In this document: positions 1-64,000 of the stretch, piece after piece
Position numbering within the stretch: position 1 is the first letter of the stretch
How the letters are laid out: the number at the start of each line of letters is the position of its first letter
Source of the DNA: Bacteroidales bacterium
GTDB taxonomy: Bacteria > Bacteroidota > Bacteroidia > Bacteroidales > F082
Assembly (NCBI GenBank): GCA_029983675.1
Contig: JASBYY010000004.1
Span: 6,497-70,496 of the forward strand
Length of the DNA: 64,000 bases
Reading direction: 5' to 3'
Made by a program: the position numbers and the translations under genes
The notes under the pieces: generated by a model
What the model was told of the DNA's origin: nothing
Databases searched by the model: none
What the model saw: the letters and a program-made list of their open reading frames with translations, nothing else

Positions 1-1
1 G

Positions 2-256
2 GTGTTGGTAAGCAACCGAAACTATTCTCTATTAGACCTCAAACTCGATACAGGTCGCAAGAACCAGATTCGCATCCACATGCAGGACATCGGCCATCCC
101 GTTGTCGGCGACGCCAAATTCGGGAGCAAGGACGATGCTTTCGGAAGACTTTGCCTACATGCCTACCGCTTGTGTTTCATCCATCCGGTGACAAAAAAAG
201 AACTTGAATTTGAAACGCCTTTCCCTGCCGTCTTTGAAAAGGCTTTCCCACAATGA
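2..256 (+). CDS. RluA-family pseudouridine synthase, C-terminal fragment (5' end lies outside the window)
   Basis: The ORF is open from the window edge. The translation (GRKNQIRIHMQDIGHPVVGDAKFG...LCLHAYRL) resembles the C-terminal half of RluA/RluD-type pseudouridine synthases. Confidence 0.75.
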   Translation: MLVSNRNYSLLDLKLDTGRKNQIRIHMQDIGHPVVGDAKFGSKDDAFGRLCLHAYRLCFIHPVTKKELEFETPFPAVFEKAFPQ

Positions 257-285
257 AAGCATGGACGTCTCGATAAAACAAAATG

Positions 286-316
286 AAAAAGGCTGCCTCA
301 TAATGAAGCAGCCTTT
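286..316 (-). terminator. Rho-independent terminator between convergent genes
   Basis: A 9 bp stem AAAGGCTGC (288-296) pairs with GCAGCCTTT (308-316) around an 11 nt loop. The A-run at 286-290 gives a T-run on the minus strand, downstream of the C10 peptidase stop at 338. Confidence 0.5.
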
Positions 317-337
317 ACTTTGATTGCTATTTTAGAA

Positions 338-2935
338 TCAACGGATTACGGTGATTCGCCGTGTAACCTCACCGTTGTTCGTCTGGATTTTCACCATATA
401 CAAGCCGTTTTCGGCATTGCCGAGATTGACGATGGCCCTATCGCCACTGCATTCAGAGTCATATACATGCTGTCCCAACATGTTGAATACCGAAACATGC
501 TGCAAGCCTTCACCTTTCACAGTAAAGCTTTGTTTTGCAGGATTGGGATAAACTTCAATCTGATCGGATTCTGTTTCGTTCACGTCGGTGGGTGAATAGT
601 AAACACGTAGATAGAACACATTCGGCTGATATTTGTTATTCGCAGGAGCCGACGTGCAGTCCGTTTCATTATAATAGGCATATACCTGATAGTAATAAAA
701 TCCTTCTTGCAGTGAAGAGTTGTCGGTGTAAGACGTCGCATTGGCACCTAACAGCTTGATACGCTGGTATTCTCCACCTTCGGCCTTACGGAAGACGAAG
801 TAACCGGTGAGTCCATTGGAAGGTTCTGGCTTTTCCCACAGCAGCTTGGTCTTAAACAACGAACCGGTCTTTTCGTAATCGAGATTTCTGGGAGGATTGC
901 ATCCTTCTCCTGATGTGGCGCATGATTCGTTAGAGGCATCGCTTTCTCCGCTGTTGCAGAGGGATTTCAAATAATAACAATGACCGCCGAGCGGCACATT
1001 TTGATCGACGAAAGTCATCCCGTCGGTTATCAAACGATAGAGTTTTCCATCGCGATAGAGGTTGTAGCCGTATTCGGGCGTTCCAGCAACATCCCATGAA
1101 ACCGTGATGGTGTTTGCATTGCCGGAATCCGTTGTAGCGACCACATTGGTGGGCGAAGCGCAAGTGCCTGTGTTACCGCAACCGTTATTGACGGAAAGGA
1201 ACGTGCCAGGTGCAAGGTTGTTGGAAGAACCCGTGTAGGTGTACACCGTGGTGCCTTCAGAATTCTTAATGATGAATGTCATATTCGAAACGCTGTCAGC
1301 AGCAGCCGCTGGTGGAGCCCACACAAAGGAGATATTGCCAAGCGGCATATCGACAGTGACTGTTGAAGGCGTGGAACTCGTGGTGGTGACTTTGTCAACA
1401 AGAGAACCGGCTGCGTTGAAAATACGAATGCAGCCGCCACGCCAACCTTGGAACGAAGTGGTCTGCATGATAATCGTCCAATTGCATGAAGGGCCGATAA
1501 AGGTTTCAGTTTTCACTGTTTTTCCATGTGCGCCACTCTGAACGGCATATACTTCATATTCAAACTTATCGAAACGCGGCACACTATTGTCAACATAGGT
1601 CATGTTGGCACCGGCTGCAACATTATTCTCGGTATAGATGATTTCACCATCTCTCTTGACAACAATCTGGTCTATCGTGGAAATTGAAGTGTTGTTAAGG
1701 GTTTTGGAGGGATTGGTCCAAGTGATGGTTGCGGAAAGTTGATCATTGGGTGCAGCCACGACATTCAGATTTGTCGGCGCCATGAGTGTGTTATTGTAAA
1801 CATCAATCGGGACGAAGTTGAAAATGGCAGCTTGACGGACAGAATAATCCATGCCGTCGAAGTCAAACCAGCCATCGCCGCTTCCACCCCAGCCCCAGTT
1901 GAAGTGGAACAGGTCCTCGGAATTATAACCGTCACAAATGAAAGCGTGACCGGCATTTTGATTGGTTCTACCGGAATAATACAACGGCCAGCCCATATCA
2001 AAAGATTCTTTCAGCTTGTCGCGCCAAACCTCATACGAAAATGAATTTCTGTTCAACAGCTGGGCCTGGTTTGAGTATTTGAAATACTGGTAGATTGCAC
2101 CGGGTACATCCTCACTAAAAGCTCCGCTTCCCGTACCATCAGTATCGTATCCCATATTGACAGCTACACCACAGTGCCAGCTCAATAAAGCGACGGCATC
2201 GATTTGCTCGGGTGTGGAAGTGCTTGTAAGGGCATCAACCGTGTTCTCCCAATCATAAGTCGTGGCACCAAAATTCACGGTTTGTGTAGGATAGGTCGGA
2301 GGCGTGTATGAATGCGAACCCTGACCCTGCAACGGATGATTCCAATGCGACATGATCTGCGCCATTGCCGTGGCAACACAGCCGGTCACGGCATGTCCAC
2401 CCGAAGCCCATGAAGCGGATTGCTCCGGACAGAACTTGTTGTACGGATAAACTTGGTTCCACTTCTCCGACATCAAGATACCTGTCCCACGACTGTTGTC
2501 GCGAGATAACATGTAGCCGTTCGAAAGCACATTTTGCCATTCGGCAACAATCATCGGAGCAGCTGCGGTATTTCTGGATTTACTGCGGCTCATGTTGTCC
2601 TGTAGTTCATCCAAACAAAAGCGGAGACCGTCAGGAACGTTGTTCACATCAAAACTACTTTCCTCGGAATAGCCGATAATGGGACGATGGGTGTCTTCAC
2701 CCGATACAATGATAAATCCTTCATTACCAACATTGAAGATGTAATAAAGCGCATCTCCTCTGTCGGAAGTTGCTGTTTGAACCAAGGTAAGCTCTGTCCC
2801 ACGAAGGGAAAGATCAAAGTGGGTTTGGACAAACTGTTGTCCTGCAATCTTTGCCTTACTGACATCAACAGGATCTGCATGAAGCAAAGTGATGCCGAAT
2901 ATCAAGGCAACAATGGTAAATACGTACTTTTTCAT
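338..2935 (-). CDS. Secreted C10-family (streptopain-like) cysteine peptidase with Ig/FN3-like repeats and a T9SS C-terminal sorting domain
   Basis: 865 aa with an N-terminal signal peptide (MKKYVFTIVALIFGITLLHA). The catalytic Cys context GCVATAMAQIM and His context AGHAFICDGY are typical of peptidase C10. The C-terminus (VYPNPAKQSFTV...GLYMVKIQT...) looks like a Por/T9SS sorting domain. Confidence 0.85.
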   Translation of the reverse strand: MKKYVFTIVALIFGITLLHADPVDVSKAKIAGQQFVQTHFDLSLRGTELTLVQTATSDRGDALYYIFNVGNEGFIIVSGEDTHRPIIGYSEESSFDVNNVPDGLRFCLDELQDNMSRSKSRNTAAAPMIVAEWQNVLSNGYMLSRDNSRGTGILMSEKWNQVYPYNKFCPEQSASWASGGHAVTGCVATAMAQIMSHWNHPLQGQGSHSYTPPTYPTQTVNFGATTYDWENTVDALTSTSTPEQIDAVALLSWHCGVAVNMGYDTDGTGSGAFSEDVPGAIYQYFKYSNQAQLLNRNSFSYEVWRDKLKESFDMGWPLYYSGRTNQNAGHAFICDGYNSEDLFHFNWGWGGSGDGWFDFDGMDYSVRQAAIFNFVPIDVYNNTLMAPTNLNVVAAPNDQLSATITWTNPSKTLNNTSISTIDQIVVKRDGEIIYTENNVAAGANMTYVDNSVPRFDKFEYEVYAVQSGAHGKTVKTETFIGPSCNWTIIMQTTSFQGWRGGCIRIFNAAGSLVDKVTTTSSTPSTVTVDMPLGNISFVWAPPAAAADSVSNMTFIIKNSEGTTVYTYTGSSNNLAPGTFLSVNNGCGNTGTCASPTNVVATTDSGNANTITVSWDVAGTPEYGYNLYRDGKLYRLITDGMTFVDQNVPLGGHCYYLKSLCNSGESDASNESCATSGEGCNPPRNLDYEKTGSLFKTKLLWEKPEPSNGLTGYFVFRKAEGGEYQRIKLLGANATSYTDNSSLQEGFYYYQVYAYYNETDCTSAPANNKYQPNVFYLRVYYSPTDVNETESDQIEVYPNPAKQSFTVKGEGLQHVSVFNMLGQHVYDSECSGDRAIVNLGNAENGLYMVKIQTNNGEVTRRITVIR

Positions 2936-3191
2936 TGGATTAAGTTATTATAAGTTGTTGTCTTTTCTTTTTCAACCGCAAATATAATTAATTTTTGCCA
3001 TCGTGGTTAACAATCCGAATTGATTTTTTCGAACCGGTCTTCTTCAGTAGCCGTTTGCTGTTTATCCCAAAAAACGAATACGGCTCACAGCGATTACAGC
3101 TTTCCAATAGGCAATATGGCAAATGGCAGAAAACAAGCAATCACGACAACTATGCCGTGATTGCCATTTAATTACAAAAGCTCCCCAAAGG

Positions 3192-5483
3192 TCAGCGATC
3201 GATGATAAAGCGTTTTGAAAACGTCCCCTGCCCTGTTGTGATACGAACCGTGTAAATGCCTGGTGCAAAAGCCGAAATATTCAGTTCATTATCATCGGTC
3301 TGCGTTTGTTGTGAATGCACGCATTGCCCCATAATATTTATGACATCGATTTGTTCGGCGCTCTCGGCATGAACATTAAGCTCACGTTGTGCAGGATTCG
3401 GATAAAGAACGATCTTGGATGCGTCCGTTTCGGTTATTGAAGTCACTTCCACATGCAGATAGTCGGTCTGCGTTGCAGCATTCATGGCATACTGTGATTC
3501 ACAATAGGAATGTTTGGCTGTCAGCCTGTAGTAGTAGCTGCCGGTTTCAACCTCATCGAAATACGCCAACTCGGTACCGTCAACCTCTGCAACCTTTTCC
3601 ATGTTGTTGAGGTTCGTTCCCCTATATACATAATACTTATCGGTCTCTCCTTCGGCCGCTGACCATGTGAGTTGTGTGCCAAACTTGCCACCTTGCCATT
3701 GATATTGACCTGAAAGGTTCATGGGCGGCTGGCAATTGGCGCATTGATTGTCCTTTGTAAACAAAGTGCCGTTCAATCCGGTCGAAGCACCGTTATAAAT
3801 GTAAACCGTGGCGTTATTCTCATCTTTCAATATGATGGTCAATGAAGAAACAGGCGTACTCGGAGCTTTCCATGTCAACGAAATCTCGCCTTCCGGCATA
3901 TCAAAATCCAGTACTCCATTGCCTGATGATGTAAGTGTAAATTCCTCAATGACTGTTCCTTTTGCATTCTTGACACACACTGCGCCTCCATTCCAGCCTT
4001 GGAAGTTCGTGGTGGCCCCCAGCAAACGCCATCCGCATGAAGGTCCAAACTGCGCCGTGGTAGAGGTTCTACGCCCCTTTCCCTTGTCGGACACCGCATA
4101 AATCTGGTAGGTATAATGGTCGAAATCACCCACCTCGTCCACAAAACTCATGCTTTCACCCGGAGTGACATTGTTTTCTTCGTGAATGACCGTTCCATTG
4201 CGAAGCACAACAACCTTGTTCAAATTCTCAAGCGGCGCATTGCTCAACGTTGTGCTTGGATTTTTCCATGAAACAGTGGCTTTCAGTGCATGGGCATGAT
4301 CCGGCACGACTTCAAAGTTATCCGGTATGGCCGGAAGTCCATCATACACATGATCCGGAATCATGTCGAAAATGGCTGACTGGTTTTGGTTGAAATGATA
4401 ACCAGGTGCATTGAGCGCATCGATGGCATAAAAACCGTTGCCATATCCTGTCCAGCCCCAGTTAAAATGGAAATAGCGGTTGTCATTGTAGCCGTCGCAA
4501 ATAAAAGCATGACCGCCAAGATTGGCATCATGACCGGAATAATAGGCAGGAAAACCTTCATCGAAATTGGCAATGAGCAAATCCTCCCATTCCGTCTTCG
4601 AATAATTGTCGCGATTACGATGCGACATTGCCGAGGTGTATCTGAAATAATCCTTCATGGCACCGGGTACATTATTCGAATAGGCTCCGCTGCCATCATA
4701 TCCGTAGCCCATATCCACCGCCACGCCACAATGGTACATCAAAAGCGCAACCGCTTGTATTTGCACCAACGGTGAACCTGACGAAAGGTTGTTCGGCATA
4801 TTGGCCCAGTCATAGGTAGTCTCGCCAAAATTCACCGACTGTGTCGGAAAACCATTTGGGGTATAGGAATGGCTTCCTGTGCCCGTTTCAGGATAATCCC
4901 AGTACTTCATGACCATGGCCATGGCATCGGCGACACATCCGACATACACATGTCCACCAGGACCTAAATTGTGAGGCGGGCAATAGTAGTTATATGGATA
5001 ATCCTGATTCCACATCGTGGCAATCAAAGCGTTGACACCTTTTGTTTCGCGGGTTCCATCGATGGTACCATTGCTGCGCACCCACTCCCATTCCTGTTGA
5101 ATTTGAGGGTCAGCGGGGATACCTTTTTCGATGGCAAAAGCCATTTGTTCTTTATAATGATTAAGGTAGTAGCTTAATCCGTCAGGAGTATTCTCTGCAT
5201 CAAAGCGTCCTTCCTCTGAATAACCCAGAATGGGTTTTGCAATATCGTCAGCCGAGACAATGACAAAACCATGGTCATAGTTGAAGACGTAAAGGCAAGG
5301 CGTTCCGTTGTCGAGTGACAAAGTAAAGACATCTTCCACATCGGCAATTTGACGTGCCGAAGCCAGATTCTCTCGGGCGAAGCTCAAGCCCAGCTTATGC
5401 GCCTCTTGCAGGCTGACGGGAGCCGCCCATGCCGAAACAGCCATCAACACGGCTGAAAATAAGGTAAATAGTGTTTTTTTCAT
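3192..5483 (-). CDS. Secreted C10-family cysteine peptidase with a T9SS C-terminal sorting domain (paralog of 338-2935)
   Basis: 763 aa with a signal peptide. Contains GCVADAMAMVM (Cys) and GGHAFICDGY (His) motifs. The C-terminus LYPNPAQRELNV...GIYTVRITT is T9SS CTD-like. It is collinear with its neighbour along the whole length. Confidence 0.85.
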   Translation of the reverse strand: MKKTLFTLFSAVLMAVSAWAAPVSLQEAHKLGLSFARENLASARQIADVEDVFTLSLDNGTPCLYVFNYDHGFVIVSADDIAKPILGYSEEGRFDAENTPDGLSYYLNHYKEQMAFAIEKGIPADPQIQQEWEWVRSNGTIDGTRETKGVNALIATMWNQDYPYNYYCPPHNLGPGGHVYVGCVADAMAMVMKYWDYPETGTGSHSYTPNGFPTQSVNFGETTYDWANMPNNLSSGSPLVQIQAVALLMYHCGVAVDMGYGYDGSGAYSNNVPGAMKDYFRYTSAMSHRNRDNYSKTEWEDLLIANFDEGFPAYYSGHDANLGGHAFICDGYNDNRYFHFNWGWTGYGNGFYAIDALNAPGYHFNQNQSAIFDMIPDHVYDGLPAIPDNFEVVPDHAHALKATVSWKNPSTTLSNAPLENLNKVVVLRNGTVIHEENNVTPGESMSFVDEVGDFDHYTYQIYAVSDKGKGRRTSTTAQFGPSCGWRLLGATTNFQGWNGGAVCVKNAKGTVIEEFTLTSSGNGVLDFDMPEGEISLTWKAPSTPVSSLTIILKDENNATVYIYNGASTGLNGTLFTKDNQCANCQPPMNLSGQYQWQGGKFGTQLTWSAAEGETDKYYVYRGTNLNNMEKVAEVDGTELAYFDEVETGSYYYRLTAKHSYCESQYAMNAATQTDYLHVEVTSITETDASKIVLYPNPAQRELNVHAESAEQIDVINIMGQCVHSQQTQTDDNELNISAFAPGIYTVRITTGQGTFSKRFIIDR

Positions 5484-5574
5484 TGCGTAGTAATAAGTTT
5501 GTATTTGATTAGATTTGAGGGGACAAAGATACTATTTTTTGATTGGGAACCACCAACGAAAAATAGAAAAATAA

Positions 5575-6840
5575 TCAGGTTTTCTGTTCTTTCTTTTTTG
5601 CTGCGGGAAACAGAATATTATTCAATATCAACCTATAGCCGGGCGAGTTGGGATACATGTCGAGTTCGGTGGGCGGATCGCCGACAATATGTCGGTAATC
5701 CTCCGGGTCGTGACCGCCAAGAAAAGTCCAGAAGCCATTGCCGAAGTTACCATGGATATAGCGGTCTTCGCCAAAAGCCGCATTGTCGCCAAGTACTACC
5801 ACATCGGGCTTTACAAGGGTTTTATCGAACGCAGTGGTTTGTCCCATGAAACCCTTGATGAGTTTTTCGTGGCACTGGGTCAGCATGGTGGGCACAGGAT
5901 CCCATTTGGCCGAAAAGTCGAACAGCAAAAAATAGTCGTTGTCTTCGCGAACCATCTGCACACGTCTCTCGGTGACATCGATATTGGAGATTTCATATTC
6001 CTGAGGGTTTGTCGAAACAGTAAAGTCGGTGAAAGCGAAGCAGTTGTCATAATCTACCCGCTGCGGGTCGCCGTTGCGAATAGGATCGCCGTCGAACATC
6101 ATGTCGCAAATATCAAGGCCATCGGCTGACAATGCCACATCGTAGCTGTCAGGGGCGGAACACATGGCAAACATGTAGCCACCTCCCGCGACAAACTCAC
6201 GGATTTTCTTGGCAACGGCAAGTTTCAATTGAGAGACCTTTGAAAAGCCCCAGCGTTGAGCCGTTTCGTTTTGCAACCGCACATCTTCCTGATACCAAGG
6301 AAAAGTGCGGTAACGTGCCCAAAACTTGCCGAACTGTCCGGTAAAATCCTCATGGTGCAGGTGCAGCCAGTCGTATGTAGGCAACACCCCTTGCAGCACC
6401 TCGTCGTCATACACCACATCATAAGGAATCTCGGCATAGGTCAACACCAACGTGACCGCATCGTCCCAAGGCAGATTGTTTTTGGGTGCATACACGGCAA
6501 TACGCGGCACTTTTTGCAGTTTCATTTCATCCATATTGACACCGGGATCGGCAATTTCGGCCAGAATAGCATCGGCTTGTGCATCGGCAATCACCTGATA
6601 CGAGACGTTACGCACCTTGCATTCGCGTTCTATCTTGTCGTGAAAGGGAATCAAATAGCTACCGCCCTTGTAGTTGAGCAGCCAACTGATCTCCACCTCT
6701 CGCTGCAACACCCAATAGGCTACACCGTAGGCCTTCAGATGATTGCTCTGTTTGTTGTCCATGGGAATCAGCAGATAAGCCGCATGTAACGGCATTATTG
6801 CTGCAAACGCCATCAATAAAACCAAAACGATTTTTCTCAT
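5575..6840 (-). CDS. Conserved secreted hypothetical protein
   Basis: 421 aa ORF with an N-terminal signal peptide (MRKIVLVLLMAFAAIMPLHA) and good coding appearance. I do not confidently recognise the family. Confidence 0.6.
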   Translation of the reverse strand: MRKIVLVLLMAFAAIMPLHAAYLLIPMDNKQSNHLKAYGVAYWVLQREVEISWLLNYKGGSYLIPFHDKIERECKVRNVSYQVIADAQADAILAEIADPGVNMDEMKLQKVPRIAVYAPKNNLPWDDAVTLVLTYAEIPYDVVYDDEVLQGVLPTYDWLHLHHEDFTGQFGKFWARYRTFPWYQEDVRLQNETAQRWGFSKVSQLKLAVAKKIREFVAGGGYMFAMCSAPDSYDVALSADGLDICDMMFDGDPIRNGDPQRVDYDNCFAFTDFTVSTNPQEYEISNIDVTERRVQMVREDNDYFLLFDFSAKWDPVPTMLTQCHEKLIKGFMGQTTAFDKTLVKPDVVVLGDNAAFGEDRYIHGNFGNGFWTFLGGHDPEDYRHIVGDPPTELDMYPNSPGYRLILNNILFPAAKKKEQKT

Positions 6841-6873
6841 ACCACTAAATCTATCACAAACCGGTTAAACACT

Positions 6874-7803
6874 TCAATAAGCCAAATAACGTTCCAAGGC
6901 CGGATTGGGCTGATGCTGACTGCCCAGAACAGTCAACAACTGCTGCCAATCCTTGACAAATCCACGCGATTCCCGATACCGCTCTATCGCCTTTACCATT
7001 TCATAATCCAGATACGGGTGGCTGAGAAGGGTCTTGAAATCGGAACGGTTCACATCAAGCTTTTGGGGGACGAATGCTCCATCCAAAACGATATATGGCG
7101 CAATGGCTTCATAGCGTGCCGAATCCATTCCTTTCACCTCGCGAAGCTGTTCCTTATTCAAAAAACCGCCAAGTTTTTTCCGATATGCCATGATGCGCTG
7201 CACCATGTAGCACCCTAACCGTGGCAACCTCTCAAATGTAGCGGAATCCGCTAAATTAATATCAACAATGGGAATTTCTTTGATCTCAGAGGTTTCCATC
7301 TCGTTTTCAGCAAATTGCATTCCTGCATCAAGGCTTTTGGCTTCATAACTGCGAGGGGCGGCGGCGGGAATAACGATATAGGGTTCCAGAACGGCATACA
7401 CCGCTTCGCTAATGGAATACAGTTTCTTGAAATCCTTCTTGGAGTAGAAAGCGCCACCCTTGGCACGGTAATTCATGATGCCCCGAATCTGCCGTTCAGT
7501 CAACCCGAGACGTTGCCAGTCGGACTCGCTCATGCTATTCGGATTGAACGGAAACGGATTCAACCGGCTTTCTGCCGCATCCTTTTGAAACAGGTTCTCC
7601 CGCTTATTGGCAATATGCTGGTTGATGGCAACCTGTTGCCGTCGGATCAAGGAGTCGAGATTGTGAAAAGTAAAAATGCGATCTCCATTTAAGGACGGCA
7701 TGAAAATATTCAGGCCGATCAATATCAAGACAACCAGCATGACCGAAATAAGGGCGATGCGTTCACCCCGTGTGAATATGAGCGGTTTTTTATGGTTTTC
7801 CAT
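6874..7803 (-). CDS. Helix-hairpin-helix (ComEA-like) DNA-binding repeat protein with an N-terminal TM anchor
   Basis: 309 aa with one N-terminal TM helix. Repeated HhH-like units are present (NPNSMSESDWQRLGLTERQIRGIMNYR, DINLADSATFERLPRLG, DVNRSDFKTLLSHPYLD). Confidence 0.65.
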   Translation of the reverse strand: MENHKKPLIFTRGERIALISVMLVVLILIGLNIFMPSLNGDRIFTFHNLDSLIRRQQVAINQHIANKRENLFQKDAAESRLNPFPFNPNSMSESDWQRLGLTERQIRGIMNYRAKGGAFYSKKDFKKLYSISEAVYAVLEPYIVIPAAAPRSYEAKSLDAGMQFAENEMETSEIKEIPIVDINLADSATFERLPRLGCYMVQRIMAYRKKLGGFLNKEQLREVKGMDSARYEAIAPYIVLDGAFVPQKLDVNRSDFKTLLSHPYLDYEMVKAIERYRESRGFVKDWQQLLTVLGSQHQPNPALERYLAY

Positions 7804-7809
7804 TGGTTG

Positions 7810-9162
7810 TTATCGTATGCAATTGATAAATATAGCCGCAATAAGAACAGGAGCTATATATTTGATAATAAATAAAATAACTCCTTTCATTTTCAGTTTT
7901 AATTGACCTTCGTTGGTGATTTCTCCGAAAAACTTCCTCTTGCCCATAAACCAGCCTACAAACACTACAGTCAAAAGACCGCCGATGGGCAGCAGGATGT
8001 TCGATGAGAAGAAGTCGAGACCGTCAAACAGGGGTCGCCTTCCTACGACAAACTTGGTGTCGCCGGTAAGACTCAACGAGGCAAACACCCCTAAAATCAG
8101 TGTTGCAGCAGAAGCTAGCACCGTGGCGAGTTTGCGCGTAATACGCAGCTCCTCGGCCAAATAGGCCACCATGACTTCTAACAGTGAAATAGTGGATGTG
8201 AGCGCAGCAATGGCTAACAGCACAAAGAAAATGATGCAAAAGAAATAGCCGCCTTGCATCTGATTAAAAATCATCGGCAAGGTGTTGAAAACCAGTCCCG
8301 TTCCAGCAGTAGGCTGAATGCCGAACGAAAATGCGGCTGGAAAAATCACGACACCGGCCAAAACAGCAACCAAAGTATCCGACAATGTGACCGACAATGC
8401 CGTTGTGGCAAGGTTGTCGTTTTTATTAATATAGGATCCGTAGGTAATCAAAGCGCCCATACCTACACTCAACGAAAAGAACGCCTGTCCCAACGCGCTG
8501 ATAAGCACCTTCCCCGTTATTTTTGAGAAATCGGCATGGAACAGAAACCGAAAGCCCTCGCCTGCATTGGGAAGTGAAAGCGATTTGACCCCAAGAATAA
8601 TCAGAATGAGCAGCAGCAATGGCATGAGGATCTTCGAATAGCGTTCGATACCTTTTTTCACCCCGTTGAACACCACAAATCCGGTCAGAAAGATGAAAAC
8701 CGACTGCCACATGACATTGCGCCAACCCAAGTTGTGGAAATCGCTGAAATCCCGTTCTATGGCTGCAAGCTCCTTGCCTTGAAAGTCGTTGCCCACGGCT
8801 TTGACGATGTATTCGAGTGTCCATCCCGACACTGTGGAGTAAAACGACAGCAGAATCCATGCACAGAACACCCCCATAAAACCCACAAGCGGCCAGGCCG
8901 ACTTCGGTGCGAGCGCCCTGAAAGCCCCGACGGGATTGCGTTGCGCCTTTCGGCCGATAATAAACTCCGACAACATGGTAGGAATACCCAGCACAAGGAC
9001 AATGAACAGATAAACCAACAAAAAGGCACCGCCTCCGTTGTTTCCCGCCTCGCACGGGAAACGATAAATGTTGCCCAGCCCGACGGCAGAACCCGCAGCG
9101 GCAGCAATAATGCCTATCTTCGACCCAAAGCCATCCCTGCTTCTATGTTGATTTTCAGTCAT
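7810..9162 (-). CDS. Sodium-dependent transporter, neurotransmitter:sodium symporter (SNF/NSS) family
   Basis: 450 aa polytopic protein. The N-terminal motif AAAGSAVGLGNIYRFPCEAGNNGGGAFLLVY is the NSS signature. Confidence 0.85.
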   Translation of the reverse strand: MTENQHRSRDGFGSKIGIIAAAAGSAVGLGNIYRFPCEAGNNGGGAFLLVYLFIVLVLGIPTMLSEFIIGRKAQRNPVGAFRALAPKSAWPLVGFMGVFCAWILLSFYSTVSGWTLEYIVKAVGNDFQGKELAAIERDFSDFHNLGWRNVMWQSVFIFLTGFVVFNGVKKGIERYSKILMPLLLLILIILGVKSLSLPNAGEGFRFLFHADFSKITGKVLISALGQAFFSLSVGMGALITYGSYINKNDNLATTALSVTLSDTLVAVLAGVVIFPAAFSFGIQPTAGTGLVFNTLPMIFNQMQGGYFFCIIFFVLLAIAALTSTISLLEVMVAYLAEELRITRKLATVLASAATLILGVFASLSLTGDTKFVVGRRPLFDGLDFFSSNILLPIGGLLTVVFVGWFMGKRKFFGEITNEGQLKLKMKGVILFIIKYIAPVLIAAIFINCIR

Positions 9163-9336
9163 TTGAATTGTTTTTGGTTGCTATGAATACTGCTGTTCAT
9201 TAGAAATCAAGCTGCTACATACCATTACAACAGCCATCGTTTTAGAACAAAGTGCAAAAATAGAAAAATAACAGTCCAATTACTGATACTTGTACGGTAA
9301 AAAAAGAATGGTATCTTACCGCCCAAAAAGACAGCT

Positions 9337-9996
9337 TTAACGTTTCTCGCCAAAAGCGAGGTCGCCGGCATCGCCGAGACCCGGAACGATGTAGGCACGT
9401 GCCGTCAGTTCATCGTCAATAGCACCCACCCAGAGTGTCATCGGCATGTTGTTGAAAACCCGTTCGACATACGCTACACCTTCGGCGCTGGCAATCGCCA
9501 CGGCCACATGGATATGGCTCGGCGTATTGTCTTCACTCAACAACCCTGACAAAGTCTTGTGAAAGGCTTCACCTGTCGCCAGCATCGGGTCGCAAAGGAT
9601 CAATGTCCTACCGTCCAGATCGGGCGCCGAGTAGTACTCCACCTTGATTTCAAAGTCTTCGTTTTTATCGTATTTCCGGTATGCAGCGATGAAACCGCTA
9701 TCCGACTTGTCGAATACATTCAGGAATCCGGCATGAAACGGCAGACCTGCCCTTAAAATGGTGGCGATGACGGGTTGTTCGGCGGGTACACGCACCGTTT
9801 TTACACCTAACTGGGTGTCCACCTCGATTTCTTCGTATTCCAAGGTCTTGCTAATTTCATACGCCATCACCTCGCCCATACGTTCCAGGTTACGGCGAAA
9901 CCTCATGCGGTCGAGCTGGATGTCGGCATCGCGAACCTCGGCAATGTACTGGTTGAAAATACTGTCCTGATGTCCTAAATTGATGATCTGAACCAT
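9337..9996 (-). CDS. upp: Uracil phosphoribosyltransferase
   Basis: The C-terminal motif YIVPGLGDAGDLAFGEK and the PRPP-binding loop LILCDPMLATG are present. The ORF extends to 10020, but the internal ATG (MVQIINLG...) at 9996 is the likelier start. Confidence 0.85.
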   Translation of the reverse strand: MVQIINLGHQDSIFNQYIAEVRDADIQLDRMRFRRNLERMGEVMAYEISKTLEYEEIEVDTQLGVKTVRVPAEQPVIATILRAGLPFHAGFLNVFDKSDSGFIAAYRKYDKNEDFEIKVEYYSAPDLDGRTLILCDPMLATGEAFHKTLSGLLSEDNTPSHIHVAVAIASAEGVAYVERVFNNMPMTLWVGAIDDELTARAYIVPGLGDAGDLAFGEKR

Positions 9997-10104
9997 AATT
10001 ATGCAATGTTTGGGCTTCAAAGATAATCAATCCTGACCAAACACGGCCGTTTTTCATGAAAAAATCACATAGAGCATCGTTTCTACTGACAGGAAAACAC
10101 TGAA

Positions 10105-10132
10105 GAGATGCTGAATCGAGTTCAACATGACG
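10105..10132. repeat. Short intergenic hairpin repeat, copy 1
   Basis: GAGATGCTGAATCGAGTTCAACATGACG matches the copy at 10326-10353 at 26 of 28 positions. It contains an imperfect TGCTGAA/TTCAACA hairpin. Confidence 0.6.
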
Positions 10133-10325
10133 GTTTTTGATGAGGCATGACGGAAACAAATGAGGCATGACGGGTTCTAATAGAACGGAATGGGTACAAC
10201 CCAATCAGACTTACAGTGTTCCTCCTCTCATATCATTCCAAACATGTCATTCCGACAACAATCCAGAATCTGTTTGGAATCTCCTTATGAGGACATGGTT
10301 TTATTAAAACAATACAGCTGGTAAT

Positions 10326-10353
10326 GAGATGCTGAATCAAGTTCAGCATGACG
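10326..10353. repeat. Short intergenic hairpin repeat, copy 2
   Basis: GAGATGCTGAATCAAGTTCAGCATGACG contains a perfect 7 bp hairpin, TGCTGAA-TCAAG-TTCAGCA. Confidence 0.6.
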
Positions 10354-10442
10354 TTGGTCAACATAACCATATACAGAATGGGCGAGACAATGCCCGGCGC
10401 ACGTCCGTTGCGCAGCTTGGTTAGTTGTCCGTTCAAGATGCC

Positions 10443-11786
10443 CTACAATTCCATGCCATAGAGATGCATCTTGTTGTAGAGTGTCTTTCGGTCGATTTGA
10501 AGCAGTCGGGCCGCAACGGTTTTGTTGCCCCTCGCCTTTTTCAGTGCGGCGACAATCTGTTCCCTTTCGTTTTCGGGATTCAATGCCAAGTCCGGTTCTT
10601 GCGCCGCTGTTTCCTTTATCTCTTTCGCTGGTGCAGCGAACACCGGCAAATCCTCCACTTCCACCTTGTCGCCTTCGGCAAACAGCACACAACGGCGCAC
10701 CACGTTGCGCAGTTCGCGCAGGTTGCCGCTCCAACGTTGCTGCTTAAGCACCGACAAGGCTTCGTCCGAAAATCCTTTCACTTCCTTGTTCAGTTCTTCG
10801 TTGGCCTGACTGACAAAGTAGGTGGCAAATGCCTGCAAATCATCTATCCTTTCGCGCAGCGGCGGCACGTCAAGCGAAAACTCGTTGATACGGTGGTAGA
10901 GGTCCTGGCGGAACCGCCCTTCTGCAATGGCTTTCTCCACATCCTCGTTGGTGGCGGCTATGATACGCACGTCCACGCTCACGTCGGTGGCCGAACCTAC
11001 TGGGCGCACTTTCTGTTCTTGCAAGGCACGCAGCAGCTGCATCTGCACTTCATAAGGAAGGTTGCCCACCTCGTCAAGAAAAACCGTCCCGCCTTTTGCT
11101 TGTTCAAAAACACCTTTTTTGTTGGCAATAGCAGAGGTGAATGAGCCTTTCAAATGCCCAAACAACTCGCTGGGTGCCAATTCTTTGGAAAGACTTCCGC
11201 AATCAACGGCAATAAAAGGCTTGTCCTTGCGCAGACTTCTTTCGTGAATCAGCCTTGCAATATATTCCTTGCCCGTTCCGCTCTCTCCAAGTATCAAAAC
11301 GGAGAACTTGGTCGGGGCAACGAGTTCGATGTGTTTGTACAAGCGTTGGATAAGCCGGCTTTTGCCCATCACCATCTCCCCTTTTTCCTCCGCTTTTCCG
11401 GGTTCTTCCCGCTCCACTTTCGAGGAAAGGGCTGCTTCTATTTTTTCTTCCAATACGGCGGGACTGATGGGCTTTTTCAGATAATCGAAAGCACCGAGTT
11501 TCATTGCGGAAACAGCAGTCTGCACTTCGGCATAGCCTGTCATGACAATAATAGGAACCCTTCTCTTGATATGTTCCCTGACCCAAGCCATCAGCATGAT
11601 ACCGTCGCCATCGGGAAGACGCAGATCGGTAAGAATCAAGTCGAAACTATTTGAGGCAATCTCACGCTTTGCCTGTGCACAACGGGTAGACAAGGTGGCT
11701 TCGAAATCATTCTTCTTGAGCCACGTCTGTATCATGGCACCAAAAGCGGCATCATCTTCAACAATCAATATTTTTCGCATGATCAC
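10443..11786 (-). CDS. Sigma-54-dependent response regulator (NtrC/Fis family)
   Basis: 447 aa. It has a receiver domain (ILIVEDD...DLILTDLRLPDGDG), an AAA+ sigma-54 interaction domain (GESGTGKE, GAFTSA-like loop) and a C-terminal Fis-type HTH (NKTVAARLLQIDRKTLYNKM). Confidence 0.9.
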   Translation of the reverse strand: MIMRKILIVEDDAAFGAMIQTWLKKNDFEATLSTRCAQAKREIASNSFDLILTDLRLPDGDGIMLMAWVREHIKRRVPIIVMTGYAEVQTAVSAMKLGAFDYLKKPISPAVLEEKIEAALSSKVEREEPGKAEEKGEMVMGKSRLIQRLYKHIELVAPTKFSVLILGESGTGKEYIARLIHERSLRKDKPFIAVDCGSLSKELAPSELFGHLKGSFTSAIANKKGVFEQAKGGTVFLDEVGNLPYEVQMQLLRALQEQKVRPVGSATDVSVDVRIIAATNEDVEKAIAEGRFRQDLYHRINEFSLDVPPLRERIDDLQAFATYFVSQANEELNKEVKGFSDEALSVLKQQRWSGNLRELRNVVRRCVLFAEGDKVEVEDLPVFAAPAKEIKETAAQEPDLALNPENEREQIVAALKKARGNKTVAARLLQIDRKTLYNKMHLYGMEL

Positions 11787-11857
11787 ATCTCGATTACGTG
11801 TTGCAAAGATAATGTTTTTTTTCGCTTACTTGCCACTGGGAAACGGTATGTGTGAAT

Positions 11858-11892
11858 AAAAAAGAGCCTCGCTTCGGGGAGAAGCTGAGGCT
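11858..11892 (-). terminator. Rho-independent terminator downstream of the coiled-coil lipoprotein gene
   Basis: AGCCTCGCTTC-GGGGA-GAAGC(T)GAGGCT forms a hairpin. The plus-strand A-run at 11857-11863 gives a T-run after the hairpin on the minus strand. Confidence 0.55.
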
Positions 11893-11919
11893 ACTTAAAA
11901 TTGAAAACGAGCAGAAATT

Positions 11920-12789
11920 TTATTTGATCGCGACGACCAAATAATTGGACACCTTCCAGAAGGCCTCGGTGTTAGTGATTTCAAGCGTAAGCATTTCATC
12001 TTCACCATTAACGAGATTATAGGAACCTTCAGGATGACTTGTCATAATTGTAGCTTTTTTAGTATTCAGCGGAATGGAGGTTAAAGTTCTCCTATCAGCC
12101 TGCACAAACACATTGCTGTCAGAGAAATTCTGGGGCTGCAACTTCTTCGATTTGAAGAGGCCACCATTTGTCAGAATACCCATTTCCACCATGTTCTTTG
12201 GAGTGGCGGCTATGTACCACACCGTGTTCATGCTGGCATCCTGCGTCTTGATCACAGCTTGCTGGGCGGCATTCTGCACACCGAGTGTCTGAATGGTGTC
12301 GTTCAGGGTGATAACTTGTTCGTTCAGAGCAGTTATCTGTTCCTTACCAGCCTGCACTTCGGCCATCAGATTATTAATGAATGTGTCTTTTTCAGCAATT
12401 TCGTTTTTCAGACGGGCAATGGTTGCTCCCAATGCCTTGGATTTTGAACCTTGTTCGTTAAGGCGTTTCTCCAAATCCTCAATTTTGGTTCTGTTTTCCT
12501 GCAAGGTGTTCTGCAAGGCGTTGATTTGCGACAAAGCGCGCTTTTTATTGCCCTCCTGGTTGTCAACCATGATAATGCCTTCAGCTGCCCGAACCTGGTC
12601 CAAAGCCTGTTCGATTTCGTTGATAGCGCTCAAGGTGGAATCGAATTCATTATTCACATTTTCGTATTGCAAGGCAATGGAATCTCTTTCTGCAAGAAGA
12701 GTCTGATACTGACGTGACTTTTCTACACATGATGTGACTCCCAATAAAAACATTGCACTTACTGCGATTATAAAAACATTCTTTCTCAT
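11920..12789 (-). CDS. Coiled-coil lipoprotein, function unknown
   Basis: 289 aa with a lipoprotein signal (LLGVTSC). A long heptad-like Q/E/L/N-rich segment is followed by a globular C-terminus. Confidence 0.6.
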   Translation of the reverse strand: MRKNVFIIAVSAMFLLGVTSCVEKSRQYQTLLAERDSIALQYENVNNEFDSTLSAINEIEQALDQVRAAEGIIMVDNQEGNKKRALSQINALQNTLQENRTKIEDLEKRLNEQGSKSKALGATIARLKNEIAEKDTFINNLMAEVQAGKEQITALNEQVITLNDTIQTLGVQNAAQQAVIKTQDASMNTVWYIAATPKNMVEMGILTNGGLFKSKKLQPQNFSDSNVFVQADRRTLTSIPLNTKKATIMTSHPEGSYNLVNGEDEMLTLEITNTEAFWKVSNYLVVAIK

Positions 12790-12991
12790 AAAAATACACT
12801 TTTAATTATCGCCCCTCATGAGAGCATTTATTATGCCAAATCATTATTTGAAATACAAATACTTGATAATTAAATATTTGCAATACTAAATCCAAAAGAA
12901 TACCACTGTGGAATTGTGTGGAAAACCGTGGCAAAACGACATTGGGATGCGGAAAAAGTGTGCATTGAAAATTTCCACAATACACATTCCC

Positions 12992-13813
12992 TTATAAATA
13001 AACAAGTTCGGTCTGCTTGAAACGCGGCAGCGGAAAGATAGAAACGTTGGGCGAAATGCCTACGCGGTGTTTCCGCAACTGCTGGTAAACCGACCGCAAC
13101 GCCAATTCAGGCGTGTTGTTGTTTCGGCTCAAATGGCAAAGCATGATGTTCTTGATGTCGGGACGGTACAATTCGGCGATGCAGTTTCCAGCCTCGGTGT
13201 TCGACAAATGCCCGAAAGGACCGGCAATGCGCCGTTTCAAAATATAGGGATAACCGCCTTCGTGCAACATCTTGGTGTCGTAATTGGCCTCCAAGACGAT
13301 GGAGTCGGATTTTTTCAGATAGCGCTTCACCACGGTATCGAGTACGCCCACGTCGGTGGCTATGGTCAGCGTGTGGTTTTCCAACCTGAAGTGGTATCCC
13401 AGCGTGCCGTTGCCGTCGTGCATCACCGGAAACGACTCGATGTGGATGTCGCATATCTCAAAAGACTGCTCCGCCTCAATGGGACGGAACAGTGTCACGT
13501 CCATCGTCTTCGTGCTTTTACCGACAGAAAGTCCTTGCAAGCACGCGGGATGGGCATACACGGGAATATTAAAGGCTTTGGCGGTTGCCCCGAGACCTTT
13601 GATGTGGTCGATATGGTCGTGAGTGACCAATATCGCCTTGACTTGCGACAAATGGATGTCAACACGGCTCAGGCGGCGTTTGATCTGCGACAGGCTGATG
13701 CCCGCATCTACCAATACCCCTTCGTCGTGCTTGCCCACATAATAACAGTTGCCACTGCTGCCGCTGGCCAAGCTACAAAACACAAAAGGCGATAAGCACG
13801 AAAACAGGTCCAT
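12992..13813 (-). CDS. MBL-fold metallo-hydrolase
   Basis: 273 aa with the metallo-beta-lactamase motif VTHDHIDH and downstream His/Asp ligands. Confidence 0.8.
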   Translation of the reverse strand: MDLFSCLSPFVFCSLASGSSGNCYYVGKHDEGVLVDAGISLSQIKRRLSRVDIHLSQVKAILVTHDHIDHIKGLGATAKAFNIPVYAHPACLQGLSVGKSTKTMDVTLFRPIEAEQSFEICDIHIESFPVMHDGNGTLGYHFRLENHTLTIATDVGVLDTVVKRYLKKSDSIVLEANYDTKMLHEGGYPYILKRRIAGPFGHLSNTEAGNCIAELYRPDIKNIMLCHLSRNNNTPELALRSVYQQLRKHRVGISPNVSIFPLPRFKQTELVYL

Positions 13814-13885
13814 GCGGCAAAATTAGGCGAAAAAGCGACAGGTTCAGACAGAAAGTTTCGTATTTTTGCCCAAAATCATACCGCC

Positions 13886-14917
13886 ATGCCAAACAACACT
13901 TTCGATCCCAACGCAGCCGCCCTTTCCGGGTCAGGCATTTACGGACTTCCTTGCGGCTCCGATGAAGCACAAATCATCATCATCCCTGTGGAATGGGAAC
14001 TCACCACAAGTTACAACCGCGGCACCGTTGACGGCCCTGCCGCCGTGTTGGAGGCCTCCATGCAGGTGGATCTTTGCCATCACGACTATCCCGACCTATG
14101 GCAAAAAGGCATTTGGATGGACCGCTTTCCCGAAGCTCTTCGTGCCGTGCACGACAGCCTGATTCCCGTCAGCGAACGCATTATCGAAGGCATTGAGACG
14201 GGAGAAACGGAAACAAACCCGGAGCTTTTTGCTCCGATGTACCGTGACATCAAGATGGCAACGGAAAAGAAAGACGAATGGCTGCGCAGCCGTATCGCCC
14301 ATTGGAAATCGAAAGGTAAGGTTGTCGGCCTGTTGGGCGGCGACCACAGCATCCCCCTCGCCTATCATCAGTATCTGCATCAGGAAGGTGTGGAATACGG
14401 CATACTCCACGCCGATGCCCATCTTGATTTGCGAGAGGCGTTTGAAGGATTTGAGTATTCACACGCCTCGATATTCCATAATACGCTGAAATTCGGCAAT
14501 GTAAAAAAACTCGTTCAAGTCGCCATCCGCGACTACTGTCACCAAGAACGTGATTTAACGGTAAGCCAACCCGAACGGATCAAGGTGTTTTATGACCGCG
14601 ACATGCGCCGCCGCCTTTATGAGGGTGAATCCTTTAAACACATTGTAGATGAAATAGTTGCAGCATTACCCGTCAAGGTTTATCTTTCCATCGACATCGA
14701 TGCCCTTGACCCCAAGCTCTGCCCCAATACCGGAACCCCCGTGCCGGGCGGCATGGAATACGAAGAGCTTTGCTACCTCCTCAACCGCATCAAGGAAAGT
14801 GGAAAGGAAGTCGTTGGCTTCGACTTATGCGAGGTGTCGCCGGGCGACAATGACTGGGACGGCAACGTGAGCGCACGAATGCTGTTTCACCTCTGCGGCG
14901 TAGCGGCAAGAGATTAA
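13886..14917 (+). CDS. Ureohydrolase (arginase/agmatinase/formimidoylglutamase family)
   Basis: 343 aa with the Mn-binding motifs GGDHSI, DAHLDLR and SIDIDALDP, which are characteristic of the arginase family. Confidence 0.8.
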   Translation: MPNNTFDPNAAALSGSGIYGLPCGSDEAQIIIIPVEWELTTSYNRGTVDGPAAVLEASMQVDLCHHDYPDLWQKGIWMDRFPEALRAVHDSLIPVSERIIEGIETGETETNPELFAPMYRDIKMATEKKDEWLRSRIAHWKSKGKVVGLLGGDHSIPLAYHQYLHQEGVEYGILHADAHLDLREAFEGFEYSHASIFHNTLKFGNVKKLVQVAIRDYCHQERDLTVSQPERIKVFYDRDMRRRLYEGESFKHIVDEIVAALPVKVYLSIDIDALDPKLCPNTGTPVPGGMEYEELCYLLNRIKESGKEVVGFDLCEVSPGDNDWDGNVSARMLFHLCGVAARD

Positions 14918-14954
14918 AAGACCTTTGAAATGACCATCAACAAATACTATCATT

Positions 14955-15344
14955 ATGAATACTGAGAGAATCACCCCGAGATTTATCGATACGTTGAAAG
15001 AAAACGAGATTTTTGTTTTCGGAAGCAATTTGGAAGGCGCACATGGCGGTGGCGCCGCCCGCAAGGCCTACCGGGATTTCGGCGCACAGTGGGGTGTAGG
15101 TGTCGGCATGACCGGCCGATGCTATGCCATTCCCACCATGCAAGGCTCCGTTGACACCATCAAACCCTATGTGGATGATTTTATCGACTATGCGGCGGCA
15201 CATCCCGAACTCCATTTTTTAGTCACACGGATCGGATGCGGCATTGCCGGCTTCAGCGACGAAGAGATTGCGCCCTTGTTTCAGGCAGCCATTGAAATGA
15301 AAAATGTATCTTTGCCGTCGAGTTTTCGTGAAATAATACAATAA
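14955..15344 (+). CDS. Conserved hypothetical protein
   Basis: 129 aa. The motif IFVFGSNLEGAHGGGAA recurs in a small conserved family of unknown function. No specific function is assigned. Confidence 0.55.
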   Translation: MNTERITPRFIDTLKENEIFVFGSNLEGAHGGGAARKAYRDFGAQWGVGVGMTGRCYAIPTMQGSVDTIKPYVDDFIDYAAAHPELHFLVTRIGCGIAGFSDEEIAPLFQAAIEMKNVSLPSSFREIIQ

Positions 15345-15350
15345 ATCATC

Positions 15351-16544
15351 ATGAGAAGAATAATCAATAGCCTGTTAGACAATGATTTATATACATTTAG
15401 CGTTTGTTATGCCTATCTGAGAAAGTTTTCGCGCGCCCTCGGTCAATATACGTTCGTCGATCGCAACAACTCGGTGTATCCGAAAGGTTTCGCCGAAAAG
15501 TTAAAGGAGCAGTTCAAGATGATTGAAGAATTACGCTTGAGTGATGAGGAGCTTGGCTTCATGCGTAACAAGTGCTACTACTTCCCGAATTGGTTCTTCA
15601 CGTTTTTAAAAGGCTTTTCGATGGATTCCTCCGAGCTTGACATTGCTCAGGACGAGGAAGGCCATCTTCACATCTCGGTATCGGGATATCTCTGGCGTAC
15701 TGTGTTTTGGGAAATGCCCATCCTTTCGACCATTTCGGAACTCAGCCATGAACTCAGAGGCGAATTCGCCCATTACAACCGCGAACACGAATATCAGAAA
15801 TCATTCAACAAGGCTTGCCGTCTGATTGAAAACGGCGTCAAGTTCTCCGACTTCGGCACCCGCCGTCGTTTCTCATTTGAACACCAGGATATGGTCATCC
15901 AATCGTTCGTCGAGGCACAGAAAAAATACGACAAGGTGGGCTTTGTCGGCTCGTCCAACGTTTTGCTTGCCCACAAGTACAACATCACGCCCATCGGCAC
16001 CATGAGTCATCAGTTTATCGAGACCTGCTCGCTGTTCGGCTACACCGAAGCCAACTATATCGCCATGGATTACTGGCAAGAAGTGTATGCCGGCAACTTG
16101 GGCATCTACCTATACGACACCTATACGCGCGATGCGTTTTTCAAAAACTTCACCGTGCTGCACGCCAAGTTGTTTGACGGGCTGCGAGTGGATAGCGGCG
16201 ACAATGTGGAAGCCTTGGAAGCCATTATCGGCAAATACAAGGAACTCGGTATCGATCCAAGTGTGAAAAGCATTGTTTTCAGCAACTCGCTCAACGTGGA
16301 CGAAGCCATTGCACTGCACCACACTGTGAACAACCGTATGAAAGACTCTTATGGCATCGGCACACACTTCACCTGCGACGTGGACAACGCTGAACCGATG
16401 AACATTGTCGTGAAGCTCACCGCTGCAAAGATCACCGAAAAGCGCAATTGGAAGAAAGTGGTCAAACTCAGCGACGACCTCGGCAAATACACCGGCGATC
16501 CGGAGGAGATTGAAATTTGCAGGAAGACTTTACAGATTGAGTGA
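15351..16544 (+). CDS. pncB: Nicotinate phosphoribosyltransferase
   Basis: 397 aa. The N-terminus LLDNDLYTFSVCYAY and the central FGTRRR motif are typical of PncB. Confidence 0.85.
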   Translation: MRRIINSLLDNDLYTFSVCYAYLRKFSRALGQYTFVDRNNSVYPKGFAEKLKEQFKMIEELRLSDEELGFMRNKCYYFPNWFFTFLKGFSMDSSELDIAQDEEGHLHISVSGYLWRTVFWEMPILSTISELSHELRGEFAHYNREHEYQKSFNKACRLIENGVKFSDFGTRRRFSFEHQDMVIQSFVEAQKKYDKVGFVGSSNVLLAHKYNITPIGTMSHQFIETCSLFGYTEANYIAMDYWQEVYAGNLGIYLYDTYTRDAFFKNFTVLHAKLFDGLRVDSGDNVEALEAIIGKYKELGIDPSVKSIVFSNSLNVDEAIALHHTVNNRMKDSYGIGTHFTCDVDNAEPMNIVVKLTAAKITEKRNWKKVVKLSDDLGKYTGDPEEIEICRKTLQIE

Positions 16545-16954
16545 TAGACTCACTCCTTGCCTCTGGACACTTTCGAACCTATGGTAATGAAAACACCAAT
16601 AATCACTGCGATAACAAGCATCATTAAAGAAAACAACAGCACTTTATTGCCATTGATATTTCTTCATAATAGCAAGGAAAATATAAACTACTACAGCACC
16701 TAAGTAGCCGGCAGTATGTTCCTTGAGTCCATTCTTCTGATCTTTGGATAATTGCATGATGACAAAGTTTGTTTTCCACGTGCAATAATAGGAAAATTTC
16801 CAACGCAGGGTTGGAACCGATACTTCGTCCCATCATCGGGATACATTTCTTCGGGAAAAAGCTTCCTTGTTTTGCCTCATGAGGAATATGATTCAATCAT
16901 GATGAAAATCACGCATATAGAAAAATACAAGGTTTGGATTTTCCGTTTTGCTTG

Positions 16955-18982
16955 TTATGAAAAAGTCTGTCGCCATCCACAGCCTTCTTTCCATTCCGAA
17001 CAGCCGTAAGCCGTCTTTCCTTTGATGATCTTGCCCTTTCCACAGAGCGGACAAGGCTGCCCAATCAATGTGTCGGATGGTGCTAAAACACCACTTGTTT
17101 CTGTTTTTTGTGTTGCAGCAGGTTTCTTTACCGCTTTCTTTCCCGACAGTTTGCTTCCTTTGCCTGCTTTGGGCTGGACTTCGGGTGCGGCGGCTACTCG
17201 CCGGTTTCTGTTGTCGCTAATCACAGTAGCAACAATATCGCTCACCATTTTTTTCATCTCTTCCAAAAACTGGCGCGCTTCGTATTTACGCCGCTCTATT
17301 TCGCGCAGTTTCTTCTCCCAGATACCTGTCAGTTCGGCGCTTTTCAACAAATCTTCGTGTATCAGCCCTATCAACTCAATGCCCGTTTGTGTCGGGATGA
17401 GGTTTTTGCGTTCCTTGCGGATGTACTGCCGCCGGAACAGGGTTTCAATAATGGCGGCGCGTGTCGATGGTCGCCCGATGCCGTTTTCTTTCAATGCCTC
17501 ACGCAACGTTTCGTCTTCCACCGACCTGCCCGCCGTTTCCATGGCACGCAGCAATGTGGCCTCCGTAAACAGTTTCGGAGGCGAGGTCTGTTTCTCAGCC
17601 AAACTCGGCTGATGGGGGCCGTGCTCTCCTTTGACGAAAGCCGGCAAGGTTTTTTCTTCGTCCTTATCCTCCCCTTTCTCATCATCGGAGGGCTTGACGG
17701 GCTTTATCACCACGCGCCATCCCTCCTGTAGAATCTGCTTTCCCGTCGTCTTGAACGCCACCTCCTCCACTTTGCCCATCACCGTGGTGGTCGAAAAAAC
17801 ACAGTCGGGATAAAAGCAGGCGATAAAGTGACGGCACACCTCGTCATACACTTTCGATTCGGGCACGGAGAGGTTGCCGGGAAGCACCCCGGTAGGAATA
17901 ATGGCATGATGGTCGGTGACCTTGCTGTTGTCGAACACCTTTTTGCTCTTGGGCAGTTTCTTGCCCATCAACGATGCAGTCAGTTCGGCATACGGGGTCA
18001 GGTTTTGCAGGATTTCAAGGCATTTCGGATAAATATCGTCGCTCAAATAAGTGGTATCGACACGGGGATAGGTGGTGTATTTCTTTTCGTAAAGGCTTTG
18101 AATGGTCTGCAAGGTCTGATCTGCCGAATAGCCGTATTTCCGGTTGCATTCCACCTGCAATGAGGTCAAGTCGAACAAACGCGGCGGAGCCTCCTTACCC
18201 TTCCTCGTTTCAATATCTGTCACCGTAAACTCCTTTCCAATAACACTTTGCAAATCAGCTTGGCCTTCTTCTTCCGACGGATATTTTCCTTTTACCGCTG
18301 TAAAAACGGTATCGCGATAGATGGTGGATAGCGCCCAGTATGGCGTAGGCTTAAAGTTCTGTATTTCAAGGTAACGGTTCACGACCAACGCCAAGGTAGG
18401 GGTTTGCACCCTTCCGACAGACAGCACTTGGCGGTTTTGGCCGTATTTCAACGTGTAAAGCCGAGTGGCATTCATTCCCAACAGCCAGTCGCCGATGGCA
18501 CGCGAAAGACCCGCCTCGTATAACGACTGATACTCCGACTGGTCTTTGAGCGCCTCGAAACCCTGCCGGATAGAGGCTTCGGTTAGCGAAGATATCCACA
18601 GCCGTTGCACGGGACAAGTGACCTTGGCCTTCTGCATCACCCAGCGTTGTATCAACTCCCCTTCTTGTCCGGCATCACCACAGTTGACAATGCGGTCGGC
18701 CTTCTGCATAAGCGATTCGATGACACGGAACTGTTTTTCGATGGACTTCTCTCCTATCAGTTTGATACCGAAACGTTCGGGAATCATCGGAAGACGGATC
18801 AGCGTCCAATGTTTCCATTCGGGGAAATAGTCGTGCGGCTCTTTCAGAGTGCACAAATGCCCGAACGTCCAGGTTACCTGGTAGCCGTTTCCTTCCATAT
18901 AGCCGTCGTGCGGCTGGGTGGCTCCCAGCACGAGGGCAATGTCTTTGGCGACACTCGGTTTTTCGGCGATGCAGACGATCAT
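16955..18982 (-). CDS. topB: DNA topoisomerase III
   Basis: It has a Toprim N-terminus (MIVCIAEKPSVAKDIA), a type IA core and a C-terminal Cys4 zinc ribbon (CPLCGKG...CSEWKEGC). The ORF extends to 19003, but the ATG at 18982 is the likelier start. Confidence 0.9.
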   Translation of the reverse strand: MIVCIAEKPSVAKDIALVLGATQPHDGYMEGNGYQVTWTFGHLCTLKEPHDYFPEWKHWTLIRLPMIPERFGIKLIGEKSIEKQFRVIESLMQKADRIVNCGDAGQEGELIQRWVMQKAKVTCPVQRLWISSLTEASIRQGFEALKDQSEYQSLYEAGLSRAIGDWLLGMNATRLYTLKYGQNRQVLSVGRVQTPTLALVVNRYLEIQNFKPTPYWALSTIYRDTVFTAVKGKYPSEEEGQADLQSVIGKEFTVTDIETRKGKEAPPRLFDLTSLQVECNRKYGYSADQTLQTIQSLYEKKYTTYPRVDTTYLSDDIYPKCLEILQNLTPYAELTASLMGKKLPKSKKVFDNSKVTDHHAIIPTGVLPGNLSVPESKVYDEVCRHFIACFYPDCVFSTTTVMGKVEEVAFKTTGKQILQEGWRVVIKPVKPSDDEKGEDKDEEKTLPAFVKGEHGPHQPSLAEKQTSPPKLFTEATLLRAMETAGRSVEDETLREALKENGIGRPSTRAAIIETLFRRQYIRKERKNLIPTQTGIELIGLIHEDLLKSAELTGIWEKKLREIERRKYEARQFLEEMKKMVSDIVATVISDNRNRRVAAAPEVQPKAGKGSKLSGKKAVKKPAATQKTETSGVLAPSDTLIGQPCPLCGKGKIIKGKTAYGCSEWKEGCGWRQTFS

Positions 18983-19043
18983 AATCGGGCAAAAGTACGA
19001 CATTTTTCAGTATATTTGCGCCCAAGAAAAGGACTGCTTTTTC

Positions 19044-20642
19044 ATGATCAATATTATTCTCATCGTCACTGCCGTTATCATCATCATTTCCGTGTGGCTC
19101 AACAACATGTCGCACAAGATGGGCATACCGGTATTGCTGGCTTTCATCATTTTAGGCATGTTTGCCGGATGGAACAACGACACCATCGGCCCCGATAACT
19201 ATTGGATTGTGAAAGACGTCAGCACTGTAGCCTTGATCATCATCATGTTTTATGGTGGCTTCGGCACGCGGTGGGATTCGGCAAAACCCATCATCAGGGA
19301 ATCGGTGCTGCTGGCGACAGTAGGCGTGGTGTTGACTGCCGCACTGACGGGGTTGTTTTGCCATTATGTCCTCAGCTGGCAGTGGATGGAAAGTTTTCTG
19401 ATGGGTTCCGTGATTGCCTCCACCGATGCGGCTTCGGTATTTTCCATTCTGCGTTCACGAAAATTAGGCTTGAAAAACCATACTGCACCTATCTTGGAAA
19501 TGGAAAGCGGCAGCAACGACCCTTGTTCCTACATGTTGACTGTCATTATGATTTCCATCATGCAAGGCACAGCATCGGGCCTACATCTTGCCTGGATGAT
19601 CTTTGCTCAAATCGCTTTTGGCCTGCTATTCGGCGCGCTGATTGCCAAAGGTGCCATTTTCGCCCTCAAACGGGTTGTTTTTTTAACTTCAGGATTCGAC
19701 TCCCTGTTCATTCTCGGAACAGCCATATTGGCTTATTCCGTTCCGGCAGCGTTAGGAGGCAACGGGTTTTTAAGCGTTTATATCGTGGGGATAGCCTTAG
19801 GCAACGCCAATTTTTCACGCAAAAAGACACAAGTGCACTTTTTTGACGGCGTCACCAGCCTCATGCAAGTATGCCTGTTTTTCATGCTGGGTTTCATGTC
19901 GAATCCGACATCACTCTATAAAGCCATGCTGCCCGCATTGGCCATTGTGCTTTTTCTGCTTGTAGCCGGACGTCCGTTCAGCGTGCTTGCCATTCTTGGC
20001 TGGTCGAAAAAACACAAACGCAACCAACGCTTGTTGGTTTCCTTTGTAGGACTGCGCGGCGCGGCATCCATTGTGTTCGCCATCATCGCAGTAGCCAGCA
20101 ATATCTACTTGGAAAACAATATATTAGATGTCGTTTTTTGCATTGTTCTGCTTTCCATCGCCCTGCAAGGCTCACTGATTCCTCAGGTGGCGAAAAAACT
20201 GGACATGATCGACGAAAACGAAGACGTGTTGAAGACTTTTAGCGATTATAGCGAGACCTACGACGTGCAATTCAGCGGTTTTGAACTGACCGAGAAAAGC
20301 GCATGGAGCGGAAAACAAGTCAAGGAAATAGGACTGCCAAAGAGCTTGTTGTTAGCCGTGATAATGCGCGATGGCAAGCGCATCACCCCTCGTGGCAACA
20401 CCCTGTTGCGCGCCGGTGACAAAATCATCCTGTGTTCACGGTCCTACGACGGACAGGCCATGGGCGAACTGAAAGAACAACAGATTCCCGCAGGCAATAA
20501 ATACGTGGGAAAAACCTTAGACACCTGGTCGAAAGACGGACATGATCTCATTGTGCTCATCCGACGAGGCGACGATACCATCATTCCCAAAGGCAACACC
20601 GTGCTTCGAGCCGATGATTACATTGTAGTCATTGACAAGTAA
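19044..20642 (+). CDS. K+/H+ (CPA1, NhaP2-type) antiporter with two C-terminal RCK_C/TrkA-C domains
   Basis: It has a polytopic N-terminal half, followed by two TrkA-C-like repeats (GKQVKEIGLP...GDKIIL and GKTLDTW...ADDYIVV). The ATG at 19044 is chosen because the track start at 18918 overlaps topB. Confidence 0.8.
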   Translation: MINIILIVTAVIIIISVWLNNMSHKMGIPVLLAFIILGMFAGWNNDTIGPDNYWIVKDVSTVALIIIMFYGGFGTRWDSAKPIIRESVLLATVGVVLTAALTGLFCHYVLSWQWMESFLMGSVIASTDAASVFSILRSRKLGLKNHTAPILEMESGSNDPCSYMLTVIMISIMQGTASGLHLAWMIFAQIAFGLLFGALIAKGAIFALKRVVFLTSGFDSLFILGTAILAYSVPAALGGNGFLSVYIVGIALGNANFSRKKTQVHFFDGVTSLMQVCLFFMLGFMSNPTSLYKAMLPALAIVLFLLVAGRPFSVLAILGWSKKHKRNQRLLVSFVGLRGAASIVFAIIAVASNIYLENNILDVVFCIVLLSIALQGSLIPQVAKKLDMIDENEDVLKTFSDYSETYDVQFSGFELTEKSAWSGKQVKEIGLPKSLLLAVIMRDGKRITPRGNTLLRAGDKIILCSRSYDGQAMGELKEQQIPAGNKYVGKTLDTWSKDGHDLIVLIRRGDDTIIPKGNTVLRADDYIVVIDK

Positions 20643-20646
20643 TCCG

Positions 20647-22932
20647 TCAAAATTGTTTCCTCTTCGGAGGCGGATTGACCATTCCTATCAACGCAGCAGC
20701 CATTTTAGAGCCTGCCACAAACCATACCAGATCGCCTTCTAGAAAGACGATGTTGGCGGAAGGGTTCAAAATGAATCTGCCATCACGTTCGATGGCGATG
20801 ACCATGGCATTGAAACGGTCACGCAACCCCGAATTGCTCAGTTCGACCCCAACAAGGAAACTCCCCGCTTGAAGTTCAATTCTATGGATGTCCACATCGC
20901 TCTCCACACGTTCCTTGATCAGCACATCGTCTTCAATCACCACCCTTGACTTCAACTGCGAAAGATGGGCTTCCGAGCCGACAAAAGTGACGATGTCGTT
21001 CGGGAAAAGCATAAAATCCTTCCCTGGCAGATCGACCACCTTATCCCCTCTTTCCACGCTGACCAAACTGATGTTGTAATTGTCGCGAAAATCAGATTCT
21101 TCAATACGAATGCCGGCATAAGGACTTGCCACGCTGATTTCCATCTTCTCCAACGCAAAGTTCTCCTTCAGAATTTCAGGGACGATAAACGTATGCTGTG
21201 TCTGGCGTTTGTTCATGTTTTCGATGAAACGTTTCTCCATACGTTCATACATCCTCATGACAGGCGTCAGCCCCCTCAGCATGAAGCAGTAAACAATGGC
21301 AAAGCCCATATTGATCCATGCACCGCCCTTCACGCCGACATGGCTCCAGAAACCGGCGTTAAAGAACTGACGCAGCGCATAATAGGAAAATATCAGGATG
21401 ACAACGAATCGGAACAGGAAAACAAGCGAAATCAAGGTCTTGTTGAACTTATTGCCCGACATCAGTTTGCGCGTGGTATGCACCTTGCTGTGCTTGAAGG
21501 CCATCGCCCATAGAAAAGGCGACATCAGCACCAGCGTAATGGCCGCCGAAATGGCATTTCCCCACGGCATGGACACGTGTTTCGCAACCAAACTGCAAAG
21601 CGAAAAACTCAACAGCATGACTGCGATGATAATGGCGGCATAAATCACTATGTTTTTGAACTGTCGCACAAGAAAGGCTCCCATCGACACTTCTTTGCCA
21701 CTTTTCACTTTCAGTCCTGATGATTGGTTCGACAAACCACTCTTCCACCTTTCGGGAATGATGCGCATGATGCTTTGATACAACGGAAGTCCCGCCTTGA
21801 TACTATAAGGTGTGATAAAGGTAGTGATGACCGAAACCGACACAATAATAGGATAGAGAAACTCGTCAATGACACCGAAACTCATGCCGACGGTCGCAAT
21901 GATAAACGAGAACTCGCCTATCTGCGCGAAACACATCCCCGACCGAATGGCGTCTTTCAAGCTGGCACCCGAAAGCAACATGCCAAAAGTAGAACTGGAC
22001 GACTGCAACACCACGACAACTACAGTAAGCAGCAGGATTTGCCACCAGTACCGGACAATGATATCCGGATTAATCATCATGCCGACGGAAACGAAAAACA
22101 CAGCGCCAAACAGATTCTTTACCGGCGTGGTCAACTTGTATATCATGTCGGCTTCCAAAGTCTCCGCCAATATGGACCCCATGATGAACGCCCCCAATGC
22201 CGACGAAAACCCTGCGAGATTGGACAAAACGACCATCATGAAACACAATCCGACCGAAAACACCACCAGGGTTTCCTCATTCATCAGCTTGCGCACTCTT
22301 TTTAACAGGCTTGGAATGAGAAAGATGCCGCCGATGAACCATACCAACAAAAAGAAGCCGAGTTTCAGAATGCTGTAAAGCAGCTCCTTACCATCGAATG
22401 TGGCGCTCACCGACAAGGTGGACAATATCACAATCAAAAGAACTGCCACCAAATCTTCGACCACCAATACGCCGATAACTCCTTCGGTGAAACGCTCCTT
22501 GTTGATTTTCAAGTCATAAAAAGCTTTGGCGATAATGGTGGTTGACGACATGGCGAGCATACATCCGAGAAAAATACAGTCCATCTTCGTCCATCCAATC
22601 AGTTTGCCGACAAAAAAGCCCGACAACATCATGGTAATAAAGATGGTGAGCACCGTGATACCGACACTGCCGCCTACCCTTTTCAATTTCTTGAAACTGA
22701 ACTCCAAGCCTATGGCAAACAACAGGAAGACCATGCCGATTTCGCTCCATGTCTCCACACTGCTACGATCGGTAAGAACTGGAAAGTACGAGAAATTAGG
22801 GCCGATGAGAAAGCCGGCAATGATATACCCCAGCACCAAAGGCTGCTTTAACCACTTGAATAGAACCGTGGTAACTCCAGCGGTCACTAGTATCAAGGCT
22901 AGGTCGGAAAATAAGGCAGGCAGGTTCGACAT
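20647..22932 (-). CDS. Cation:proton antiporter (CPA2/Kef-like) with additional TM segments and two RCK_C/TrkA-C domains
   Basis: The N-terminus matches the Na+/H+ exchanger family (LALILVTAGVTTVLFKWLKQPLVLGYIIAGFLIGP). The C-terminal half carries two TrkA-C-like repeats. The likely start is the ATG at 22932 (MSNLPALF...). Confidence 0.8.
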   Translation of the reverse strand: MSNLPALFSDLALILVTAGVTTVLFKWLKQPLVLGYIIAGFLIGPNFSYFPVLTDRSSVETWSEIGMVFLLFAIGLEFSFKKLKRVGGSVGITVLTIFITMMLSGFFVGKLIGWTKMDCIFLGCMLAMSSTTIIAKAFYDLKINKERFTEGVIGVLVVEDLVAVLLIVILSTLSVSATFDGKELLYSILKLGFFLLVWFIGGIFLIPSLLKRVRKLMNEETLVVFSVGLCFMMVVLSNLAGFSSALGAFIMGSILAETLEADMIYKLTTPVKNLFGAVFFVSVGMMINPDIIVRYWWQILLLTVVVVVLQSSSSTFGMLLSGASLKDAIRSGMCFAQIGEFSFIIATVGMSFGVIDEFLYPIIVSVSVITTFITPYSIKAGLPLYQSIMRIIPERWKSGLSNQSSGLKVKSGKEVSMGAFLVRQFKNIVIYAAIIIAVMLLSFSLCSLVAKHVSMPWGNAISAAITLVLMSPFLWAMAFKHSKVHTTRKLMSGNKFNKTLISLVFLFRFVVILIFSYYALRQFFNAGFWSHVGVKGGAWINMGFAIVYCFMLRGLTPVMRMYERMEKRFIENMNKRQTQHTFIVPEILKENFALEKMEISVASPYAGIRIEESDFRDNYNISLVSVERGDKVVDLPGKDFMLFPNDIVTFVGSEAHLSQLKSRVVIEDDVLIKERVESDVDIHRIELQAGSFLVGVELSNSGLRDRFNAMVIAIERDGRFILNPSANIVFLEGDLVWFVAGSKMAAALIGMVNPPPKRKQF

Positions 22933-23071
22933 GACGATTTGATTTCTATTGGGCAAAAATAAGAAAAAGTCGAAAACGATGATCAACTCCTTATAAACAC
23001 TATCTCACACAGAATGCGCAGAATACGCAGAATTATACATAACATGCGAGAAGGCTTCTTAGCTAATCACG

Positions 23072-23936
23072 CCCTTAATCCTTGTTGTAGTGGAATTTGA
23101 CTTGACAAAATAAGATATCTTGTACCCAAGGATTTACAAATCGTCTTAATCCTTGTTGTAGTGGAATTTGACTTGACAAGTTATAAGTGAGTCGTTTTAT
23201 AACGACCTTCTGTCTTAATCCTTGTTGTAATTTAAGCCTGTTTTCGATGCTTCACGTTTCAAGTTTTATAACGACCTTCTGTCTTAATCCTTGTTGTAGT
23301 GGAATTTGACTTGACAAACATGATATACAGTATCCTCTGGTCAACAGGGTCTTAATCCTTGTTGTAGTGGAATTTGACTTGACTTTATTTTGCGAACAGG
23401 AACAAGTTCCCACTACGTGTCTTAATCCTTGTTGTAGTGGAATTTGACTTGACGAAAAATAGGTTTGTGTCCATTGTTGGCACAGATACTGTCTTAATCC
23501 TTGTTGTAGTGGAATTTGACTTGACGCACAGAACACCCCGTATTTCGGGGTAAAAATTGTCTTAATCCTTGTTGTAGTGGAATTTGACTTGACTTGTCAT
23601 ATGCGACGAATACAGACTGATAGAAGTCTTAATCCTTGTTGTAGTGGAATTTGACTTGACGGAGCATCCAGAATATCTCCATTTTAAATGGAATGTCTTA
23701 ATCCTTGTTGTAGTGGAATTTGACTTGACCCAAATGCGAATCATCAGCCACTCCAAGTATGAGAGTCTTAATCCTTGTTGTAGTGGAATTTGACTTGACC
23801 TTTGCGGATGACGAAGACGACTTTGCCAAAAGTCTTAATCCTTGTTGTAGTGGAATTTGACTTGACCAGAGATGGAGTAGTGAGGACTGCGAAGGTGGTA
23901 CGTCTTAATCCTTGTTGTAGTGGAATTTGACTTGAC
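23072..23936 (-). CRISPR. CRISPR array: 13 repeat copies of 35 bp, 12 spacers of 32-37 bp
   Basis: The plus-strand repeat is GTCTTAATCCTTGTTGTAGTGGAATTTGACTTGAC. Repeats start at 23072 (2 mismatches), 23143, 23212 (only the first 18 nt conserved), 23281, 23349, 23419, 23491, 23559, 23626, 23695, 23765, 23832 and 23902. Orientation is inferred as minus. The cas genes and AT-rich leader lie on the 23937+ side, the degenerate repeats lie at the far end, and the minus-strand repeat ends in ATTAAGAC. Confidence 0.97.
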
Positions 23937-24385
23937 ACCTTGATTCTCAATATATTGTCATCAATAATCACCTTGTTTGTTTGGCGCAACTCCTTTCATT
24001 TGTTTGTTTTACATAAGCTTTCCTGAATTCTTCGCAAAGATACTGTTTTTTTGAATACAAAAACAGGAATTTTTACACATTATTTTCACTTTGCCTTATC
24101 ATTCAATCATTTACATGGAAAAAAAAGTTCTCAAACCGAACCTCTATTGGGCAAAATCCATCCATTTGCGAAGAAATGGCCTTTCTTTATTTTACATATC
24201 ATTGACAATAAGCATTTTACAATAAGCTCATCCAAAAATGTTCGCAAATGAACGACTCAAATACGCATCAGAATGCAATTTGCGAACAATTCGCGGCGGC
24301 AGTTTTCCCATGCTATTTGGTTACCACTTTCATTATCGGCGTTTTAGCGTTTTACAAAATGTTCGCAAACGATTTGGCCTCCCTC
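23937..24385 (-). promoter_or_regulatory. CRISPR leader (449 bp) with a candidate array promoter
   Basis: This is the non-coding interval between the cas2 stop and the first repeat, AT-rich next to the array. On the minus strand, TATCTTTG (plus 24035-24042) matches the Bacteroides -7 consensus TAnnTTTG about 100 bp upstream of the first repeat. There are five copies of TTTGCGAA[CG]A. Confidence 0.6.
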
Positions 24386-24685
24386 CTACACCATCCGCAC
24401 CGTGTCGGGAGGTTCGCGACGGTCGGGTTGATACACGATCTTCGTATAGCAATTGACACAAACCGGATAATAAATCACCGAATCCTGCCCGTCGTCAACA
24501 ATCTCACCTATCTTTCGCCTGAGTCTGCCGTACACGGCTTCCGTCAGCATACATTCGAACACGCTGTAATTCACGCGTGTTCCGTTTGCCTCAAGCAATT
24601 TCACCACTCGGTTCCGCCGTTTGTCATCCACAATATCGTACGCTACAACTATGAACAATTTCCTGGCGCTTATTCTCTTTACCAT
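24386..24685 (-). CDS. cas2: CRISPR-associated endoribonuclease Cas2
   Basis: 99 aa. The start FIVVAYDIVDDKRRNRVVKLL...YSVFEC is the canonical Cas2 ferredoxin-fold N-terminus. It overlaps the cas1 stop by 7 nt. Confidence 0.9.
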   Translation of the reverse strand: MVKRISARKLFIVVAYDIVDDKRRNRVVKLLEANGTRVNYSVFECMLTEAVYGRLRRKIGEIVDDGQDSVIYYPVCVNCYTKIVYQPDRREPPDTVRMV

Positions 24686-26949
24686 TTTGCAATATAAGGT
24701 TTGAACGTTTTCCCGCTTCCAATATAAGCGGCTATTTCTTTGGCCTGTTCTACAAAGATGCGTTCGAAGGGCATCTCTTCGCCGCGATACTTCTCATACC
24801 TGTTCATGCGCTCAAGCACGCCTTTGGTCAGAATCCTTTTAGTTGCGTCGCACAGAAGGTTTCCTTCCATTTTCAATGCCATGCCCCTTTGCACCATTCC
24901 TATCACCACCCTGTCGGCTCCCTGCGCCCTGAATAGCTCTACGACATCGAAAACCAATGTGGGTTTTCCGGCTTGCCTTTTGTGCAACACCCCGTCCATC
25001 GGGTTCAGGCCCTCGCCGAGCAACGCCTGCCAAACCCTGTTATACAAAAACGAATAGGCATAGTTCAGCATGGAATTGACCAAATCGGTGGCGCCTCGCC
25101 GCACCCTTCCTTCAAAGCCCGCTTTATCGTCTTTAAGCAACTTCCCGACATATTTCCAATAGTGGACAGCGGCCTGTGCTTCTTTTCCTATCAATACCTC
25201 GTTATAGTTTTCGGCAAAAGGCAGCTCCTTGAGTTCGCCGACGATTTCCGACAACTTGGCCGTGGTCAGCGCAAATTGCGTGTCAACATCTTCTTTTGTG
25301 GTCTTATGGTACTTCTGGAAGTACTTCACCAAGTTCGCCTGGTTTTTAAGCTTTCCTAAAATCAGTCGCTTAGCCAGAACGAAGCGTTGGTTTTCGGTCA
25401 TTCGAGCCTGTTGCCCCCAAAGTGTGCTCTCCATGAATTTTAGGCTGAGTACCGAGGCATAATGTACGGAGCTATCAAAAAAATCGACGGGTATTCTCCT
25501 ATCCATGCAGAACCGGATCACATTGCTCGACAGCGACACGCCTTGCCCTATCACGGTAAGATGTCGCAGCGAAGCGGAAGGCTTCTTGTAGGCCATCTTA
25601 CCTTGTATGCGCACGACAATGTTCTGCCCGCTTATTCCAATGTAGCTACCCGGAGTACGGACCACCAATTCGGAGCCTTCGGCTTCTTTTTTCCGATACT
25701 CTGTCTTTCGGCTGTTGATGAGGCGACGATTCTGGTCATCGGCAATTTTCGACTGTTTCTTGCCTTTGACGGCCAGGTAGGTGTCGGTCAGCTGTTGAAG
25801 GATTTGTTTTCGCTTGAGTTGCATTTCAGCCGAAAGAAATGCAATCTCTGCCAATCCGTTTTTCAACACGGAGATATTCCTGATTTTACCGACCTGCTGT
25901 TCTATCATGGTCTGTACTTTTCGCACAAGAGCTTTGTCCAACTCTACCAATGTGTTTTCGGGAAGCAACTTTCCGTAATAGTTGCGTATGCCGTTCCACA
26001 GCTTTGTCTCTTTGTCGGTGAAAACGCCGTTGTGCGACTCGAGACCGTCAATCCGCTGCAAAAGTTCTCTCTTTTTATTTTCGGAAAGAGACAGTCCCGT
26101 TTTGTCCAGTGTGATGCCGAGAAACTCGAAGCCGTCTTCGATTTTCCCGATTTCAGGTGCGTTGAGCGACAGTTGGAGCCGCTCTTTCAGAAAAACCGTC
26201 GCCTCTTCCCTTATGGCCTCGGCCCTGTTCTGCGTTTCGCACAAGATGATGAAATCGTCGGCATAACGCACATACGACCGTGTTCGTGTCAGAATGAACT
26301 GGTCGAACTGGTGCAGGTAGAGATTGGCCAGCATGGGCGACAGTACGGCTCCTTGCGGCACGCCACATTCGATTTCTTCCCATTTCTGTTTCTTGTTTAC
26401 CATGCCCATTTTCACAGAAAGCTGAATCAATCGGTTGATTTCCTCATCGGGAATCAAGGATCGAAGCCTTGCAAAAAGAATATCGTGGTTGATGGTATCG
26501 AAATAGTTGTCAATATCCAAGCGAAGCAGCCACTGATTGGCTTTGTTTTGACATTCAAACAAAGCCCGTCGAATGGCTTTTGCATGACCTTTCTGCGGAC
26601 GATAGCCGTAACTGTTGCCTAAAAACAACTTTTCGAAACGAGGCTCGACGATTTGCTTTATCGCCGTTTGCACCGTCTTGTCTTTCAGCGAAAGCAGCCC
26701 TATCGTCCGGGTTTCACCCGTTTTCTTGGGGATGCCCATCTTTTTATAGGGCTGTGGTTTCCATGTCCCCGAACGCAATTCGGCAATTAGTTCTGTCAAA
26801 TGCTTGTCAAGGCGGTTTTCAAACTCAACGATAGTAAAACCGTCAATGCCTCCAACGCTGTTTTTGGCTTTTACCAGTCGCCATGCCGACATCAGCTGTC
26901 CGAGAGAGCACAATGCTTCAAATAACGATTTACCCATGTTTCGTTTCAA
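24679..26949 (-). CDS. cas1: Reverse transcriptase-Cas1 fusion protein
   Basis: 756 aa. The N-terminal ~330 aa form a group II intron-like RT (GIDG..., LDIDNYFDTINH, GVPQGAVLSPMLANLYL, YVRYADDFIIL). The C-terminal ~320 aa resemble Cas1 (...LHKRQAGKPTLVFDVVELFR...). Confidence 0.9.
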   Translation of the reverse strand: MKRNMGKSLFEALCSLGQLMSAWRLVKAKNSVGGIDGFTIVEFENRLDKHLTELIAELRSGTWKPQPYKKMGIPKKTGETRTIGLLSLKDKTVQTAIKQIVEPRFEKLFLGNSYGYRPQKGHAKAIRRALFECQNKANQWLLRLDIDNYFDTINHDILFARLRSLIPDEEINRLIQLSVKMGMVNKKQKWEEIECGVPQGAVLSPMLANLYLHQFDQFILTRTRSYVRYADDFIILCETQNRAEAIREEATVFLKERLQLSLNAPEIGKIEDGFEFLGITLDKTGLSLSENKKRELLQRIDGLESHNGVFTDKETKLWNGIRNYYGKLLPENTLVELDKALVRKVQTMIEQQVGKIRNISVLKNGLAEIAFLSAEMQLKRKQILQQLTDTYLAVKGKKQSKIADDQNRRLINSRKTEYRKKEAEGSELVVRTPGSYIGISGQNIVVRIQGKMAYKKPSASLRHLTVIGQGVSLSSNVIRFCMDRRIPVDFFDSSVHYASVLSLKFMESTLWGQQARMTENQRFVLAKRLILGKLKNQANLVKYFQKYHKTTKEDVDTQFALTTAKLSEIVGELKELPFAENYNEVLIGKEAQAAVHYWKYVGKLLKDDKAGFEGRVRRGATDLVNSMLNYAYSFLYNRVWQALLGEGLNPMDGVLHKRQAGKPTLVFDVVELFRAQGADRVVIGMVQRGMALKMEGNLLCDATKRILTKGVLERMNRYEKYRGEEMPFERIFVEQAKEIAAYIGSGKTFKPYIAKW

Positions 26950-26985
26950 TACGTCAAAGAACGCTCAATAACAGCCCTCCATCTA

Positions 26986-27888
26986 CTATTTGAACTGTCC
27001 GTAACCCACATTGGTCTTGGCACCGACGCCGACAGTGAGTATGATTTCTTGAAAAAGTTGCGCTTTTTGGTTAGCATTTAAAGAGATTTTCCTTACTCCG
27101 TTGTTCGATTTAATTTCAACCGTACTATCCGTTAGTTTGAACCTAAATTCAAATGTAATGCCCGGCAATACTTTTATGAACATCAATGGAGTCGGATTTT
27201 TTAGAGGATCGGGATGATGTGTGATAAAGTCACTGGCAAGGAACTTCTTGCTTTTTCCCGTTTTTTCAATGTTGATGACAGCATCGAAAAACACATCTTT
27301 CCCTTCGGCATCTTGTTTGCCAAAAATATCATCTTTCAACGTTTTTAATGCTTCGATATCGATATTCTTCAGCATGTTTTCCCATGCGTTCTTATTCTGT
27401 TCATCGGTACATCTCTTTTTTACCTCTTCAAGAATGAATTTTATCGTATCCAACGAGGTTTGATCAGTTTGATCTTTTTCGTTCTCAAACACACTTTTCA
27501 ATACACCTTTGATGGAACTGCCCGGAATAACAGGTTGTCCGGTTGTATGGTCAAAATAAAAGCCTATCTTGATATCGCCTTTTGCATTACTATCGTGCGT
27601 ATAGCCTGAACCACATAATAATCCGGGATAGGTTGTAGCCAGATTAAAATGATGGGAAGCCGCATTATTCTCAATTTGCGTGTAATCTTTCAATGTGTTA
27701 GCAAAAACAGCTTTATAGAATATGTCAAAGGGAGTGACTTTCGCATCTTTGGGAATATCAATGAACAACCTCTCTTTTTCATTATTTTGAGCAGGTGTAA
27801 ATTTTATTTTACGCTTAATCGCATCTTCCGTATATAATCTTTTATATACCATCAAGCCCACATTGGGCGCTATAAAATTCCATGCCAT
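26986..27888 (-). CDS. cmr6: Type III-B RAMP protein Cmr6
   Basis: 300 aa with the RAMP motif PGSSIKGVLKS and a C-terminal glycine-rich loop GVGAKTNVGYGQFK. It is the last gene of the cmr1-6 series. Confidence 0.85.
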   Translation of the reverse strand: MAWNFIAPNVGLMVYKRLYTEDAIKRKIKFTPAQNNEKERLFIDIPKDAKVTPFDIFYKAVFANTLKDYTQIENNAASHHFNLATTYPGLLCGSGYTHDSNAKGDIKIGFYFDHTTGQPVIPGSSIKGVLKSVFENEKDQTDQTSLDTIKFILEEVKKRCTDEQNKNAWENMLKNIDIEALKTLKDDIFGKQDAEGKDVFFDAVINIEKTGKSKKFLASDFITHHPDPLKNPTPLMFIKVLPGITFEFRFKLTDSTVEIKSNNGVRKISLNANQKAQLFQEIILTVGVGAKTNVGYGQFK

Positions 27889-27890
27889 AA

Positions 27891-28286
27891 TTAGTCATTT
27901 TTAGGTTTAGGTGTGGGGTAGGTACGAATAGCTAACTTTAACGCGATGGCACATTCCTGAATCTTCTTTTTCAGACATTCGTCATTATATCGGGTAATGA
28001 CTTCTTCCAATAAATGTTGTTCGTTGTTGAATATGCCTATTTCTGGGCTTTGCAGCATTTTCTCAAGTGCTACCGGTATAAGGCTTCTATCTGCATTGGT
28101 GGTTTGCTCCGCACCTTTTGAATAAAATATCAATGTGGGAAGCAATCCCGATGATATGAGACTTGCACCAAAAGAGGAGATATATCCATTGTAAGTTTTG
28201 TCAATTTCTCCGTTTTTAACTATACCTAATCTGTTGTCTTCCAGCACTTGTATGGCGACAGGGATATATTTTTCTATATTTCTCAT
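27891..28286 (-). CDS. cmr5: Type III-B small subunit Cmr5
   Basis: 131 aa predicted helical protein between cmr4 and cmr6. Its start overlaps the cmr4 stop by 4 nt. The assignment rests mostly on size and position. Confidence 0.7.
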   Translation of the reverse strand: MRNIEKYIPVAIQVLEDNRLGIVKNGEIDKTYNGYISSFGASLISSGLLPTLIFYSKGAEQTTNADRSLIPVALEKMLQSPEIGIFNNEQHLLEEVITRYNDECLKKKIQECAIALKLAIRTYPTPKPKND

Positions 28287-29104
28287 GACTTTGTATTTTT
28301 GAACTTGATTTTATGAAATTTACATAACCCATAGCCTACGCTGCTGTTGGCTCCGATTTGAATCGGTTCTTCTAAGAGTTCCTTTTCAAATTCCGAAAAG
28401 GTTGCGTCGTCTAATAAACCCTGTTTGGGAACCATATAAGTTATAAATATCGTTTGGTGAGGAACCACCTCCTCGTACCAAAGATTTTTGTCCTCATCCA
28501 GGCGATTGCGGGCGATTACAGGTAAGTTTTCAGCATAATTTCTGAATTTATCATCGCTTACCAGGGCATATTGTTGATCAAAAGCTGTAAAATTAATGTC
28601 AACTGTGTCTGAAAATGGCGTTGAATAATCTACCCTTTGCAAATCATCGTCTTCCAGAAATATCCTGTCTACAAGGCCTTCTTCCTTTGTAAACAGTTTA
28701 TCTGTTTCTGTTGGTAGTTTCAGTAGCTCTTTATCAAGAATCATTTTTGCTTTCTCGTTCACAAATTCCACATTTTGAGGACAGAATGTGAGAGCAAACT
28801 GACGATGTGAACATCTTACGGGTAAAGCTACCAGATCAGCATTCAAAAAATTAAGGTTGCCGCTTTCGGTATCATTATCATTATTTGTTTTCTTACCGAA
28901 TAGTAGGTTCGTTTTTTGATCGGTTTTCCCCCAAACGCTCTCAAAATGTTCTCTGAGAGATCCCTTTAAACTTGATGCGTGAATGGTAGGATAATTGAAT
29001 ATCGTGTCGCGTTGTACTAATTTGTCCACGATCCCGTAACTGGCATCACCGCTCCCTACATGTAGGTTGGTTATACACTGAATTAAATACGCTTGTGTTG
29101 TCAT
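28283..29104 (-). CDS. cmr4: Type III-B backbone RAMP protein Cmr4
   Basis: 273 aa. The N-terminus is TNLHVGSGDASYGIVDKLVQRD, followed by PTIHASSLKGSLREHFE and a C-terminal G-rich loop IGANSSVGYGLCKF. Confidence 0.85.
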   Translation of the reverse strand: MTTQAYLIQCITNLHVGSGDASYGIVDKLVQRDTIFNYPTIHASSLKGSLREHFESVWGKTDQKTNLLFGKKTNNDNDTESGNLNFLNADLVALPVRCSHRQFALTFCPQNVEFVNEKAKMILDKELLKLPTETDKLFTKEEGLVDRIFLEDDDLQRVDYSTPFSDTVDINFTAFDQQYALVSDDKFRNYAENLPVIARNRLDEDKNLWYEEVVPHQTIFITYMVPKQGLLDDATFSEFEKELLEEPIQIGANSSVGYGLCKFHKIKFKNTKS

Positions 29105-29110
29105 TTTTTG

Positions 29111-30178
29111 TTATTTTTTAATGGTTTGAATTCTATTAAACCCTATATTTCGGGCATTATTACTCTTATTGAATAATTCTTGGGCCTTTTGCATTTCATC
29201 TTCATTTTCAAAAAACAATATGCTGCCGCGTTTAAGCAAATTATAACGATAGCTCATTTTATACCCTTTTGAAAAGCTGCTGTAATTCTCACTGTTGTTG
29301 GAGCTATGAAGATTTCGGAAAGAGATGTTTTCATTGATTGCAAAAACCACGTGTTCCCATACTTCTTCTTCAACAAAACAGTCGGAAATACAATAAATAG
29401 CCGGTTTAAGGCGTGGCGGAAGGTTAAGTTTAAAATCGGTACGATTACCGCTGCATTCATTTACTTCAAGGAGGAATAATTGCTGTTCGGCTCCCATGGT
29501 AATGAATTGTTTATCATGGCTTAAATTACAATCGATTTCAGCATCAAAGGCAAAAGACCACCCTTTATTCAACTTATACATTACCTGCTTGTAAAATCCG
29601 TCATCTTCCGTTTTTCCTTTTTCCCCTTTTTTATTGCCCACGGTTTCATGTTTGATAAACACAAAATCCGTATCATTTTCTTTATCTTCATCTTTAAAGA
29701 ACTTGAAAGTACTATAATCTTTTACGTTGATAAATGTCGGATTATAGCCAACTTTCGCATCGTACCCTTTCAAATAGTAATTGTTATAGAGTTCTTTTAA
29801 TTCAAATTCTTGATCAAAAGGTGCAATGATATATTTTTCACTTTCTCTAAGAAAATAAAGTGGTGATATTTCATTTATTATTCCAAATTTCTGCTCCGTT
29901 TTTCCATCTTTACCCACGAAGCCATAAATAAAACTATTTTCACCAATCAGATCATTGGCTTGAGATTCTTTTTTGTTTTTACGCGGACTGAGGCAACCGT
30001 TTTTCATCAGTAGATAGTAACGTAACGTTCCAAGCAGGGTGGTTTGTTGGGGATATAATTCAGACCTCACATAGTAGTCCATTTCAAACTTGCCCGGTTC
30101 TCCTTTTTTTTCAGTATGTTTTTCCCCTCCAAAAAAATAGGCATTTACCGGGGTGAGCTTTATTTGATAATTGTTCAT
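29111..30178 (-). CDS. cmr3: Type III-B protein Cmr3
   Basis: 355 aa with N-terminus KLTPVNAYFFGGEK typical of Cmr3. Position and size fit, and there is a 4 nt overlap with the cas10 stop. Confidence 0.75.
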   Translation of the reverse strand: MNNYQIKLTPVNAYFFGGEKHTEKKGEPGKFEMDYYVRSELYPQQTTLLGTLRYYLLMKNGCLSPRKNKKESQANDLIGENSFIYGFVGKDGKTEQKFGIINEISPLYFLRESEKYIIAPFDQEFELKELYNNYYLKGYDAKVGYNPTFINVKDYSTFKFFKDEDKENDTDFVFIKHETVGNKKGEKGKTEDDGFYKQVMYKLNKGWSFAFDAEIDCNLSHDKQFITMGAEQQLFLLEVNECSGNRTDFKLNLPPRLKPAIYCISDCFVEEEVWEHVVFAINENISFRNLHSSNNSENYSSFSKGYKMSYRYNLLKRGSILFFENEDEMQKAQELFNKSNNARNIGFNRIQTIKK

Positions 30179-31821
30179 TGATCTTTTGATTTTTTAGGTT
30201 GAATAAACTGATAGTATCGCAATATAGTGAAGAGGATGTCTTTAAAACGTTTATTTTGCTTGTATTCTTCTTCTTTGCTGCATACCGTAAGATAATCTTG
30301 TTTTAAAACTTTTATTAGCGATGTAAAATAATCGGTAAAAGTGTTTTTCTCTTCATGTATTTCTTCGTTGAAGAAGTTTTCAATGAAAGCATCAATCCGA
30401 TCATTTCGTACCGCATGGATGAAAGTCGTGAAAAATACATCGTCTTTCAACCGCTGAATCATTCCGCTGAGCGTGTCTTTTTTATCTTTTCCTTGCAGCT
30501 GTAAGGTGAGCAATTCATAAATTCTCTTAGCGGAAGCGGTTTTTGACTTGTCGATAAAACACTCCATATACTGACCGCTATGTTTTTGAAAACGAACGCT
30601 TACACCATTTTTATTTGGGAAAAGCTCCTTGTCCTGTTTGCACTTTTCCAACATGTTATGGGCTTGTTCCATCGCTTCACGCATGGGAAATTTATAATAA
30701 GAGAGCATAAAACCATACGATAAAGTGGGAATGGTTACTCCTTGCTCTTCGGCGTATTGACCCAATGTATCGTTGAAATCCTTATCTAAATCTTTGATAA
30801 GGATTGCCAATGATTTGAGATAATTGTCTCCATTGTAAGCAATGGGTAAAAAGGCCAAAATGTCTTCTCCTCCTAAATATATGGCACTCCCACCGTAGTT
30901 GTGGATGCTCTCTTCCGCTTTTTTTCCGAACAGAAGAAGTTTTTCGGAAAAAGTTTTTAATTTTTCCCTATCATTGGCAACACTGCTGAGCAAAGCACCA
31001 ATGTTATCACCATCGGCATACAGCACAGCGTAATATTTATGATAATCCTGCATCTTGTCTTTGAAAACGTCGTTCTTTTTCAACAAGTCAATAATCTGGA
31101 TATCTTCGTTTTTAAAATCTTCTTCTAACAACCGATTGTATGTTGTTGCATCTGCTTCTTTTAACAAGTCTGCAGTAGATATCTCTGCGATTGATTTGAA
31201 GTGCCGTCCTTTTTCATCTCCGAAAGCATCTTTTTTCAGAGCGGTGTTTTCGTTCCATTTCGTAGCAAAATAATCAATCAAAAAATTTGAGTTGATATCA
31301 AATGCATATCTTTTATTTAATTCTTTGTTGTCTAACAGATTGTTAAGGATTTTTAAAACCGAATTATCAGATTTCCCTTCTTTATTCTTAGATGTTGTAA
31401 TAGAGGTCAACTCTTTATCCGTTAAAGAAATTTCAACAATATGGAGATTCAAGTAGTTGCGTAAAAATGCAACAATGTCTCCGTTTTTCAGTGTTGCGTT
31501 TTTACAACAGATGTCATCTGCAAAGAACTTTATCGTATTATCAACAAAGCCTTGAATATCTAATTTTGATTTATTTACAAAATATAGGCGATCGGCATAC
31601 AGCCCAGCCCCATATTTTCCTTTATTCACCCCTTTCTGCGTATTGTCATCTAAAGGTTTGTCATAGGGTAACAGTATCTCCCAATCATTGTCTATAGCCT
31701 GCTCAAGTATTTTCCTCATGAAAAGTGAAAAGAAATAGCTGGCCGCCCATATGCTGCGCGTGCGTTTTGCTTGGGTAAAGGTATCATATATGGGCCCAAT
31801 GGTTATTGCTGTGTATTGCAT
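30175..31821 (-). CDS. cas10: Cas10/Cmr2 large subunit, short form without an HD nuclease domain
   Basis: 548 aa. The palm/cyclase motifs are YAVLYADGDNIG (res 265-276) and YLGGEDILAF (GGED at res 317-320, nt 30862-30873). No N-terminal H..HD motif is present, since the protein starts directly with MQYTAITIGPIYDTF. Confidence 0.85.
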   Translation of the reverse strand: MQYTAITIGPIYDTFTQAKRTRSIWAASYFFSLFMRKILEQAIDNDWEILLPYDKPLDDNTQKGVNKGKYGAGLYADRLYFVNKSKLDIQGFVDNTIKFFADDICCKNATLKNGDIVAFLRNYLNLHIVEISLTDKELTSITTSKNKEGKSDNSVLKILNNLLDNKELNKRYAFDINSNFLIDYFATKWNENTALKKDAFGDEKGRHFKSIAEISTADLLKEADATTYNRLLEEDFKNEDIQIIDLLKKNDVFKDKMQDYHKYYAVLYADGDNIGALLSSVANDREKLKTFSEKLLLFGKKAEESIHNYGGSAIYLGGEDILAFLPIAYNGDNYLKSLAILIKDLDKDFNDTLGQYAEEQGVTIPTLSYGFMLSYYKFPMREAMEQAHNMLEKCKQDKELFPNKNGVSVRFQKHSGQYMECFIDKSKTASAKRIYELLTLQLQGKDKKDTLSGMIQRLKDDVFFTTFIHAVRNDRIDAFIENFFNEEIHEEKNTFTDYFTSLIKVLKQDYLTVCSKEEEYKQNKRFKDILFTILRYYQFIQPKKSKDQ

Positions 31822-31825
31822 GATT

Positions 31826-33238
31826 TTACTTCTTATTTAAATTACTCAATGAGGTATAACCAATTTTTGTTGACGCCATTTTCATAAAGTCCACAAGTGA
31901 AAAATCTTTTGGCGTTGACAAGATGAAATCTTTTTGTTTACTTTCTTCCAAAGAACACATATCATTTCTTTTATTTCTATAATCATGAATTCGGAAAATA
32001 AATTCTTTATCCTGGATTTCTTTTGACAACTCATTTCCTACCAAATAAACATTATTGTCAATAACCTTGAACAGAAGAGGTGACCGAAACCTTTCAATAT
32101 CTGAAGAGAGTTCATAGTAATGCGTTTTATCATTCTCATCGACAATGGTAGCATAATCATTTCTATGCATTCTTTCTGCCTCCTCAACAATTTCATCTCC
32201 TTTCAAAAACACACTAACGATAATAACATCTTTGTCTTTCTCATTATAAAGTTTAAACTCATATTTTGATGACAATCCTAACAATGCACGAATAAAATAA
32301 TATTGGAAAGTCTGTGGATCATTCCATCCTTTTTCTGTTTTCTCATTATTCCCATAAATTGGAGGTTTCTTACCCTTGAGATTAAACCCTTTCCCCCTAA
32401 TGCCTTGTTTTATTTTTCGTTTCTCCCAACGAAAACCTTTGCCAACAAAATATTCGAAAAGTATAGATTTTTTATATATTTCATTGCTATGTCGTGTCTT
32501 AGGTATATTTATACCTGATTTCAGCAACTTATAATCATCATTAATGGTTTGTAAAATCTGAACTATTTCAGAAGACTGTAATGTTTTTTTGTACACAAAA
32601 GAAAACTCTTGTTTCAATAATTCCTCATTATTTTTGAGTTCTTTATTTTTCTGATTGTACTCAATCTTTGTTGGCAAAAAACAACCGAAGCCCTTACTTT
32701 GCCGTGTGCCAAAATTTGTAGAAATGAAAAAAAGCTGTATGTATTTTAAAATTTCTGAGAAAAGATCTTCTTTTTTTGTTAGAATTAAAACGTTTGTGTC
32801 ATCACTTTCAACAATCCCTTTCTTTTCTATTTTGTTCCAATCAGCGATTACATTATGACTTTTTACTATTTGAGAATTCTGTTTTTCCTGTGCAAAAAAA
32901 GGACTGTTGCTTATTACCTTAATCTCTCGATTTTCAAGGTTTTTTGCATCGCTCCCTTTAATATATGAAGCCAATAAGTATTCAGTTCTGGTTGAATTGC
33001 TATTAATATCTATCCTCATCTTATAATCTAATGCCGGATGTTCTCCTTTGCCTACAAGCCATTTGTTCTCTTTGGCCGTATTGATGCCTTGTTGGTAGTC
33101 TCCGTTTCCCAATTTCGTCAGAATAAACTTATCCAACTTCGGCTTCACTTCGCTTGCCCGCAGGGTGGCTCCCTCCTGATCGTGCTGAAAGTGGATCAGA
33201 GGTGTGTGCTGTTTTAAAGTTACTTTTAATGTATGCAT
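31826..33238 (-). CDS. cmr1: Type III-B RAMP protein Cmr1
   Basis: About 470 aa counted from the ATG at 33238 (MHTLKVTLKQHTPLIHFQHD...). It has the G-rich loop TNFGTRQSKGFGCF and is the first of the cmr series. The track ORF extends to 33295. Confidence 0.8.
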   Translation of the reverse strand: MHTLKVTLKQHTPLIHFQHDQEGATLRASEVKPKLDKFILTKLGNGDYQQGINTAKENKWLVGKGEHPALDYKMRIDINSNSTRTEYLLASYIKGSDAKNLENREIKVISNSPFFAQEKQNSQIVKSHNVIADWNKIEKKGIVESDDTNVLILTKKEDLFSEILKYIQLFFISTNFGTRQSKGFGCFLPTKIEYNQKNKELKNNEELLKQEFSFVYKKTLQSSEIVQILQTINDDYKLLKSGINIPKTRHSNEIYKKSILFEYFVGKGFRWEKRKIKQGIRGKGFNLKGKKPPIYGNNEKTEKGWNDPQTFQYYFIRALLGLSSKYEFKLYNEKDKDVIIVSVFLKGDEIVEEAERMHRNDYATIVDENDKTHYYELSSDIERFRSPLLFKVIDNNVYLVGNELSKEIQDKEFIFRIHDYRNKRNDMCSLEESKQKDFILSTPKDFSLVDFMKMASTKIGYTSLSNLNKK

Positions 33239-33245
33239 AACAGTC

Positions 33246-33653
33246 TTATTTTTTAGTTTTTGAGTTTGCAGAATTAAGAATGATGGATAACCCATCGATT
33301 ATTTTTTTGTAGAGTTCAATATCATGTTCAAGCAAGGCTATCTTGGAGTTGTAAGTGTCTTCAATAGAACTTTTGTCTTTTCCCAATTTTTCGGTTTTCT
33401 GCTTTAATTCATTGATTTCATTCTGAAGTGTTTCATCAGAAGCAACATTCACCTTTGCAATTAGATTCCAGTATTTTTCCTGTTCAAACGACTTTGTTTT
33501 CATCTTTCGAGCAAAGCGATTCTGAATGCAAGGTTTTACAATATGTTTCAACAAGAACACAAGGGCAACTAATCCGATGACACCCCAACATAAAGACGGG
33601 ATGGCATTCACTACATTCTGCCAATCTACGGCTAATAATACCAAGTCTTTCAT
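33246..33653 (-). CDS. Small membrane-anchored coiled-coil protein, uncharacterised, embedded in the type III-B operon
   Basis: 135 aa with one predicted TM helix (AIPSLCWGVIGLVALVFLL) followed by a K/E/L-rich coiled-coil-like segment. Its ATG overlaps the CorA-like stop (ATGA at 33650-33653), and it ends 7 nt before the cmr1 ATG. Confidence 0.65.
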   Translation of the reverse strand: MKDLVLLAVDWQNVVNAIPSLCWGVIGLVALVFLLKHIVKPCIQNRFARKMKTKSFEQEKYWNLIAKVNVASDETLQNEINELKQKTEKLGKDKSSIEDTYNSKIALLEHDIELYKKIIDGLSIILNSANSKTKK

Positions 33654-35116
33654 TTTATCTTCCTTTTAATGATCAATATAACTCCAATTACTACTGAGGC
33701 AACAAAACCCATGAGAGCAAACTGATAACCCCAGATATTGAACCAACGGGACAATCCTCCGCATCCGTTCAATGCCGTGTTACTCATCCCGAAGATGCCG
33801 GCGACAACCGTTATCGGAACAAAAATCGTTGCAATCCATGTGAGGAGTGATACCGTATTGTTGACTCTACGATCTTCTCGCAAAGTTACATAGTTGTATA
33901 ATTCCTCTATTTCTTTATCCAGTTTTTCTACGTGTTCGTTTATTCGTAACAGCTTGTACAGTTTCTCATACATCTCAATGCCTTGATCTTGTGCCGAAAC
34001 CTCCCGGAAATGAATCTTGTTGACAAAACGGATGTATTCTTTGTACAAGGAACTCAATTTCAAGCTCAACCCTTTCTTGTTATCCATATTGCTGATGTTT
34101 GTCACCTCTGCCGAGAATCGCAAAATCGAGGCTTTTTGAACCAAAACAAGTTCGGACATCCGAGCATACTCTGTTTCAAAATATTGAATTAGAAAATTAG
34201 GACATGTTGTATTGGCTAAATAGACCATTGAATACCGTGACACACCATACAACGAGCACCATTTTTGCCAGCGTTCGTAGGTAGATTCCTTTATGAGTGT
34301 TTTCTGCATTTCCGTATTTTGGCAGCTCATACCATTCGGATTATCAACAAACAGAAACTCATACCAATTATTACTCATGATGAAGTCTTCGTACCCTCCG
34401 CCACAGAACTGATTAGCCCATTCATCGTTCTTATACCATGACAGCACAAACATCCTATCGTCAATAACCGGTTTCAGCTGAATATTAGCTGCCACTTCAT
34501 GGATCATATCCGTAATAAAATCCGCCGGTTTGTTGTGCGGTGTTTTGTTGTCATATCGGCTGAAATCTTCGCAATAGCCGGTTTCACGTCCGTGGAGTCC
34601 GATGAATTCCAATTTTTGGGCAATCAGAAAGCGATTTTCCACATCTTTGATAAAAGGTGGAAAAACTCTTCTGCCATACTGATTGATATTCAACACAGCC
34701 TCCGGGTCTGCATATCTTCTGTTTTCCATGAAAAATGATAGAACACCAACGCCGGTCGAATACAGGTTCAAGTTGATGGCTTTTACATTCAACTCATATT
34801 CTTTCCCGCCGGCACAAGTTATTTTATACAATACCTCTCCGTGTTTTGGCTCATTTCGTTCATAATGGCGAATTAAAGAACCGTTTGAACCGTTGTCATA
34901 CAAGGCCTCGTGAACAAATTCATAAAAATAGTTTTTCTCGTTGTACAAATCGTCCGATTCCTGATTATTGGCAGGTGTTGTCACTCTTTCCCAATTGTCC
35001 GAATCGGAATACTCGATTTTATTCAGGTCGATTTGTTCCGACAAGGTTTTCTCTTCAAAACCTCTAACATCCCATCGAAAGGGGAATTGAAAATTATGAT
35101 AACTATATTCCATCAT
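33650..35116 (-). CDS. CorA-like membrane protein (type III CRISPR-associated CorA effector candidate)
   Basis: 488 aa with a ~420 aa soluble N-terminal part. The C-terminal architecture is CorA-like: TM1 (LLTWIATIFVPITVVAGIFGMS), a short loop, TM2 (YQFALMGFVASVVIGVILII), then a basic tail KRKIK. The signature is GMS (nt 33782-33790) where canonical CorA has GMN. Confidence 0.75.
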   Translation of the reverse strand: MMEYSYHNFQFPFRWDVRGFEEKTLSEQIDLNKIEYSDSDNWERVTTPANNQESDDLYNEKNYFYEFVHEALYDNGSNGSLIRHYERNEPKHGEVLYKITCAGGKEYELNVKAINLNLYSTGVGVLSFFMENRRYADPEAVLNINQYGRRVFPPFIKDVENRFLIAQKLEFIGLHGRETGYCEDFSRYDNKTPHNKPADFITDMIHEVAANIQLKPVIDDRMFVLSWYKNDEWANQFCGGGYEDFIMSNNWYEFLFVDNPNGMSCQNTEMQKTLIKESTYERWQKWCSLYGVSRYSMVYLANTTCPNFLIQYFETEYARMSELVLVQKASILRFSAEVTNISNMDNKKGLSLKLSSLYKEYIRFVNKIHFREVSAQDQGIEMYEKLYKLLRINEHVEKLDKEIEELYNYVTLREDRRVNNTVSLLTWIATIFVPITVVAGIFGMSNTALNGCGGLSRWFNIWGYQFALMGFVASVVIGVILIIKRKIK

Positions 35117-35849
35117 TTATGATTTTACTAATTGATTCAACATAATTCTTTATTTCATCGGATGAGAAACGTCCTCTTGGCAGACCGAAGAAGCCGCTTT
35201 CTCCGCCCCCGTGAAACGCCCGTCCTGTTTTGACTTCCTCTTGAAAACAATTGACAAGTTGAGGTTGTCTTTCTCCATAATAGACCAATTCCGCATTGTT
35301 ATAAACCAACAGGTTCCGGAAAGGATACAGGTAATCGACTATGGGTGAAAACCTGGAAACAGAGGTATATACTATTTTTAGATTTCCCTTTGATACGGCT
35401 TGTCGAGCATCTTCTTCCGCTATTTTTTCTTCCTCTTCCGTTACACCTTGGGCTTTCCGATCCGCCTGCCTGATGGATGATATTTCTTCATCCGTTGCTC
35501 CCAAAGCCTTCATCCCTCCGATGTATGCCGAATCGTTAGCGACAACCAGTTGCTGCCGGCGGTTCAACGGTACGTGCAGTAGGTCGGCAACCTGCTCCAA
35601 TGCGGATTTTTTCCCAAAATAATCGTTGTGGTGGTCAATGCGGACATAATGTGCAGGCGGAAGAATGTCTTCTCTCAATTCAATACCGTAAAACAGATCG
35701 GTTTCGTTGATTTCAGCCTGATATGCACTGAGCGTTGCATTATTCCACGACAAGCCGTTATCATGAAAACATTCACCACTTGCTAACAACATGTCCCTTA
35801 TCGTAAGCATCTCCAAATCATGTCCACCCAATAGAAAGATTCTCTTCAT
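35103..35849 (-). CDS. DHH-family phosphodiesterase (NrN-like, CRISPR-associated)
   Basis: 248 aa with GGHDLEM near the N-terminus, a DHH motif (VRIDHHND) and a GGG motif (FHGGGESG) late in the protein. It overlaps the CorA-like start by 14 nt. Confidence 0.7.
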   Translation of the reverse strand: MKRIFLLGGHDLEMLTIRDMLLASGECFHDNGLSWNNATLSAYQAEINETDLFYGIELREDILPPAHYVRIDHHNDYFGKKSALEQVADLLHVPLNRRQQLVVANDSAYIGGMKALGATDEEISSIRQADRKAQGVTEEEEKIAEEDARQAVSKGNLKIVYTSVSRFSPIVDYLYPFRNLLVYNNAELVYYGERQPQLVNCFQEEVKTGRAFHGGGESGFFGLPRGRFSSDEIKNYVESISKIINDGI

Positions 35850-35871
35850 AACAAACCCTTATCCTTTGTCG

Positions 35872-36582
35872 TTAAATACTTACCTCCATCCTCTTCACCA
35901 TTCCGAACCCCACGCTCACGCTTTTGCCCAGACCGATATAGTCGGGCAGGCTCACGTTGCACTTGAACTGCACGTCAAAGCCCTGCATCTTGACACCTTT
36001 ATAAGAATAGATGCGTGCATCTTCCAGTGCCGTGATGCGCACTTTCACGTCTTTTTCAAAATGAATGTCGAGACCGGTAGCAAAGGAAAGAATATTGCCC
36101 GTCAAGACACGCTCTAAAAATTCACATTGCTCCGCAAGACTTTCCAACTTCTTGTATTCCTGATAGTTCTCCTGATTAAGCGGCAGCCATTTGCGCAAAG
36201 TGTACGAAAACCATTCATCCCACACCTGCACCAATACCTGATCGGCTTTCACTTGCGACACTTCTAAATGCACCGGCCTTTCATTTATATTAATATCGAA
36301 ATTGCAGTTAGAGAAAAACTCGCCAATGGCCTCCGTTCCGTCACCGATACAAACGATGGCCGCCTTGCTGCCGATACGTTTGTATTGTATCAGTGGATAG
36401 GCATAACGGAATCCGCCATCCTGATGGTTGTGAAACAGCACATCGGCCTCGCCGCCCATGGAAGCGTTGACTGCTACCCTGAAAAACGGCACCTCTCCTT
36501 GACAAATCTCGTTTTTAAACTTCACTCTTAAGATCTTCATGCCCGATCGTTTTTCTAGCTCATTGATTTCCAACATATACAA
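35872..36582 (-). CDS. cas6: CRISPR-associated endoribonuclease Cas6
   Basis: 236 aa, with an alternative start at 36540 (MKILRVKF...). It has a C-terminal glycine-rich loop GLGKSVSVGFGMV typical of Cas6 and is the first gene of the operon. Confidence 0.75.
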   Translation of the reverse strand: MYMLEINELEKRSGMKILRVKFKNEICQGEVPFFRVAVNASMGGEADVLFHNHQDGGFRYAYPLIQYKRIGSKAAIVCIGDGTEAIGEFFSNCNFDININERPVHLEVSQVKADQVLVQVWDEWFSYTLRKWLPLNQENYQEYKKLESLAEQCEFLERVLTGNILSFATGLDIHFEKDVKVRITALEDARIYSYKGVKMQGFDVQFKCNVSLPDYIGLGKSVSVGFGMVKRMEVSI

Positions 36583-36615
36583 ACATATATAGTCGGTTCA
36601 TCAAGTTTTCAGCGA

Positions 36616-36623
36616 CAAAATTA
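36616..36623 (-). promoter_or_regulatory. Candidate -7 promoter box for the cas6-to-cas2 operon
   Basis: The minus strand reads TAATTTTG, which matches the Bacteroides TAnnTTTG -7 consensus, about 34 nt upstream of the cas6 ATG. No convincing -33 TTTG is seen at standard spacing. Confidence 0.25.
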
Positions 36624-36691
36624 CATATAATTTTTTTACAGTCGTCAACTCAACTACAAAAAAACACACCACAGGTTCAAATAACAAGTGC

Positions 36692-36727
36692 CTCAAAAAG
36701 AAATAGCGGCCGAAAAACCGCTATTTC
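36692..36727 (-). terminator. Rho-independent terminator of hppA, which insulates the CRISPR-cas operon
   Basis: A 10 bp stem GAAATAGCGG (36700-36709) pairs with CCGCTATTTC (36718-36727) around an 8 nt loop. On the minus strand the hairpin is followed by TTTTTG. Confidence 0.65.
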
Positions 36728-36750
36728 CTTGTCATCTCACGAAAAAACAC

Positions 36751-38943
36751 TTACAGCAGGTGCACGCTGACCGTAAGTCCGGCCATGACAATGGACACCA
36801 TGCTCATCAGTTTAATCAAAATGTTGAGCGAGGGTCCTGATGTGTCCTTAAAGGGATCGCCGACCGTATCGCCAACGACAGTAGCCTTGTGACTATCGGA
36901 ACCCTTACCGCCAAAGTTCCCTTCTTCAATATACTTCTTGGCATTGTCCCAAGCTCCACCGGCATTCGCCATGAAGACGGCCAGCACGAAACCACAGGCC
37001 AAGCCTCCAATAAGCAGACCGAGCACGCCTGAAACACCCAGTATCAATCCGGTGACAATCGGAACAATGATGGCAAGCATCGACGGGAAAATCATCTCAT
37101 TTTGAGCACCCTTTGTCGAAATGGCAACGCAACGTGCATAATCGGGTTCGGCTTTTCCTTCGAGGATGCCTTTGATTTCATGGAACTGACGACGCACTTC
37201 TTCCACCATCTTTTGGGCGGCACGGCCAACAGCATTCATCGTCAAACCGCAGAACAAAAATGCCATCATGGCTCCAATGAAAACACCCACCAGCACTTTC
37301 GGATTCATCAGGTTGACATTGTAATAATTCATGAAGTCAACCAACGAAGCAGAAGCCGTATTAATTACATCGTCACCTATTTCAAGAGTGGAAGTCCCTA
37401 CACGCACCAAGGCTATCTTGATTTCTTCCACGTATGAAGCCAGCAAAGCCAAGGCCGTCAGAGCAGCGGATCCGATGGCAAAGCCCTTTCCTGTGGCTGC
37501 CGTGGTGTTGCCCAGCGCATCGAGGGCATCGGTACGATGACGCACTTCCTCGCCCAATCCGCTCATCTCGGCATTACCGCCCGCATTGTCGGCAATAGGG
37601 CCATAAGCGTCGGTTGCCAAGGTGATGCCAAGCGTCGAAAGCATTCCGACAGCGGCAATGCCGATTCCATAGAGACCCATGGAAAGGTTGACCGCAGTAA
37701 ACTCGATATGAAAACCATTGGCGCACAGATAAGCCAAAATGATGGCCACACCTACCGTGATGACCGGAACCGCCGTAGAAATCATGCCGAGGCCCAGACC
37801 AGAGATAATGACCGTTGCCGGCCCCGTCTTGGAGCTTTCCGCCACTTTCTGGGTCGGCTTATAGGACTGCGAGGTATAGTATTCTGTAGATTTTCCGATG
37901 ATGACACCGGCAAACAGACCCACAACGACTGAGAACGAAAGCCCAATCCAGTTTTCGATGCCTAAAGCCCAAAAGATGAAGAATGTGGCAACGGCAATCA
38001 GAATCGAACTCGTATTGGTGCCTTTGCTAAGTGCGCCCAATAATTGTTTCATGCCGGCGCCTTCCTTGGTCTTGACCAAGAAAATACCGAGGACCGACAA
38101 GATGACGCCCACAGCGGCAATCAGCATCGGGGCAAACACCGCCTTGAGCTGCATACCTTCTGTGGCCGATGTAGCAAATGCTGACGCTCCCAATGCCATG
38201 GTTGCCAGAATAGAACCGGCATACGATTCGTAAAGGTCGGCACCCATTCCGGCCACGTCGCCAACGTTGTCGCCAACGTTATCGGCAATGGTGGCGGGAT
38301 TGCGCGGGTCATCCTCTGGAATATTGTATTCCGTTTTTCCAACCAAGTCGGCACCCACGTCGGCAGCCTTTGTATAGATGCCACCGCCCACACGGGCAAA
38401 CAACGCCTGCGTGGAAGCACCCATGCCAAAAGTAAGCATGGTGGTCGTGATGATGATCAGGTGATTTTCCGCCTCGATGAAATAATCAAGGACGATGAAC
38501 CAAACCGACACATCGAGCAACGCCAAACCGACGACCACAAGACCCATGACAGCACCCGAACGAAATGCGACTTTCAAACCGCTGTTCAGCGAAACACGGG
38601 CTGCATTGGCAGTGCGGGCCGAAGCATAAGTGGCTGTCTTCATGCCAAAGAAACCGGCAAGTCCCGAAAAGAACCCTCCCGTGAGGAAAGCAAACCACAC
38701 CCATCCGTTTTGAAGACCGAAAACGGCCATCGCAGCAAAAATGGCTGCCAGACAGATAAATACAATAATAACGACTTTGTACTGCTGCCTCAGGTAAGCC
38801 ATGGCTCCCTTACGAACATGTGCGGCAATCTTTTTCATTAAGTCAGTTCCCTCTTCTTCCTTCATCATCTGCTTGTAGAAGATGAAAGCGAATGACAGCG
38901 CAATGATAGAAGCTGCCAAAACACAATAAATGATCCAATTCAT
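36751..38943 (-). CDS. hppA: Membrane-bound ion-translocating pyrophosphatase
   Basis: 730 aa polytopic protein with the motifs [27 protein letters not shown] and [17 protein letters not shown], which are diagnostic for H+/Na+-PPases. Confidence 0.93.
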
Positions 38944-39266
38944 AAAACTGTGATTAGTGATTTAATTAAGTTAGTTAGATTAATAATAGATTCCAATTAT
39001 CATTCCCCAAACCGTCCCAACCCCTTATTTTTCGCGCTATTTTTCGGTTTGAGAGGACAAAAATAAAAACATTTTCTGAAACAAAAAGTAGGTTTCCACA
39101 GAAAATCAAACGATTGAAAAATAAATTTGCCAGATTCAAACAATGTCCGTACTTTTGACGATTGAAGGAAGAAGGTTTCTTTGGGAAACGGCTAACGTCT
39201 TGTTATTGTAAATACTTCAAAACAAATCATTTACATGACATTCGGGGTTGAAGCTACTTTCCCATC

Positions 39267-39884
39267 ATGACCGAATTAATCTCAATGACAATGAACAAGA
39301 TCGCATTAGAAATCAAAGGACTGATGTTCAGCAACTCGCAGACCGGTGCTTACGTGCTGATACTCAGCGACAGGAACTCCCGGCGCAGCCTTCCCATCGT
39401 GATTGGCGGCACCGAGGCTCAAGCCATTGCCGCCGGCATCGAAAACATCAAGGGGAACCGACCGCTTACACACGACTTGTTCAACAAATTCGCCTATACG
39501 TTTCAAATCCAACTAAAAGAGGTGATCATCAGCCGTTTTCACGAAGGCGTGTTTTATGCCACATTAGTTTGCGAACACCTTGGCGAACTCACCATGCTCG
39601 ACGCCCGCCCCTCCGACGCCATCGCATTGGCTGTGCGCAGTGGCTGTAGCATTTCTGCTTATGAATCCGTCATGGAAGAAGCTGGGGTCATCATGGACGA
39701 AAAAGATTTGATGGATGATGATGATGATATTTTTGAAGATTTGGAAAACGCTTCTGACGATCCGGATCAGGACGATCTCGCTAAATTAGAGAGCATGTTG
39801 CGAAAAGCCATCGAAATGGAAGACTACGAAAAAGCCGCCATCCTCCGTGATGAGATTCAAAGAATAAAAGGAGAGCAAGAATAA
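39267..39884 (+). CDS. Bifunctional nuclease (DUF151-type) with a C-terminal UVR motif
   Basis: 205 aa. The N-terminal domain (LPIVIGGTEAQAIA...RPLTHDL...ARPSDAIALAVR) is followed by an acidic linker and a UvrB/C-like motif EDYEKAAILRDEIQRIK. Confidence 0.75.
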   Translation: MTELISMTMNKIALEIKGLMFSNSQTGAYVLILSDRNSRRSLPIVIGGTEAQAIAAGIENIKGNRPLTHDLFNKFAYTFQIQLKEVIISRFHEGVFYATLVCEHLGELTMLDARPSDAIALAVRSGCSISAYESVMEEAGVIMDEKDLMDDDDDIFEDLENASDDPDQDDLAKLESMLRKAIEMEDYEKAAILRDEIQRIKGEQE

Positions 39885-39932
39885 GTCTGTATCATTTATT
39901 TAATCATCAGTCATTTACAACCATCAACACAC

Positions 39933-41210
39933 ATGAAAGCCATCAAACTACGACTGATCGTCATGAATTTCCTCCAGTTCTTTGTCTGGGGAGCTTGGAT
40001 GATGACATTGGGGCATTACGGTTTCGTCGAAAAACAATGGAACGGTGCGGAATTCGGCCTCGTTTTTTCCACCATGGGTTTTGCTTCGCTCGTCATGCCT
40101 ACTTTGTTTGGCATCATCGCCGACAAATGGAAAGCTAATTATGTCTTCGGTATTCTCCATGCTTTGTTTGGTGTGGCCATGTGCTTCCTGCCCATGATAG
40201 ATTCGCCCACCTCCTTCTTCTGGGTGTTGCTGGTCGCCATGTGCTTTTACATGCCCACCATCGGACTCAACAACTCCATCGGCTTCGACATCCTGAAAAA
40301 AGAAGGCAAGGACCCCACCACATACTTTCCCCCTATTCGCGTTTGGGGAACCGTAGGGTTTATCACCGCCATGTGGATTACCAACGTTTTCACCAAAGAA
40401 TGGGGATTTGGATACAGCATCAAAGTGTCGTTCGTCATTGCCGCAATCATGGCGTTTGTACTGTCGTTGTTTTCCTTTGTCTTCATCCCGGTGATCAACA
40501 AGAATAAAACCTCTGATAATGAGACGACAAACCGCACGCTTATCCAAAAATTGGGATTGGAAGCCTTTGTGCTGTTCAAGCAAAAGAAAATGGCGCTATT
40601 CTTCATTTTCAGTCTGTTGTTGGGTGCCGCCTTGCAGCTAACCAATGCGTATGGTGACAGTTTCCTGCAAGACAGTTCGGTTTTTCCCAAAGGGGAACTC
40701 ATCAATAACTTCTCAACCATTATCCTTTCCATTTCGCAGATTTCCGAAATGCTGTTCATCCTTACCATTCCTTTCGTCATGAAGAAGTTCGGAATAAAAA
40801 AGGTGATGCTTTTCAGCATGATAGCCTGGGTGTTGCGTTTCGGACTATTCGGTCTGGCCGACAACAGCCTGCTCGGATTCATTCTGATCAGCACGTCCTG
40901 CATCATTTACGGCATGGCTTTCGACTTCTTCAATATTTCAGGTGCACTGTTCGTCGAACAAAACACCGACTCGAAAATCCAATCCTCCGCACAAGGCGTT
41001 TTCATGCTCATGACCAATGGAATAGGTGCTGTGCTGGGAAACATCCTTGCCGGATTGGTGATTGCAAAATGGTTTGAAGACCCGATAAGCCACGCCAAAG
41101 ACTGGCAGGGCATTTGGCTGACCTTTGCCGCATACGCCTTGGCTGTCGCCATTCTGTTCCTGCTGTTATTCAAATACAAACACAACAATGAATCAACCAC
41201 TAAACACTAA
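39933..41210 (+). CDS. Nucleoside:H+ symporter (NupG/XapB-like MFS transporter)
   Basis: 425 aa with 12 predicted TM segments. The N-terminus LRLIVMNFLQFFVWGAWMMTLG is typical of the NHS family. Confidence 0.75.
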   Translation: MKAIKLRLIVMNFLQFFVWGAWMMTLGHYGFVEKQWNGAEFGLVFSTMGFASLVMPTLFGIIADKWKANYVFGILHALFGVAMCFLPMIDSPTSFFWVLLVAMCFYMPTIGLNNSIGFDILKKEGKDPTTYFPPIRVWGTVGFITAMWITNVFTKEWGFGYSIKVSFVIAAIMAFVLSLFSFVFIPVINKNKTSDNETTNRTLIQKLGLEAFVLFKQKKMALFFIFSLLLGAALQLTNAYGDSFLQDSSVFPKGELINNFSTIILSISQISEMLFILTIPFVMKKFGIKKVMLFSMIAWVLRFGLFGLADNSLLGFILISTSCIIYGMAFDFFNISGALFVEQNTDSKIQSSAQGVFMLMTNGIGAVLGNILAGLVIAKWFEDPISHAKDWQGIWLTFAAYALAVAILFLLLFKYKHNNESTTKH

Positions 41211-41216
41211 TACATC

Positions 41217-41579
41217 ATGAAAGTTCAAATTACAATTTGTCCATGGTATCAGACCATGACCATTGATCTCCCCATCCTTCCTGAAGTCGGTATGCACATC
41301 GATTTGTCCGACACCGATATCAACCGTTACATTGCCAAAGTCAAAGCCGGAGACTATCCCGAAGAATACGGTGTTGCGCTTGCCCCAAGTACACTCGAAA
41401 AAGATGACAAAGGTTACTGGCAGGACCTGTATATCGATACCGAAGTCGCTGAAGTCAATATTGCTTGGGACGATGAAGAAAAAGCCTATCTCCCGCAAAT
41501 CGTCATCGATACCGTTGAGGATGACTTCGACGATGACGAGGACTATGAAGAATATTTCGAAGAGGAAGACGAGAAATGA
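41217..41579 (+). CDS. Hypothetical acidic protein
   Basis: 120 aa ORF starting 6 nt after the transporter stop, with a strongly acidic D/E tail. It is preferred over the antisense ORF 41193-41642 because of its operon context. Confidence 0.45.
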   Translation: MKVQITICPWYQTMTIDLPILPEVGMHIDLSDTDINRYIAKVKAGDYPEEYGVALAPSTLEKDDKGYWQDLYIDTEVAEVNIAWDDEEKAYLPQIVIDTVEDDFDDDEDYEEYFEEEDEK

Positions 41580-41649
41580 GCTCCCTCTCCGCACCTTATC
41601 GGTTTCCCGTTGATTTTCAATGGGAAGCCGATGTAAAACCATGTAATAA

Positions 41650-42477
41650 ATGAAGCAATATCTAGATTTATTGCAACATATTCTGGATCACGGAGTCCGT
41701 AAGAGCGACCGTACGGGCACGGGTACCACCAGTGTTTTCGGCTACCAGATGCGTTTCGACCTTCAGGAAGGTTTTCCCTTGCTTACAACGAAAAAAGTAC
41801 ATCTGCGCTCCATTATCTACGAACTGCTCTGGATGCTTCGTGGCGATACCAACGTGAACTACCTTCATGACCATAAAGTCAGTATTTGGGATGAATGGGC
41901 GGATGGCAACGGCGATCTCGGTCCTGTTTACGGAGTGCAATGGCGCAATTGGAACGGCGAACACGTCGATCAGATTGCACAAGTGGTTGAAAGCTTAAAA
42001 AACAACCCTGACAGCCGCCGTCACATTGTCACAGCCTGGAATCCTTCCGTCCTGCCCGACGAGCATTCAAAGAATTTCGCTGCAAATGTGGCCGACGGAA
42101 AGGCTGTGCTTCCACCTTGCCATGCCTTTTTCCAGTTCTATGTGGCCGATGGCAGGCTTTCCTGCCAGCTCTATCAGCGCAGCGCCGACGTTTTTCTCGG
42201 CGTTCCCTTCAACATCGCCTCTTATTCCCTGCTCACCATGATGATGGCACAAGTGACCGGACTCCACGTAGGTGATTTCATACATACTTTTGGCGACGTT
42301 CACATTTATAATAACCATGTCGATCAGGTGAAGCTGCAACTCAGCCGCACCCCGCTCACACTGCCCACCATGCACCTCAACCCCGAAAGAAATGACATCT
42401 TCTCGTTTGAATATGACGATTTCACATTAGAAAACTATAACCCTTACCCACCTATTAAAGGTGAAGTTTCCGTTTGA
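41650..42477 (+). CDS. thyA: Thymidylate synthase
   Basis: 275 aa containing [22 protein letters not shown] and the active-site PPCH motif ([12 protein letters not shown]). Confidence 0.95.
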
Positions 42478-42478
42478 C

Positions 42479-42997
42479 ATGAACCACAGACCTACCCTTT
42501 CCATCATCGTAGCCTTGGCGCAAAACAGAGCCATTGGGAAAAACGGCACACTGATCTGGCATATCAGCAACGACCTACAGCATTTCAAAAGAATCACGAC
42601 GGGAAAATGCGTGCTGATGGGTTACAACACATATATGTCGCTGCCCCACCAAAAAGCCCTTCCCAATCGTCGCAACATAATTATTTCCAGCCGTTTGGAT
42701 AAAGCACCAGAAGGTTTTGAACTGGCACATTCCATCGATGCTGCCTCGCAGCTATGCGAAAATGAAACCGAAATCATCATCATGGGCGGCGGCACCATCT
42801 ACGAGCAAACACTGCCCAAAGCCGACCGGCTTTACCTGACACGCCTCGAAAAAAGTTTTGAAGCCGACACCTATTTCCCCATTGTCAATTATGACGAATG
42901 GGAACTTGTTGACCTTCAGGTTATTGATGACGACCCCCAAGTGGACTATTCGTACCGCTTTGAGCAGTGGGAGCGAAAAACAGAAGACGAAATCTGA
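42479..42997 (+). CDS. folA: Dihydrofolate reductase
   Basis: The ATG lies 1 nt after the thyA stop. The sequence LSIIVALAQNRAIGKNGTLIWHISNDLQHFKRIT...IMGGGTIYEQ is typical of FolA. Confidence 0.9.
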   Translation: MNHRPTLSIIVALAQNRAIGKNGTLIWHISNDLQHFKRITTGKCVLMGYNTYMSLPHQKALPNRRNIIISSRLDKAPEGFELAHSIDAASQLCENETEIIIMGGGTIYEQTLPKADRLYLTRLEKSFEADTYFPIVNYDEWELVDLQVIDDDPQVDYSYRFEQWERKTEDEI

Positions 42998-43018
42998 GAA
43001 CTACCAAGGTCTTTCCTC

Positions 43019-43783
43019 TCAATTGCTAACGAAAGTGGTCATCCTATTAAAAGGATACGCCACCTCTTCAAGAAACAAGGCATGGGGCGGCATTGACATG
43101 CCTGCCGAACAACGGTCTTGGTCTTCCAACACTTGCCGAAAACCTTCCAACGTCATTTTACCTTTCCCTACCTCAATAAGCGTTCCCACGATAGCCCGTA
43201 CCATATTGCGCAAAAAACGGTCCGCCTTGATTCGGAACACGAGCATATCGTCTTGCTCAAACCATTTGGCTTCCAATATTTTACATTTGTTCGTCTTAAC
43301 CTGTGTGTGAAGTTTGGAAAAGCTGGTGAAATCCGAATAATCAAAGAGCAAGTCGGCGGCCTTTTGCATGGCTTCTACATCGAGATTGCCATACAAATAA
43401 TAGGCATCATTGGTATGAAACGGATTTTTCGAACGCGAAATATAATAATGGTAAGTGCGCGAAACCGCATTGAAACGGGCATGAAAATCGGGAGCGACCT
43501 CCCAGATGCGGTACACGACAATATCGGCAGGAAGAAACGCATTCAACTGATTGGCAAGCACCTCCGTATTAACAATGCTTTTTTCAGTATCGAAATGAGC
43601 ATAAAAATTCCGCGCATGTACGCCCGTATCGGTGCGACCACAACCAATAATACCGGTTTTTTGCCCCAATTTCATGCTCAAACACTTTTCCAGCTCCTCT
43701 TGAACGCTCAGTGCTTCCGGTTGAATCTGATAGCCATGATAGCGCAAACCGTTGTATGCCAAATGTATGAAGTAACGTTTCAT
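43019..43783 (-). CDS. truA: tRNA pseudouridine(38-40) synthase
   Basis: MKRYFIHLAYNGLRYHGYQIQ...GCGRTDTGVHA is the TruA signature. The start at 43783 is chosen over the upstream extension to 43918. Confidence 0.9.
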   Translation of the reverse strand: MKRYFIHLAYNGLRYHGYQIQPEALSVQEELEKCLSMKLGQKTGIIGCGRTDTGVHARNFYAHFDTEKSIVNTEVLANQLNAFLPADIVVYRIWEVAPDFHARFNAVSRTYHYYISRSKNPFHTNDAYYLYGNLDVEAMQKAADLLFDYSDFTSFSKLHTQVKTNKCKILEAKWFEQDDMLVFRIKADRFLRNMVRAIVGTLIEVGKGKMTLEGFRQVLEDQDRCSAGMSMPPHALFLEEVAYPFNRMTTFVSN

Positions 43784-43907
43784 CACGAACTCTTTGTGCA
43801 AAAATAGCACTTTTCGCCCCAAGCACACATATCTATTTTCAATCGGCGTTACATTTTTCAATTCGCTTCTATCAAAATATTGTACTTTTGCGGTAAGAAA
43901 CACATAT

Positions 43908-44687
43908 ATGAACCGCATCTTTCAATTGAACGATGACAACTGTTGGTTTCCATCGGCAGAGTACGCCAATAGCGAAGGTTTACTGGCATTTGGCGGCGAC
44001 CTTTCGCCGGAACGCCTCATCATTGCTTATGCCAACGGTATCTTTCCATGGTATAATGATGACGAACCCTTACTTTGGTGGTCACTCGACCCCCGTCTCA
44101 TCATGCGTCCCGGAGAAATGAAGGTATCGAAATCATTGCGGCGCACCATTCGCTCCAACAAGTTTGAAAGTCGCATTGACACTGATTTTCTTAATGTTAT
44201 GAAACATTGTGCAGGAACGCCTCGTAAGGATCAGGATGGGACATGGATCAAGGATGAGATGATCGAAGCCTACACCCAGCTTTTTGAGCGCGGCCTCGCC
44301 CACTCTTTCGAAACCTATTGCGATGGCGAGCTTGTCGGCGGATTGTACGGCGTGTCGTTGGGAAAGGTGTTTTGTGGCGAATCCATGTTTCACAATGTCA
44401 GCGACGCATCAAAATTCGCATTCTACCACCTGCACCGCTTTTTGGTTGAACATGATTTTAAACTCATTGATTGTCAGCAAGAAACATCACATTTATTAAG
44501 TCTTGGCGCCCATGCTATTCCACGTTCGGCTTATCTCGAAGAACTATCCGCACTCATTGCCGAGCCGACATTGGTAGGAAACTGGGGCACGGGGCAAATC
44601 GAACCGCTGACTATCAATATCATACAACCAGAAACCGTTCATTTCCGATCGTTCAGTTTCGATACGGAAATCACCTTGGAAGAATAG
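43908..44687 (+). CDS. aat: Leucyl/phenylalanyl-tRNA--protein transferase
   Basis: LLAFGGDLSPERLIIAYANGIFPWY...PLLWWSLDPR...GESMFH is the Aat signature. The ATG at 43908 is taken as the start. Confidence 0.85.
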   Translation: MNRIFQLNDDNCWFPSAEYANSEGLLAFGGDLSPERLIIAYANGIFPWYNDDEPLLWWSLDPRLIMRPGEMKVSKSLRRTIRSNKFESRIDTDFLNVMKHCAGTPRKDQDGTWIKDEMIEAYTQLFERGLAHSFETYCDGELVGGLYGVSLGKVFCGESMFHNVSDASKFAFYHLHRFLVEHDFKLIDCQQETSHLLSLGAHAIPRSAYLEELSALIAEPTLVGNWGTGQIEPLTINIIQPETVHFRSFSFDTEITLEE

Positions 44688-44715
44688 TTACCTTACCATA
44701 AAAAACACCCTTACC

Positions 44716-45468
44716 ATGAATCAGGACGAACAAATCAAGCAGGCTGCCCAAATCGTGTCGAAAGCCAAAAACATCGTTGCTTTCACGGGTGCCGGAACTT
44801 CGGTAGAAAGCGGCATTCCGCCATTTCGCGGCAAAGGAGGCATCTGGAACAAATACGACCCCGACTCCCTCGACATCGATTTCTATTATAATCACACCAA
44901 GGAATCTTGGAAAGTTATCCGCGAAGTATTTTATAACTTCTTCAATAACAACGATATAAAACCGAACAAGGGGCATTATATACTTGCCAAATGGGAAAAG
45001 GAAGGCCGCCTGATGTCGGTCATCACCCAAAACATAGACAACCTACATGCCATTGCAGGCAACAAGACCATTTATGAGTTTCATGGCAATTCGGCAAGAT
45101 TTGTTTGCACGAAATGCGGCGCAAAAATCAAATCCGACAAAGTGGAAATCACCGAAGATCCACCCATTTGCAAAAAATGTGGCGGATTATTGAAACCTGA
45201 CTTTATTTTCTTTGGCGAAGGCATTCCACAAGACGCCTATTTCAATTCTGTCCAAGCCGCCAAACACTGTGATGTGTTCATCATCATCGGCACATCCGGT
45301 CAGGTCAGCCCCGCCAACATGATTCCGGGAATCGCCAAATCGCACGGTGCGACCATCATTGAAATCAACAGAGAGCCTTCCGCCTATACCGATCGCATTA
45401 CCGACATCTATATCGAGGGAAAATCCGGAGAAATACTTGAAGCTATCGATGGTTTAATTACACGATAA
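44716..45468 (+). CDS. cobB: NAD-dependent protein deacylase (Sir2 family)
   Basis: 250 aa containing GAGTSVESGIPPFRG, QNIDNLH and a Zn ribbon (CTKCG...CKKCGG). Confidence 0.9.
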   Translation: MNQDEQIKQAAQIVSKAKNIVAFTGAGTSVESGIPPFRGKGGIWNKYDPDSLDIDFYYNHTKESWKVIREVFYNFFNNNDIKPNKGHYILAKWEKEGRLMSVITQNIDNLHAIAGNKTIYEFHGNSARFVCTKCGAKIKSDKVEITEDPPICKKCGGLLKPDFIFFGEGIPQDAYFNSVQAAKHCDVFIIIGTSGQVSPANMIPGIAKSHGATIIEINREPSAYTDRITDIYIEGKSGEILEAIDGLITR

Positions 45469-45517
45469 TAACTTATTGTATATTAAGCAGTTGTTCGATT
45501 TCATGCAATAGTTGTTA

Positions 45518-47629
45518 TTATTCTGTAATCAACGAAAACTCCGCCACCGATCCTTGGGCATCGCGAGCAAAACCCGTTGCCTCGAATACTATAGACGTTC
45601 CGACCACAGGAGTAAAACGCACTTCCTGTTCAATAGGGTTGTTCACAATGTTTGAAAACTCCCCTGCACATACAACACGACCGTCAACCGTCACCTTGTA
45701 ATGGGTTATCGGATGCTGCGCATCACGTGATTGGTCGGGCAAATAACGGAATCCGCATATACTATGCTTCTCTTTTAATTGAATGGATATAATCCTTTCA
45801 TTTTCATTTAGATATAAAAAAGAAAGCACATTCCCATCACATAGTTTTCGCGACTGGTCATCGTTAGGGGTAATAATGTGGTATTCCGTTGTCGGCAAGT
45901 CGAAATACTTGGCAGCCACCGGACCATTTTGATGGCTTACCGGATCTATGGCAACTGCTTTCAGCGTAGCTTTCCCTTCAAGCACAAATGGAGCAAGATA
46001 GCGCACAGACTGCATACTTGGCTCGCTTCCGTCCATCGTATAGAAAACCCATGCGTTCCTATCGGAGTTTGTGATAGTGACAACATTATTGAAATCACGC
46101 GAAAGGGTCGGTTCCGACAGCATGGGGGCAGCACAATAGGCTTCCACATTGCAAATACACAAGGGGCCTTTCGCCTGCTTGAAACGAACGCGCAGACGCT
46201 CTGCCTCAATAGTCTTAAACCTGACAATGCGCTTATAGCCTATGGTGGTCATTTCATCGTATGCCTCAACCGGAAGCCACTTCCCGTTGATGAAGTAATC
46301 CATTGAAAACCGCTCCACACGCTGTCCCAATGGAATGTACTCTTGAAGCACAACACGATTTATTCTTGTAAGTTCCTGAAACGAAAAAACAAGTTCTCCC
46401 TTGTTGACACCGTCTTCCGTAGCCCAATAACTATCCCATTTTCCGTCATTAACTTTTGGGGCAGCATACCGTTTTCCTCTTTCATTGTCGGCAACTACTC
46501 GGCTGTTTTTCAGCAGATTGTCATCAAAATCATCCATGATGCGCCGATGCCATTCCACGGCACGCATGGAATCGATGGCAGTAATTCTTCCGTCGGTGTT
46601 GACAGGAAAATTCAATAGTAATGTGGTATTATGACCAACTGTATTATAGTAAATATCAAGTAGTTGTGCCACACTTTTCACCTGATGATCTTCCCTATGA
46701 TGATAAAACCATCCGGGACGAATCGACACATCCGCTTCGGCGGGAATCCACGCATCGCCATGCGGATTACCTTGCGGAAGAAAATCCGTCTTGTCGAAGT
46801 CGGAAAGACTTGCCGTTGACCACTGGGTAGCATCCGCCCAGCCCTTTTCGTTGCCCACCCAGCGAATTGTCGGCACGGTTCCTCCAAAAACCATGGCTTC
46901 AGGATTACGCCTGACAATAATATCCCGTGCCTTTTCGTAATCATAATAGGTCTTTGCATCGATGGCCCGTGTTTCATTTGCACCACCATACCAGCCGTTG
47001 CCTCCGTTTGCGCCATCAAACCAAAACTCGAAAATCGGGCTGTAATTCTCAATAAGTTCTTCAATTTGAGCATGATATGTTTTCACATAATCCGGTCGTC
47101 CGTATTCAGCATCATGACGGTCCCAAGGCGACAAATACAGACCGAACTTCAGTCCGTGTTTCCGGCAAGCCGCAGACAAAGCGCCCACCAAATCGCCCCG
47201 TCCATTATCGAATGGCGTGTTGGAAATATTGTAGTCGTTTGTTTTTGTTGGCCAAAGTGAAAAACCGTCACAATGCTTCGCTGTGAGGATCACCGCCTTC
47301 ATGCCACAAGCCTTGAGTGTCTGCACCCATTGTTCACAGTCTATTTCGGTCGGATTGAAACTGCCCACCGCTTCGTTTCCATAGCCCCATTCCACGTCGT
47401 TGAACGTGGTGATTCCAAAATGAATGAAAGCATAGGTCTCCAACTGATGCCATGCCACCTGTTCGGCTGTCGGCAAAGCCCCGACGGGATCCGGTGCCTT
47501 TGTCACGCAGGAAACCATCAGCATCATAACGGCAATGGCCGACAGCGCACCTTTTATTCGGAATTGTTGGCGTATAAAAACACTTAAATGCCTCTGTTGG
47601 GGAATAAAATTTTTTTTCATTGTTTTCAA
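45518..47629 (-). CDS. Alpha-L-fucosidase (GH29) with C-terminal carbohydrate-binding/F5_8-type C-like domains
   Basis: 703 aa with a signal peptide. The GH29-like core has FGITTF...WGYG, KHCDGFSLWPT, YLSPWD and FWFDGANG. Confidence 0.8.
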   Translation of the reverse strand: MKTMKKNFIPQQRHLSVFIRQQFRIKGALSAIAVMMLMVSCVTKAPDPVGALPTAEQVAWHQLETYAFIHFGITTFNDVEWGYGNEAVGSFNPTEIDCEQWVQTLKACGMKAVILTAKHCDGFSLWPTKTNDYNISNTPFDNGRGDLVGALSAACRKHGLKFGLYLSPWDRHDAEYGRPDYVKTYHAQIEELIENYSPIFEFWFDGANGGNGWYGGANETRAIDAKTYYDYEKARDIIVRRNPEAMVFGGTVPTIRWVGNEKGWADATQWSTASLSDFDKTDFLPQGNPHGDAWIPAEADVSIRPGWFYHHREDHQVKSVAQLLDIYYNTVGHNTTLLLNFPVNTDGRITAIDSMRAVEWHRRIMDDFDDNLLKNSRVVADNERGKRYAAPKVNDGKWDSYWATEDGVNKGELVFSFQELTRINRVVLQEYIPLGQRVERFSMDYFINGKWLPVEAYDEMTTIGYKRIVRFKTIEAERLRVRFKQAKGPLCICNVEAYCAAPMLSEPTLSRDFNNVVTITNSDRNAWVFYTMDGSEPSMQSVRYLAPFVLEGKATLKAVAIDPVSHQNGPVAAKYFDLPTTEYHIITPNDDQSRKLCDGNVLSFLYLNENERIISIQLKEKHSICGFRYLPDQSRDAQHPITHYKVTVDGRVVCAGEFSNIVNNPIEQEVRFTPVVGTSIVFEATGFARDAQGSVAEFSLITE

Positions 47630-47768
47630 ATTTCGGTCAAAATTAGCATTTTAGCATATACAATATGTGAGAAATGCTTTTTTTTTCAACATAATAACAT
47701 ATCGGAACACGTTTTTTTGCTAATTTGCGGGCATTTAACAATGTATTTTTGTATTAAAAACGGACACT

Positions 47769-48920
47769 ATGGACCTACAGCAACTGCAACGTACATTTGA
47801 AGCGCGTTTTGGCCAGCACGGTGCGCTATACACATCGCCCGGACGCATCAACCTGATTGGCGAACACACCGACTACAACGGCGGCTTTGTCTTTCCCGGC
47901 GCTATTGACAAAGGCATTTATGCCTGCATTCGCCTGAACGGCACTTCTACCGTCCGCGCCTACTCCGTCGATTACGACGATTATTGCGAGTTCGGTCTGC
48001 ACGAAGAAGACAAGCCCCAAGCAGCCTGGGCGCGGTATTTGTTCGGCGTATGTCGTGAAATGGATAAACGCGGCTTCGCACCGAGCGGTTTCGACACCGT
48101 TTTTGCCGGCGATGTGCCTCTGGGAGCGGGACTGTCGTCATCGGCAGCCTTAGAAAGCGTTTTCGCCTTTGCCCTCAACGACTTGTTGCATCTGAATATC
48201 GACAAATTCGAGTTGGCTCGCATCGGGCAGTCAACGGAACATAACTATTGCGGCGTAAAATGCGGCATCATGGACCAGTTTGCTTCGCTATTTGGCCAGG
48301 CGGGTCACCTGATGAGACTGAACTGTACCACGATGGAGTTCGAATATTTCCCCTTTAACCCAGTGGGTTACAAGGTGGTGCTGCTTGATACCGCTGTGAA
48401 GCACGAGTTGGCATCATCGGCATACAACAAACGCCGTGAGTCGTGTGAAAACGCCTGCGCCCATATTGCGGCAAAGCATCCCGATGTAAAATTCCTCAGC
48501 GATGCCACAATGGAGATGCTCAACGAGGTTAAGAATGAAATCAACACCGAAGATTATAAGCGTGCCGAATATGTCATTGGCGAGAAACAACGTGTGCTTG
48601 AGGTGTGCGATGCCTTGAAAAAAGGTGATTACGAGACTGTCGGGAAGTGCATGTACGGTACGCACCAAGGCATGAGCAAGCTCTACGAGGTGAGTTGCGA
48701 GGAGTTGGATTTCCTCAACGACATCGCCAAGGAATGTGGCGTGACAGGTTCTCGCGTCATGGGCGGTGGCTTCGGCGGCTGTACCATCAACCTTATCGAA
48801 GAAGCTCTGTATGAGCCATTTATTGCAACAGCAAAACAAAAGTTTGCCGAAGAATTTGGTCACGATCCAAAGGTATATGAGGTCACCATTTCCGATGGGG
48901 CAAGAAAAATCGGTGAGTAA
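47769..48920 (+). CDS. galK: Galactokinase
   Basis: 383 aa with the GalK signature GRINLIGEHTDYNGG and the GHMP ATP loop PLGAGLSSSAA. Confidence 0.95.
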   Translation: MDLQQLQRTFEARFGQHGALYTSPGRINLIGEHTDYNGGFVFPGAIDKGIYACIRLNGTSTVRAYSVDYDDYCEFGLHEEDKPQAAWARYLFGVCREMDKRGFAPSGFDTVFAGDVPLGAGLSSSAALESVFAFALNDLLHLNIDKFELARIGQSTEHNYCGVKCGIMDQFASLFGQAGHLMRLNCTTMEFEYFPFNPVGYKVVLLDTAVKHELASSAYNKRRESCENACAHIAAKHPDVKFLSDATMEMLNEVKNEINTEDYKRAEYVIGEKQRVLEVCDALKKGDYETVGKCMYGTHQGMSKLYEVSCEELDFLNDIAKECGVTGSRVMGGGFGGCTINLIEEALYEPFIATAKQKFAEEFGHDPKVYEVTISDGARKIGE

Positions 48921-48997
48921 ACAATTGGCATATTGCAACTTGCTGACAATAAAATAATTATAACAAAAAAAAGCATTTTTTCATAATACAATTATAA

Positions 48998-49912
48998 ATG
49001 ACATACAACACCATGAAACCCACCTTATTAGTATTGGCAGCCGGAATGGGGTCGCGCTATGGTGCGCTCAAGCAAATGGACGGTGTCGGTCCAAACAACG
49101 AAGCCATCCTCGACTACTCCATCTTTGATGCCAAACGCGCCGGTTTTGGCAAAGTCGTCTTCGTCATCCGCAAAGACTTTGCTGAGGCCTTTCAATCCAT
49201 TAACAACGCCGAACGTTTTGGCTTGCCTGTGGAATACGTCTATCAAAGCCTTGACAGTCTTCCCGATGGTTTTTCCGTTCCCGAAGGCCGCATCAAGCCT
49301 TGGGGCACCTGCCACGCGTTACTCATGGCGAAAGGTGTTATCAACGAGCCGTTTACTGCCATCAATGCCGATGATTTCTATGGGAAAGAGGCCTACGAAG
49401 TCATGGCGAAACACTTGATGGAATGTCAAGGTAAAATCGGAGCTTACAGCATGGTTGCTTATGAGCTGAAAAACACGCTCTCCGACTTCGGATCGGTATC
49501 GCGCGGCGTATGCACACAAGATGAAAACCACTATCTGAAGACCATTGTGGAACGCACTTCCATTGTAAAAACGGAACAAGGTGCCGCCTACTCCGATGAA
49601 AGCGGATCACATCCTTTGGAATTGAACACGCTGGTATCCATGAACTTCTTTGGTTTCACACCCGACTTTTTCGACTATGCCTCGAAAGGCTTTGTCGAAT
49701 TTCTGAAAGGACCCGCCCAAACCAATATCAAAGCCGAGTTCTTCATTCCGCTCATGGTCAACCAAGCCATCAACGACGGCCATGCCAAACTGAAAGTCCT
49801 GTCGAGTGATGCGGTGTGGTTTGGTGTGACTTACAAAGAGGATAAACCCGATGTGATGCGTAAGATCAGCACCCTGATTGCCAATGGAATATATCCGAAT
49901 AAACTCTGGTGA
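48998..49912 (+). CDS. Sugar-1-phosphate nucleotidyltransferase family protein
   Basis: 304 aa with the N-terminal LVLAAGMGSRYG nucleotide-binding loop of the NTP_transferase fold. An alternative ATG lies at 49013. It sits between galK and galM. Confidence 0.65.
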   Translation: MTYNTMKPTLLVLAAGMGSRYGALKQMDGVGPNNEAILDYSIFDAKRAGFGKVVFVIRKDFAEAFQSINNAERFGLPVEYVYQSLDSLPDGFSVPEGRIKPWGTCHALLMAKGVINEPFTAINADDFYGKEAYEVMAKHLMECQGKIGAYSMVAYELKNTLSDFGSVSRGVCTQDENHYLKTIVERTSIVKTEQGAAYSDESGSHPLELNTLVSMNFFGFTPDFFDYASKGFVEFLKGPAQTNIKAEFFIPLMVNQAINDGHAKLKVLSSDAVWFGVTYKEDKPDVMRKISTLIANGIYPNKLW

Positions 49913-49913
49913 C

Positions 49914-50966
49914 ATGAAAATAGAATCTAAAACATGGGGCAAGACCCTTGACGGAAAGTCCATCATGCTTTATACTTTGACCAACTCATTGGGCTGCCGC
50001 GTGCAGCTGCATGATGTCGGTGCGGGTATTGTTTCCATCGTCGTTCCCGATCGCAACGGACGCATGGACGATGTGGTTTTGGGCTATGCCAAAGCGACGG
50101 ATTATTTTGGCGACGGTCCTTGCATGGGCAAGGTTCCAGGGCGCTTCGCCAATCGCATTGCCAACGGACGTTTTTCCTACGAACAGACCGAGTACCAGCT
50201 TGACCTGATGCCCGGCAGGAACTACCATCTACATGGAGGTCCCATCGGATTCTCCAATCAGAAATGGGCAAGCCGAATCGAAGGCAACAGCGTGATTTTT
50301 AGCTATTTGTCTGCTGATGGCGAAGCGGGGTATCCCGGTGAGGTGCTGGCACAAATCCGCTATACTTGGAATGATGAAAACGAGTTGATCATGGAGTTTT
50401 CGGCTTCCACAACCGCCCCCACCATCATCAATCTGACCAACCATAGCTATTTCAACCTGAAAGGCGAAGGCAACGGCGATATTCTCGACCATAATCTACA
50501 GCTCAATGCTTCAAATTACTTGCAAACCGACAACAACCTCATCCCGACAGGCACTCTTGTCGAAGTCGCTGACACTCCCATGGATTTTACCACGGAAAAG
50601 CGAATTGGCAGAGACATACATCAGGACTATGATGCCATACGAAACGGCAAAGGCTATGACAGTTGCTGGGTAATCAACGGCTATGGGAAAAACAAAACCA
50701 ATTTGGCTGCCACGCTCTCCCATGAAGAAAGCGGCCGTAGATTACAGATTTACACCACGCAGCCTGCCATTCAGGTATATACCGGAAACTGGCTTGAAGG
50801 TTGCCCCGAAGGGAAAAACGGACATGTCTATCACGATTATGACGGCGTGGCATTAGAATGTCAGGCTTTTCCGGATGCGCCCAACAACCCCAGCTTCCCA
50901 AACACTTTCCTGCTTCCGGGAAAAAGCTACGAAGAAACCATCATTTTCAAATTTTCAACATTATAA
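49914..50966 (+). CDS. galM: Aldose 1-epimerase (galactose mutarotase)
   Basis: The ATG lies 1 nt after the preceding stop. The sequence has NGRFSYEQTEYQL..N...HLHGG and NLTNHSYFNL, typical of mutarotase. Confidence 0.85.
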   Translation: MKIESKTWGKTLDGKSIMLYTLTNSLGCRVQLHDVGAGIVSIVVPDRNGRMDDVVLGYAKATDYFGDGPCMGKVPGRFANRIANGRFSYEQTEYQLDLMPGRNYHLHGGPIGFSNQKWASRIEGNSVIFSYLSADGEAGYPGEVLAQIRYTWNDENELIMEFSASTTAPTIINLTNHSYFNLKGEGNGDILDHNLQLNASNYLQTDNNLIPTGTLVEVADTPMDFTTEKRIGRDIHQDYDAIRNGKGYDSCWVINGYGKNKTNLAATLSHEESGRRLQIYTTQPAIQVYTGNWLEGCPEGKNGHVYHDYDGVALECQAFPDAPNNPSFPNTFLLPGKSYEETIIFKFSTL

Positions 50967-50981
50967 ATAATTCAAAGACAA

Positions 50982-52277
50982 ATGAGTACAAAAACAAAAC
51001 AATGGGGTGCCATCATCGTAATGATCGCACTTTTTGCCATGATTGCATTTGTGACCAACCTGTGTTCGCCAATGGCTGTCATTGTAAAGAACCAATTTGG
51101 CGCCAGCAACTTCTTATCACAAATCGGTAACTACGGCAACTTCATTGCCTATCTCATCATGGGCATCCCCTCGGGCATGCTTATCAAGCGGTTTGGCTAC
51201 AAGAAGACCTCTCTGATTGCCTTGGCTGTGGGCATTATCGGCATTCTGGTCCAATGGGCAAGTGGTAGATACGGCTTTGGCGTTTATCTGATCGGCGCAT
51301 TTATTGCGGGATTCTGCATGTGCATGTTAAACACTGTTGTCAACCCCATGCTCAACTTGCTTGGCGGCGGGGGCAACAAGGGCAACCAACTGATTCAAAT
51401 CGGCGGTGTATTCAACTCTGCCGCTGCCGTTGCCGTTTACATCATCATGGGAGCACTCATCGGCGAGGCCACCAAAGCAAAGATCTCCGATGCCACACCT
51501 GCCTTGATGATTGCATTGGCCATCTTTGTCATCGGCTTTATTGTCATTCTCTTCACCAAAATCGAAGAACCGCAGCAACCTGTGGAGATCAAGGCCAACA
51601 AGGCTACGAAAGAAAAGTACAACGCTTTCTCTTTCCATCATTTCAAACTTGGAATCTTGGCTATTTTCTTATATGGCGGCATCGAAGTTGGCACCCCCAC
51701 CTACGTCCTTCAATATCTGACATCCGAACCTACCGCCGCAACGCCCGGCATTGGCATGAGCGGCACCATCGCGGGTCTCATCGTGGCCGTGTATTGGCTG
51801 ATGATGCTCGTTGGACGTTTTGTCGGAGGAGCCATTGGCGGAAAAGTGTCGTCAAAGGCCATGGTGACAACGGTTTCCATCGCTGCCTTCCTCCTCGTCC
51901 TCTTTGGCATGTTTGCCCCTACCGGCTGGCTTGTCAATATTCCCGGCATCGACTGGGCCAATCTGAGTGTTATTTGGGCCAAAGTACCCGTTGGCATCTT
52001 TGCCTTTATCCTTGTCGGGCTGTGTACCTCGGTGATGTGGGGAGCCATCTTTAATCTCGCCACCGAAGGATTGGGAAAATATACCGCCATTGCCTCCGGA
52101 GCTTTCATGACCATGGTCTTCGGTTTTGCCATCATGGTCGGACTGCAAGGACTTGTCGCCGACTGGACAGGCAGCTATATGACGAGTTTCATTGTCGTGT
52201 TGGCCTGTGCCGCATACATCTTGTTCTACGCCCTCATCGGATCGAGGAATGTCAACAAGGATATTCCTGTCGATTAA
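50982..52277 (+). CDS. MFS sugar transporter (glucose/galactose or fucose permease type)
   Basis: 431 aa with 12 TM segments. It looks like a FucP/GluP-type MFS and sits in the galactose cluster. Confidence 0.75.
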   Translation: MSTKTKQWGAIIVMIALFAMIAFVTNLCSPMAVIVKNQFGASNFLSQIGNYGNFIAYLIMGIPSGMLIKRFGYKKTSLIALAVGIIGILVQWASGRYGFGVYLIGAFIAGFCMCMLNTVVNPMLNLLGGGGNKGNQLIQIGGVFNSAAAVAVYIIMGALIGEATKAKISDATPALMIALAIFVIGFIVILFTKIEEPQQPVEIKANKATKEKYNAFSFHHFKLGILAIFLYGGIEVGTPTYVLQYLTSEPTAATPGIGMSGTIAGLIVAVYWLMMLVGRFVGGAIGGKVSSKAMVTTVSIAAFLLVLFGMFAPTGWLVNIPGIDWANLSVIWAKVPVGIFAFILVGLCTSVMWGAIFNLATEGLGKYTAIASGAFMTMVFGFAIMVGLQGLVADWTGSYMTSFIVVLACAAYILFYALIGSRNVNKDIPVD

Positions 52278-52292
52278 GCCTTTTCTTCATCA

Positions 52293-52335
52293 CGCAAAAA
52301 AGCCTGCGACCCCAATGGTCGCAGGCTTTTTTGCG
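52293..52335. terminator. Bidirectional rho-independent terminator
   Basis: The near-perfect palindrome CGCAAAAAAGCCTGCGACC-CCAAT-GGTCGCAGGCTTTTTTGCG lies between convergent genes ending at 52277 and 52350. Confidence 0.8.
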
Positions 52336-52349
52336 TTTTCATAGTCATG

Positions 52350-53324
52350 CTAATTCTGAAAGAACGCCTTGATTTCGGTTTCTTTCATGCTTCGGAAGCC
52401 GTATGCGTGCACGACCTTTCCCTTCTCCAGAAACACGATGACAGGAAAATTACCATCTGTTATTTTCAGCAACTGCACGACATCTTCATAAACCACGCTT
52501 TGATAAGGACGGATACCGGTTTCTTCAAAAAAGCGGCCGATGCCCTCCGCAGTACCAAGAAAAGCACAATAAACGTTGTCCGCAGAAAAATGATAGTGTT
52601 CCTGCATCAACGACAACTTTTCCACCGCCATCTTGCAATAATCGCATCCGGTGCTGAAAAAACAAAGCACTTTCTTGCCTTCATCCAAGTGTAAGCTGTC
52701 TAAAGGCGCCTGTTGCATCGACTTGTAAAGCAGTTCTGTTTGCACCGACCCTTTTTCATTGTAGTTGGGCATATAATTGTCGGGAGGCGAAACGACAAAA
52801 ACCACTACCGAAGCAATGGCCGCCACTCCGATCAGTGCTAAGAAATCCCTCTTAAAGCGAAACCCCTTCACCTTATAAATCAAGACAAACAAGGCTAATA
52901 ATGCTATATTCTTGACAATAGACTGCCAGGGATTGAGCTGTAGATATTCGCCGAAGCAATGGCAACTATCCATCCGTCCGATGACAAATGCATAGAATAG
53001 GAAAAAGGTATATCCGATCAACATCAGCACGCTACCCCACCACATCAGTTTATGCAGACAATTGGAAATCAACCCAATGCCAAGCACAAGTTCAGCGATA
53101 ATGGCAGCTCGAGCCACTAAGAATGAAAAGTTCAGACTGAAAAAGTGATAGCTGTAGATATAAATTTCAAAACGATCCATGTCGGCAATCTTCACCACTG
53201 CCGATACGACAAAAAGAATTCCCAACAACAGCTTTAGGAAAAACTTCCAAGTAATCTTCCGTTCTTGTTCCATAGCGCACAAAAACAAAAAAAAGGAAAC
53301 ACGGACCCGTGTTTCCTTTTTCAT
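52350..53324 (-). CDS. Membrane protein (DoxX/MauE-like TM domain) fused to a thioredoxin-like domain
   Basis: The N-terminal half has 4-5 TM helices. The C-terminal half has a CxxC motif (STGCDYCK) in a thioredoxin-like context. The start is uncertain (53324 or 53273). Confidence 0.6.
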   Translation of the reverse strand: MKKETRVRVSFFLFLCAMEQERKITWKFFLKLLLGILFVVSAVVKIADMDRFEIYIYSYHFFSLNFSFLVARAAIIAELVLGIGLISNCLHKLMWWGSVLMLIGYTFFLFYAFVIGRMDSCHCFGEYLQLNPWQSIVKNIALLALFVLIYKVKGFRFKRDFLALIGVAAIASVVVFVVSPPDNYMPNYNEKGSVQTELLYKSMQQAPLDSLHLDEGKKVLCFFSTGCDYCKMAVEKLSLMQEHYHFSADNVYCAFLGTAEGIGRFFEETGIRPYQSVVYEDVVQLLKITDGNFPVIVFLEKGKVVHAYGFRSMKETEIKAFFQN

Positions 53325-53336
53325 CTCAAAAAAAGA

Positions 53337-53555
53337 TTAGTTTCTACGGCACTGGATGTCGGAATAAAGTGATTGCTGCGCAGTTTCCCACTGTTTGCAG
53401 GTCTTTTGCATGTTTTCCATCTCAGCAGCAGTATAAGTTTTACTTACTTCAACACCGCCAAGCTTATAAGTGCATTTACAATCTGTGTACTTGGCACACG
53501 AAGCAAAACCTGCCATGATGGCAACTGCGCCTAAAACTAACAATACTTTTTTCAT
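53337..53555 (-). CDS. Small Cys-rich lipoprotein, hypothetical
   Basis: 72 aa with a lipobox (MAGFASC). It shares the GFASC.K.T.C.C pattern with its neighbour. Confidence 0.5.
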   Translation of the reverse strand: MKKVLLVLGAVAIMAGFASCAKYTDCKCTYKLGGVEVSKTYTAAEMENMQKTCKQWETAQQSLYSDIQCRRN

Positions 53556-53659
53556 TTCAATAGATTTTGATTAATATTACAAATTTTCCGACCGCGCCCG
53601 CCAACAATGCAGCTCAACAGCGGTCATGTTTCATTAAGCAAAATTCATACCAAATAAGG

Positions 53660-53956
53660 TCAGTGCCCTCCGTTATTCCCGCCTTGATTTCCACCACCAA
53701 ACAATTTATCCCAAAAACTGGGTTCTTGATCCTTATTGGGGTTGTCCACTTCACGGCAAATCACTTGCCCCCAGCCTTTGAACTCCTTTTCCTTGTCGCT
53801 GCAAGAACCGGCTTCCATATAATAAGGTTCGGTTTCCTCACCTAACATAACGGATTCATTGTTCACCACTGCCGAACACTGGCACCAAGTGGTCTTTTTG
53901 CATGAAGCAAAGCCAACCAAGGCTGCGATTGCGAATAAAAAGAATAGCTTTTTCAT
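53660..53956 (-). CDS. Small Cys-rich lipoprotein, hypothetical
   Basis: The start is taken at MKKLFFLFAIAALVGFASC (53956). The tail is Gly/Asn-rich. Confidence 0.5.
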   Translation of the reverse strand: MKKLFFLFAIAALVGFASCKKTTWCQCSAVVNNESVMLGEETEPYYMEAGSCSDKEKEFKGWGQVICREVDNPNKDQEPSFWDKLFGGGNQGGNNGGH

Positions 53957-54150
53957 CAATTTCCTTTTGCTTTCAACGTTGCAAAGGTACAAAAATTGCA
54001 AATGTTCAATTCAATATGAATAAGATCTTGTGCTAAATTAATCTATCTACTTAATAATCAACTGACAGTAGAAATATCACCAAAAAAAAGCGAAAAAGAG
54101 TGCTTGGTAATAAAAAAAAGACTATTTTTGCAGCCGCTAAGCAACCACCT

Positions 54151-54242
<92 letters not shown>

Positions 54243-54252
54243 AAAAGGATTT

Positions 54253-54327
54253 CGGGGTATGGCGCAGTCCGGCTAGCGCACCTGCTTTGGGAGCAGGGGG
54301 TCGAAGGTTCGAATCCTTTTGCCCCGA
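54253..54327 (+). tRNA. tRNA-Pro (anticodon TGG)
   Basis: Hand-folded. The acceptor is CGGGGTA/TGCCCCG, the D-arm is GCGC...GCGC, and the anticodon stem is CCTGC/GCAGG with loop TTTGGGA. The T-loop is TTCGAAT. Confidence 0.9.
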
Positions 54328-54353
54328 CTTGGTTAGGGACATTATCACATCAG

Positions 54354-54378
54354 GCCGCTATAAAAAGCGGCTTTTTTG
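54354..54378 (+). terminator. Rho-independent terminator after the tRNA pair
   Basis: GCCGCT-ATAAAA-AGCGGC is followed by TTTTTTG. Confidence 0.6.
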
Positions 54379-54425
54379 TTTCCTATAAACTACACTATAT
54401 CAATATATTACATTAAGGTCACGAC

Positions 54426-55076
54426 TTACTCGAAACTTTTCAATGCCGCCGCATTAACGACGACAATTTTACGCCCATCCATCCTCACCCACCCAGCATC
54501 TATCATTTCGGCCAGGACACGTGCCAATGATGGCCGCGCCACTCCTAAAAAATCGGCAATCTGCTGTTGGGTCTCGACTTGTTCGTGTGTCAGCAGATAC
54601 GAGGCCAAACGTCCCTTGAGATTTTGCAAGGCGAAACTATTGACCTTCTGGGTCAAAAAAATACTCTTGTCGGATAATATGTTCACAAAATGGTCGAGTA
54701 CGGAAGGCTCTCCGTGTATCAGTTCGGTAAAACTTTCCTTTCCCATAAAGGCAACCGTACAATCGGTGAAAGCCTCTATATTTACCGGGAAAATACCTTG
54801 TGTGGCAAACAACGCCGCAGGAGCCAAGACTCGCGGAGCCTGTAAGAATTCGATAACGACCTGCTTGCCTTCGGCATTAATCATAGTGGCCCTGGCGTTT
54901 CCGCTCACAAGTAGATTCAGCGTATTGCACGGCATACCTTGAAGCACCATCATACTCCCCGCTGAAAACCGTTTGGAATACACCTCTGACTTCTCTATGA
55001 AACGCTGCAACTTTTCCCGAACCATACCGGAAAACAAATCGAACTGCATCAGGTCGTTAACGTCCATACTTGTCAT
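54426..55076 (-). CDS. Crp/Fnr family transcriptional regulator
   Basis: 216 aa with an N-terminal cNMP-binding-like beta barrel and a C-terminal HTH (TQQQIADFLGVARPSLARVLAEM). Confidence 0.8.
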   Translation of the reverse strand: MTSMDVNDLMQFDLFSGMVREKLQRFIEKSEVYSKRFSAGSMMVLQGMPCNTLNLLVSGNARATMINAEGKQVVIEFLQAPRVLAPAALFATQGIFPVNIEAFTDCTVAFMGKESFTELIHGEPSVLDHFVNILSDKSIFLTQKVNSFALQNLKGRLASYLLTHEQVETQQQIADFLGVARPSLARVLAEMIDAGWVRMDGRKIVVVNAAALKSFE

Positions 55077-55123
55077 TTTTTGGCAAAGGTATGAAAATCC
55101 ATGTTCTATGCATGACCAAGCAC

Positions 55124-55150
55124 AAAAAAAGCCGCCATTACTGACGGCTT
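55124..55150 (-). terminator. Rho-independent terminator of the 55172-55570 gene
   Basis: AAGCCG-CCATTACTGA-CGGCTT forms a hairpin. The plus-strand A-run at 55124-55130 gives a T-run after the hairpin on the minus strand. Confidence 0.5.
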
Positions 55151-55171
55151 ACTTGTGTTGTGTAGTATCGA

Positions 55172-55570
55172 TTATTGTCCAAAAATGCTGTCAACCAAAT
55201 CAGTGGCGACATCATTGACGGAATCCATAATCATGTCAACTTCGTCTTCAACATTCTTGTTGCAACCAAGTTCTGCAGACTTCGCATCAGCTTTTTTGGA
55301 AAAATCATCAACCATCTCTTCAAACTTCGTCATTTCTTCAACTGTCATTTTCTCGTCCTCTGCTGCATAATTGCTATCATCAATACCTATTAAGAGGAGA
55401 TCAAGACCAAGCATGTTAAGATCTTCACAATTCGTTACGCTTTCCAATTTCTGTTGAACAGCTTCCAAAGCCAGTTTGGAAGCTTTGAACTGCTTTGACT
55501 CTTTTGTTCCGCATGACACCAAAACAAAAAGCAATGCACCTGTTAAAACAAAAAGTAAACACTTTTTCAT
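55172..55570 (-). CDS. Hypothetical lipoprotein
   Basis: 132 aa with a lipobox (FVLVSCG) and an acidic helical body. Confidence 0.55.
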   Translation of the reverse strand: MKKCLLFVLTGALLFVLVSCGTKESKQFKASKLALEAVQQKLESVTNCEDLNMLGLDLLLIGIDDSNYAAEDEKMTVEEMTKFEEMVDDFSKKADAKSAELGCNKNVEDEVDMIMDSVNDVATDLVDSIFGQ

Positions 55571-55747
55571 TGTACAATAAGTTAATTAAGTGATTATAAT
55601 GTACAAAAGTATATAAAAATCAGACTCCCAAACATTTTTTCTATTTTTTTCATCGTTTTTTTACCTTTTTGGATGAAAACCCAACCAGACTTCTATTTTG
55701 AAGACTACAAAATTCGTATTTTTGTAGTTTGATTTATTGTGCACCCA

Positions 55748-57598
55748 ATGGAAAATTTCATCGTTTCTGCAAGAAAATACAGACCTGCCACCTTTGACAC
55801 GGTCGTCGGTCAAGAGTCGATCACTTCGACTTTGAAAAATGCCATTCGCAACAACACGTTGGCACAAGCCTTCCTGTTTTGCGGTCCACGCGGCGTTGGC
55901 AAGACCACCTGCGCCCGCATCATGGCCAAAACCGTGAACTGCCTGAACCGAACGGAGAATTTCGAAGCCTGCAACGAATGCGAGTCATGTAAGGCATTCA
56001 ACAACAACGCTTCTTTCAACATATACGAACTGGATGCCGCCTCCAATAACTCCGTTGACGACATCCGCAATCTTGTCGAACAAGTCAGAATACCTCCGCA
56101 AATCGGGAAATATAAAGTGTATATCATCGACGAGGTGCACATGCTTTCAAAAGATGCTTTCAATGCTTTCTTGAAAACCCTTGAAGAGCCTCCGGCGTAT
56201 GCCAAGTTCATTCTTGCCACTACTGAAAAGCACAAAATCATCCCCACCATCCTATCGCGTTGTCAAATATTTGATTTCAAGCGAATTACCGTTGAAGACA
56301 TTGCCAAACACCTCGCTTTTGTGGCTTCGCAAGAAGGCATATCCGCCGAACCCGAAGCATTGAACATCATTGCTCAGAAAGCAGACGGCGCCTTGCGCGA
56401 CGCTTTGTCAATCTTTGACCAGATGGTCAGTTTCTGCGGACAAAGCATCACCTATAAAGCCGTCATCGACAACCTCAATGTCCTCGACCACGACTATTAT
56501 TTCAAAGTGACGGACTATATTCTACATGCCGATACCGGCAATATGCTGCTGCTTTTGAATGATGTTATCAGCAAAGGATTTGAGCCACAGCATTTTATCT
56601 GCGGACTGGGAGAACATCTTCGTAATTTGCTGGTCAGCAAGGATGCTGACACGACCCAACTTCTTGAAGTGAGCGGACAACTGCGGCAACGCTATGAAGA
56701 ACAGTCGAAATGCTGCACCATGCCTTTTTTAATCGATGCTTTGGCCATCAACAACCAAAGCGACCTCGATTATCGCGGTAGCAGCAACAAACGCTTACAC
56801 CTTGAAATCGCCCTGCTTAAAATGTGTGCGCTGACCAATACCGGTCTGCATACGGATGAACCTGTTCAAACCCCGCAGCGCTTACCCTCCAATCAGCCTG
56901 CCGATGTCAAAACCAAGCCCCAACCCGCTGTGCAACCGACAAAACAGCCTGCCCCCCCCCAGCCACATGCTATCCCTTCTGCCCCAGCAAACCAACCCTT
57001 GCCCCAAACACCCCATCCAACTCCCTCTACCTCTCCAAAAAACAAAGGAGAACCTCCACATACTCAGATTGAAACGCCTGCTCCTGTAAGCTCGATGATT
57101 CAAGACAAAGCACCTTCGGTCATTGTCGATCAAAAACCCGAGGTGAAACGCCGTGGCATCCAAACAAGTGGTTTTTCCATCAATGCGGAAGAAGAATCAG
57201 AGAAACTATCCGAAGAAGATGAATCTACTTGGGATTTGCCCTTTACGCAAGAAGATCTTTTGAAATCATGGAACGATTTTGTGGGCAAATACCGCAGCAT
57301 ATCGCCCAATTTTGCAGCAGGATTGGGAAAATACAAGCCCCGCTTGGAGGGCAATCATGAAATCCATTTTAGCGTGGACAACACATTGATTCAGGACGAC
57401 AGCGAAGGCATGGCTTCATTGAAAAACCATCTGAAACACGCCTTGCACAACAACCAGTTTATGCTGATTCCAGAAATAATGGATAAGCCAGCCGAAACAC
57501 AGGCCTACACCGACAAGGAAAAATTTGAAAAAATGTCAAAAGACTATCCCATACTCAACACGTTGCAAACCGAACTGAATCTGGAATGCGATTTGTAA
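55748..57598 (+). CDS. dnaX: DNA polymerase III subunit gamma/tau
   Basis: The sequence has RKYRPATFDTVVGQE, Walker A GPRGVGKTT, a Zn module (CNECESC), and SRC (LSRCQ), followed by a P/Q-rich linker. The ORF opens at 55739, and the ATG at 55748 is the likelier start. Confidence 0.92.
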   Translation: MENFIVSARKYRPATFDTVVGQESITSTLKNAIRNNTLAQAFLFCGPRGVGKTTCARIMAKTVNCLNRTENFEACNECESCKAFNNNASFNIYELDAASNNSVDDIRNLVEQVRIPPQIGKYKVYIIDEVHMLSKDAFNAFLKTLEEPPAYAKFILATTEKHKIIPTILSRCQIFDFKRITVEDIAKHLAFVASQEGISAEPEALNIIAQKADGALRDALSIFDQMVSFCGQSITYKAVIDNLNVLDHDYYFKVTDYILHADTGNMLLLLNDVISKGFEPQHFICGLGEHLRNLLVSKDADTTQLLEVSGQLRQRYEEQSKCCTMPFLIDALAINNQSDLDYRGSSNKRLHLEIALLKMCALTNTGLHTDEPVQTPQRLPSNQPADVKTKPQPAVQPTKQPAPPQPHAIPSAPANQPLPQTPHPTPSTSPKNKGEPPHTQIETPAPVSSMIQDKAPSVIVDQKPEVKRRGIQTSGFSINAEEESEKLSEEDESTWDLPFTQEDLLKSWNDFVGKYRSISPNFAAGLGKYKPRLEGNHEIHFSVDNTLIQDDSEGMASLKNHLKHALHNNQFMLIPEIMDKPAETQAYTDKEKFEKMSKDYPILNTLQTELNLECDL

Positions 57599-57688
57599 TT
57601 TGTTCATTTCCAGTCAACAAACTGTACCTTTTCAAACCCATCACTGTTTATTATCGAAATTAAAATAAATAATTAAATACTTCAATAA

Positions 57689-59731
57689 ATGAAAACAAAG
57701 ACTTTTGCAACCATGATTTTATTAGGCACAATTGCATGTGGATGCGCGGAAAAAAGCCGGGAAAGACCTGTAACCCTTCAACCCGCCATCGACACTACCA
57801 ACATGGACTTGAGCATCAAGCCCGGCGATGACTTTTTCCGTTATGCAAACAACAAATGGTTGAAAAACACGCCTATCCCCGAAGAGTACACTACCTTTGG
57901 TGCTTTCACGGAGATTGACCAGCGCAACGAGGTCATCATTCAAGACATCATCAAGGAAGTGTCGAACTTGTCCGATGCGCCCCAAGGCAGTGTGGCACAA
58001 AAAATTCGCGACTTCTACAATACAGGCATGGACACTGTAGCCATTGACGAAAGAGGATACAGCGAACTGCTTCCGTACTTCGACACCATTGACAAACTTG
58101 GAAGCAAAGCCGACATCGCCGCATTGCTGGGACGTTTCCACGCCATGTCGTTTGGCGGATTGTTCAACGCTGGCCCAAGCCCCGATCCGAAACAAGCCGA
58201 TATGGTCATCATGCACTTATACCAAGGCGGATTGAGTTTGCCTGACCGAGATGACTACTTTGGTGATGATGAAAAGGGCGTCGAAATGCATCAGAAATAT
58301 CAGGAACACGTTGCCAACATGTTTCAACTTGTGGGTGTAGATGCTTCAATGGCGCATGCCAAAGCTGAAAAGATCTTTGCCTTTGAAAAACGTTTGGCTG
58401 AAAAATCGCTGACCCGTGTCGAACGCCGCGACCCTGACCGCACGTATCATAAAATGACCTTTGCCGAGTTGCAGCAGCTTTGTCCTGCATTTGACTGGAC
58501 GGCTTACTTTGCCCACGCCGAAGCACCGTCATTCGACAGCCTTAACGTAGGTATGCCCGATTTTGTGAGCGGCCTGAACCAAACCATTGCCGAAACCGAT
58601 CTGAACACCATCAAGGACTATCTGAAATGGAAGGTGCTCACAGGCAGCGCCTCACAACTCAGTTCCGACTTAGACACAGAGAACTTCAAGTTTTACGCCA
58701 CCTATCTCTACGGTCAGGAAAGCCAGCAGCCGCGTTGGCGCCGCATCCTCAATGCCACATCTGATTGTCTGGGCGAGGCCATCGGCCAACTTTACGTTGA
58801 AAAATGCTTCCCCGCCGAAGCCAAGGAAGGAATGGTGCAATTGGTCGCCAACCTGAAAACCGCTTTGGGCGGACGCATCAAGAACCTTGACTGGATGGCT
58901 GAACAAACCAAAGCACTCGCTTTGTCGAAACTCGAAAAAATCAATGTAAAGGTTGGTTATCCCGACAAATGGAAAGACTACACGGATTATGAAGTGGGCA
59001 CCACCTCCTACTTTGAGAACATCCGCAACGCCTGCCTCTTTGAAAATCGCAGAGAGATGGCCAAATTGGGCAAACCTGTAGATAAGGACGAGTGGTTTAT
59101 GACACCGCAAACCGTCAATGCCTACTATAGTCCCGAATACAACGAAATCGTCTTCCCTGCCGGCATTTTGCAGCCCCCGTTCTTCAACCAGCAGGCTGAC
59201 GACGCCGTGAATTACGGCGGAATCGGTGTTGTGATCGGACACGAAATGACCCACGGCTTTGACGACCAAGGACGCAAATATGATGAAAAAGGCAATCTGA
59301 ACGATTGGTGGACGGAAGAAGACACCAAGCAATTCAGCCAGCGCACGCAGCGCCTCGTTGAGTTGTTCAACACCTTCCAAGTCCGTGGCCACAACATCAA
59401 TGGCGAACTCACTTTGGGAGAAAACATTGCCGACTTAGGAGGCCTGAACGTAGCTTGGGATGCCTACCAGCTTACCGAGGAAGCCGGTAACGACGTTTCC
59501 ATTGACGGCTTCACCCCGGCACAACGTTTCTTTATCAGCTACGGCACCATTTGGCGCAACAACATCCGCGACAAAGCCCTCGAGCGCCGCATCAAAGAAG
59601 ACGTGCACTCGCCCGCCGAAGCACGTGTAAACCGCACACTGTTCAGCATGCCGCACTTCTACGAGGCCTTTGAAATCGCCCCAGAAGACAAGCTGTATAT
59701 CGCTCCAGATGAAAGAGCGAATATCTGGTAA
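57689..59731 (+). CDS. M13 family metallopeptidase (PepO/endothelin-converting-enzyme-like)
   Basis: 680 aa with a lipoprotein-type signal, the zinc motif VIGHEMTHGFD, the downstream ENIADLGG motif, and a C-terminal ERANIW. Confidence 0.9.
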   Translation: MKTKTFATMILLGTIACGCAEKSRERPVTLQPAIDTTNMDLSIKPGDDFFRYANNKWLKNTPIPEEYTTFGAFTEIDQRNEVIIQDIIKEVSNLSDAPQGSVAQKIRDFYNTGMDTVAIDERGYSELLPYFDTIDKLGSKADIAALLGRFHAMSFGGLFNAGPSPDPKQADMVIMHLYQGGLSLPDRDDYFGDDEKGVEMHQKYQEHVANMFQLVGVDASMAHAKAEKIFAFEKRLAEKSLTRVERRDPDRTYHKMTFAELQQLCPAFDWTAYFAHAEAPSFDSLNVGMPDFVSGLNQTIAETDLNTIKDYLKWKVLTGSASQLSSDLDTENFKFYATYLYGQESQQPRWRRILNATSDCLGEAIGQLYVEKCFPAEAKEGMVQLVANLKTALGGRIKNLDWMAEQTKALALSKLEKINVKVGYPDKWKDYTDYEVGTTSYFENIRNACLFENRREMAKLGKPVDKDEWFMTPQTVNAYYSPEYNEIVFPAGILQPPFFNQQADDAVNYGGIGVVIGHEMTHGFDDQGRKYDEKGNLNDWWTEEDTKQFSQRTQRLVELFNTFQVRGHNINGELTLGENIADLGGLNVAWDAYQLTEEAGNDVSIDGFTPAQRFFISYGTIWRNNIRDKALERRIKEDVHSPAEARVNRTLFSMPHFYEAFEIAPEDKLYIAPDERANIW

Positions 59732-59763
59732 CAACATTCATTAATTCAATCAGTTACATATCA

Positions 59764-60351
59764 ATGTCATTGAAACGGTTCATCGGAAAAGCCGCCCTGA
59801 AACTAAAAGGCTGGAAGCGTGTCGGCACCCTGCCACCTGAAGCTAAAAAATGCGTGTGTATATATGCGCCGCACACTTCGGTAGAAGATTTCTTCATTGG
59901 ATTATACTTCTATTGGGCAGAACAGATTCCTTTTAAAGTCATGATCAAGAAGGAGTTTTTCAAGACACCTATCATCAGATGGTGTCTGCTCCGCTTGGGC
60001 GGCATTCCTGTGGACCGAGGACATCAGAACCATCTGGTGGAAAAGATGGTCGAGATGTTTGAAAAAGAAGATACTGTTTGCCTGACCATCTGCCCTGAAG
60101 CGACAAGAAAAAAAGTCGATCGCTGGAAAAAAGGCTTCTATTACATTGCCGAAGGCGCCAAGGTCCCTATTATGATGGGATTCTGCGACTTCCAGAAGAA
60201 AATCTGTGGTTTCGGGCCTATGATACAGCCCTCAGGAGACTACGACAAAGACCTTGCCTTGATTTGGGACTTCTACAAAGATGTCAAAGCCAAGTTCCCC
60301 GATAAATTCAACCTTGATGAACAATACCGCACCCAAGAATCAGGAAATTGA
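59764..60351 (+). CDS. PlsC-family acyltransferase
   Basis: 195 aa with an H(X4)D-like block (APHTSVEDF) and an EATR-type block (PEATRKK). Confidence 0.65.
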   Translation: MSLKRFIGKAALKLKGWKRVGTLPPEAKKCVCIYAPHTSVEDFFIGLYFYWAEQIPFKVMIKKEFFKTPIIRWCLLRLGGIPVDRGHQNHLVEKMVEMFEKEDTVCLTICPEATRKKVDRWKKGFYYIAEGAKVPIMMGFCDFQKKICGFGPMIQPSGDYDKDLALIWDFYKDVKAKFPDKFNLDEQYRTQESGN

Positions 60352-60814
60352 ACGCAAATTCCTTGTCAACGATAATCGCTTTCTAAATGAATCCGTTTGC
60401 GCCTATGACATCGAACAAGGATACCTTTGCCTGCAACCGGAAAAAAACGTCCGCGTGCGTCTTAGCGACGACAAGGCGTTTCTTACCATCAAGGGAAAAC
60501 GCAAAGCCAACAGCCTGACCCGATTTGAATGGGAACGAGAAATCGACCCAGAAGATGCCCGGCAGCTGCTGCAACTTTGCGAAGACAATACCGTCAGAAA
60601 GACACGCCATATCATCCCCTGCGGCATACACAACTTCGAAGTAGATGTGTTTCACGGTGAAAATGAAGGTCTTATCGTTGCCGAAATCGAACTTGACCAT
60701 GAAAATGACAGCTTCGACCGCCCCGAATGGCTTGGCACCGAAGTAACCGAAGAGAAACGCTATTACAATGCATATTTGGCACAAAAACCCTACAAACAAT
60801 GGAATAGGCATTGA
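60317..60814 (+). CDS. CYTH-domain protein (CyaB/triphosphate tunnel metalloenzyme family)
   Basis: It has the N-terminal EIERKFLV signature (ExExK) and the downstream motifs VRVRL, FEWEREI and AEIEL. The start is uncertain (60281 or 60317). It overlaps the preceding gene. Confidence 0.75.
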   Translation: MNNTAPKNQEIERKFLVNDNRFLNESVCAYDIEQGYLCLQPEKNVRVRLSDDKAFLTIKGKRKANSLTRFEWEREIDPEDARQLLQLCEDNTVRKTRHIIPCGIHNFEVDVFHGENEGLIVAEIELDHENDSFDRPEWLGTEVTEEKRYYNAYLAQKPYKQWNRH

Positions 60815-60867
60815 ATAGTTCCGTACAAGATTGGAAGAAACAACCATCTAATAAATTGATAATAAAA

Positions 60868-62334
60868 ATGATTGATCTTCAGACAAAAATACACGACAAA
60901 TTTACGTTGGAGTTCAAGGTCGGTTTTAGGACAAAAGCGACAAAAGAACAGGTTCTTTTCGACCGCAACGATTTTGTTTTGAATACGTGGATTTTTATTC
61001 CCAACAGTCTGGATGTCAATCCATCGACCTATAGCAAAGAACAGTTCTTCCGCGACATCAGGTCGGAGCTACGGCTGATCACGCCCCCCTATCCCCTGCA
61101 CCAGCTCGCCAACGACGATGAGTTGTTACCTTATGCATCGTTGCGGAATAGCATCAATGAATTGGCAACTTCAAACACACGCGCCGATGGTTTTTCACAT
61201 GCTGTAAAGATGTATTGTGCCATTGCCAAAAGTGCCTTTCGCGAAGCCTTTCTTCATGTTTCATCGTTAACAGACTCGGAGACATCGAGATGGGAAGCAC
61301 TGATTTTCCTTGACGATGCAGAGCATGTTCTTTTGCGGTACCGCCAGCTTCAGGCATCACTAATAGCATCGGCAGGACAGCAACTCATTGATTATTATCG
61401 TTATGGCGATGAGTTTTTGGGCAATGTATTCGAGCAATACGCCTTTCGTATTCTGAACACCTTGCCCACTTTAGATGGGGAATCGGGCGAACTAGTGCGG
61501 AAACGCTTCGTTAAAGCCCTTGCGAGTGAAAAGAAATACAAAAAGCAAAAAGGCTATCTTTGTGTAAACCCCGATGACACGAACCACAACAGCGATTTCG
61601 TGTATCATGCCAGTCTGCTCAAGAAATTTGTCGAGAGTGACTTGTTTTTGAAGGCCAACAAAATCAAGAATAGCTTTTTTGTCGAGCAAGTGCTTTTCGG
61701 TTTTGCAGCCATCATCGCCATGCTTTCCTCCACACTGCTCACTATCTACTTTCAGAACCAGTTCAACAGTTACGCCCTGCCGTTTTTGATTTCGGCTGTG
61801 TTGATTTATGCGCTCAAAGACAGGCTGAAAGATTGGATGAAGCTCTTGTTTTCCAACAGTACCTCCAACAAGTTTTATGACCATAAGACCTTTTTCCGCA
61901 TCAATGGAGAGAAAATCGGATGGAATAAAGACAGTTTCGGTTTCGTGCGACAGAACAGCATTATGTCAGAGGTGCAACGAATGCGGCATCGCTCTCCATT
62001 GCAGGAAGTTGTGAATATGAAAGATGAAAAAGTCATTCTTTTCAGAAAACGGGTTTGGCTGTGGCGCAGCAAGCTGGCCAAAGCCAGTCCCTTTCCATTG
62101 CAAGGCATCAACGATATTATGCGATATAACATCACCGAATACATCCGCAAAATGGACGACCCGCACACTCCATTGTCATGCACGGTTGGAGAAGACAATT
62201 TCGTTCCTGTTGTTGGAGAGAAACTCTACTACGTTTACTTCATCATGCAATATGCCTTTGAGGACCAAGAGGAATACAAGAGTGTCAAAGTCGCATGCAA
62301 CCGCAATGGAATCCAAGAAATATCGGTAATGTAA
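60868..62334 (+). CDS. Hypothetical membrane protein
   Basis: About 488 aa counted from the ATG at 60868 (the track ORF starts at a TTG at 60811). There are two central TM helices (VLFGFAAIIAMLSSTLLTIYF and LPFLISAVLIYAL). No recognisable family. Confidence 0.55.
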   Translation: MIDLQTKIHDKFTLEFKVGFRTKATKEQVLFDRNDFVLNTWIFIPNSLDVNPSTYSKEQFFRDIRSELRLITPPYPLHQLANDDELLPYASLRNSINELATSNTRADGFSHAVKMYCAIAKSAFREAFLHVSSLTDSETSRWEALIFLDDAEHVLLRYRQLQASLIASAGQQLIDYYRYGDEFLGNVFEQYAFRILNTLPTLDGESGELVRKRFVKALASEKKYKKQKGYLCVNPDDTNHNSDFVYHASLLKKFVESDLFLKANKIKNSFFVEQVLFGFAAIIAMLSSTLLTIYFQNQFNSYALPFLISAVLIYALKDRLKDWMKLLFSNSTSNKFYDHKTFFRINGEKIGWNKDSFGFVRQNSIMSEVQRMRHRSPLQEVVNMKDEKVILFRKRVWLWRSKLAKASPFPLQGINDIMRYNITEYIRKMDDPHTPLSCTVGEDNFVPVVGEKLYYVYFIMQYAFEDQEEYKSVKVACNRNGIQEISVM

Positions 62335-62360
62335 CTGATGTTGACGACATCAGGCTCTTC

Positions 62361-63245
62361 TCAAGACTGTTTCGATATTCTGCGGACAACCTTGTCGGCG
62401 TATGTTTTTGAAACCGGAATCGGGTCGATACCGTCTCGGTCGAAGTCGATGAAAAAGCCGTCCGTTTCGTTTTTCAACACCTTGACTTTCTGAATATTAA
62501 CGATATAGGAACGGTGACAACGCATCAACGGACCATTTTCTTTCAGCGTATCCTCGATGGACTGCAAACGACAACGCAGCATGTAGTTCGACAGCACCCC
62601 TTTTATAGTGTAATACACCTTTATATAATTGTCTTCAGACTTGATAAAATACAAGTTATCTAAACGCAGCGAAAGTTTCAGATGCCCGTTATTGTCCATA
62701 ATATTGATGATGTCCACATCTTTAGGCACCGTATCTCCATCGGAGGCGACAGCACTTGTATTGGTGAGTCTCAGCATCTTGCGTGCATCTCTGACCAAAA
62801 AAATCAAATCAGTGACTACAAAAGGAATACCAAGGGCAAATAGCGCTACAAAGATGCTTTTCAAAAATATGTAGATGGGTGTGTGATTAGATGACATATT
62901 AAAAGAAACGGTAACTGCGGCATAGAACGAGCCAATGAGTACTATTTCCAGCAACAGCCATAGGCAGTAATAAACCATCGGAAAATGACGTCGTTTGTTG
63001 GCGGTGAAAACCATTAGCAGTCGGCTGCAAACAAGGATTAATGCTGCAACAACAATAAAAAAGGCCGTGAGCAAGGCGACCTGATTTCTTTCAATTCCAA
63101 ACCAAGAAGTGTCGGAAAAAGGCGAATATACGGTAAGAAACAGCAAGGCAAACATAACCGAAAAAGCAACTTGTGTCACCATATTCGAACGTTCCACCAT
63201 GCATTCTGGAACTCCAATAAGTATTTTTTTGCGAAATTCTTTCAT
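62361..63245 (-). CDS. LytTR-family DNA-binding protein with an N-terminal membrane domain
   Basis: The C-terminal LytTR domain reads YFIKSEDNYIKVYY...MRCHRSYIVNIQKV. The N-terminus has 4 TM helices. The start is uncertain, since the ORF is open to 63359. Confidence 0.7.
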   Translation of the reverse strand: MKEFRKKILIGVPECMVERSNMVTQVAFSVMFALLFLTVYSPFSDTSWFGIERNQVALLTAFFIVVAALILVCSRLLMVFTANKRRHFPMVYYCLWLLLEIVLIGSFYAAVTVSFNMSSNHTPIYIFLKSIFVALFALGIPFVVTDLIFLVRDARKMLRLTNTSAVASDGDTVPKDVDIINIMDNNGHLKLSLRLDNLYFIKSEDNYIKVYYTIKGVLSNYMLRCRLQSIEDTLKENGPLMRCHRSYIVNIQKVKVLKNETDGFFIDFDRDGIDPIPVSKTYADKVVRRISKQS

Positions 63246-63409
63246 GAAAACTTGTGTTTTACATCCCTTCTTCATTGATTTTCGCCACAAAAATACGAAA
63301 TTTTCGCCACAAATACGGAATTTTGCCACAATACGTCTGTGGCAACAACATTTTTCCAATCATACGGACACGAAGGATTACTTTTGCGAATCTTTTTTTA
63401 ATCATAGGT

Positions 63410-64000
63410 ATGAAAATAATTGGAACAGGATGTTCACATCCCAGCAAAGTGGTCACGAATGATATGCTGAGCGATCTGGTCGATACCAGCAACGAATGGA
63501 TCATGACACGTACCGGTATCAGCGAACGTCGCGTGATATCGTCGGAAATGATGTTGGATCTCGCCGTCGAAGCCGCCCGCAATGCCTTGGACGATGCCGG
63601 CATTTCGGCTTCGGAACTTGACTTTATCATCGTAGCCAATGTAGTCAACGAATATGTTACACCTGCATTAAGTTGCATTCTTCAAGGCGCAATTGGCGCC
63701 ACCTGCCCTTGTGTCGATTTAAACGGTGCCTGTGTCGGCTTCATTTATGGTCTCGACATGGCCGAAGCTTATTACAAGGCTGGCAAAGTGAAAAAAGTAC
63801 TCGTCGTTTGCGCCGAACAACCCTCGCGTATGCTGAGCTGGCAAGACCGTTCAGTATGCGTGCTGTTTGGTGACGGAGCGGGAGCCGCCGTACTTGCCGA
63901 GGGCGACAACATCAAAGCCACCCGCTTGACCGCATCGAGCAATTATGACAAGCTGTACCAGATGCATGAGCTTCAGCCCTCGCCTTTCAACACAAAGCCA
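63410..64000 (+). CDS. fabH: Beta-ketoacyl-ACP synthase III, N-terminal part (3' end lies outside the window)
   Basis: This ORF is not in the track because it has no stop in the window. My own translation is MKIIGTGCSHPSKVVTNDMLSDLVDTSNEWIMTRTGISERR...DLNGACVGFIYGL...VLFGDGAGAAVL, which matches the FabH pattern including the active-site Cys context. Confidence 0.85.
   Translation, partial: MKIIGTGCSHPSKVVTNDMLSDLVDTSNEWIMTRTGISERRVISSEMMLDLAVEAARNALDDAGISASELDFIIVANVVNEYVTPALSCILQGAIGATCPCVDLNGACVGFIYGLDMAEAYYKAGKVKKVLVVCAEQPSRMLSWQDRSVCVLFGDGAGAAVLAEGDNIKATRLTASSNYDKLYQMHELQPSPFNTKP

Follow-up and report, generated by a model that had tools for sequence, protein, structure and literature searches.

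A Bacteroidales type III-B CRISPR locus of the CorA-1 class with a proposed SAM-AMP mechanism and a small membrane protein gene beside corA

The closest described relative of the locus presented here is the type III-B Cmr/CorA/NrN system of Bacteroides fragilis, which signals through SAM-AMP (Chi et al. 2023; PMC10600005) and for which structures have been deposited as PDB entries 9lq5-9lqc. Its CorA protein binds SAM-AMP and is required for immunity, and its NrN cleaves the messenger (PMC10600005). When the system operates in Escherichia coli, CorA is toxic alone and NrN is strictly required. We analysed a related locus in a 64,000-nucleotide stretch of DNA from a Bacteroidales bacterium, hereafter the window. 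The preliminary description had placed it in a poorly explored branch of type III signalling. This overstates its interest: the branch has been characterised biochemically (PMC10600005), NrN and B. fragilis-type Cmr2 structures are in the PDB, and it is very common in Bacteroidales, with more than 1000 relatives in metagenomes of that order. With SAM-AMP signalling via CorA and NrN already demonstrated, the NrN and Cas10 structures solved and the family abundant in gut and rumen Bacteroidales, the window locus adds little as such. What it does offer is documentation of a distinct GGED subclade of Cas10, a natural case of 'module swapping' of Cmr modules behind one effector module and, in a conserved small membrane protein beside corA, a cheap and testable candidate for unexplained CorA behaviour.

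Between the hppA terminator and the CRISPR array lie tightly packed minus-strand genes in the order cas6, nrn, corA, a gene for a 135-residue membrane/coiled-coil protein, cmr1, an HD-less cas10, cmr3 to cmr6, RT-cas1 and cas2. Neighbouring genes either overlap by 4-14 nt or lie at most 36 nt apart.

36583-36750, minus strand: intergenic region with the hppA intrinsic terminator and a -7-like element upstream of cas6 (sequence reading)
35872-36582, minus strand: cas6, Cas6b type (Cas6b, 1e-38; Pfam Cas6b_N and Cas6b_C)
35103-35849, minus strand: nrn, predicted DHH-fold SAM-AMP phosphodiesterase, 248 aa (PADLOC DHH_CorA, 7.5e-71)
33650-35116, minus strand: corA, CRISPR-associated CorA effector, 488 aa (PADLOC CorA, 1.3e-130 over residues 3-482)
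33246-33653, minus strand: small membrane protein, 135 aa, wedged between corA and cmr1
31826-33295, minus strand: cmr1 ORF; 31826-33238 from its ATG (PADLOC Cmr1, 1.5e-73)
30175-31821, minus strand: cas10/cmr2, 548 aa, without HD domain (Cas10b, 5e-65)
29111-30178, minus strand: cmr3, Cas5 (PADLOC Cmr3, 5.6e-37; Pfam Cas_Cmr3, 1.7e-12)
28283-29104, minus strand: cmr4, Cas7 backbone (NCBIfam Cmr4, 7e-47)
27891-28286, minus strand: cmr5, Cas11 small subunit (PADLOC Cmr5, 6.6e-30; NCBIfam, 1.9e-6)
26986-27888, minus strand: cmr6 (NCBIfam TIGR01898, 2.4e-37)
24679-26949, minus strand: RT-cas1 fusion (Pfam RVT_1, 2e-35; Cas_Cas1, 4e-58)
24386-24685, minus strand: cas2 (Pfam CRISPR_Cas2, 1.1e-22)
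23937-24385, minus strand: AT-rich leader of about 450 nt, between cas2 and the first repeat, with a degenerate repeat at the opposite array end
23072-23936, minus strand: CRISPR array, 12 full 35-nt repeats and one truncated repeat

The ORF layout gives 12 genes, rather than the 13 previously counted, and otherwise agrees with the dense packing that had been described. The earlier placement of the operon directly after the hppA terminator also proves correct, since past hppA there is a 10-bp hairpin, GGAAATAGCGG...CCGCTATTTC, followed by T5; a Bacteroidetes-type TAATTTTG (-7-like) element lies upstream of cas6. The gene identities proposed from cas6 to cas2, other than the small ORF, are each backed by profile matches, and in the case of NrN by PADLOC, PDB and fold comparisons. 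The true start of cas6 is probably M15 at 36540, judging by homologues, which align from residue 15 onward. For cmr1 the likely start is the ATG at 33238, 7 nt past the stop of the small ORF, giving 470 aa. With cas10/cmr2, cmr1, cmr3, cmr4, cmr5 and cmr6 in one operon, each matching its own profile, an adjacent array and a Cas6 processing enzyme carrying both Cas6b_N and Cas6b_C domains, the locus is of type III-B (Cmr). A PADLOC scan of the remaining 41 ORFs in the window found no CARF or SAVED effector, in agreement with the preliminary description. A match of the sigma-54 activator at 10443-11780 to 'CARF_AAA_HTH' was rejected as an effector, for it covers the AAA and HTH part of that profile only.

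All defining features of the B. fragilis type that can be checked in sequence are present, and homology thus supports the membership in the CorA/NrN SAM-AMP branch that had been claimed. All 12 ORFs are intact and dN/dS against sibling loci is 0.03-0.5 for all genes. Judged from its sequence, the region is very probably a complete type III-B (Cmr) locus that appears to be functional and belongs to the CorA-1 / Bacteroides fragilis class; we propose a SAM-AMP mechanism for it.

Read on the minus strand, the CRISPR repeat is GTCAAGTCAAATTCCACTACAACAAGGATTAAGAC, with a predicted 8-nt handle ATTAAGAC, and is near-identical to that of the sibling locus L015. The 12 full repeats are uniform apart from the one at the trailer end (23072), which departs from the rest at two bases; the truncated repeat, with duplicated flanks, lies inside 23178-23280. 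The spacers are all distinct, and comparison with phage, plasmid and IMG/VR sequences gave no match for any of them. RT-cas1 encodes 752 aa from an ATG at 26937 and, with RVT_1 (YADD motif at residue 229) fused to Cas1 and cas2 adjacent, has the make-up of an RT-Cas1 adaptation module.

The best PDB match of the window Cas10, which aligns from its residue 1, is the 600-aa Cmr2 of 9lq5 (2e-39), a sequence identical at 501 of 502 positions to the cas10 product of the B. fragilis-type locus L020. The acidic residues of the acceptor site are kept, B. fragilis D70 and E151 corresponding to D77 and E167. In an alignment of 143 family representatives the former is D in all 143, and the latter is E in 138 and D in five. 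The Palm2 motif is GGED (E319 D320) as against the usual GGDD, still offering two glycines and two acidic metal ligands. GGED is found in 23 of the 143 representatives, all within the window's own subclade, which is separate from that of the B. fragilis Cas10 (about 28-32% identity). Deviating motifs had been pointed out in the preliminary description, and the alignments confirm both GGED in Cas10 and GMS in CorA. Since each is fixed within its own clade, they are better seen as variants than as damage. In the III-D2 SAM-AMP synthase, too, catalysis relies on a non-GGDD pair, D347/E348 of a GGDE motif (PMC13294483). The catalytic aspartate of Cmr4 is D27 in both the B. fragilis and window proteins; a D27A phenotype has been described for the former system (PMC10600005).

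The window CorA is full-length, 49.5% identical to the B. fragilis-type protein, and built of a large N-terminal cytoplasmic domain followed by two C-terminal transmembrane helices. The R152/R153 and D219/D220 cluster of B. fragilis, on which immunity depends, is kept, and the corresponding R149, R150, D219 and D220 are invariant in 121 of 121 homologues. The earlier reading of the protein as CorA-like stands over the whole length with respect to the CRISPR-CorA profile, whereas Pfam and NCBIfam CorA models match its C-terminal transmembrane part only. Identification as a canonical CorA Mg2+/Co2+ transporter (TIGR00383/PF01544) was rejected because the protein reaches 36.3 bits where NCBIfam sets a cutoff of 200.75, with the C-terminal 110 aa alone matching, and because GMS replaces GMN. 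GMS is also present in the nearest CorA relatives, and the family as a whole is variable at this motif.

The nrn gene overlaps the start of corA by 14 nt. NrN matches the PDB entries 9lq9-9lqc (2e-69), with 48-50% identity to the enzyme crystallised with SAM-AMP, and a profile built from 25 NrN sequences matches NrN alone in the PDB. The structural comparison with known NrN suggested in the preliminary description gave a clear answer. [quoted passage not shown] B. fragilis D85/H86/H87 correspond to D72/H73/H74 in a RIDHHN motif, and E21 and D119 to E13 and D106. The DHH assignment holds by virtue of this motif, the PDB match and the fold. The expected matches to Pfam DHH (PF01368) and DHHA1 (PF02272) did not materialise, no Pfam or NCBIfam family matching the 248-aa protein at E<=0.01.

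By homology, the system would work as follows. Cas6b would cut the array transcript into crRNAs carrying the ATTAAGAC handle, and the Cmr1-6 complex would bind complementary invader RNA and cleave it via Cmr4 D27. Target binding would activate the HD-less Cas10, whose acidic pocket (D77, E167) is predicted to accept S-adenosylmethionine in place of a second ATP, so that the GGED palm would join AMP to SAM, as the conservation of residues mutagenised in B. fragilis suggests. The resulting SAM-AMP would bind the cytoplasmic domain of a pentameric CorA at the R149/R150-D219/D220 cluster, and ligand-bound CorA would perturb the membrane, leading to dormancy or death. [quoted passage not shown] RT-Cas1 and Cas2 would insert new spacers, possibly from RNA.

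Comparison with sibling loci indicates a composite history. In L019 the nrn-corA module is 98-100% identical to that of the window and stands behind a mainstream GGDD Cas10 belonging to a different Cmr module. Near-identical nrn-corA modules are thus found, at the same chromosomal site, behind Cas10s that are only about 30% identical. In cmr1, the first 40 aa are identical to those of L015 and the remainder is 12-30% identical. The cassette is strongly mosaic and cmr1 has been swapped internally, the locus joining a mainstream nrn-corA-small-ORF effector module to a rarer, low-GC (0.35 in the Cmr module), GGED-type Cmr module with a swapped cmr1 body. Synonymous divergence shows the cassette to be younger than the backbone, consistent with recent spread. 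A CorA 85% identical to that of the window is partnered by a DEDD exonuclease rather than NrN in a Tannerella MAG locus (L002). That modules have been swapped at one site speaks for a messenger common to the lineages and goes against the tight corA-cas10 co-evolution that has been reported. SAM-AMP may be a shared 'currency' that allows Cmr modules to be exchanged in their entirety, or even just a cmr1 allele, behind one effector module under pressure from phages or anti-CRISPRs.

The mosaic structure bears on whether SAM-AMP is indeed the messenger. The window Cas10 belongs to a distinct subclade, CorA families with other ligands have been proposed (for example cyclic oligoadenylate for the Actinomyces CorA/Csm6-2 clade; PMC11229360), and a III-D2 system also makes SAM-AMP2 (PMC13294483), so one might imagine the GGED-type enzyme producing a cyclic oligoadenylate or SAM-AMP2 for the window CorA to sense. 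We consider this very unlikely. As the same nrn-corA module serves a GGDD Cas10 in L019, both Cas10 lineages should feed the same receptor. Moreover, the Cas10 acceptor residues D77 and E167 are kept, the accompanying NrN is 48-50% identical to the enzyme crystallised with SAM-AMP, and the window holds no Csm6-2 or CARF protein.

A similarly low probability attaches to the idea that CorA is a divalent-cation transporter tuning Cas enzyme activity rather than a messenger-gated suicide pore. [quoted passage not shown] Less probable still is that the locus is in decay or has already lost its activity. GGED and GMS are non-canonical, one repeat is truncated between duplicated flanks and the spacers match no known mobile element, all of which might be taken as signs of lost function. 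Yet GGED is the fixed form across about 23 representative clusters, as GMS is among the closest CorA relatives; none of the 12 ORFs is broken, and their dN/dS values lie below 1; the full repeats are almost uniform (11 of 12); and the cassette's young age relative to the backbone fits recent spread.

The gene between corA and cmr1 overlaps the corA stop with its start (ATGA). In its product, residues 17-35 (motif DWQNVVNAIPxLCWGVIGL) are predicted to form a single N-terminal transmembrane helix, followed by a cytoplasmic coiled-coil tail very rich in charged residues. It evolves under purifying selection, with dN/dS of 0.10-0.19. A small ORF follows corA in 46 of 67 related Bacteroidales CorA loci, compared with about 0.7% of other ORFs that pass the same test, and is missing from about 30% of related loci. 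The B. fragilis-type model locus also has one after corA, its homology to the window gene being weakly supported (hhalign probability 60%). We found no mention of the protein in the experimental literature consulted; the gene was not included in any of the published reconstitutions, and the one in E. coli gave immunity without it (PMC10600005). As a single-pass membrane protein translationally coupled to corA, it would most plausibly be an accessory partner or regulator of CorA. That it is a third, hitherto undescribed component of the CorA effector module strikes us as a serious possibility, falling a little short of probable. Its role could be to gate the channel, to assemble it or to restrain it, and its predicted cytoplasmic coiled-coil would sit next to the domain with which CorA binds SAM-AMP. 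If true, this might explain why CorA is toxic alone in E. coli and why NrN is strictly needed there.

Among CorA proteins at large, canonical Mg2+ channels (e.g. PDB 4i0u) share with the window protein a pair of transmembrane helices at the C-terminus and the stalk helix before them (E 1e-5 to 5e-11), but the N-terminal 380 residues of the window protein are unrelated to these channels and it does not keep GMN. The type VI-B1 RT-Cas1/CorA systems of gut Bacteroidota (PMC11662929) share an RT-Cas1 and Cas2 module, a CorA of common origin, and the phylum and habitat. Their effector, however, is Cas13b, there is no Cas10 and hence no messenger, and their CorA is reported as a metal transporter damping interference. 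The type III-D2 CorA system (PMC13294483), which makes SAM-AMP and SAM-AMP2 and produces no cyclic oligoadenylate, is similar in its non-GGDD acidic pair (D347/E348) and its CorA effector. It differs in its effector complex (Cas7x3, Cas7-5) and in having a toxin-antitoxin (TA) module where the window has NrN, and its CorA is about 15% identical to III-B CorA (PMC13294483). CorA-1 loci with a DEDD nuclease or SAM-AMP lyase (S. oralis, C. botulinum; PMC10600005, PMC12255297) follow the same effector logic and likewise encode a dedicated degrading enzyme beside corA, although that enzyme is not the NrN used in the window.

The nearest counterpart remains the B. fragilis system. Locus L020 has the order cas6-nrn-corA-small ORF-cmr1-cas10-cmr3-6-RT-cas1 in common with the window, plus an extra NYN gene, and both have an HD-less Cas10 and a Cas6b-type crRNA system. 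Compared proteins are 32-50% identical. The window Cas10 is 52 aa shorter and carries GGED rather than GGDD, the two falling in different subclades; CorA has GMS rather than GMN; and the small ORF encodes 135 aa with one transmembrane helix rather than 159 aa with two. All mutationally defined Cas10, CorA, NrN and Cmr4 residues of the B. fragilis system are nonetheless kept in the window.

Every available sequence-level test agrees with the membership of the SAM-AMP branch that the preliminary description proposed; this placement of the type III-B locus is supported, and SAM-AMP synthesis is predicted for it. The operon comprises 12 contiguous ORFs on the minus strand, from 36582 to 24386 (13 had been counted, although the accompanying list held the 12 that are present in the sequence), and is as tightly packed as described, its junctions being overlaps of 4-14 nt or gaps of at most 36 nt throughout. 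Each of the 12 genes was identified by profile searches.

Profile matches and other features of the locus (window coordinates where given)
cas6, minus strand: Cas6b, Pfam 1e-38 and 1e-22
nrn, minus strand, 248 aa: PADLOC "DHH_CorA" 7.5e-71
corA, minus strand: PADLOC CorA 1.3e-130, residues 3-482; Pfam PF01544 4.8e-11, residues 381-485 only
cmr1, 31826-33238, minus strand: profile match to Cmr1 1.5e-73
cas10/cmr2, minus strand: Cas10/Cmr2 5e-65, Palm2 and Cmr2_N domains
cmr3 and cmr5, minus strand: own profiles matched
cmr4, minus strand: Cmr4 profile 7e-47
cmr6, minus strand: Cmr6 profile 2.4e-37
RT-cas1 fusion, minus strand: RVT_1 2e-35, Cas1 4e-58, YADD at residue 229
cas2, minus strand: Cas2 profile match
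CRISPR array, 23072-23936: 12 full 35-nt repeats and one truncated repeat
hppA, flanking the operon: Pfam H_PPase 2.6e-271

The most likely start of cmr1 is the ATG at 33238, 7 nt past the stop of the preceding 135-aa ORF, and that of cas6 is most likely M15, since homologue alignments begin there. An element TAATTTTG lies around 30 nt upstream of cas6; our promoter scan used a sigma-70 model, which is uninformative for Bacteroidota. The terminator placed between hppA and the operon in the preliminary description was located by eye as a GC-rich 10-bp hairpin followed by T5 downstream of hppA, having been missed by a terminator scan. At the other end, degeneracy of a full repeat occurs only at the array end distal to cas2 and the 450-nt stretch adjoining cas2 is therefore the leader, in line with the arrangement originally read there. 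The repeat on the transcribed strand terminates in ATTAAGAC, a typical 8-nt handle. Near the trailer end (23178-23280) there is a rearranged unit in which a truncated repeat, GTCTTAATCCTTGTTGTAA, lies between copies of an exact 18-nt duplication, GTTTTATAACGACCTTCT. This end of the array is adjoined by two genes in convergent orientation, at 18918-20642 (plus strand) and 20647-22986 (minus strand), whose products are Na+/H+ exchangers with TrkA_C domains. The whole array had no blastn match among 50,697 phage records and 72,556 plasmids, three leader-proximal spacer cores had no exact match in IMG/VR, and Rfam found neither CRISPR-DR nor any other RNA family over 22900-24500. A 149-aa antisense ORF at 24248-24697 (plus strand) overlaps cas2; in related public contigs it is called instead of cas2 and is likely an annotation artefact masking that gene.

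The reference for this branch is the Bacteroides fragilis system, in which the product of the Cmr complex is SAM-AMP, not cOA. In its Cas10 the SAM acceptor site is shaped by D70 and E151, and D328/D329 form the catalytic pair; SAM-AMP is bound by CorA, which requires R152/R153 and D219/D220, and is cleaved by NrN (D85/H86/H87), and the D27A mutation of Cmr4 slows target RNA cleavage (Chi et al. 2023, PMC10600005). The B. fragilis-type locus that we compared, L020, encodes an NrN identical across 246 aa to the solved "NrN" sequence and a Cas10 identical to PDB 9lq5_B at 501 of 502 positions. Identities between the window and L020 proteins are 50% for NrN, 49.5% for CorA, 47% for Cmr1, 40% for Cas6, 38% for Cmr6, 36% for Cmr5, 34% for Cmr4 and 32% for both Cmr3 and Cas10. 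Every functional residue of NrN, CorA, Cmr4 and the Cas10 acceptor site has an equivalent in the window. NrN keeps D72/H73/H74, and its E13 and D106 correspond to E21 and D119, the positions altered by mutation in the crystal structures; R149/R150 and D219/D220 of CorA are invariant in 121/121 homologues; D27 of Cmr4 is kept; and in Cas10 D77 is invariant (143/143), while E167 is E in 138 sequences and D in five.

Structure comparison, as had been suggested for NrN, leads to the same assignment. The AlphaFold model of the window protein (pLDDT 94.2) superposes on the entries "NrN in complex with SAM-AMP / SAH-AMP" with TM 0.84-0.87 and E 1e-31, the next matches being the DHH-fold enzymes PAP phosphatase (1e-7) and RecJ (1e-6 to 1e-4). 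The Pfam DHH and DHHA1 models, proposed as a check, do not match the 248-aa protein, and its assignment as a DHH protein is therefore based on motif and fold. For CorA the PADLOC profile covers almost the whole protein and the Pfam match is confined to its C-terminal part. The family is abundant: CorA has 1199 relatives at E<1e-10, NrN has 549 at E<1e-40, and for Cas10 there are 537 representative clusters at E<1e-30.

Two departures from canonical motifs, both noticed at the outset, are indeed present. The window Cas10 has GGED (E319 D320) in place of GGDD, a variant seen in 23 of 143 aligned Cas10 representatives, all of them within the window's own subclade, which also has GLYADR, not GLYPDR. 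GGED is a lineage signature, not a lesion; a D/E pair is in use in the III-D2 SAM-AMP synthase (PMC13294483). CorA has GMS in place of GMN. The 121 homologues divide into GMN (86), SMN (18), GMS (7), AMT (4) and others (6), with GMS limited to the closest relatives, and this variation suggests that the Mg2+ selectivity filter may not be strictly constrained in CRISPR CorA proteins.

The reported absence of CARF, SAVED, Csx1 and NucC effectors was upheld when the 41 remaining window ORFs were compared with PADLOC and Pfam, none of them being found to encode a CARF/SAVED effector. The sole CRISPR-like match is that of a sigma-54-dependent activator (10443-11780, minus strand) to PADLOC RtcR 'CARF_AAA_HTH' at 5e-110. 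This was rejected as a CARF protein: the match is limited to profile positions 140-481 (AAA+HTH), so that the CARF part is unmatched, and the N-terminal 105 residues gave no identification with PADLOC or Pfam. Elsewhere, a 682-aa ORF (16955-19003, minus strand) matches the N-terminal 240 of 1499 positions of the PADLOC DpdF profile at 1.8e-122 and may be a housekeeping enzyme having a domain in common with DpdF. The products of the two tandem paralogues at 338-2935 and 3192-5483 (minus strand) have Spi inhibitor, Peptidase_C10 and Por_Secre_tail domains; they are cysteine proteases in which the last of these is the C-terminal sorting domain for type IX secretion.

For the 135-aa ORF between corA and cmr1, Pfam, NCBIfam, PADLOC and PHROGs gave no family and noise only (E>=0.0015). 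It is nevertheless a real gene, with dN/dS of 0.10 against the sibling locus L015 (dS 0.72) and 0.19 against L002, a Tannerella MAG. The start codon and the stop of corA share the sequence ATGA. The product has one predicted transmembrane helix (residues 17-35, with the conserved motif DWQNVVNAIPxLCWGVIGL), followed by a +7 charged stretch that implies a predicted N-out/C-in topology, and a tail with 34% charged residues; AlphaFold models residues 2-133 as one unbroken helix (pLDDT 82). ORFs of 71-189 aa with this architecture, starting from -30 to +120 nt of the corA stop, follow corA in 46 of 67 related loci with adequate downstream sequence, corA being directly followed by cmr1 in the rest. 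Only 58 of the 1769 ORFs of 60-220 aa in these loci qualify, and 46 of the 58 are the corA-adjacent ones. In L010 and L011 an ORF of the same type also comes directly after corA, even though a tblastn search for cmr1 downstream of corA found none. Single-linkage phmmer clustering unites 45 of the 46, a figure that coiled-coil composition may inflate. The B. fragilis-type counterpart is 159 aa long and has two transmembrane segments as well as a charged tail; its homology to the window type is weakly supported (hhalign probability 60% over 47 columns). In published reconstitutions the only genes supplied were synthetic cmr1-6, cas6, corA and nrn, and the ancillary genes in the published papers are CorA, NrN and NYN. 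Since the small ORF was omitted from these reconstitutions, and since the toxicity of CorA and the requirement for NrN are both unexplained according to the authors (PMC10600005), we consider the small protein a candidate partner of CorA, one that is not essential in E. coli.

The locus has a mosaic history. Close relatives carry the name Bacteroides heparinolyticus or Candidatus Limimorpha, and in them both NrN and the small ORF are listed as "hypothetical protein"; in sibling contigs the cassette occupies the same hppA-adjacent site. It is much younger than the chromosomal backbone: dS is 0.04-0.15 for nrn and corA and 0.07-0.10 from cas10 to cmr4, against around 1.0 for hppA at a nucleotide identity of ~84%. 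Over 900 nt (35278-34379), from the 3' end of nrn into the 5' part of corA, the window matches L001, a Ca. Limimorpha MAG, at 99-100% identity despite a backbone identity of only ~84%, which indicates recent recombination or horizontal exchange. GC contents of 0.35 for cmr1-cmr4, 0.42 for nrn-corA and 0.46-0.48 for RT-cas1 and the flanks fit this mosaic picture.

Effector and Cmr modules do not travel together. In the hppA-adjacent locus L019 (ENA ERZ21659601 NODE_499) nrn is 100%, and corA and the small ORF each 98%, identical to the window, while the Cmr module differs (a mainstream GGDD Cas10 at 33%, Cmr3 at 28%), a counter-example to the reported tight co-evolution of corA and cas10. In the Tannerella locus CorA is 85% and the Cmr module 26-42% identical, and NrN is replaced by a 187-aa DEDD-type exonuclease (VLDTEFT, HNALSDAE; 9442-10005) encoded directly upstream of corA. 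The pairing of one effector module with Cas10 lineages around 30% identical lends indirect support to a common messenger. The siblings L015-L018 share the Cas10 (96%) and Cmr3-6 (90-94%) of the window, and their cas6 is 75% identical. Their cmr1 products match that of the window at 100% up to residue 40 and at only 12-30% beyond. Between the window gene and that of L015 (10416-11912) the divergence lies between close neighbours (small ORF 85%, cas10 96%), and the window Cmr1 is 47% identical to the B. fragilis type as against 36% to its own sibling's; the window cmr1 is an internal mosaic.

Leads worth pursuing are this swapping of modules and of cmr1, the GGED Cas10 subclade and the corA-linked small membrane protein. 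The kind of system is itself already known and has been characterised structurally and biochemically. Compared with the window and L015-L019, which have no such gene, the B. fragilis-type locus carries an NYN ribonuclease gene (9399-10025) between cas6 and nrn.

What the first reader, a model, noticed from the sequence alone, without database searches (positions are those of the whole stretch)
30175..31821. Minimal Cas10 (548 aa) lacking HD domain and carrying GGED instead of canonical GGDD
Seen: the protein begins directly with MQYTAITIGPIYDTF, with no N-terminal His/Asp HD motif. It therefore cannot have the ssDNase activity of classic Cas10. The first palm metal site is YADGDNIG (res 268-275). 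The second palm signature is G-G-E-D (res 317-320, nt 30862-30873) where Cas10 cyclases usually show GGDD. Inference: all interference output must go through the nucleotide-conjugating palm site. The Glu substitution could reflect the changed chemistry, namely ATP attack by a SAM ribose hydroxyl rather than ATP oligomerisation, or it could be lineage noise.
Basis: partly seen in the sequence, partly recalled or inferred. Interest (0 to 1): 0.6.

Follow-up and report, generated by a model that had tools for sequence, protein, structure and literature searches.

The report
HD-less Cas10 with GGED motif variant
This gene is an ordinary member of the already characterised family of short, nuclease-domain-free Cas10 enzymes that work with the CorA membrane effector (SAM-AMP signalling), and its GGED motif is a conservative spelling of GGDD inherited by one sub-branch of that family, not a mark of the special chemistry.

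Summary
A 548-aa ORF on the minus strand (30175-31821) is a Cas10/Cmr2 with no HD domain. It carries YADGDNIG (residues 268-275) and GGED (317-320). It sits in a complete type III-B operon: cas6b, nrn, corA, small ORF, cmr1, cas10, cmr3-6, RT-cas1, CRISPR array.

The idea that Glu319 reflects SAM-AMP chemistry is not supported:
- The two experimentally proven SAM-AMP synthases carry GGDD (B. fragilis) and GGDE (type III-D2).
- Among family loci with enough flank, CorA lies beside 51 of 53 GGDD and 7 of 8 GGED Cas10 genes.
- GGED marks one well-supported clade nested among GGDD lineages. Two members reverted to GGDD and still have CorA.
- GGED also occurs in a different Cmr2 lineage without CorA (L139; PDB 9arw).
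- The residues that specify SAM in B. fragilis Cas10 (D70, E151) are present here as D77 and E167. They are invariant in the whole family.

HD-less Cas10 and the GGED variant are both already published. "All output via the palm" overstates the case, because the Cmr4 RNase Asp27 is intact.

Verdict: a new member of a known kind, low interest. This scan had already noted the locus on the same window.

The parts
30175..31821 (-). cas10/cmr2, 548 aa, HD-less
   Evidence: TIGR02577 scores 104.6 bits (cut-off 79.4); PF22335 palm2 4.5e-25; Cmr2_N 2.8e-06. PADLOC Cas10b 5.3e-65. AF2 model pLDDT 89.8; Foldseek TM 0.72-0.79 to B. fragilis Cas10 9lq5-8_B.
30862..30873 (-). GGED (residues 317-320), codons GGA GGA GAA GAC; the catalytic hairpin of palm 2
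   Evidence: It aligns with GGDD (G326-D329) of B. fragilis Cas10.
30997..31020 (-). YADGDNIG (residues 268-275); D270 and D272 are the beta-1 metal-binding aspartates of palm 2
   Evidence: D270, G271 and D272 are at least 98% conserved in the family. The motif lies inside PF22335, residues 263-398.
31591..31593 (-). D77, equivalent to B. fragilis Cas10 D70 (acceptor/SAM site)
   Evidence: Family alignment: Asp in all 133 rows. Role of D70 from PMC10600005.
31321..31323 (-). E167, equivalent to B. fragilis Cas10 E151 (acceptor/SAM site)
   Evidence: Family alignment: Glu in all 133 rows. Role of E151 from PMC10600005.
31826..33295 (-). cmr1 (the true start may be a later ATG)
   Evidence: PADLOC Cmr1 1.5e-73.
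33246..33653 (-). 135-aa ORF: one N-terminal TM helix plus a charged helical tail; function unknown
   Evidence: Positional analogues follow corA in L170, L171 and L172.
33650..35116 (-). CRISPR-associated CorA-like membrane effector
   Evidence: PADLOC CorA 1.3e-130. Pfam CorA 4.8e-11 on residues 381-485.
35103..35849 (-). NrN, the DHH phosphodiesterase that accompanies CorA
   Evidence: PADLOC DHH_CorA 7.5e-71.
35872..36582 (-). cas6b
   Evidence: Pfam Cas6b_N and Cas6b_C.
29111..30178 (-). cmr3
   Evidence: PF09700 1.7e-12.
28283..29104 (-). cmr4 (Cas7 backbone RNase) with catalytic D27 conserved
   Evidence: TIGR02580 160.6 bits. Alignment to B. fragilis Cmr4 9lq5_D. D27A phenotype in PMC10600005.
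27891..28286 (-). cmr5
   Evidence: TIGR01881 28.2 bits.
26986..27888 (-). cmr6
   Evidence: TIGR01898 129 bits.
24679..26949 (-). RT-Cas1 fusion
   Evidence: RVT_1 2e-35 and Cas_Cas1 4e-58.
23071..23937 (.). CRISPR array, 13 repeats of about 37 nt

Best explanation
The gene encodes the Cas10/Cmr2 large subunit of a type III-B (Cmr) complex of the CorA-associated, HD-less family whose prototype is Bacteroides fragilis Cas10. When the crRNA-guided complex binds target RNA, the palm-2 site (D270, D272, E319, D320 with two metal ions) holds donor ATP. The acidic acceptor pocket (D77, E167) holds S-adenosylmethionine. The SAM ribose 3'-OH then attacks the ATP alpha-phosphate to give SAM-AMP. SAM-AMP opens the CorA-like membrane effector, and NrN hydrolyses the signal. 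Glu319 is a conservative Asp-to-Glu replacement of the first acidic residue of GGDD. It was fixed once at the base of one sub-clade of the family and is functionally equivalent. Shown here: family membership, fold, absence of an HD domain, conservation of all catalytic and SAM-site residues, operon context, and the phylogenetic pattern of the motif. Inferred: the product (SAM-AMP) and the equivalence of Glu and Asp.
For: Family and fold: (TM 0.72-0.79 to 9lq5-8_B; 9LQ8 is named as the B. fragilis complex in PMC13294483). The SAM-site residues D70/E151 map to D77/E167 and are invariant in all 133 family rows. Chi et al. report these two as absolutely conserved in CorA-linked Cas10s and as required for SAM-AMP synthesis. 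CorA and NrN lie in the same operon. CorA is adjacent in 51 of 53 GGDD loci and 7 of 8 GGED loci with adequate flank (Fisher p 0.35). GGED forms one clade with support 99 in FastTree and 99.6 SH-aLRT in IQ-TREE. It is nested among GGDD lineages, and the outgroup is GGDD. Two GGDD revertants inside the clade still have CorA plus NrN or DEDD. E319 is GAA, one third-position change from an Asp codon. Published SAM-AMP synthases have GGDD and GGDE. GGED is listed among variants in effector-bearing loci (PMC11229360). From general knowledge, the homologous GGDEF domain tolerates D or E at this position; two GGEE cyclases turned up in the palm-2 survey.
Against: No biochemistry exists for any GGED-clade member. 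Identity to the characterised B. fragilis enzyme is only about 25%. Of nine clade-signature columns, four (A76, Y268, L316, E319) lie within two residues of catalytic or SAM-site residues. That would fit a coordinated active-site adjustment, although the enrichment is not significant against a fair null (p 0.05; 0.13 without position 319). One GGED-clade locus (L004) has no adjacent CorA on its short contig.
Confidence: 0.85

Rival explanations
1. Glu319, perhaps together with A76, Y268 and L316, retunes the donor site in this clade. The enzyme would then make a different conjugate, use a different linkage or donor nucleotide, or prefer a different metal than the B. fragilis enzyme.
For: E is fixed in 52 of 54 clade members. 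Four of nine clade-signature columns flank active-site residues.
Against: The SAM-site residues are invariant across both motif states. The same effector (CorA) and the same degrading enzymes (NrN or DEDD) occur with both states. Revertants to GGDD keep the same context. The active-site enrichment is not significant. Proven SAM-AMP synthases already differ at this motif (GGDD, GGDE).
Confidence: 0.08
2. It is an ordinary cyclic-oligoadenylate-producing Cas10, and the neighbouring CorA responds to cOA.
For: Hoikkala et al. propose a cA6-activated CorA subclass in Actinomyces. B. fragilis Cmr makes traces of pppApA.
Against: The acceptor pocket carries the acidic D77/E167 pair, where cOA synthases have N/R (P. 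furiosus N300/R436). The locus has NrN, a SAM-AMP-degrading partner, and no CARF, SAVED or Csm6-2 gene among the operon genes scanned. The proposed cA6 class lacks such degrading enzymes.
Confidence: 0.04
3. The Glu substitution cripples the cyclase, and the locus signals poorly or is decaying.
For: None beyond the departure from the GGDD consensus.
Against: E319 is conserved across a large, diverse clade with intact operons. All other catalytic residues are invariant. All operon genes are intact and there is a 13-repeat array.
Confidence: 0.03

Closest known systems
Bacteroides fragilis type III-B Cas10/Cmr2 (BfrCas10; PDB 9LQ5-9LQ8; Chi et al. 2023, PMC10600005)
   Same: It has no HD domain and starts with the same Cmr2_N motif. 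It has the same fold (TM 0.72-0.79) and the same SAM-site acids (D70/E151 = D77/E167). The operon partners are the same: CorA, NrN, Cmr1-6. Cmr4 D27 is conserved.
   Different: Identity is only about 25%. The window's protein is 548 aa against 600 aa. It has GGED instead of GGDD (E319 against D328) and ADGD instead of SDGD at the beta-1 site. It belongs to a separate sub-clade that is widespread in Bacteroidota metagenomes.
Type III-D2 Cas10 SAM-AMP/SAM-AMP2 synthase (PMC13294483)
   Same: It is linked to CorA, conjugates SAM to ATP, and has a non-canonical acidic pair in the palm-2 motif (GGDE).
   Different: It has a different effector-complex architecture (Cas7x3, Cas7-5) and different SAM-contacting residues (E8, Q186). 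The E sits in the fourth rather than the third motif position.
Vibrio metoecus Cmr2 and other HD-less type III-B Cas10s (PMC8682760)
   Same: These are Cas10s of about 600 aa that lack the HD domain and signal only through the palm domains.
   Different: VmeCmr makes cA3 for NucC. The protein here has the acidic SAM pocket and CorA/NrN partners.
DtCmr Cas10 (PDB 9arw_A) and its relatives (Runella, Aureispira, L139)
   Same: These are HD-less Cmr2 proteins. 9arw_A and L139 also read GGED at the same position.
   Different: They form a separate lineage (only the palm-2 domain aligns, E 1e-10). Close relatives are GGDD. L139 and the Runella locus have no CorA: Runella has a CARF csx2 and L139 a NARF-domain protein. 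The product of DtCmr is unknown to me.

Membership tests
CorA-associated HD-less Cas10/Cmr2 (BfrCas10-type SAM-AMP synthase) | Cas10/Cmr2 sequence family and two-palm fold | tested here: met
   TIGR02577 is above its cut-off and PF22335 matches. phmmer gives 2.2e-39 to 9lq5_B over residues 1-498. Foldseek gives TM 0.72-0.79.
CorA-associated HD-less Cas10/Cmr2 (BfrCas10-type SAM-AMP synthase) | No N-terminal HD nuclease domain | tested here: met
   Residue 1 aligns with residue 1 of BfrCas10. No HD family hit. The ORF cannot extend upstream. No HD ORF on the contig.
CorA-associated HD-less Cas10/Cmr2 (BfrCas10-type SAM-AMP synthase) | Intact palm-2 catalytic acids (beta-1 DxD and the GGDD hairpin or a conservative variant) | tested here: met
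   D270, D272, G317, G318 and D320 are at least 98% conserved. Position 319 is E in the clade and D elsewhere.
CorA-associated HD-less Cas10/Cmr2 (BfrCas10-type SAM-AMP synthase) | Two absolutely conserved acidic acceptor-site residues (Bfr D70, E151) | tested here: met
   D77 and E167; invariant in all 133 aligned family rows. Definition from PMC10600005.
CorA-associated HD-less Cas10/Cmr2 (BfrCas10-type SAM-AMP synthase) | Operon link to a CRISPR-type CorA and a SAM-AMP-degrading enzyme (NrN, DEDD or lyase) | tested here: met
   PADLOC CorA 1.3e-130 and DHH_CorA 7.5e-71 in the same operon.
CorA-associated HD-less Cas10/Cmr2 (BfrCas10-type SAM-AMP synthase) | Synthesis of SAM-AMP from ATP and SAM on target-RNA binding | not testable with these tools
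   This needs biochemistry.
Canonical cOA-synthesising Cas10 | Acceptor pocket suited to a triphosphate (P. furiosus N300/R436-type residues) | tested here: not met
   The equivalent positions are Asp77 and Glu167.
Canonical cOA-synthesising Cas10 | A CARF, SAVED or NucC-type effector in the locus | tested here: not met
   No such family was found among the operon genes scanned with Pfam, NCBIfam and PADLOC. Only the operon and its close flanks were scanned.

The most novel reading that the evidence does not exclude
The GGED clade may have a coordinately retuned active site (E319 with A76, Y268 and L316). That could change metal preference, kinetics or product (for example linkage, or chain extension as in SAM-AMP2) relative to the B. 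fragilis enzyme. It would then define a second biochemical flavour of CorA-linked Cas10.
Probability: 0.07. Interest if true: 0.5.

Novelty: new member of a known kind. Interest (0 to 1): 0.15.

Why it matters
It matters little beyond annotation. The result shows that the palm-2 motif spelling (GGDD, GGED or GGDE) is not a predictor of SAM-AMP versus cOA chemistry. The acidic acceptor-site pair (D77/E167 here) and the CorA/NrN context are the useful predictors. It also shows that a large, mostly metagenomic Bacteroidota sub-clade of these enzymes carries Glu at the first catalytic acid. That makes it a natural variant for anyone studying metal coordination in Cas10.

Tried and rejected
- I looked for a motif-by-effector table in the supplements of Hoikkala et al. 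2024 and found none.
- I tried to identify the organism and product of PDB 9arw (DtCmr), which also has GGED. There was no paper in the library and no close plasmid match. Its nearest plasmid relatives turned out to be GGDD.
- I tested whether clade-signature substitutions cluster at the active site. The raw picture is suggestive (4 of 9), but the result is not significant once restricted to columns conserved in the clade, so I do not build on it.
- I considered a separate HD nuclease encoded nearby and rejected it.
- I considered a second Cas10 in the genome and found none.
- An independent-contrast test of motif against CorA has no power, because there is one origin and two reversions. The Fisher test ignores relatedness and is only descriptive.

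Full report
OBSERVATION. The interval 30175-31821 holds a 548-aa ORF on the minus strand. It begins MQYTAITIGPIYDTF. YADGDNIG starts at residue 268 and GGED at residue 317. The motif codons at 30873-30862 are GGA GGA GAA GAC. The protein passes the curated cut-off of the Cas10/Cmr2 equivalog TIGR02577 (104.6 bits against 79.4). It also matches Pfam Cas10-Cmr2_palm2 (residues 263-398) and Cmr2_N (residues 4-52), and PADLOC Cas10b at 5e-65. They are the beta-1 metal-binding Asp pair and the catalytic hairpin of one domain, not a 'first' and a 'second' palm site.

NO HD DOMAIN.
- No HD family matches the protein.
- Residue 1 aligns with residue 1 of the HD-less B. fragilis Cas10.
- The frame cannot be extended upstream, and cmr1 ends 4 nt upstream.
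- An AlphaFold2 model (pLDDT 89.8, pTM 0.91) best matches chain B of 9LQ5-9LQ8 (TM 0.72-0.79). The next best matches are the HD-deleted P. furiosus Cmr2 structures. [quoted passage not shown]
- The whole genome (2.69 Mb, 73 contigs) has eight Pfam HD matches, and none is on the window's contig.
- This is the genome's only Cas10 palm-2 match.

CONTEXT. All genes are on the minus strand and tightly packed. In order they are:
- cas6b (35872-36582)
- a DHH phosphodiesterase matching PADLOC 'DHH_CorA' at 7.5e-71 (35103-35849)
- a CRISPR-type CorA at 1.3e-130 (33650-35116)
- a 135-aa ORF
- cmr1, cas10, cmr3, cmr4, cmr5, cmr6
- an RT-Cas1 fusion
- a 13-repeat array
This is the architecture of the B. 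fragilis system. There, Cas10 joins ATP to S-adenosylmethionine to make SAM-AMP, which activates CorA and is degraded by NrN (PMC10600005).

WHAT THE LITERATURE ALREADY SAYS.
- Chi et al. describe B. fragilis Cas10 as lacking the HD domain, with catalytic D328/D329 (GGDD). They report two acidic residues, D70 and E151, that are absolutely conserved in CorA-linked Cas10s and line the SAM site. The D70N/E151R mutant abolishes SAM-AMP synthesis and enhances pppApA synthesis.
- Grueschow et al. had already noted a subset of type III-B Cas10s of about 600 aa without HD in gammaproteobacteria, firmicutes and bacteroidetes (PMC8682760).
- Hoikkala et al. list GGED among the motif variants seen in Cas10s of effector-bearing loci (PMC11229360).
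- The type III-D2 SAM-AMP synthase has GGDE (PMC13294483).
So the two proven SAM-AMP synthases already differ at this motif, and neither has GGED.

IS GGED TIED TO CorA? Among 121 database homologues, 93 read GGED, 27 GGDD and 1 GGDE. The GGED proteins are the nearer ones, mostly 35% identity or more.

A scan of reference genomes returned 79 loci of the family: 9 GGED and 70 GGDD. Iterated HMMs seeded from the window's own CorA and NrN were run on these loci. Counting only loci with enough upstream DNA, CorA is adjacent in 7 of 8 GGED loci and 51 of 53 GGDD loci. The one GGED exception, L004, has housekeeping genes upstream on a short contig.

A tree was built from 136 Cas10s with the motif columns removed, rooted on two Runella/Aureispira-type Cmr2 proteins. 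It puts all GGED proteins in one clade (support 99) that also holds two GGDD proteins. Every other lineage, and the outgroup, is GGDD. A reduced IQ-TREE run gives the same clade at SH-aLRT 99.6. The simplest history is one Asp-to-Glu change, which is a single third-position substitution (GAA here), followed by two reversions. Both revertants still sit beside CorA and a phosphodiesterase: NrN in L171 and DEDD in L172. The closest GGED relatives (71% and 66% identity) have DEDD-CorA where the window has NrN-CorA. So the degrading enzyme also varies independently of the motif.

GGED OUTSIDE THE FAMILY. A palm-2 survey of 401 genomes of the same phylum gave 78 ORFs: 72 GGDD, 3 GGDE, 2 GGEE (diguanylate-cyclase-like) and one GGED besides the window's own. 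That one, L139, is a 595-aa HD-less Cmr2 of a different lineage. Its locus has RT-Cas1, Cas6 and a NARF-domain protein but no CorA. The solved 'DtCmr' Cas10 (9arw_A) belongs to the same other lineage and also reads GGED. Its plasmid-borne relatives in Runella and Aureispira read GGDD, and the Runella locus carries a CARF-family csx2. So GGED is rare, has arisen at least twice, and is not confined to CorA-linked enzymes. I could not find out what DtCmr synthesises.

WHAT DOES TRACK THE CHEMISTRY. In a family alignment that includes the B. fragilis sequence, D70 and E151 fall on D77 and E167 of the window's protein. Both columns are invariant in all 133 family rows, GGED and GGDD alike. G317, G318, D320, D270 and D272 are at least 98% conserved.

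A WEAK LEAD. Nine columns distinguish the GGED clade from the rest. Four of them (A76, Y268, L316, E319) lie within two residues of catalytic or SAM-site residues. Against the fair background of columns conserved within the clade, this gives p = 0.05, or 0.13 when position 319 is left out. It is not evidence of a remodelled site, but it is the reason I leave a small probability on a functional difference.

OTHER OUTPUTS. Cmr4 aligns with B. fragilis Cmr4 (1.8e-31) and keeps Asp27, the residue whose D27A change slows target-RNA cleavage. The complex is therefore expected to cut target RNA as well as signal. The statement that all output goes through the palm site is too strong. Lack of Cas10 DNase follows from the missing domain.

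VERDICT. The protein meets every testable defining feature of the CorA-associated, HD-less, SAM-AMP-type Cas10 family. The GGED spelling is a conservative substitution shared by descent within one sub-clade. It does not co-vary with CorA or NrN and is not required for the chemistry. Both unusual features were already in the literature. This is a new member of a known kind and is of low interest. Earlier notes of this scan on the same window describe the same operon and agree with this reading.

Noticed in passing
window 33246-33653 (-); L170 8081-8545; L171 2169-2633; L172 2740-2994: A small ORF (84-154 aa) with an N-terminal hydrophobic helix and a charged tail follows corA in the window and in three related loci. 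The copies share no detectable sequence similarity. L168 has no such ORF.
   Followed up: partly
L168, L170, L172 versus window 35103-35849: The closest GGED-clade relatives pair CorA with a DEDD-type exonuclease (PF16473), where the window has the DHH enzyme NrN. Several other loci have CorA-NrN fusions of 750-900 aa, for example L007, L025 and L078.
   Followed up: partly
window 24679-26949 and 35872-36582 versus L168 and L170: The window has a separate cas6b and a 756-aa RT-Cas1. Its nearest relatives have a triple Cas6-RT-Cas1 fusion of about 1015 aa.
   Followed up: no
L010 (= L149) and L044: Two GGDD family members have more than 6 kb of upstream DNA but no CorA hit. What replaces CorA there was not examined.
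   Followed up: no
L139 5088-5921 (-) and 3961-5025 (-): In the CorA-less GGED Cmr2 locus, a 277-aa protein with a NARF (nucleotidyltransferase-associated Rossmannoid) domain and a 354-aa protein with no family lie between cmr6 and cas6. They are possible effectors.
   Followed up: no
L162, L164, L166: Three palm-domain proteins of about 480-500 aa read HFDGNRFG ... LLWGGDE (GGDE). They scored weakly on the Cas10 palm-2 model and are probably a different small polymerase/cyclase family.
   Followed up: no
window 23211-23247: The third repeat from the leader-distal end of the CRISPR array is degenerate in its second half (65% identity to the consensus), while its neighbours are 89-100%.
   Followed up: no
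window 31826-33295 (-): Cmr1 is long, at 489 aa by the longest frame. It covers a 288-position PADLOC Cmr1 profile over residues 20-434, which implies large insertions.
   Followed up: no

Follow-up and report, generated by a model that had tools for sequence, protein, structure and literature searches.

The GMN motif of canonical CorA channels, such as those of Salmonella and T. maritima, tolerates no mutation, and its Asn is the defining residue of the 2-TM-GxN superfamily. A corA gene embedded in a type III CRISPR operon of the window (the whole 64,000-nucleotide stretch of Bacteroidales DNA analyzed here) encodes GMS at this position instead. What kind of protein is this, and is the exchange of Asn for Ser what makes it an effector rather than a Mg2+ transporter? 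A sequence-only reading of the same DNA had proposed a non-housekeeping effector gated by the Cas10 product, arguing from the GMS motif and from a cytoplasmic funnel domain supposedly repurposed to bind that product.

Results

The C-terminus is CorA-like, the N-terminal domain is not

The corA open reading frame has exactly the position, strand and length first given for it (Table 1), and the description of a CorA-like end is borne out, with TM1 running into AGIFGMS, a loop, TM2 and the basic tail KRKIK. The C-terminus reads ...TVSLLTWIATIFVPITVVAGIFGMSNT-ALNGCGGLSRWFNI-WGYQFALMGFVASVVIGVILIIKRKIK. Hydropathy over 19 residues finds two hydrophobic segments, starting at ~420-431 and 461-470, and the AlphaFold2 monomer (pLDDT 87, pTM 0.82; TM region of low confidence, pLDDT 54-79) is predicted to have an N-domain of alpha/beta type followed by helices, a stalk/TM1 helix of 56 residues (392-447), a loop (448-461) and TM2 (462-487). 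The reported FGMS is confirmed by the codons ggg-atg-agt at 33790-33782, preceded by the Phe codon at 33793-33791; the S445 codon, AGT, is one transition away from the Asn codon AAT.

The CorA resemblance extends over ~100 aa rather than the ~70 aa of the initial estimate. Pfam PF01544 matches residues 381-485 only (E 4.8e-11; 42.9 bits, above the cut-off of 27), the sequence match to T. maritima CorA in the PDB spans ~379-482, and profile similarity to CorA begins only at about residue 379. T. maritima CorA chains make up all ten of the best Foldseek matches in the PDB (E 9e-6 to 1.6e-3). Domain 1-305, modeled alone (pLDDT 79), found no fold match in the PDB, the CorA, ZntB and Mrs2 cytoplasmic domains included (Foldseek, best E 0.26; very remote similarity can be missed), which leaves the repurposed funnel domain unsupported. 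We also considered the N-domain as a diverged CorA funnel, given full-length Foldseek alignments of up to 352 columns, and rejected it, as the TM-scores are just 0.2-0.3 and the N-domain alone matches nothing. The published account gives the N-terminal part of CRISPR CorA a 'unique fold', in agreement with this null result.

The protein belongs to the CRISPR-associated CorA family

The ~420 residues before the CorA-like end had been described as free of recognizable motifs. The ~380 aa ahead of the CorA-like part instead fall within the PADLOC CorA-like profile PDLC01174, which matches residues 3-482 (E 1.3e-130), and they contain two near-invariant residue pairs. Identity to the B. fragilis-type CorA (P0132) is 46% over the full length (E 5e-152), and at E <= 1e-30 the family counts 1076 clusters (50% identity). 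Of 373 family sequences, 365 retain the arginine pair equivalent to R152-R153 of B. fragilis CorA and 363 the aspartate pair. Mutagenesis has shown both pairs of the B. fragilis protein to be necessary for immunity, and its SAM-AMP binding and Cas10-dependent growth arrest have been demonstrated by experiment (PMC10600005). Judged by its sequence, the window CorA is an ordinary CorA-1 clade member of this already characterized SAM-AMP-responsive family. Compared with orthologues that share GMS, it evolves at dN/dS 0.09-0.20.

A complete type III-B locus surrounds corA

The locus consists of Cas6b, NrN, CorA, a small ORF, Cmr1-6, RT-Cas1, Cas2 and an array, and all of its genes are intact ORFs (Table 1). 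The nrn gene, with its DHH motif at aa 72-74 (nt 35628-35636), overlaps the start of corA by 14 nt and has a dN/dS of 0.14. For cmr1, the true start is probably M20, at nt 33238. Four syntenic relatives share this gene order, as do 14 related genomes, from Bacteroidales and other groups. Against relatives with only ~85% identity in the housekeeping flanks, the block of nrn, corA and small ORF reaches 91-95% at the nucleotide level, indicating that the block travels with the CRISPR locus. Profile searches revealed no Csm6-2 or CARF gene in the locus, and no spacer of the array matched any of 50,697 phage records. Separately, we observed that the Cmr module has been exchanged while the nrn-corA block stays in place.

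Table 1. Features of the type III-B locus, in window coordinates.
Feature	Position (nt)	Strand	Basis
CRISPR array, ~12-13 repeats of GTCTTAATCCTTGTTGTAGTGGAATTTGACTTGAC	23072-23936	unassigned (.)	
cas2	24386-24685	minus	CRISPR_Cas2
RT-cas1 fusion	24679-26949	minus	Pfam RVT_1 + Cas_Cas1
cmr6	26986-27888	minus	NCBIfam and Pfam
cmr5	27891-28286	minus	NCBIfam and Pfam
cmr4	28283-29104	minus	NCBIfam and Pfam
cmr3	29111-30178	minus	NCBIfam and Pfam
cas10/cmr2	30175-31821	minus	profile matches; palm motif GGED at nt 30862-30873
cmr1	31826-33295	minus	PADLOC Cmr1 E 1.5e-73, residues 20-434
small ORF, 135 aa, N-terminal TM helix + charged helical tail	33246-33653	minus	ORF list
corA, CRISPR-associated CorA-family effector, 488 aa	33650-35116	minus	ORF list, PADLOC, Pfam, B. 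fragilis-type CorA comparison
TM2, aa 462-487, with basic tail KRKIK	33656-33733	minus	hydropathy, AF2 helix
TM1, aa 421-447, end of long stalk/TM1 helix	33776-33856	minus	hydropathy, AF2 helix 392-447
G443-M444-S445, replaces GMN pore-mouth motif	33782-33790	minus	codon check
D219-D220, equivalent of B. fragilis CorA D219-D220	34457-34462	minus	pairwise alignment
R149-R150, equivalent of B. fragilis CorA R152-R153	34667-34672	minus	pairwise alignment
nrn, DHH-family phosphodiesterase, predicted SAM-AMP degrading enzyme	35103-35849	minus	PADLOC DHH_CorA E 7.5e-71
cas6b	35872-36582	minus	Pfam Cas6b_N and Cas6b_C

Cas10 has no recognizable HD domain, and its palm motif is GGED in place of GGDD, which makes its product less than certain. 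Its D77 and E167 align with D70 and E151 of B. fragilis Cas10, residues tied to SAM-AMP synthesis in that organism (PMC10600005), and both columns are invariant in a multiple alignment of 10 Cas10s. A pairwise BLAST placement of B. fragilis E151 proved wrong; the multiple alignment assigns it to E167. CorAs with GMS pair with both GGDD and GGED Cas10s, and in one related locus (L015) a CorA 98% identical to that of the window accompanies a GGDD Cas10.

The full-length identity to the B. fragilis-type protein, the adjoining NrN, the complete Cmr locus and the D70/E151 equivalents of Cas10 lead us to read the gene, with high confidence, as the CorA-1 clade effector of a SAM-AMP-signaling type III-B (Cmr) locus. 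The earlier conclusion of a gated, non-housekeeping effector thus stands by way of homology and context, while the two arguments first offered for it, from GMS and from the funnel, do not.

GMS is a variant of one small clade

B. fragilis CorA itself carries GMN (PMC10600005 Supplementary Fig. 10), as is also seen when the B. fragilis-type CorA is aligned pairwise with the window protein, and the Asn is retained in 314 of 373 family sequences (84%). GMS consequently fails as a marker of effectors and is not what makes the window CorA one. The remaining ~16% have replaced the Asn variously, by S, T, G, F, D and others. GMS is found in one small, strongly constrained clade and in two scattered sequences from the set of 50%-identity representatives (P0245 and P0362). 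Within the clade TM1 is the best-conserved segment, at 99% identity, and the motif is retained in orthologues of 85-98% identity, among them MAGs labeled Ca. Limimorpha sp. (96%) and Tannerella sp. (85%). Searching public assemblies for a protein identical to the window CorA gave no match. The MPEL motif of the outer loop is absent from the window CorA, where the loop reads NTALNGCGGLSRWFNIWGYQ, and MPE is missing in 372 of 374 family sequences.

N445S is a rare variant limited to a small lineage and does not signal a new kind of protein. In our reading, a single transition turned GMN into GMS, and the change, now fixed in this small clade, is either tolerated or tunes the outer pore mouth; loss of the Asn could in principle impair conduction. 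A literature search on the GMN motif in CRISPR CorA returned no relevant paper.

A small membrane-protein ORF is coupled to corA

The start codon of the small ORF overlaps the corA stop codon (ATGA), and the product is predicted to be membrane-anchored and translationally coupled to corA. It has no family match in Pfam, NCBIfam, PADLOC or PHROGs. Its position and architecture are conserved in 10 of 13 related loci examined, as well as in B. fragilis, where the ORF has 159 aa, and its dN/dS is 0.10-0.25. Homology between the window-type and B. fragilis-type small ORFs was considered and rejected (hhalign probability 4%), position and architecture being all they have in common. The ORF is undescribed in the literature searched and, going by their text, published reconstitutions did not include it; a search on CorA with type III CRISPR, coiled-coil and transmembrane protein found no paper.

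Discussion

We propose a model, drawn by homology from the B. fragilis system, in which binding of target RNA by the Cmr complex would activate Cas10. Cas10, with D77 and E167 in its acceptor site, would join ATP and S-adenosylmethionine to give SAM-AMP, which may then bind the soluble part of CorA at a putative site between subunits, with R149/R150 and D219/D220 among its residues. This would open a two-TM pore, presumed to be pentameric, membrane integrity would be lost, and the infected cell would arrest or die, while the adjoining NrN, a DHH phosphodiesterase, would degrade SAM-AMP. Even for the B. fragilis protein a pore mechanism is as yet a postulate (PMC10600005; PMC13294483) and the pentamer is modeled, not solved (PMC10600005), and sequence and Foldseek searches of the PDB found no CRISPR-CorA structure.

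Could the protein instead be a housekeeping Mg2+/Co2+ transporter that merely lies beside cas genes? Its Pfam CorA match exceeds the gathering score and CorA is its top structural match, but its 36.3 bits fall short of the 200.75 that the NCBIfam corA equivalog (TIGR00383) requires, and the resemblance is confined to the ~100 C-terminal residues, behind an N-domain that is not CorA-like. The GMN Asn and the MPEL loop are both missing, and corA belongs to a cas operon of conserved arrangement in which it overlaps both nrn and the small ORF; the nrn-corA-small ORF block is more similar to its relatives (91-95%) than are the flanks (~85%). We find a housekeeping role scarcely credible. A decaying effector, in which loss of the Asn killed the channel and the locus is degrading, might be suspected from the known intolerance of canonical GMN to mutation and from the non-canonical GGED of Cas10. 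Every gene of the locus is intact, however, the dN/dS values of CorA (0.09-0.20) and NrN (0.14) are low, orthologues down to 85% identity keep GMS in a TM1 that is the best-conserved segment of the clade, and such CorAs occur with GGDD and GGED Cas10s alike; decay is in our view very improbable. Another ligand, for example a cyclic oligoadenylate or SAM-AMP2, of the sort proposed or demonstrated in other CorA clades, deserves thought given the unusual GGED motif, the cA6-activated CorAs proposed by Hoikkala et al. (PMC11229360) and the SAM-AMP2 made by type III-D2 systems (PMC13294483). Several features of the locus speak against it: the presence of NrN, from a SAM-AMP-specific family of degrading enzymes, the conserved D70/E151 equivalents, the conserved RR/DD site in a protein 46% identical to a SAM-AMP binder, the lack of a Csm6-2 or CARF gene, and the GGDD Cas10 that partners the 98% identical CorA in L015. 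We judge a different ligand to be improbable, and retain SAM-AMP as the likely messenger.

Within this SAM-AMP effector, the serine might still be meaningful, altering selectivity or conductance (a wider or less Mg2+-selective mouth, for example) and setting apart a functional subtype of CRISPR CorA. Within the canonical motif, conservation is highest at the Asn, which 84% of the family keep. The 99% identity of the TM1/GMS segment under purifying selection indicates that the Ser is maintained and not drifting, and GMS is also present in the unrelated representatives P0245 and P0362. On the other hand, the Asn has been lost in many ways in ~16% of the family and MPEL is missing in 372 of 374 members, suggesting a general relaxation of constraint at the outer mouth, and no co-varying change was identified. 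A functional role for N445S is possible, though we are inclined to doubt it.

We also offer, as a tentative proposal that we think rather unlikely to hold as a whole, a joint reading in which the toxicity of CRISPR CorA is independent of the Mg2+-selective filter and the small ORF is an unrecognized third component of the CorA module. Repeated loss of the Asn (~16%), set against ~98% conservation of the RR and DD pairs, would mean that toxicity does not depend on such a filter; this, if true, would favor a non-selective pore or a membrane-disruption mechanism. If the small ORF is a third component, leaving it out may be relevant to two unexplained observations in E. coli, the toxicity of CorA and the dependence on NrN.

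What our finding chiefly adds is one further type III-B locus of the SAM-AMP/CorA kind, found in an uncultured lineage of Bacteroidales. Its value is modest and comparative: a clade under strong purifying selection does without the signature Asn, while the putative ligand residues are almost invariant across the family. The natural S/N swap offers a handle on the part, if any, that ion selectivity plays in CRISPR CorA immunity, and work on the B. fragilis model may benefit from the corA-coupled small ORF, the GGED Cas10 and the Cmr exchange beside a stable nrn-corA pair.

Comparison with known systems

Canonical CorA (T. maritima, PDB 4i0u/3jcf; PF01544; TIGR00383) shares its C-terminal plan with the window protein: a long stalk helix continues as TM1, and TM2 and a basic end follow after a short outer loop. 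No structural match is better, and sequence similarity covers ~100 residues (E 1e-5 to 5e-10). Unlike canonical CorA, the window CorA is without the GMN Asn and MPEL, lies in a cas operon, and has no detectable similarity to the CorA cytoplasmic domain in its N-terminal 305 aa.

The B. fragilis system is closely similar. The two CorAs are of nearly equal size (488 aa in the window, 491 aa in the B. fragilis type) and share the RR/DD pairs and the C-terminal order of stalk, TM1, loop, TM2 and basic tail. Both loci contain Cas6b, NrN, Cmr1-6, RT-Cas1 and Cas2, both Cas10s combine the D70/E151 acidic residues with no recognizable HD domain, and each locus has a small TM ORF in overlap with the stop codon of corA. 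Residue mapping was the sole use made of the B. fragilis genome locus (L020), several of whose genes carry frameshifts. The differences are GMS against GMN in CorA, GGED against GGDD in the Cas10 palm, and an NYN ribonuclease gene between cas6b and nrn that is present in B. fragilis only. The periplasmic loop (0% identity) and TM2 (23%) are unrelated in sequence to those of the B. fragilis-type CorA, and the downstream small ORFs have no detectable sequence similarity.

The type III-D2 CorA of Gammaproteobacteria bacterium HyVt-522 (PMC13294483), which we set beside the window protein by description, is likewise a two-TM effector that uses SAM-AMP-type messengers, responding to SAM-AMP and SAM-AMP2, and is needed for Cas10-dependent growth arrest. 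Its authors report ~15% identity to type III-B CorA, and its partner is a toxin-antitoxin module, not NrN. NrN-CorA fusions, such as that of Aliarcobacter butzleri (PMC10600005), unite the same two domains that the window encodes as separate nrn and corA genes with a 14-nt overlap. Homologues of 723-789 aa, whose CorA-family part starts at about residue 250-360, are among the closest relatives of the window CorA.

Genomic context and the CorA-like C-terminus

At the C-terminus of the corA product, a hydrophobic segment closing on AGIFGMS leads through a short loop into another hydrophobic stretch and then KRKIK; ORF and codon coordinates bear out the gene, C-terminal layout and GMS position proposed in a sequence-only reading. 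The serine codon, AGT, is a single transition away from Asn AAT. Resemblance to canonical CorA is statistically significant (Pfam PF01544, E 4.8e-11; score 42.9 bits, cut-off 27) and covers residues 381-485 only; among PDB sequences, T. maritima CorA was matched over residues ~379-482 only, in single-sequence and profile searches alike. The upstream part, in which the sequence-only reading recognised no motif, is in fact covered by a CRISPR-associated ‘CorA-like’ profile spanning residues 3-482 (E 1.3e-130).

The neighbours of corA are tightly packed on the minus strand, in the order cas6b, nrn, corA, 135-aa ORF, cmr1, cas10/cmr2, cmr3, cmr4, cmr5, cmr6, RT-Cas1, cas2 and array, and housekeeping genes (Na+-pyrophosphatase, Na+/H+ exchanger) lie on either side of the locus. 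The corA start overlaps nrn by 14 nt and its stop codon shares bases with the small ORF's ATG start (ATGA). Related genomic loci, of which 14 were recovered, repeat the cas6b-nrn-corA-cmr1-6 order. Shmakov et al. (bioRxiv 10.1101/270033) were the first to note this CorA/NrN type III-B architecture, and Chi et al. (PMC10600005) characterised it in B. fragilis.

Features of the CorA/NrN locus in window coordinates
Feature	Position	Strand	Remarks
cas6b	35872-36582	-	
nrn	between cas6b and corA	-	DHH phosphodiesterase; CorA-associated NrN profile, E 7.5e-71; DHH at residues 72-74
corA	33650-35116	-	ORF encoding 488 aa
GMS codons	33790-33782	-	ggg-atg-agt
Small ORF	33246-33653	-	135 aa
Cas10 palm motif GGED	30862-30873	-	Cas10 residues 317-320
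RT-Cas1 fusion	after cmr6	-	
cas2	24386-24685	-	Pfam CRISPR_Cas2, E 1.1e-22
CRISPR array	23072-23936		~12-13 copies of a 35-nt repeat

The array contains a duplicated spacer/partial-repeat stretch (~23194-23298), and its spacers gave zero matches to 50,697 phage records. A 149-aa ORF (24248-24697, plus strand) overlaps cas2 on the opposite strand. In the public contigs of two syntenic relatives (L016 and L017), a 149-aa gene is called opposite the cas operon, right after RT-cas1, and cas2 is uncalled; since the Pfam match marks the minus-strand ORF as the real cas2, the public annotation is probably wrong at this position.

A small ORF downstream of corA

The small ORF encodes a TM helix at its N-terminus and a helical tail rich in charge, received no family assignment in family-profile searches and has a dN/dS of 0.10-0.25. 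Downstream of corA, the five nearest of the 14 recovered loci and the syntenic relatives L015-L018 carry sequence homologues; in five more loci the space between corA and cmr1 is taken up by ORFs of 89-161 aa with similar architecture. Counted by position and architecture, such an ORF lies after corA in 10 of the 13 related loci examined, and B. fragilis-type loci have one too; the loci concerned are L001-L005, L008-L012, L015-L018 and, for the B. fragilis type, L019:11473-11952. The B. fragilis-type locus L019 encodes a 159-aa counterpart with an ATGA overlap with corA, and a named B. fragilis genome (L020) also has a small downstream ORF; on profile comparison, the window-type ORFs showed no detectable homology to those of B. 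fragilis type. The passages searched of the CorA/SAM-AMP literature do not mention this ORF, whose product may act with the CorA effector as a partner that has so far gone unrecognised.

Comparison with B. fragilis CorA

The B. fragilis CorA (BfrCorA) sequence was rebuilt from the machine-read Supplementary Fig. 10 of PMC10600005 and used to fetch P0132, a real cluster representative of 491 aa, to which window CorA is 46% identical over its full length (E 5e-152). R149/R150 and D219/D220 of window CorA align with BfrCorA R152/R153 and D219/D220, and changing either BfrCorA pair to alanine is reported to abolish immunity in B. fragilis (PMC10600005). The family set of 373 sequences, made up of 120 close homologues, 106 sequences related to the B. 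fragilis protein and 147 representatives at 50% identity, retains RR in 365 members and DD in 363. Family membership and residue conservation, like context and selection, are direct observations.

Many homologues are 723-789 aa long, with the CorA-family part beginning at ~residue 250-360 (clusters P0008, P0019, P0022, P0046, P0075, P0078, P0079, P0090 and P0109, plus many representatives); this layout is consistent with the NrN-CorA fusions described earlier from Aliarcobacter. At L020:10001-11266 (B. fragilis GCA_024792895.1), corA and cas10 are both split, and a called 421-aa protein covers the region also holding the downstream small ORF (97% identical, frameshift). As several genes of that locus are broken, the splits are probably an assembly error.

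An AlphaFold2 monomer prediction from 109 sequences (pLDDT 87.3, pTM 0.82) begins with a mixed alpha/beta domain (1-300) followed by three helices; a helix of 56 residues (392-447) then runs to GMS, and a loop of 14 residues leads into the last helix (462-487). T. maritima CorA chains made up the ten best Foldseek matches in the PDB (E 9e-6 to 1.6e-3), with low TM-scores of 0.2-0.3, and this search found no CRISPR CorA structure. Residues 1-305 modelled alone (pLDDT 79) found nothing in the PDB by Foldseek (best E 0.26), and the cytoplasmic domains of CorA, ZntB and Mrs2 were all absent from the top 50 matches. The suggestion that a CorA funnel had been repurposed here therefore goes unsupported, and the lack of matches agrees with the published description of a ‘unique fold’ (PMC10600005; PMC13294483).

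The GMS motif

An effector role had been inferred from GMS itself, an argument that fails: BfrCorA, reported to bind SAM-AMP (PMC10600005), reads WGMN, and Asn occupies the third position in 314 of 373 sequences (84%), with Ser in 14, Thr in 9, Gly in 8 and scattered others. Exact GMN occurs in 255 of the 373. GMS is found in the window, protein clusters P0001-P0006 and loci L001, L002 and L015-L018, and outside this clade in two scattered representatives. Because BfrCorA has GMN and most of the family keeps Asn, GMS marks a small clade, not the effector family. The family as a whole is set apart from canonical CorA by its lack of the MPEL loop motif (372/374 sequences), by a hypervariable loop and TM2, and by failure at the corA equivalog cut-off (36 vs 200.75 bits for window CorA).

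The clade is not decaying: corA dN/dS is 0.09-0.20 against three orthologues, and TM1, which contains GMS, shows 99% identity between clade members and ranks in the top two segments for conservation. The Asn-to-Ser change at the pore mouth is rare, clade-specific and selectively maintained. It is possible that this serine tunes selectivity. That the window effector has been inactivated is opposed by the same selection data.

A proposed SAM-AMP pathway

The window Cas10 has no recognisable HD domain. In an alignment of ten CorA-linked Cas10s, its D77 and E167 fall in the columns of B. fragilis D70 and E151, acidic residues that Chi et al. tie to SAM rather than ATP binding (PMC10600005), and neither column varies. 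The palm motif GGED is common to this Cas10 and the 96%-identical Cas10s of L016-L018; other CorA-linked Cas10s have GGDD, including that of L015, paired with a 98%-identical CorA. As both acidic positions are retained, it is plausible that the GGED enzyme is active.

The evidence best supports the published SAM-AMP pathway, and from homology we infer both the SAM-AMP chemistry and CorA gating in the window system. We propose a model where target RNA activates Cas10, which would produce SAM-AMP; its binding at the CorA RR/DD site would open the pore, with loss of membrane integrity, and NrN would break down the signal. A response to some other ligand is unlikely because NrN, Cas10 D77/E167 and the CorA RR/DD pairs are all present, and essentially all evidence opposes a housekeeping transporter.

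The locus is a mosaic. Comparing window 23349-36448 with L015, L016, L001 and L002, we found the housekeeping flank ~85% identical in nucleotides to syntenic relatives and the cas6b(3')-nrn-corA-small ORF block 91-95% identical. In L016, cmr1 is an unrelated cassette (34% amino acid identity), with 88-96% identity across cas10-cmr6; L015 has a different Cmr module throughout (Cas10 28%) while NrN, CorA and the small ORF remain 98-100% identical (CorA 98%). Because Cmr genes are replaced while the effector block stays near-identical, the two modules recombine independently, a pattern in keeping with a diffusible signal that couples them.

The B. fragilis-type locus differs in having an NYN ribonuclease gene between cas6b and nrn (L019:8623-9249), which the window lacks (junction 35849-35872). 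Window CorA belongs to an already known kind, the CRISPR-associated CorA family of SAM-AMP signalling.

Follow-up and report, generated by a model that had tools for sequence, protein, structure and literature searches.

A conserved small membrane-protein gene between corA and cmr1 in CorA-associated type III-B CRISPR loci

RESULTS

A short ORF located between corA and cmr1 in a type III-B CRISPR locus is a real gene under selection. The locus belongs to the window (the whole 64,000-nt stretch of DNA that was analysed), and the predicted product of the ORF is a single-pass membrane protein. The type III-B system itself is known; its small-protein component is conserved and, as far as the searchable literature goes, new. 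A small membrane ORF follows corA in ∼80% of related loci, the Bacteroides fragilis model locus among them, and is absent from searchable published descriptions; existing assays and structural work could thus readily include it, as an obvious and inexpensive variable. The case for the protein being an accessory or modulatory subunit of CorA appears to us evenly balanced. If the protein does bind CorA, the composition of the effector targeted by cryo-EM changes; if it does not, the family is a new one among the membrane proteins associated with type III systems.

Location of the small ORF and its junctions

Family scans gave the gene order of the locus as cas6b, nrn, corA, small ORF, cmr1, cas10, cmr3-6 and RT-cas1, with Cas10 of the HD-less kind (Table 1). 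The ATG of the small ORF (33653-33651) overlaps the TGA of corA (33652-33650) in an ATGA junction; its TAA (33248-33246) is followed by GACTGTT and then by the cmr1 ATG at 33238. Both features had been described in the original prediction, the overlap with the corA stop at 33650-33653 and the end of the ORF 7 nt ahead of cmr1, and both were confirmed. The cmr1 start site is backed by Cmr1 homologues, which begin at the position of 33238, where the product starts with MHTLKVTLKQHTPLIHFQHDQ.

In the ORF list cmr1 is 19 codons longer, beginning within the small ORF at an in-frame ATG (33295); the homologues do not support this extension. Because the homologous proteins begin at 33238, the cmr1 start may have been overcalled by automatic annotation (33238-33295, minus strand). 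A terminator-like hairpin at 33282-33296 was no stronger than expected from shuffled sequences.

The match of the Pfam CorA model to the window CorA (4.8e-11) is restricted to the C-terminal TM region. The CorA loop signature at 33782-33790 reads FGMS in the window and its closest relatives and FGMN or FSMN in more distant CRISPR CorAs.

Table 1. Features of the window locus and of the B. fragilis-type locus L117 (coordinates are those of the respective sequence)
Sequence	Feature	Coordinates	Strand	Basis or remark
Window	nrn, CorA-associated DHH phosphodiesterase	35103..35849	-	PADLOC PDLC01149 DHH_CorA, 7.5e-71
Window	corA, CRISPR-associated CorA-1 effector, 488 aa, presumed partner	33650..35116	-	PADLOC CorA, 1.3e-130
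Window	ATGA start/stop overlap of corA and small ORF, translational coupling signal	33650..33653	-	Sequence; recurs in related loci
Window	Small ORF, 135 aa, predicted single-pass membrane protein with long cytoplasmic helix	33246..33653	-	ORF list, dN/dS, 87 relatives, AlphaFold2
Window	N-terminal tail, residues 1-16, conserved W11-Q12, predicted outside the membrane	33606..33653	-	Positive-inside rule
Window	TM helix, residues 17-35, AIPSLCWGVIGLVALVFLL, family consensus IPCLCWG...	33549..33605	-	Kyte-Doolittle 2.39
Window	Juxtamembrane conserved segment, residues 45-62, NRFARKMKTKSFEQEKYW	33468..33521	-	Family alignment
Window	Predicted cytoplasmic long helix/coiled coil, residues 63-133, variable and modular	33255..33467	-	AlphaFold2, half-by-half identities
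Window	cmr1, 7 nt 3′ of small ORF	31826..33238	-	ORF list; only the first ∼230 nt are part of the corA-small ORF cassette
Window	cas10, cmr3, cmr4, cmr5, cmr6, remaining effector operon	26986..31821	-	Family scans
L117	nrn	2728-3507
L117	corA	3504-4979		491 aa, length equal to the presumed BfrCorA row
L117	Small ORF	4976-5455		159 aa, ATGA overlap with corA
L117	cmr1	from 5469

Selection and sequence conservation

Values of dN/dS for the small ORF (Nei-Gojobori, seven close pairs) range from 0.10 to 0.33. A word-indexed search returned 11 relatives of its product with 37-98% identity (E 1e-15 to 1e-78), all annotated as ‘hypothetical’ or carrying no name. A HMMER profile scan of 1.84 billion representatives detected 87 clusters (E<=1e-10 for 47); these relatives are 71-280 aa long (nearly all <175 aa), and most align across most of the profile. 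Relatives of the same length are present both in the 1.84-billion-protein library and in a 5.8-billion-cluster index, and the conserved positions are distributed along the full length of the protein. The window protein, which is the seed of this family (alignment A3 and its profile), matches the profile over its full length, and its gene has the placement that characterizes the family, directly 3′ of a CRISPR corA and 5′ of cmr1.

The small ORF is thus conserved in related loci. Purifying selection, the size of the family, strict synteny and the conserved overlap with corA strongly support the view put forward in the original prediction, that the ORF is an integral member of the operon and no artefact.

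Searches of Pfam, NCBIfam, PADLOC and PHROGs with the small protein gave nothing above curated thresholds. Weak matches to Pfam coiled-coil families (Rab11-FIP3, ZapB, YqhG, UPF0449) were all sub-threshold, the best one scoring 17.2 bits against a cut-off of 31.9. A sequence search of the PDB with it returned only generic coiled coils (E>0.03), and the copy of the PDB searched contains no structure of a CRISPR-type CorA. The rod-like model had no match in Foldseek, a search that is uninformative for a single helix. Members of the CorA/MIT superfamily have two C-terminal TM helices with a GMN-type loop. The small protein falls outside this superfamily (PF01544), having no Pfam match and one TM helix instead of two.

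A small membrane protein beside corA is unmentioned in the text of Chi 2023, Hoikkala 2024, Shmakov 2018 and Shah 2019 (an unlabelled arrow in a figure is possible). It is likewise unmentioned in the text of the papers on the SAM-AMP lyase, on the III-D2 structure and on CorA in VI-B/RT-Cas1 loci, and in the text of the 2025 CRISPR classification. In agreement with the original prediction, no such component is known from described CorA/NrN systems, within a full-text search of the key papers. The CorA-associated ‘cluster 96’ of Shah et al. was considered as the same protein and ruled out; it is a Methanococcus (archaeal) family with a DNA-binding C-terminus.

Synteny in CorA-associated loci

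The order corA, small ORF, cmr1 was found in 13/13 distinct loci of family members, including members that are 25-37% identical. These 13 loci were drawn from L001-L012 (close similarity), L076-L079 (distant, 25-37%) and L069, L070/71 and L074/75 (reached from CorA). The −4 ATGA overlap was present at 10 of the 11 tabulated junctions of related loci.

To counter the ORF-based sampling we scanned metagenome contigs (without taxonomy) with a CorA alignment. The scan yielded 80 loci with 40-81% CorA identity, grouped into 50 CorA clusters at 90% identity, of which 47 were assessable. With the reservation that related loci are non-independent and that the second HMM (A6) includes some of the sequences scored by it, a small membrane ORF was located directly after corA in 38 of the 47 clusters (81%), in agreement with the ORF-based sampling. 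The family or superfamily HMMs recognized the ORF in 28 clusters (one TM helix in 22, two in 6), while 10 clusters carried, at the same position and with no HMM match, a small two-TM ORF with a charged helix. The −4 overlap was seen in 21 of these 38 clusters. The small ORF was absent from the other nine, where corA was immediately followed by cmr1 (six clusters) or by another gene (three clusters). As a control, the same procedure was applied to other large ORFs in these loci; 11 of 171 (6.4%) precede such an ORF.

A survey of 401 genomes of the same taxonomic order showed a matching pattern on a smaller scale. A six-frame profile search of the 401 genomes was noisy from coiled-coil composition, with most weak matches within large unrelated frames; its informative matches were solely those adjoining corA (G398, G255 and G130).

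Several individual loci deserve mention. The CorA of L101 is >=90% identical to those of L125/L131, yet L101 has no small ORF (a 68-nt gap is followed by cmr1), which looks like a recent loss. In L070/L071 an additional 125-aa ORF with a WG_beta_rep Pfam match (6120-6497) lies between the small ORF and cmr1. The small ORF of L017 (G255) is apparently split into frames of 80 and 62 aa, possibly by a frameshift, and corA of L019 (G398) contains an in-frame TAA; both loci may be decaying.

Absence of the small ORF from L072/73, L081, L020 and L107-112 had suggested that an NrN-CorA fusion replaces the need for it. This idea was ruled out, as the small ORF is present together with fusion-length CorA frames (741-819 aa) in L085, L091, L129, L134, L136, L144 and L161. 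In two of these, L085 (small ORF at 3233-3514, 93 aa) and L091 (71 aa), the small ORF follows CorA frames of 741 and 758 aa, respectively, lengths sufficient for NrN-CorA fusions. A run of Asn residues at the end of the L085 small protein may be an artefact of assembly or low complexity.

The B. fragilis model locus

In E. coli, Chi et al. 2023 (PMC10600005) achieved immunity using Cmr1-6, Cas6, CorA and NrN as the stated components; CorA was toxic, and NrN was strictly required, which was termed unusual. The reconstituted immunity depended on CorA (PMC10600005). The text of that paper does not mention the small ORF.

The supplement of Chi et al. contains a CorA alignment as well as the synthetic genes for BfrCorA and BfrNrN, all of which we used as machine-read text with errors. 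Over its C-terminal 241 residues, the first row of the alignment is 91-92% identical to CorA of L113-L118 and L157; agreement with the published truncation primer led us to take this row as BfrCorA. Machine-read fragments of BfrCorA and BfrNrN are mostly 86-100% identical to L117 (65% for one short piece) and collinear with it. By these sequence comparisons, L113-L118 and L157 were identified as the B. fragilis-type locus.

In L117 a small ORF sits between corA and cmr1 (Table 1). An AlphaFold2 model of its product (pLDDT 81.5) has two TM helices, the second extending into a long helix, and then a terminal helix; the design of a TM helix running into a long helix is the same as in the model of the window protein. 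Comparison by hhalign of the window family (A3) with the remote group to which the B. fragilis-type ORF belongs (A6) gave a probability of 96.8% and an E-value of 2.2e-10, a match anchored on the TM end and an H-E-x-x-M-K-E motif, the score of which may be inflated by coiled-coil composition.

The two systems share the order cas6b-nrn-corA-[small ORF]-cmr1-cas10(no HD)-cmr3-6. Their CorA proteins are ∼46% identical, whereas the small proteins differ in the number of TM helices (one in the window, two in the B. fragilis type) and are akin at the profile level alone. Because the component list of Chi et al. omits it, plasmid immunity in the E. coli reconstitution does not require the small ORF. 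The protein can therefore be a modulator at most and is not strictly needed in the pore, at least when the system is over-expressed.

Anatomy of the small protein

The top-scoring 19-residue hydropathy window of the protein (Kyte-Doolittle 2.39) comprises residues 17-35. The TM helix of the original prediction was thus recovered; the heptad-like pattern predicted to follow it was also found, though as a modest signal, with a hydrophobic fraction of 0.62 at the best a/d positions vs 0.49 in shuffles (p ∼0.025). Charges flanking the TM helix are unevenly distributed (mean K+R 0.48 in the N-flank and 3.02 in the C-flank), with the bias on the C-side in 43 of 44 members. The predicted topology has the N-tail outside and the helix in the cytoplasm, on the same side as the CorA sensor domain. 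The AlphaFold2 model, built from a 34-sequence alignment, is a single continuous helix of residues 11-133 (mean pLDDT 81.6); it predicts that the TM helix continues straight into a cytoplasmic helix of ∼95 residues.

Among family members W11 is nearly invariant, and the motif entering the TM helix is (V/I)-(N/D)-A-I-P-C-L-C-W-G. The juxtamembrane consensus is N-x-H-E-x-K-M-K-x-x-A-F-E-x-E-K-x-W, with K52, E59 and W62 conserved and E at position 48 in >=90% of members. Further motifs are L-K-Y...P, a frequent S-T-D-E and, close to the end, Y115-K-x-I.

At the near-invariant H-E, present in >=90% of members, the window copy instead reads F47-A48. It shares this deviation with its closest relative, L001 (dN/dS between the two is 0.10): residues 46-48 (33510-33518) are R-F-A in the window copy and C-F-D in L001 vs x-H-E in the family. 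From their sequences, these two copies may represent a functionally diverged sub-lineage.

Many relatives carry Cys/His clusters (CC, CCHC, HCGNH) in the N-tail predicted to lie outside (P0015, P0018, P0020, P0023, P0034 and L076-L079), which suggests metal binding, disulfides or lipidation in these proteins. The N-tail of the window copy has no such clusters.

Inheritance with corA and mosaic structure

A BLASTN comparison of the window region from nrn to cmr1 with L007, L009 and L002 revealed a single block of 82-90% identity, extending from the corA start (or within ∼55 nt of it) to ∼230 nt into cmr1 (about nt 228). Where the block has ended, the remainder of Cmr1 is 34-40% identical in loci whose CorA is 86-90% identical; between the window and L007/L009 the Cmr1 identity is 37-40%. 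In a comparison of 45 pairs of loci, the identity of the small protein correlated weakly with that of CorA (rho 0.31, p 0.035) and not with that of Cmr1 (rho 0.10). Because the block spans corA to the start of cmr1, and because small-protein identity tracks CorA, if weakly, and does not track Cmr1, the small ORF travels with corA. The two genes are inherited as one cassette, separately from the gene for the phosphodiesterase and from the larger part of cmr1.

The block ends past the conserved HTPLIHFQ region of the Cmr1 N-terminus, which suggests a possible recombination hotspot inside cmr1. Upstream of the block nrn is not homologous, and L009-L011 have a DEDD-type (Rv2179c-like) exonuclease instead; between the window and these loci, whose corA-small ORF cassettes share about 90% nt identity, the SAM-AMP-degrading enzyme looks to have been swapped recently, the breakpoint lying where corA begins. 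Binding of the small protein to the phosphodiesterase was considered and is unlikely, given that near-identical cassettes lie beside either NrN or the unrelated DEDD enzyme.

Identities of the N-terminal and C-terminal halves of the small protein are uncorrelated (rho 0.13). The pair L076/L078, for example, has 20% identity in the N half and 52% in the C half, while L078/L079 has 52% and 19%, respectively. In loci with 84-88% identical CorA the small proteins can be 26-37% identical, with just one half in common, and at least four C-terminal types recur in varied combinations. Natural short members of the family (71 and 93 aa) retain the TM helix and juxtamembrane part alone. Because the halves are mosaic and the short members keep only this part, the invariant core of the protein appears to be the membrane-proximal segment.

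Among close relatives CorA varies most in TM2, whose coding sequence lies just upstream, and TM2 groups in the same way as the post-TM segment of the small protein; this co-variation can be explained by physical linkage alone.

Possible role of the small protein

CorA is the sole other membrane protein in the operon and, to our knowledge, the only known SAM-AMP-activated effector. As a CorA accessory or modulatory subunit, the small protein would be a bitopic inner-membrane protein made together with CorA via the overlapping ATGA junction, with its short N-tail outside, one membrane crossing and then the cytoplasmic helix of ∼95 residues. The TM helix and the juxtamembrane motif would bind the CorA pentamer at its membrane domain; the cytoplasmic helix would oligomerise beside or beneath the CorA funnel, or its variable part would contact some fast-changing target. 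Such a non-essential subunit would tune assembly, stability or gating of CorA. The most plausible effect would be restraint of leak or toxicity until SAM-AMP arrives, where both the contact with CorA and the direction of the effect are what we infer.

The joint movement of corA and the small ORF and the conservation of the TM and juxtamembrane part give circumstantial support to the link originally proposed, tethering or gating of CorA. Against a subunit stand the absence of the small ORF from 9 of 47 CorA clusters, L101 included, and the replacement of the near-invariant H-E in the window copy. In addition, co-evolution is looser than expected for a tight subunit, with small proteins 26-37% identical where CorA is 84-88% identical.

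A bolder form of the proposal, which we find doubtful, makes the small protein a third component that the SAM-AMP effector module has so far lacked. In native hosts it would assemble with the CorA pentamer and hold the pore shut, or set its threshold, until SAM-AMP arrives; its absence would explain the toxicity of CorA and the need for NrN in E. coli, and the shuffled coiled coil would be an interface in an arms race with phages.

It is unlikely that the protein is instead a membrane tether of the Cmr complex, with the coiled coil binding a subunit of that complex (Cmr1 or another) and SAM-AMP thereby being made beside CorA. The gene does lie between corA and cmr1 and ends 7 nt ahead of the latter, the C-terminal half and Cmr1 are both highly variable among loci, and Shmakov et al. 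2018 (10.1101/270033) speculated that CorA is a membrane tether of type III-B systems. However, identity of the C half does not significantly follow that of Cmr1 (Spearman rho 0.18, p 0.23, 45 pairs), the short members lack the coiled coil entirely, and the recombination break falls within cmr1, the ORF moving with corA rather than with the Cmr genes. Recruitment of the Cmr complex to the membrane, an option raised in the original prediction, accordingly found no support, given this break and the lack of co-variation with Cmr1.

Unlikely too is a guard or decoy that shields CorA from phage inhibitors or senses them. This function would explain the hypervariable, shuffled helix: halves recombine independently (20-52% identity per half where CorA is 88% identical), and loss of the gene is patchy. 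Phage homologues or mimics were not found, however, with no PHROG match for the window protein and no tblastn match in 50,697 phage records; dN/dS of close pairs is <1, so positive selection is unsupported; and we know of no anti-CorA phage protein.

Turning from CorA modulation to an independent second effector or sensor, a Csx23-like protein in which a TM anchor carries an oligomeric helical domain that binds a signal or perturbs the membrane is quite improbable. The two proteins are alike in being small, in carrying a membrane anchor at the N-terminus that is followed by a cytoplasmic part of helical and probably oligomeric nature (60-90 aa; PMC11229360 for Csx23), and in belonging to signalling type III loci. 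On the other hand, sequence and fold similarity to Csx23 were not detected: no PADLOC, Pfam or NCBIfam match (E<=0.1) reached a family cut-off, bearing in mind that the PADLOC version may lack a Csx23 model, and the PDB gave no sequence or fold match. Csx23 has a tetrameric cA4-binding cytoplasmic domain, whereas the window locus has SAM-AMP-type components (CorA and NrN). The cytoplasmic part of the small protein is its least conserved part and modular, unlike a ligand pocket, and corA adjoins every copy with an examined neighbourhood. Immunity in the reconstituted B. fragilis system, moreover, needs CorA (PMC10600005).

Finally, it is scarcely credible that the peptide is irrelevant and the ORF only a means of coupling the translation of corA and cmr1 or of spacing them, or a spurious frame: the ORF is short, has tight junctions with two real genes and is dispensable for reconstituted immunity, but this explanation is contradicted by dN/dS of 0.10-0.33, by motifs kept across members of 25-40% identity, by same-length relatives in both large sequence collections and by a topology bias consistent in 43 of 44 members.

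Comparison with other small membrane proteins

Short bitopic proteins such as MgtS, MgtR, KdpF and AcrZ bind and tune the TM domain of a co-expressed transporter or channel; they are 30-50 aa long and have no long coiled coil. We know of no such small regulator of CorA-family channels. The small protein would resemble these regulators in concept alone, with no homology in Pfam or NCBIfam.

Csx27 and Csx28 of type VI-B systems are also small membrane proteins encoded beside CRISPR effector genes, and they modulate interference rather than execute it. They differ from the small protein in sequence (no matches), CRISPR type and TM count. In RT-associated VI-B1 loci, CorA was proposed as a replacement of Csx27 (PMC11662929).

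The layout of a TM helix followed by a coiled coil is shared with phi29 p16.7-like proteins (phrog_6682), to which the L076 member has a weak match (E 0.001). The window protein and two other tested members have no such match, and the family differs from p16.7 in having no DNA-binding C-terminal domain and no phage context; the L076 match is probably compositional.
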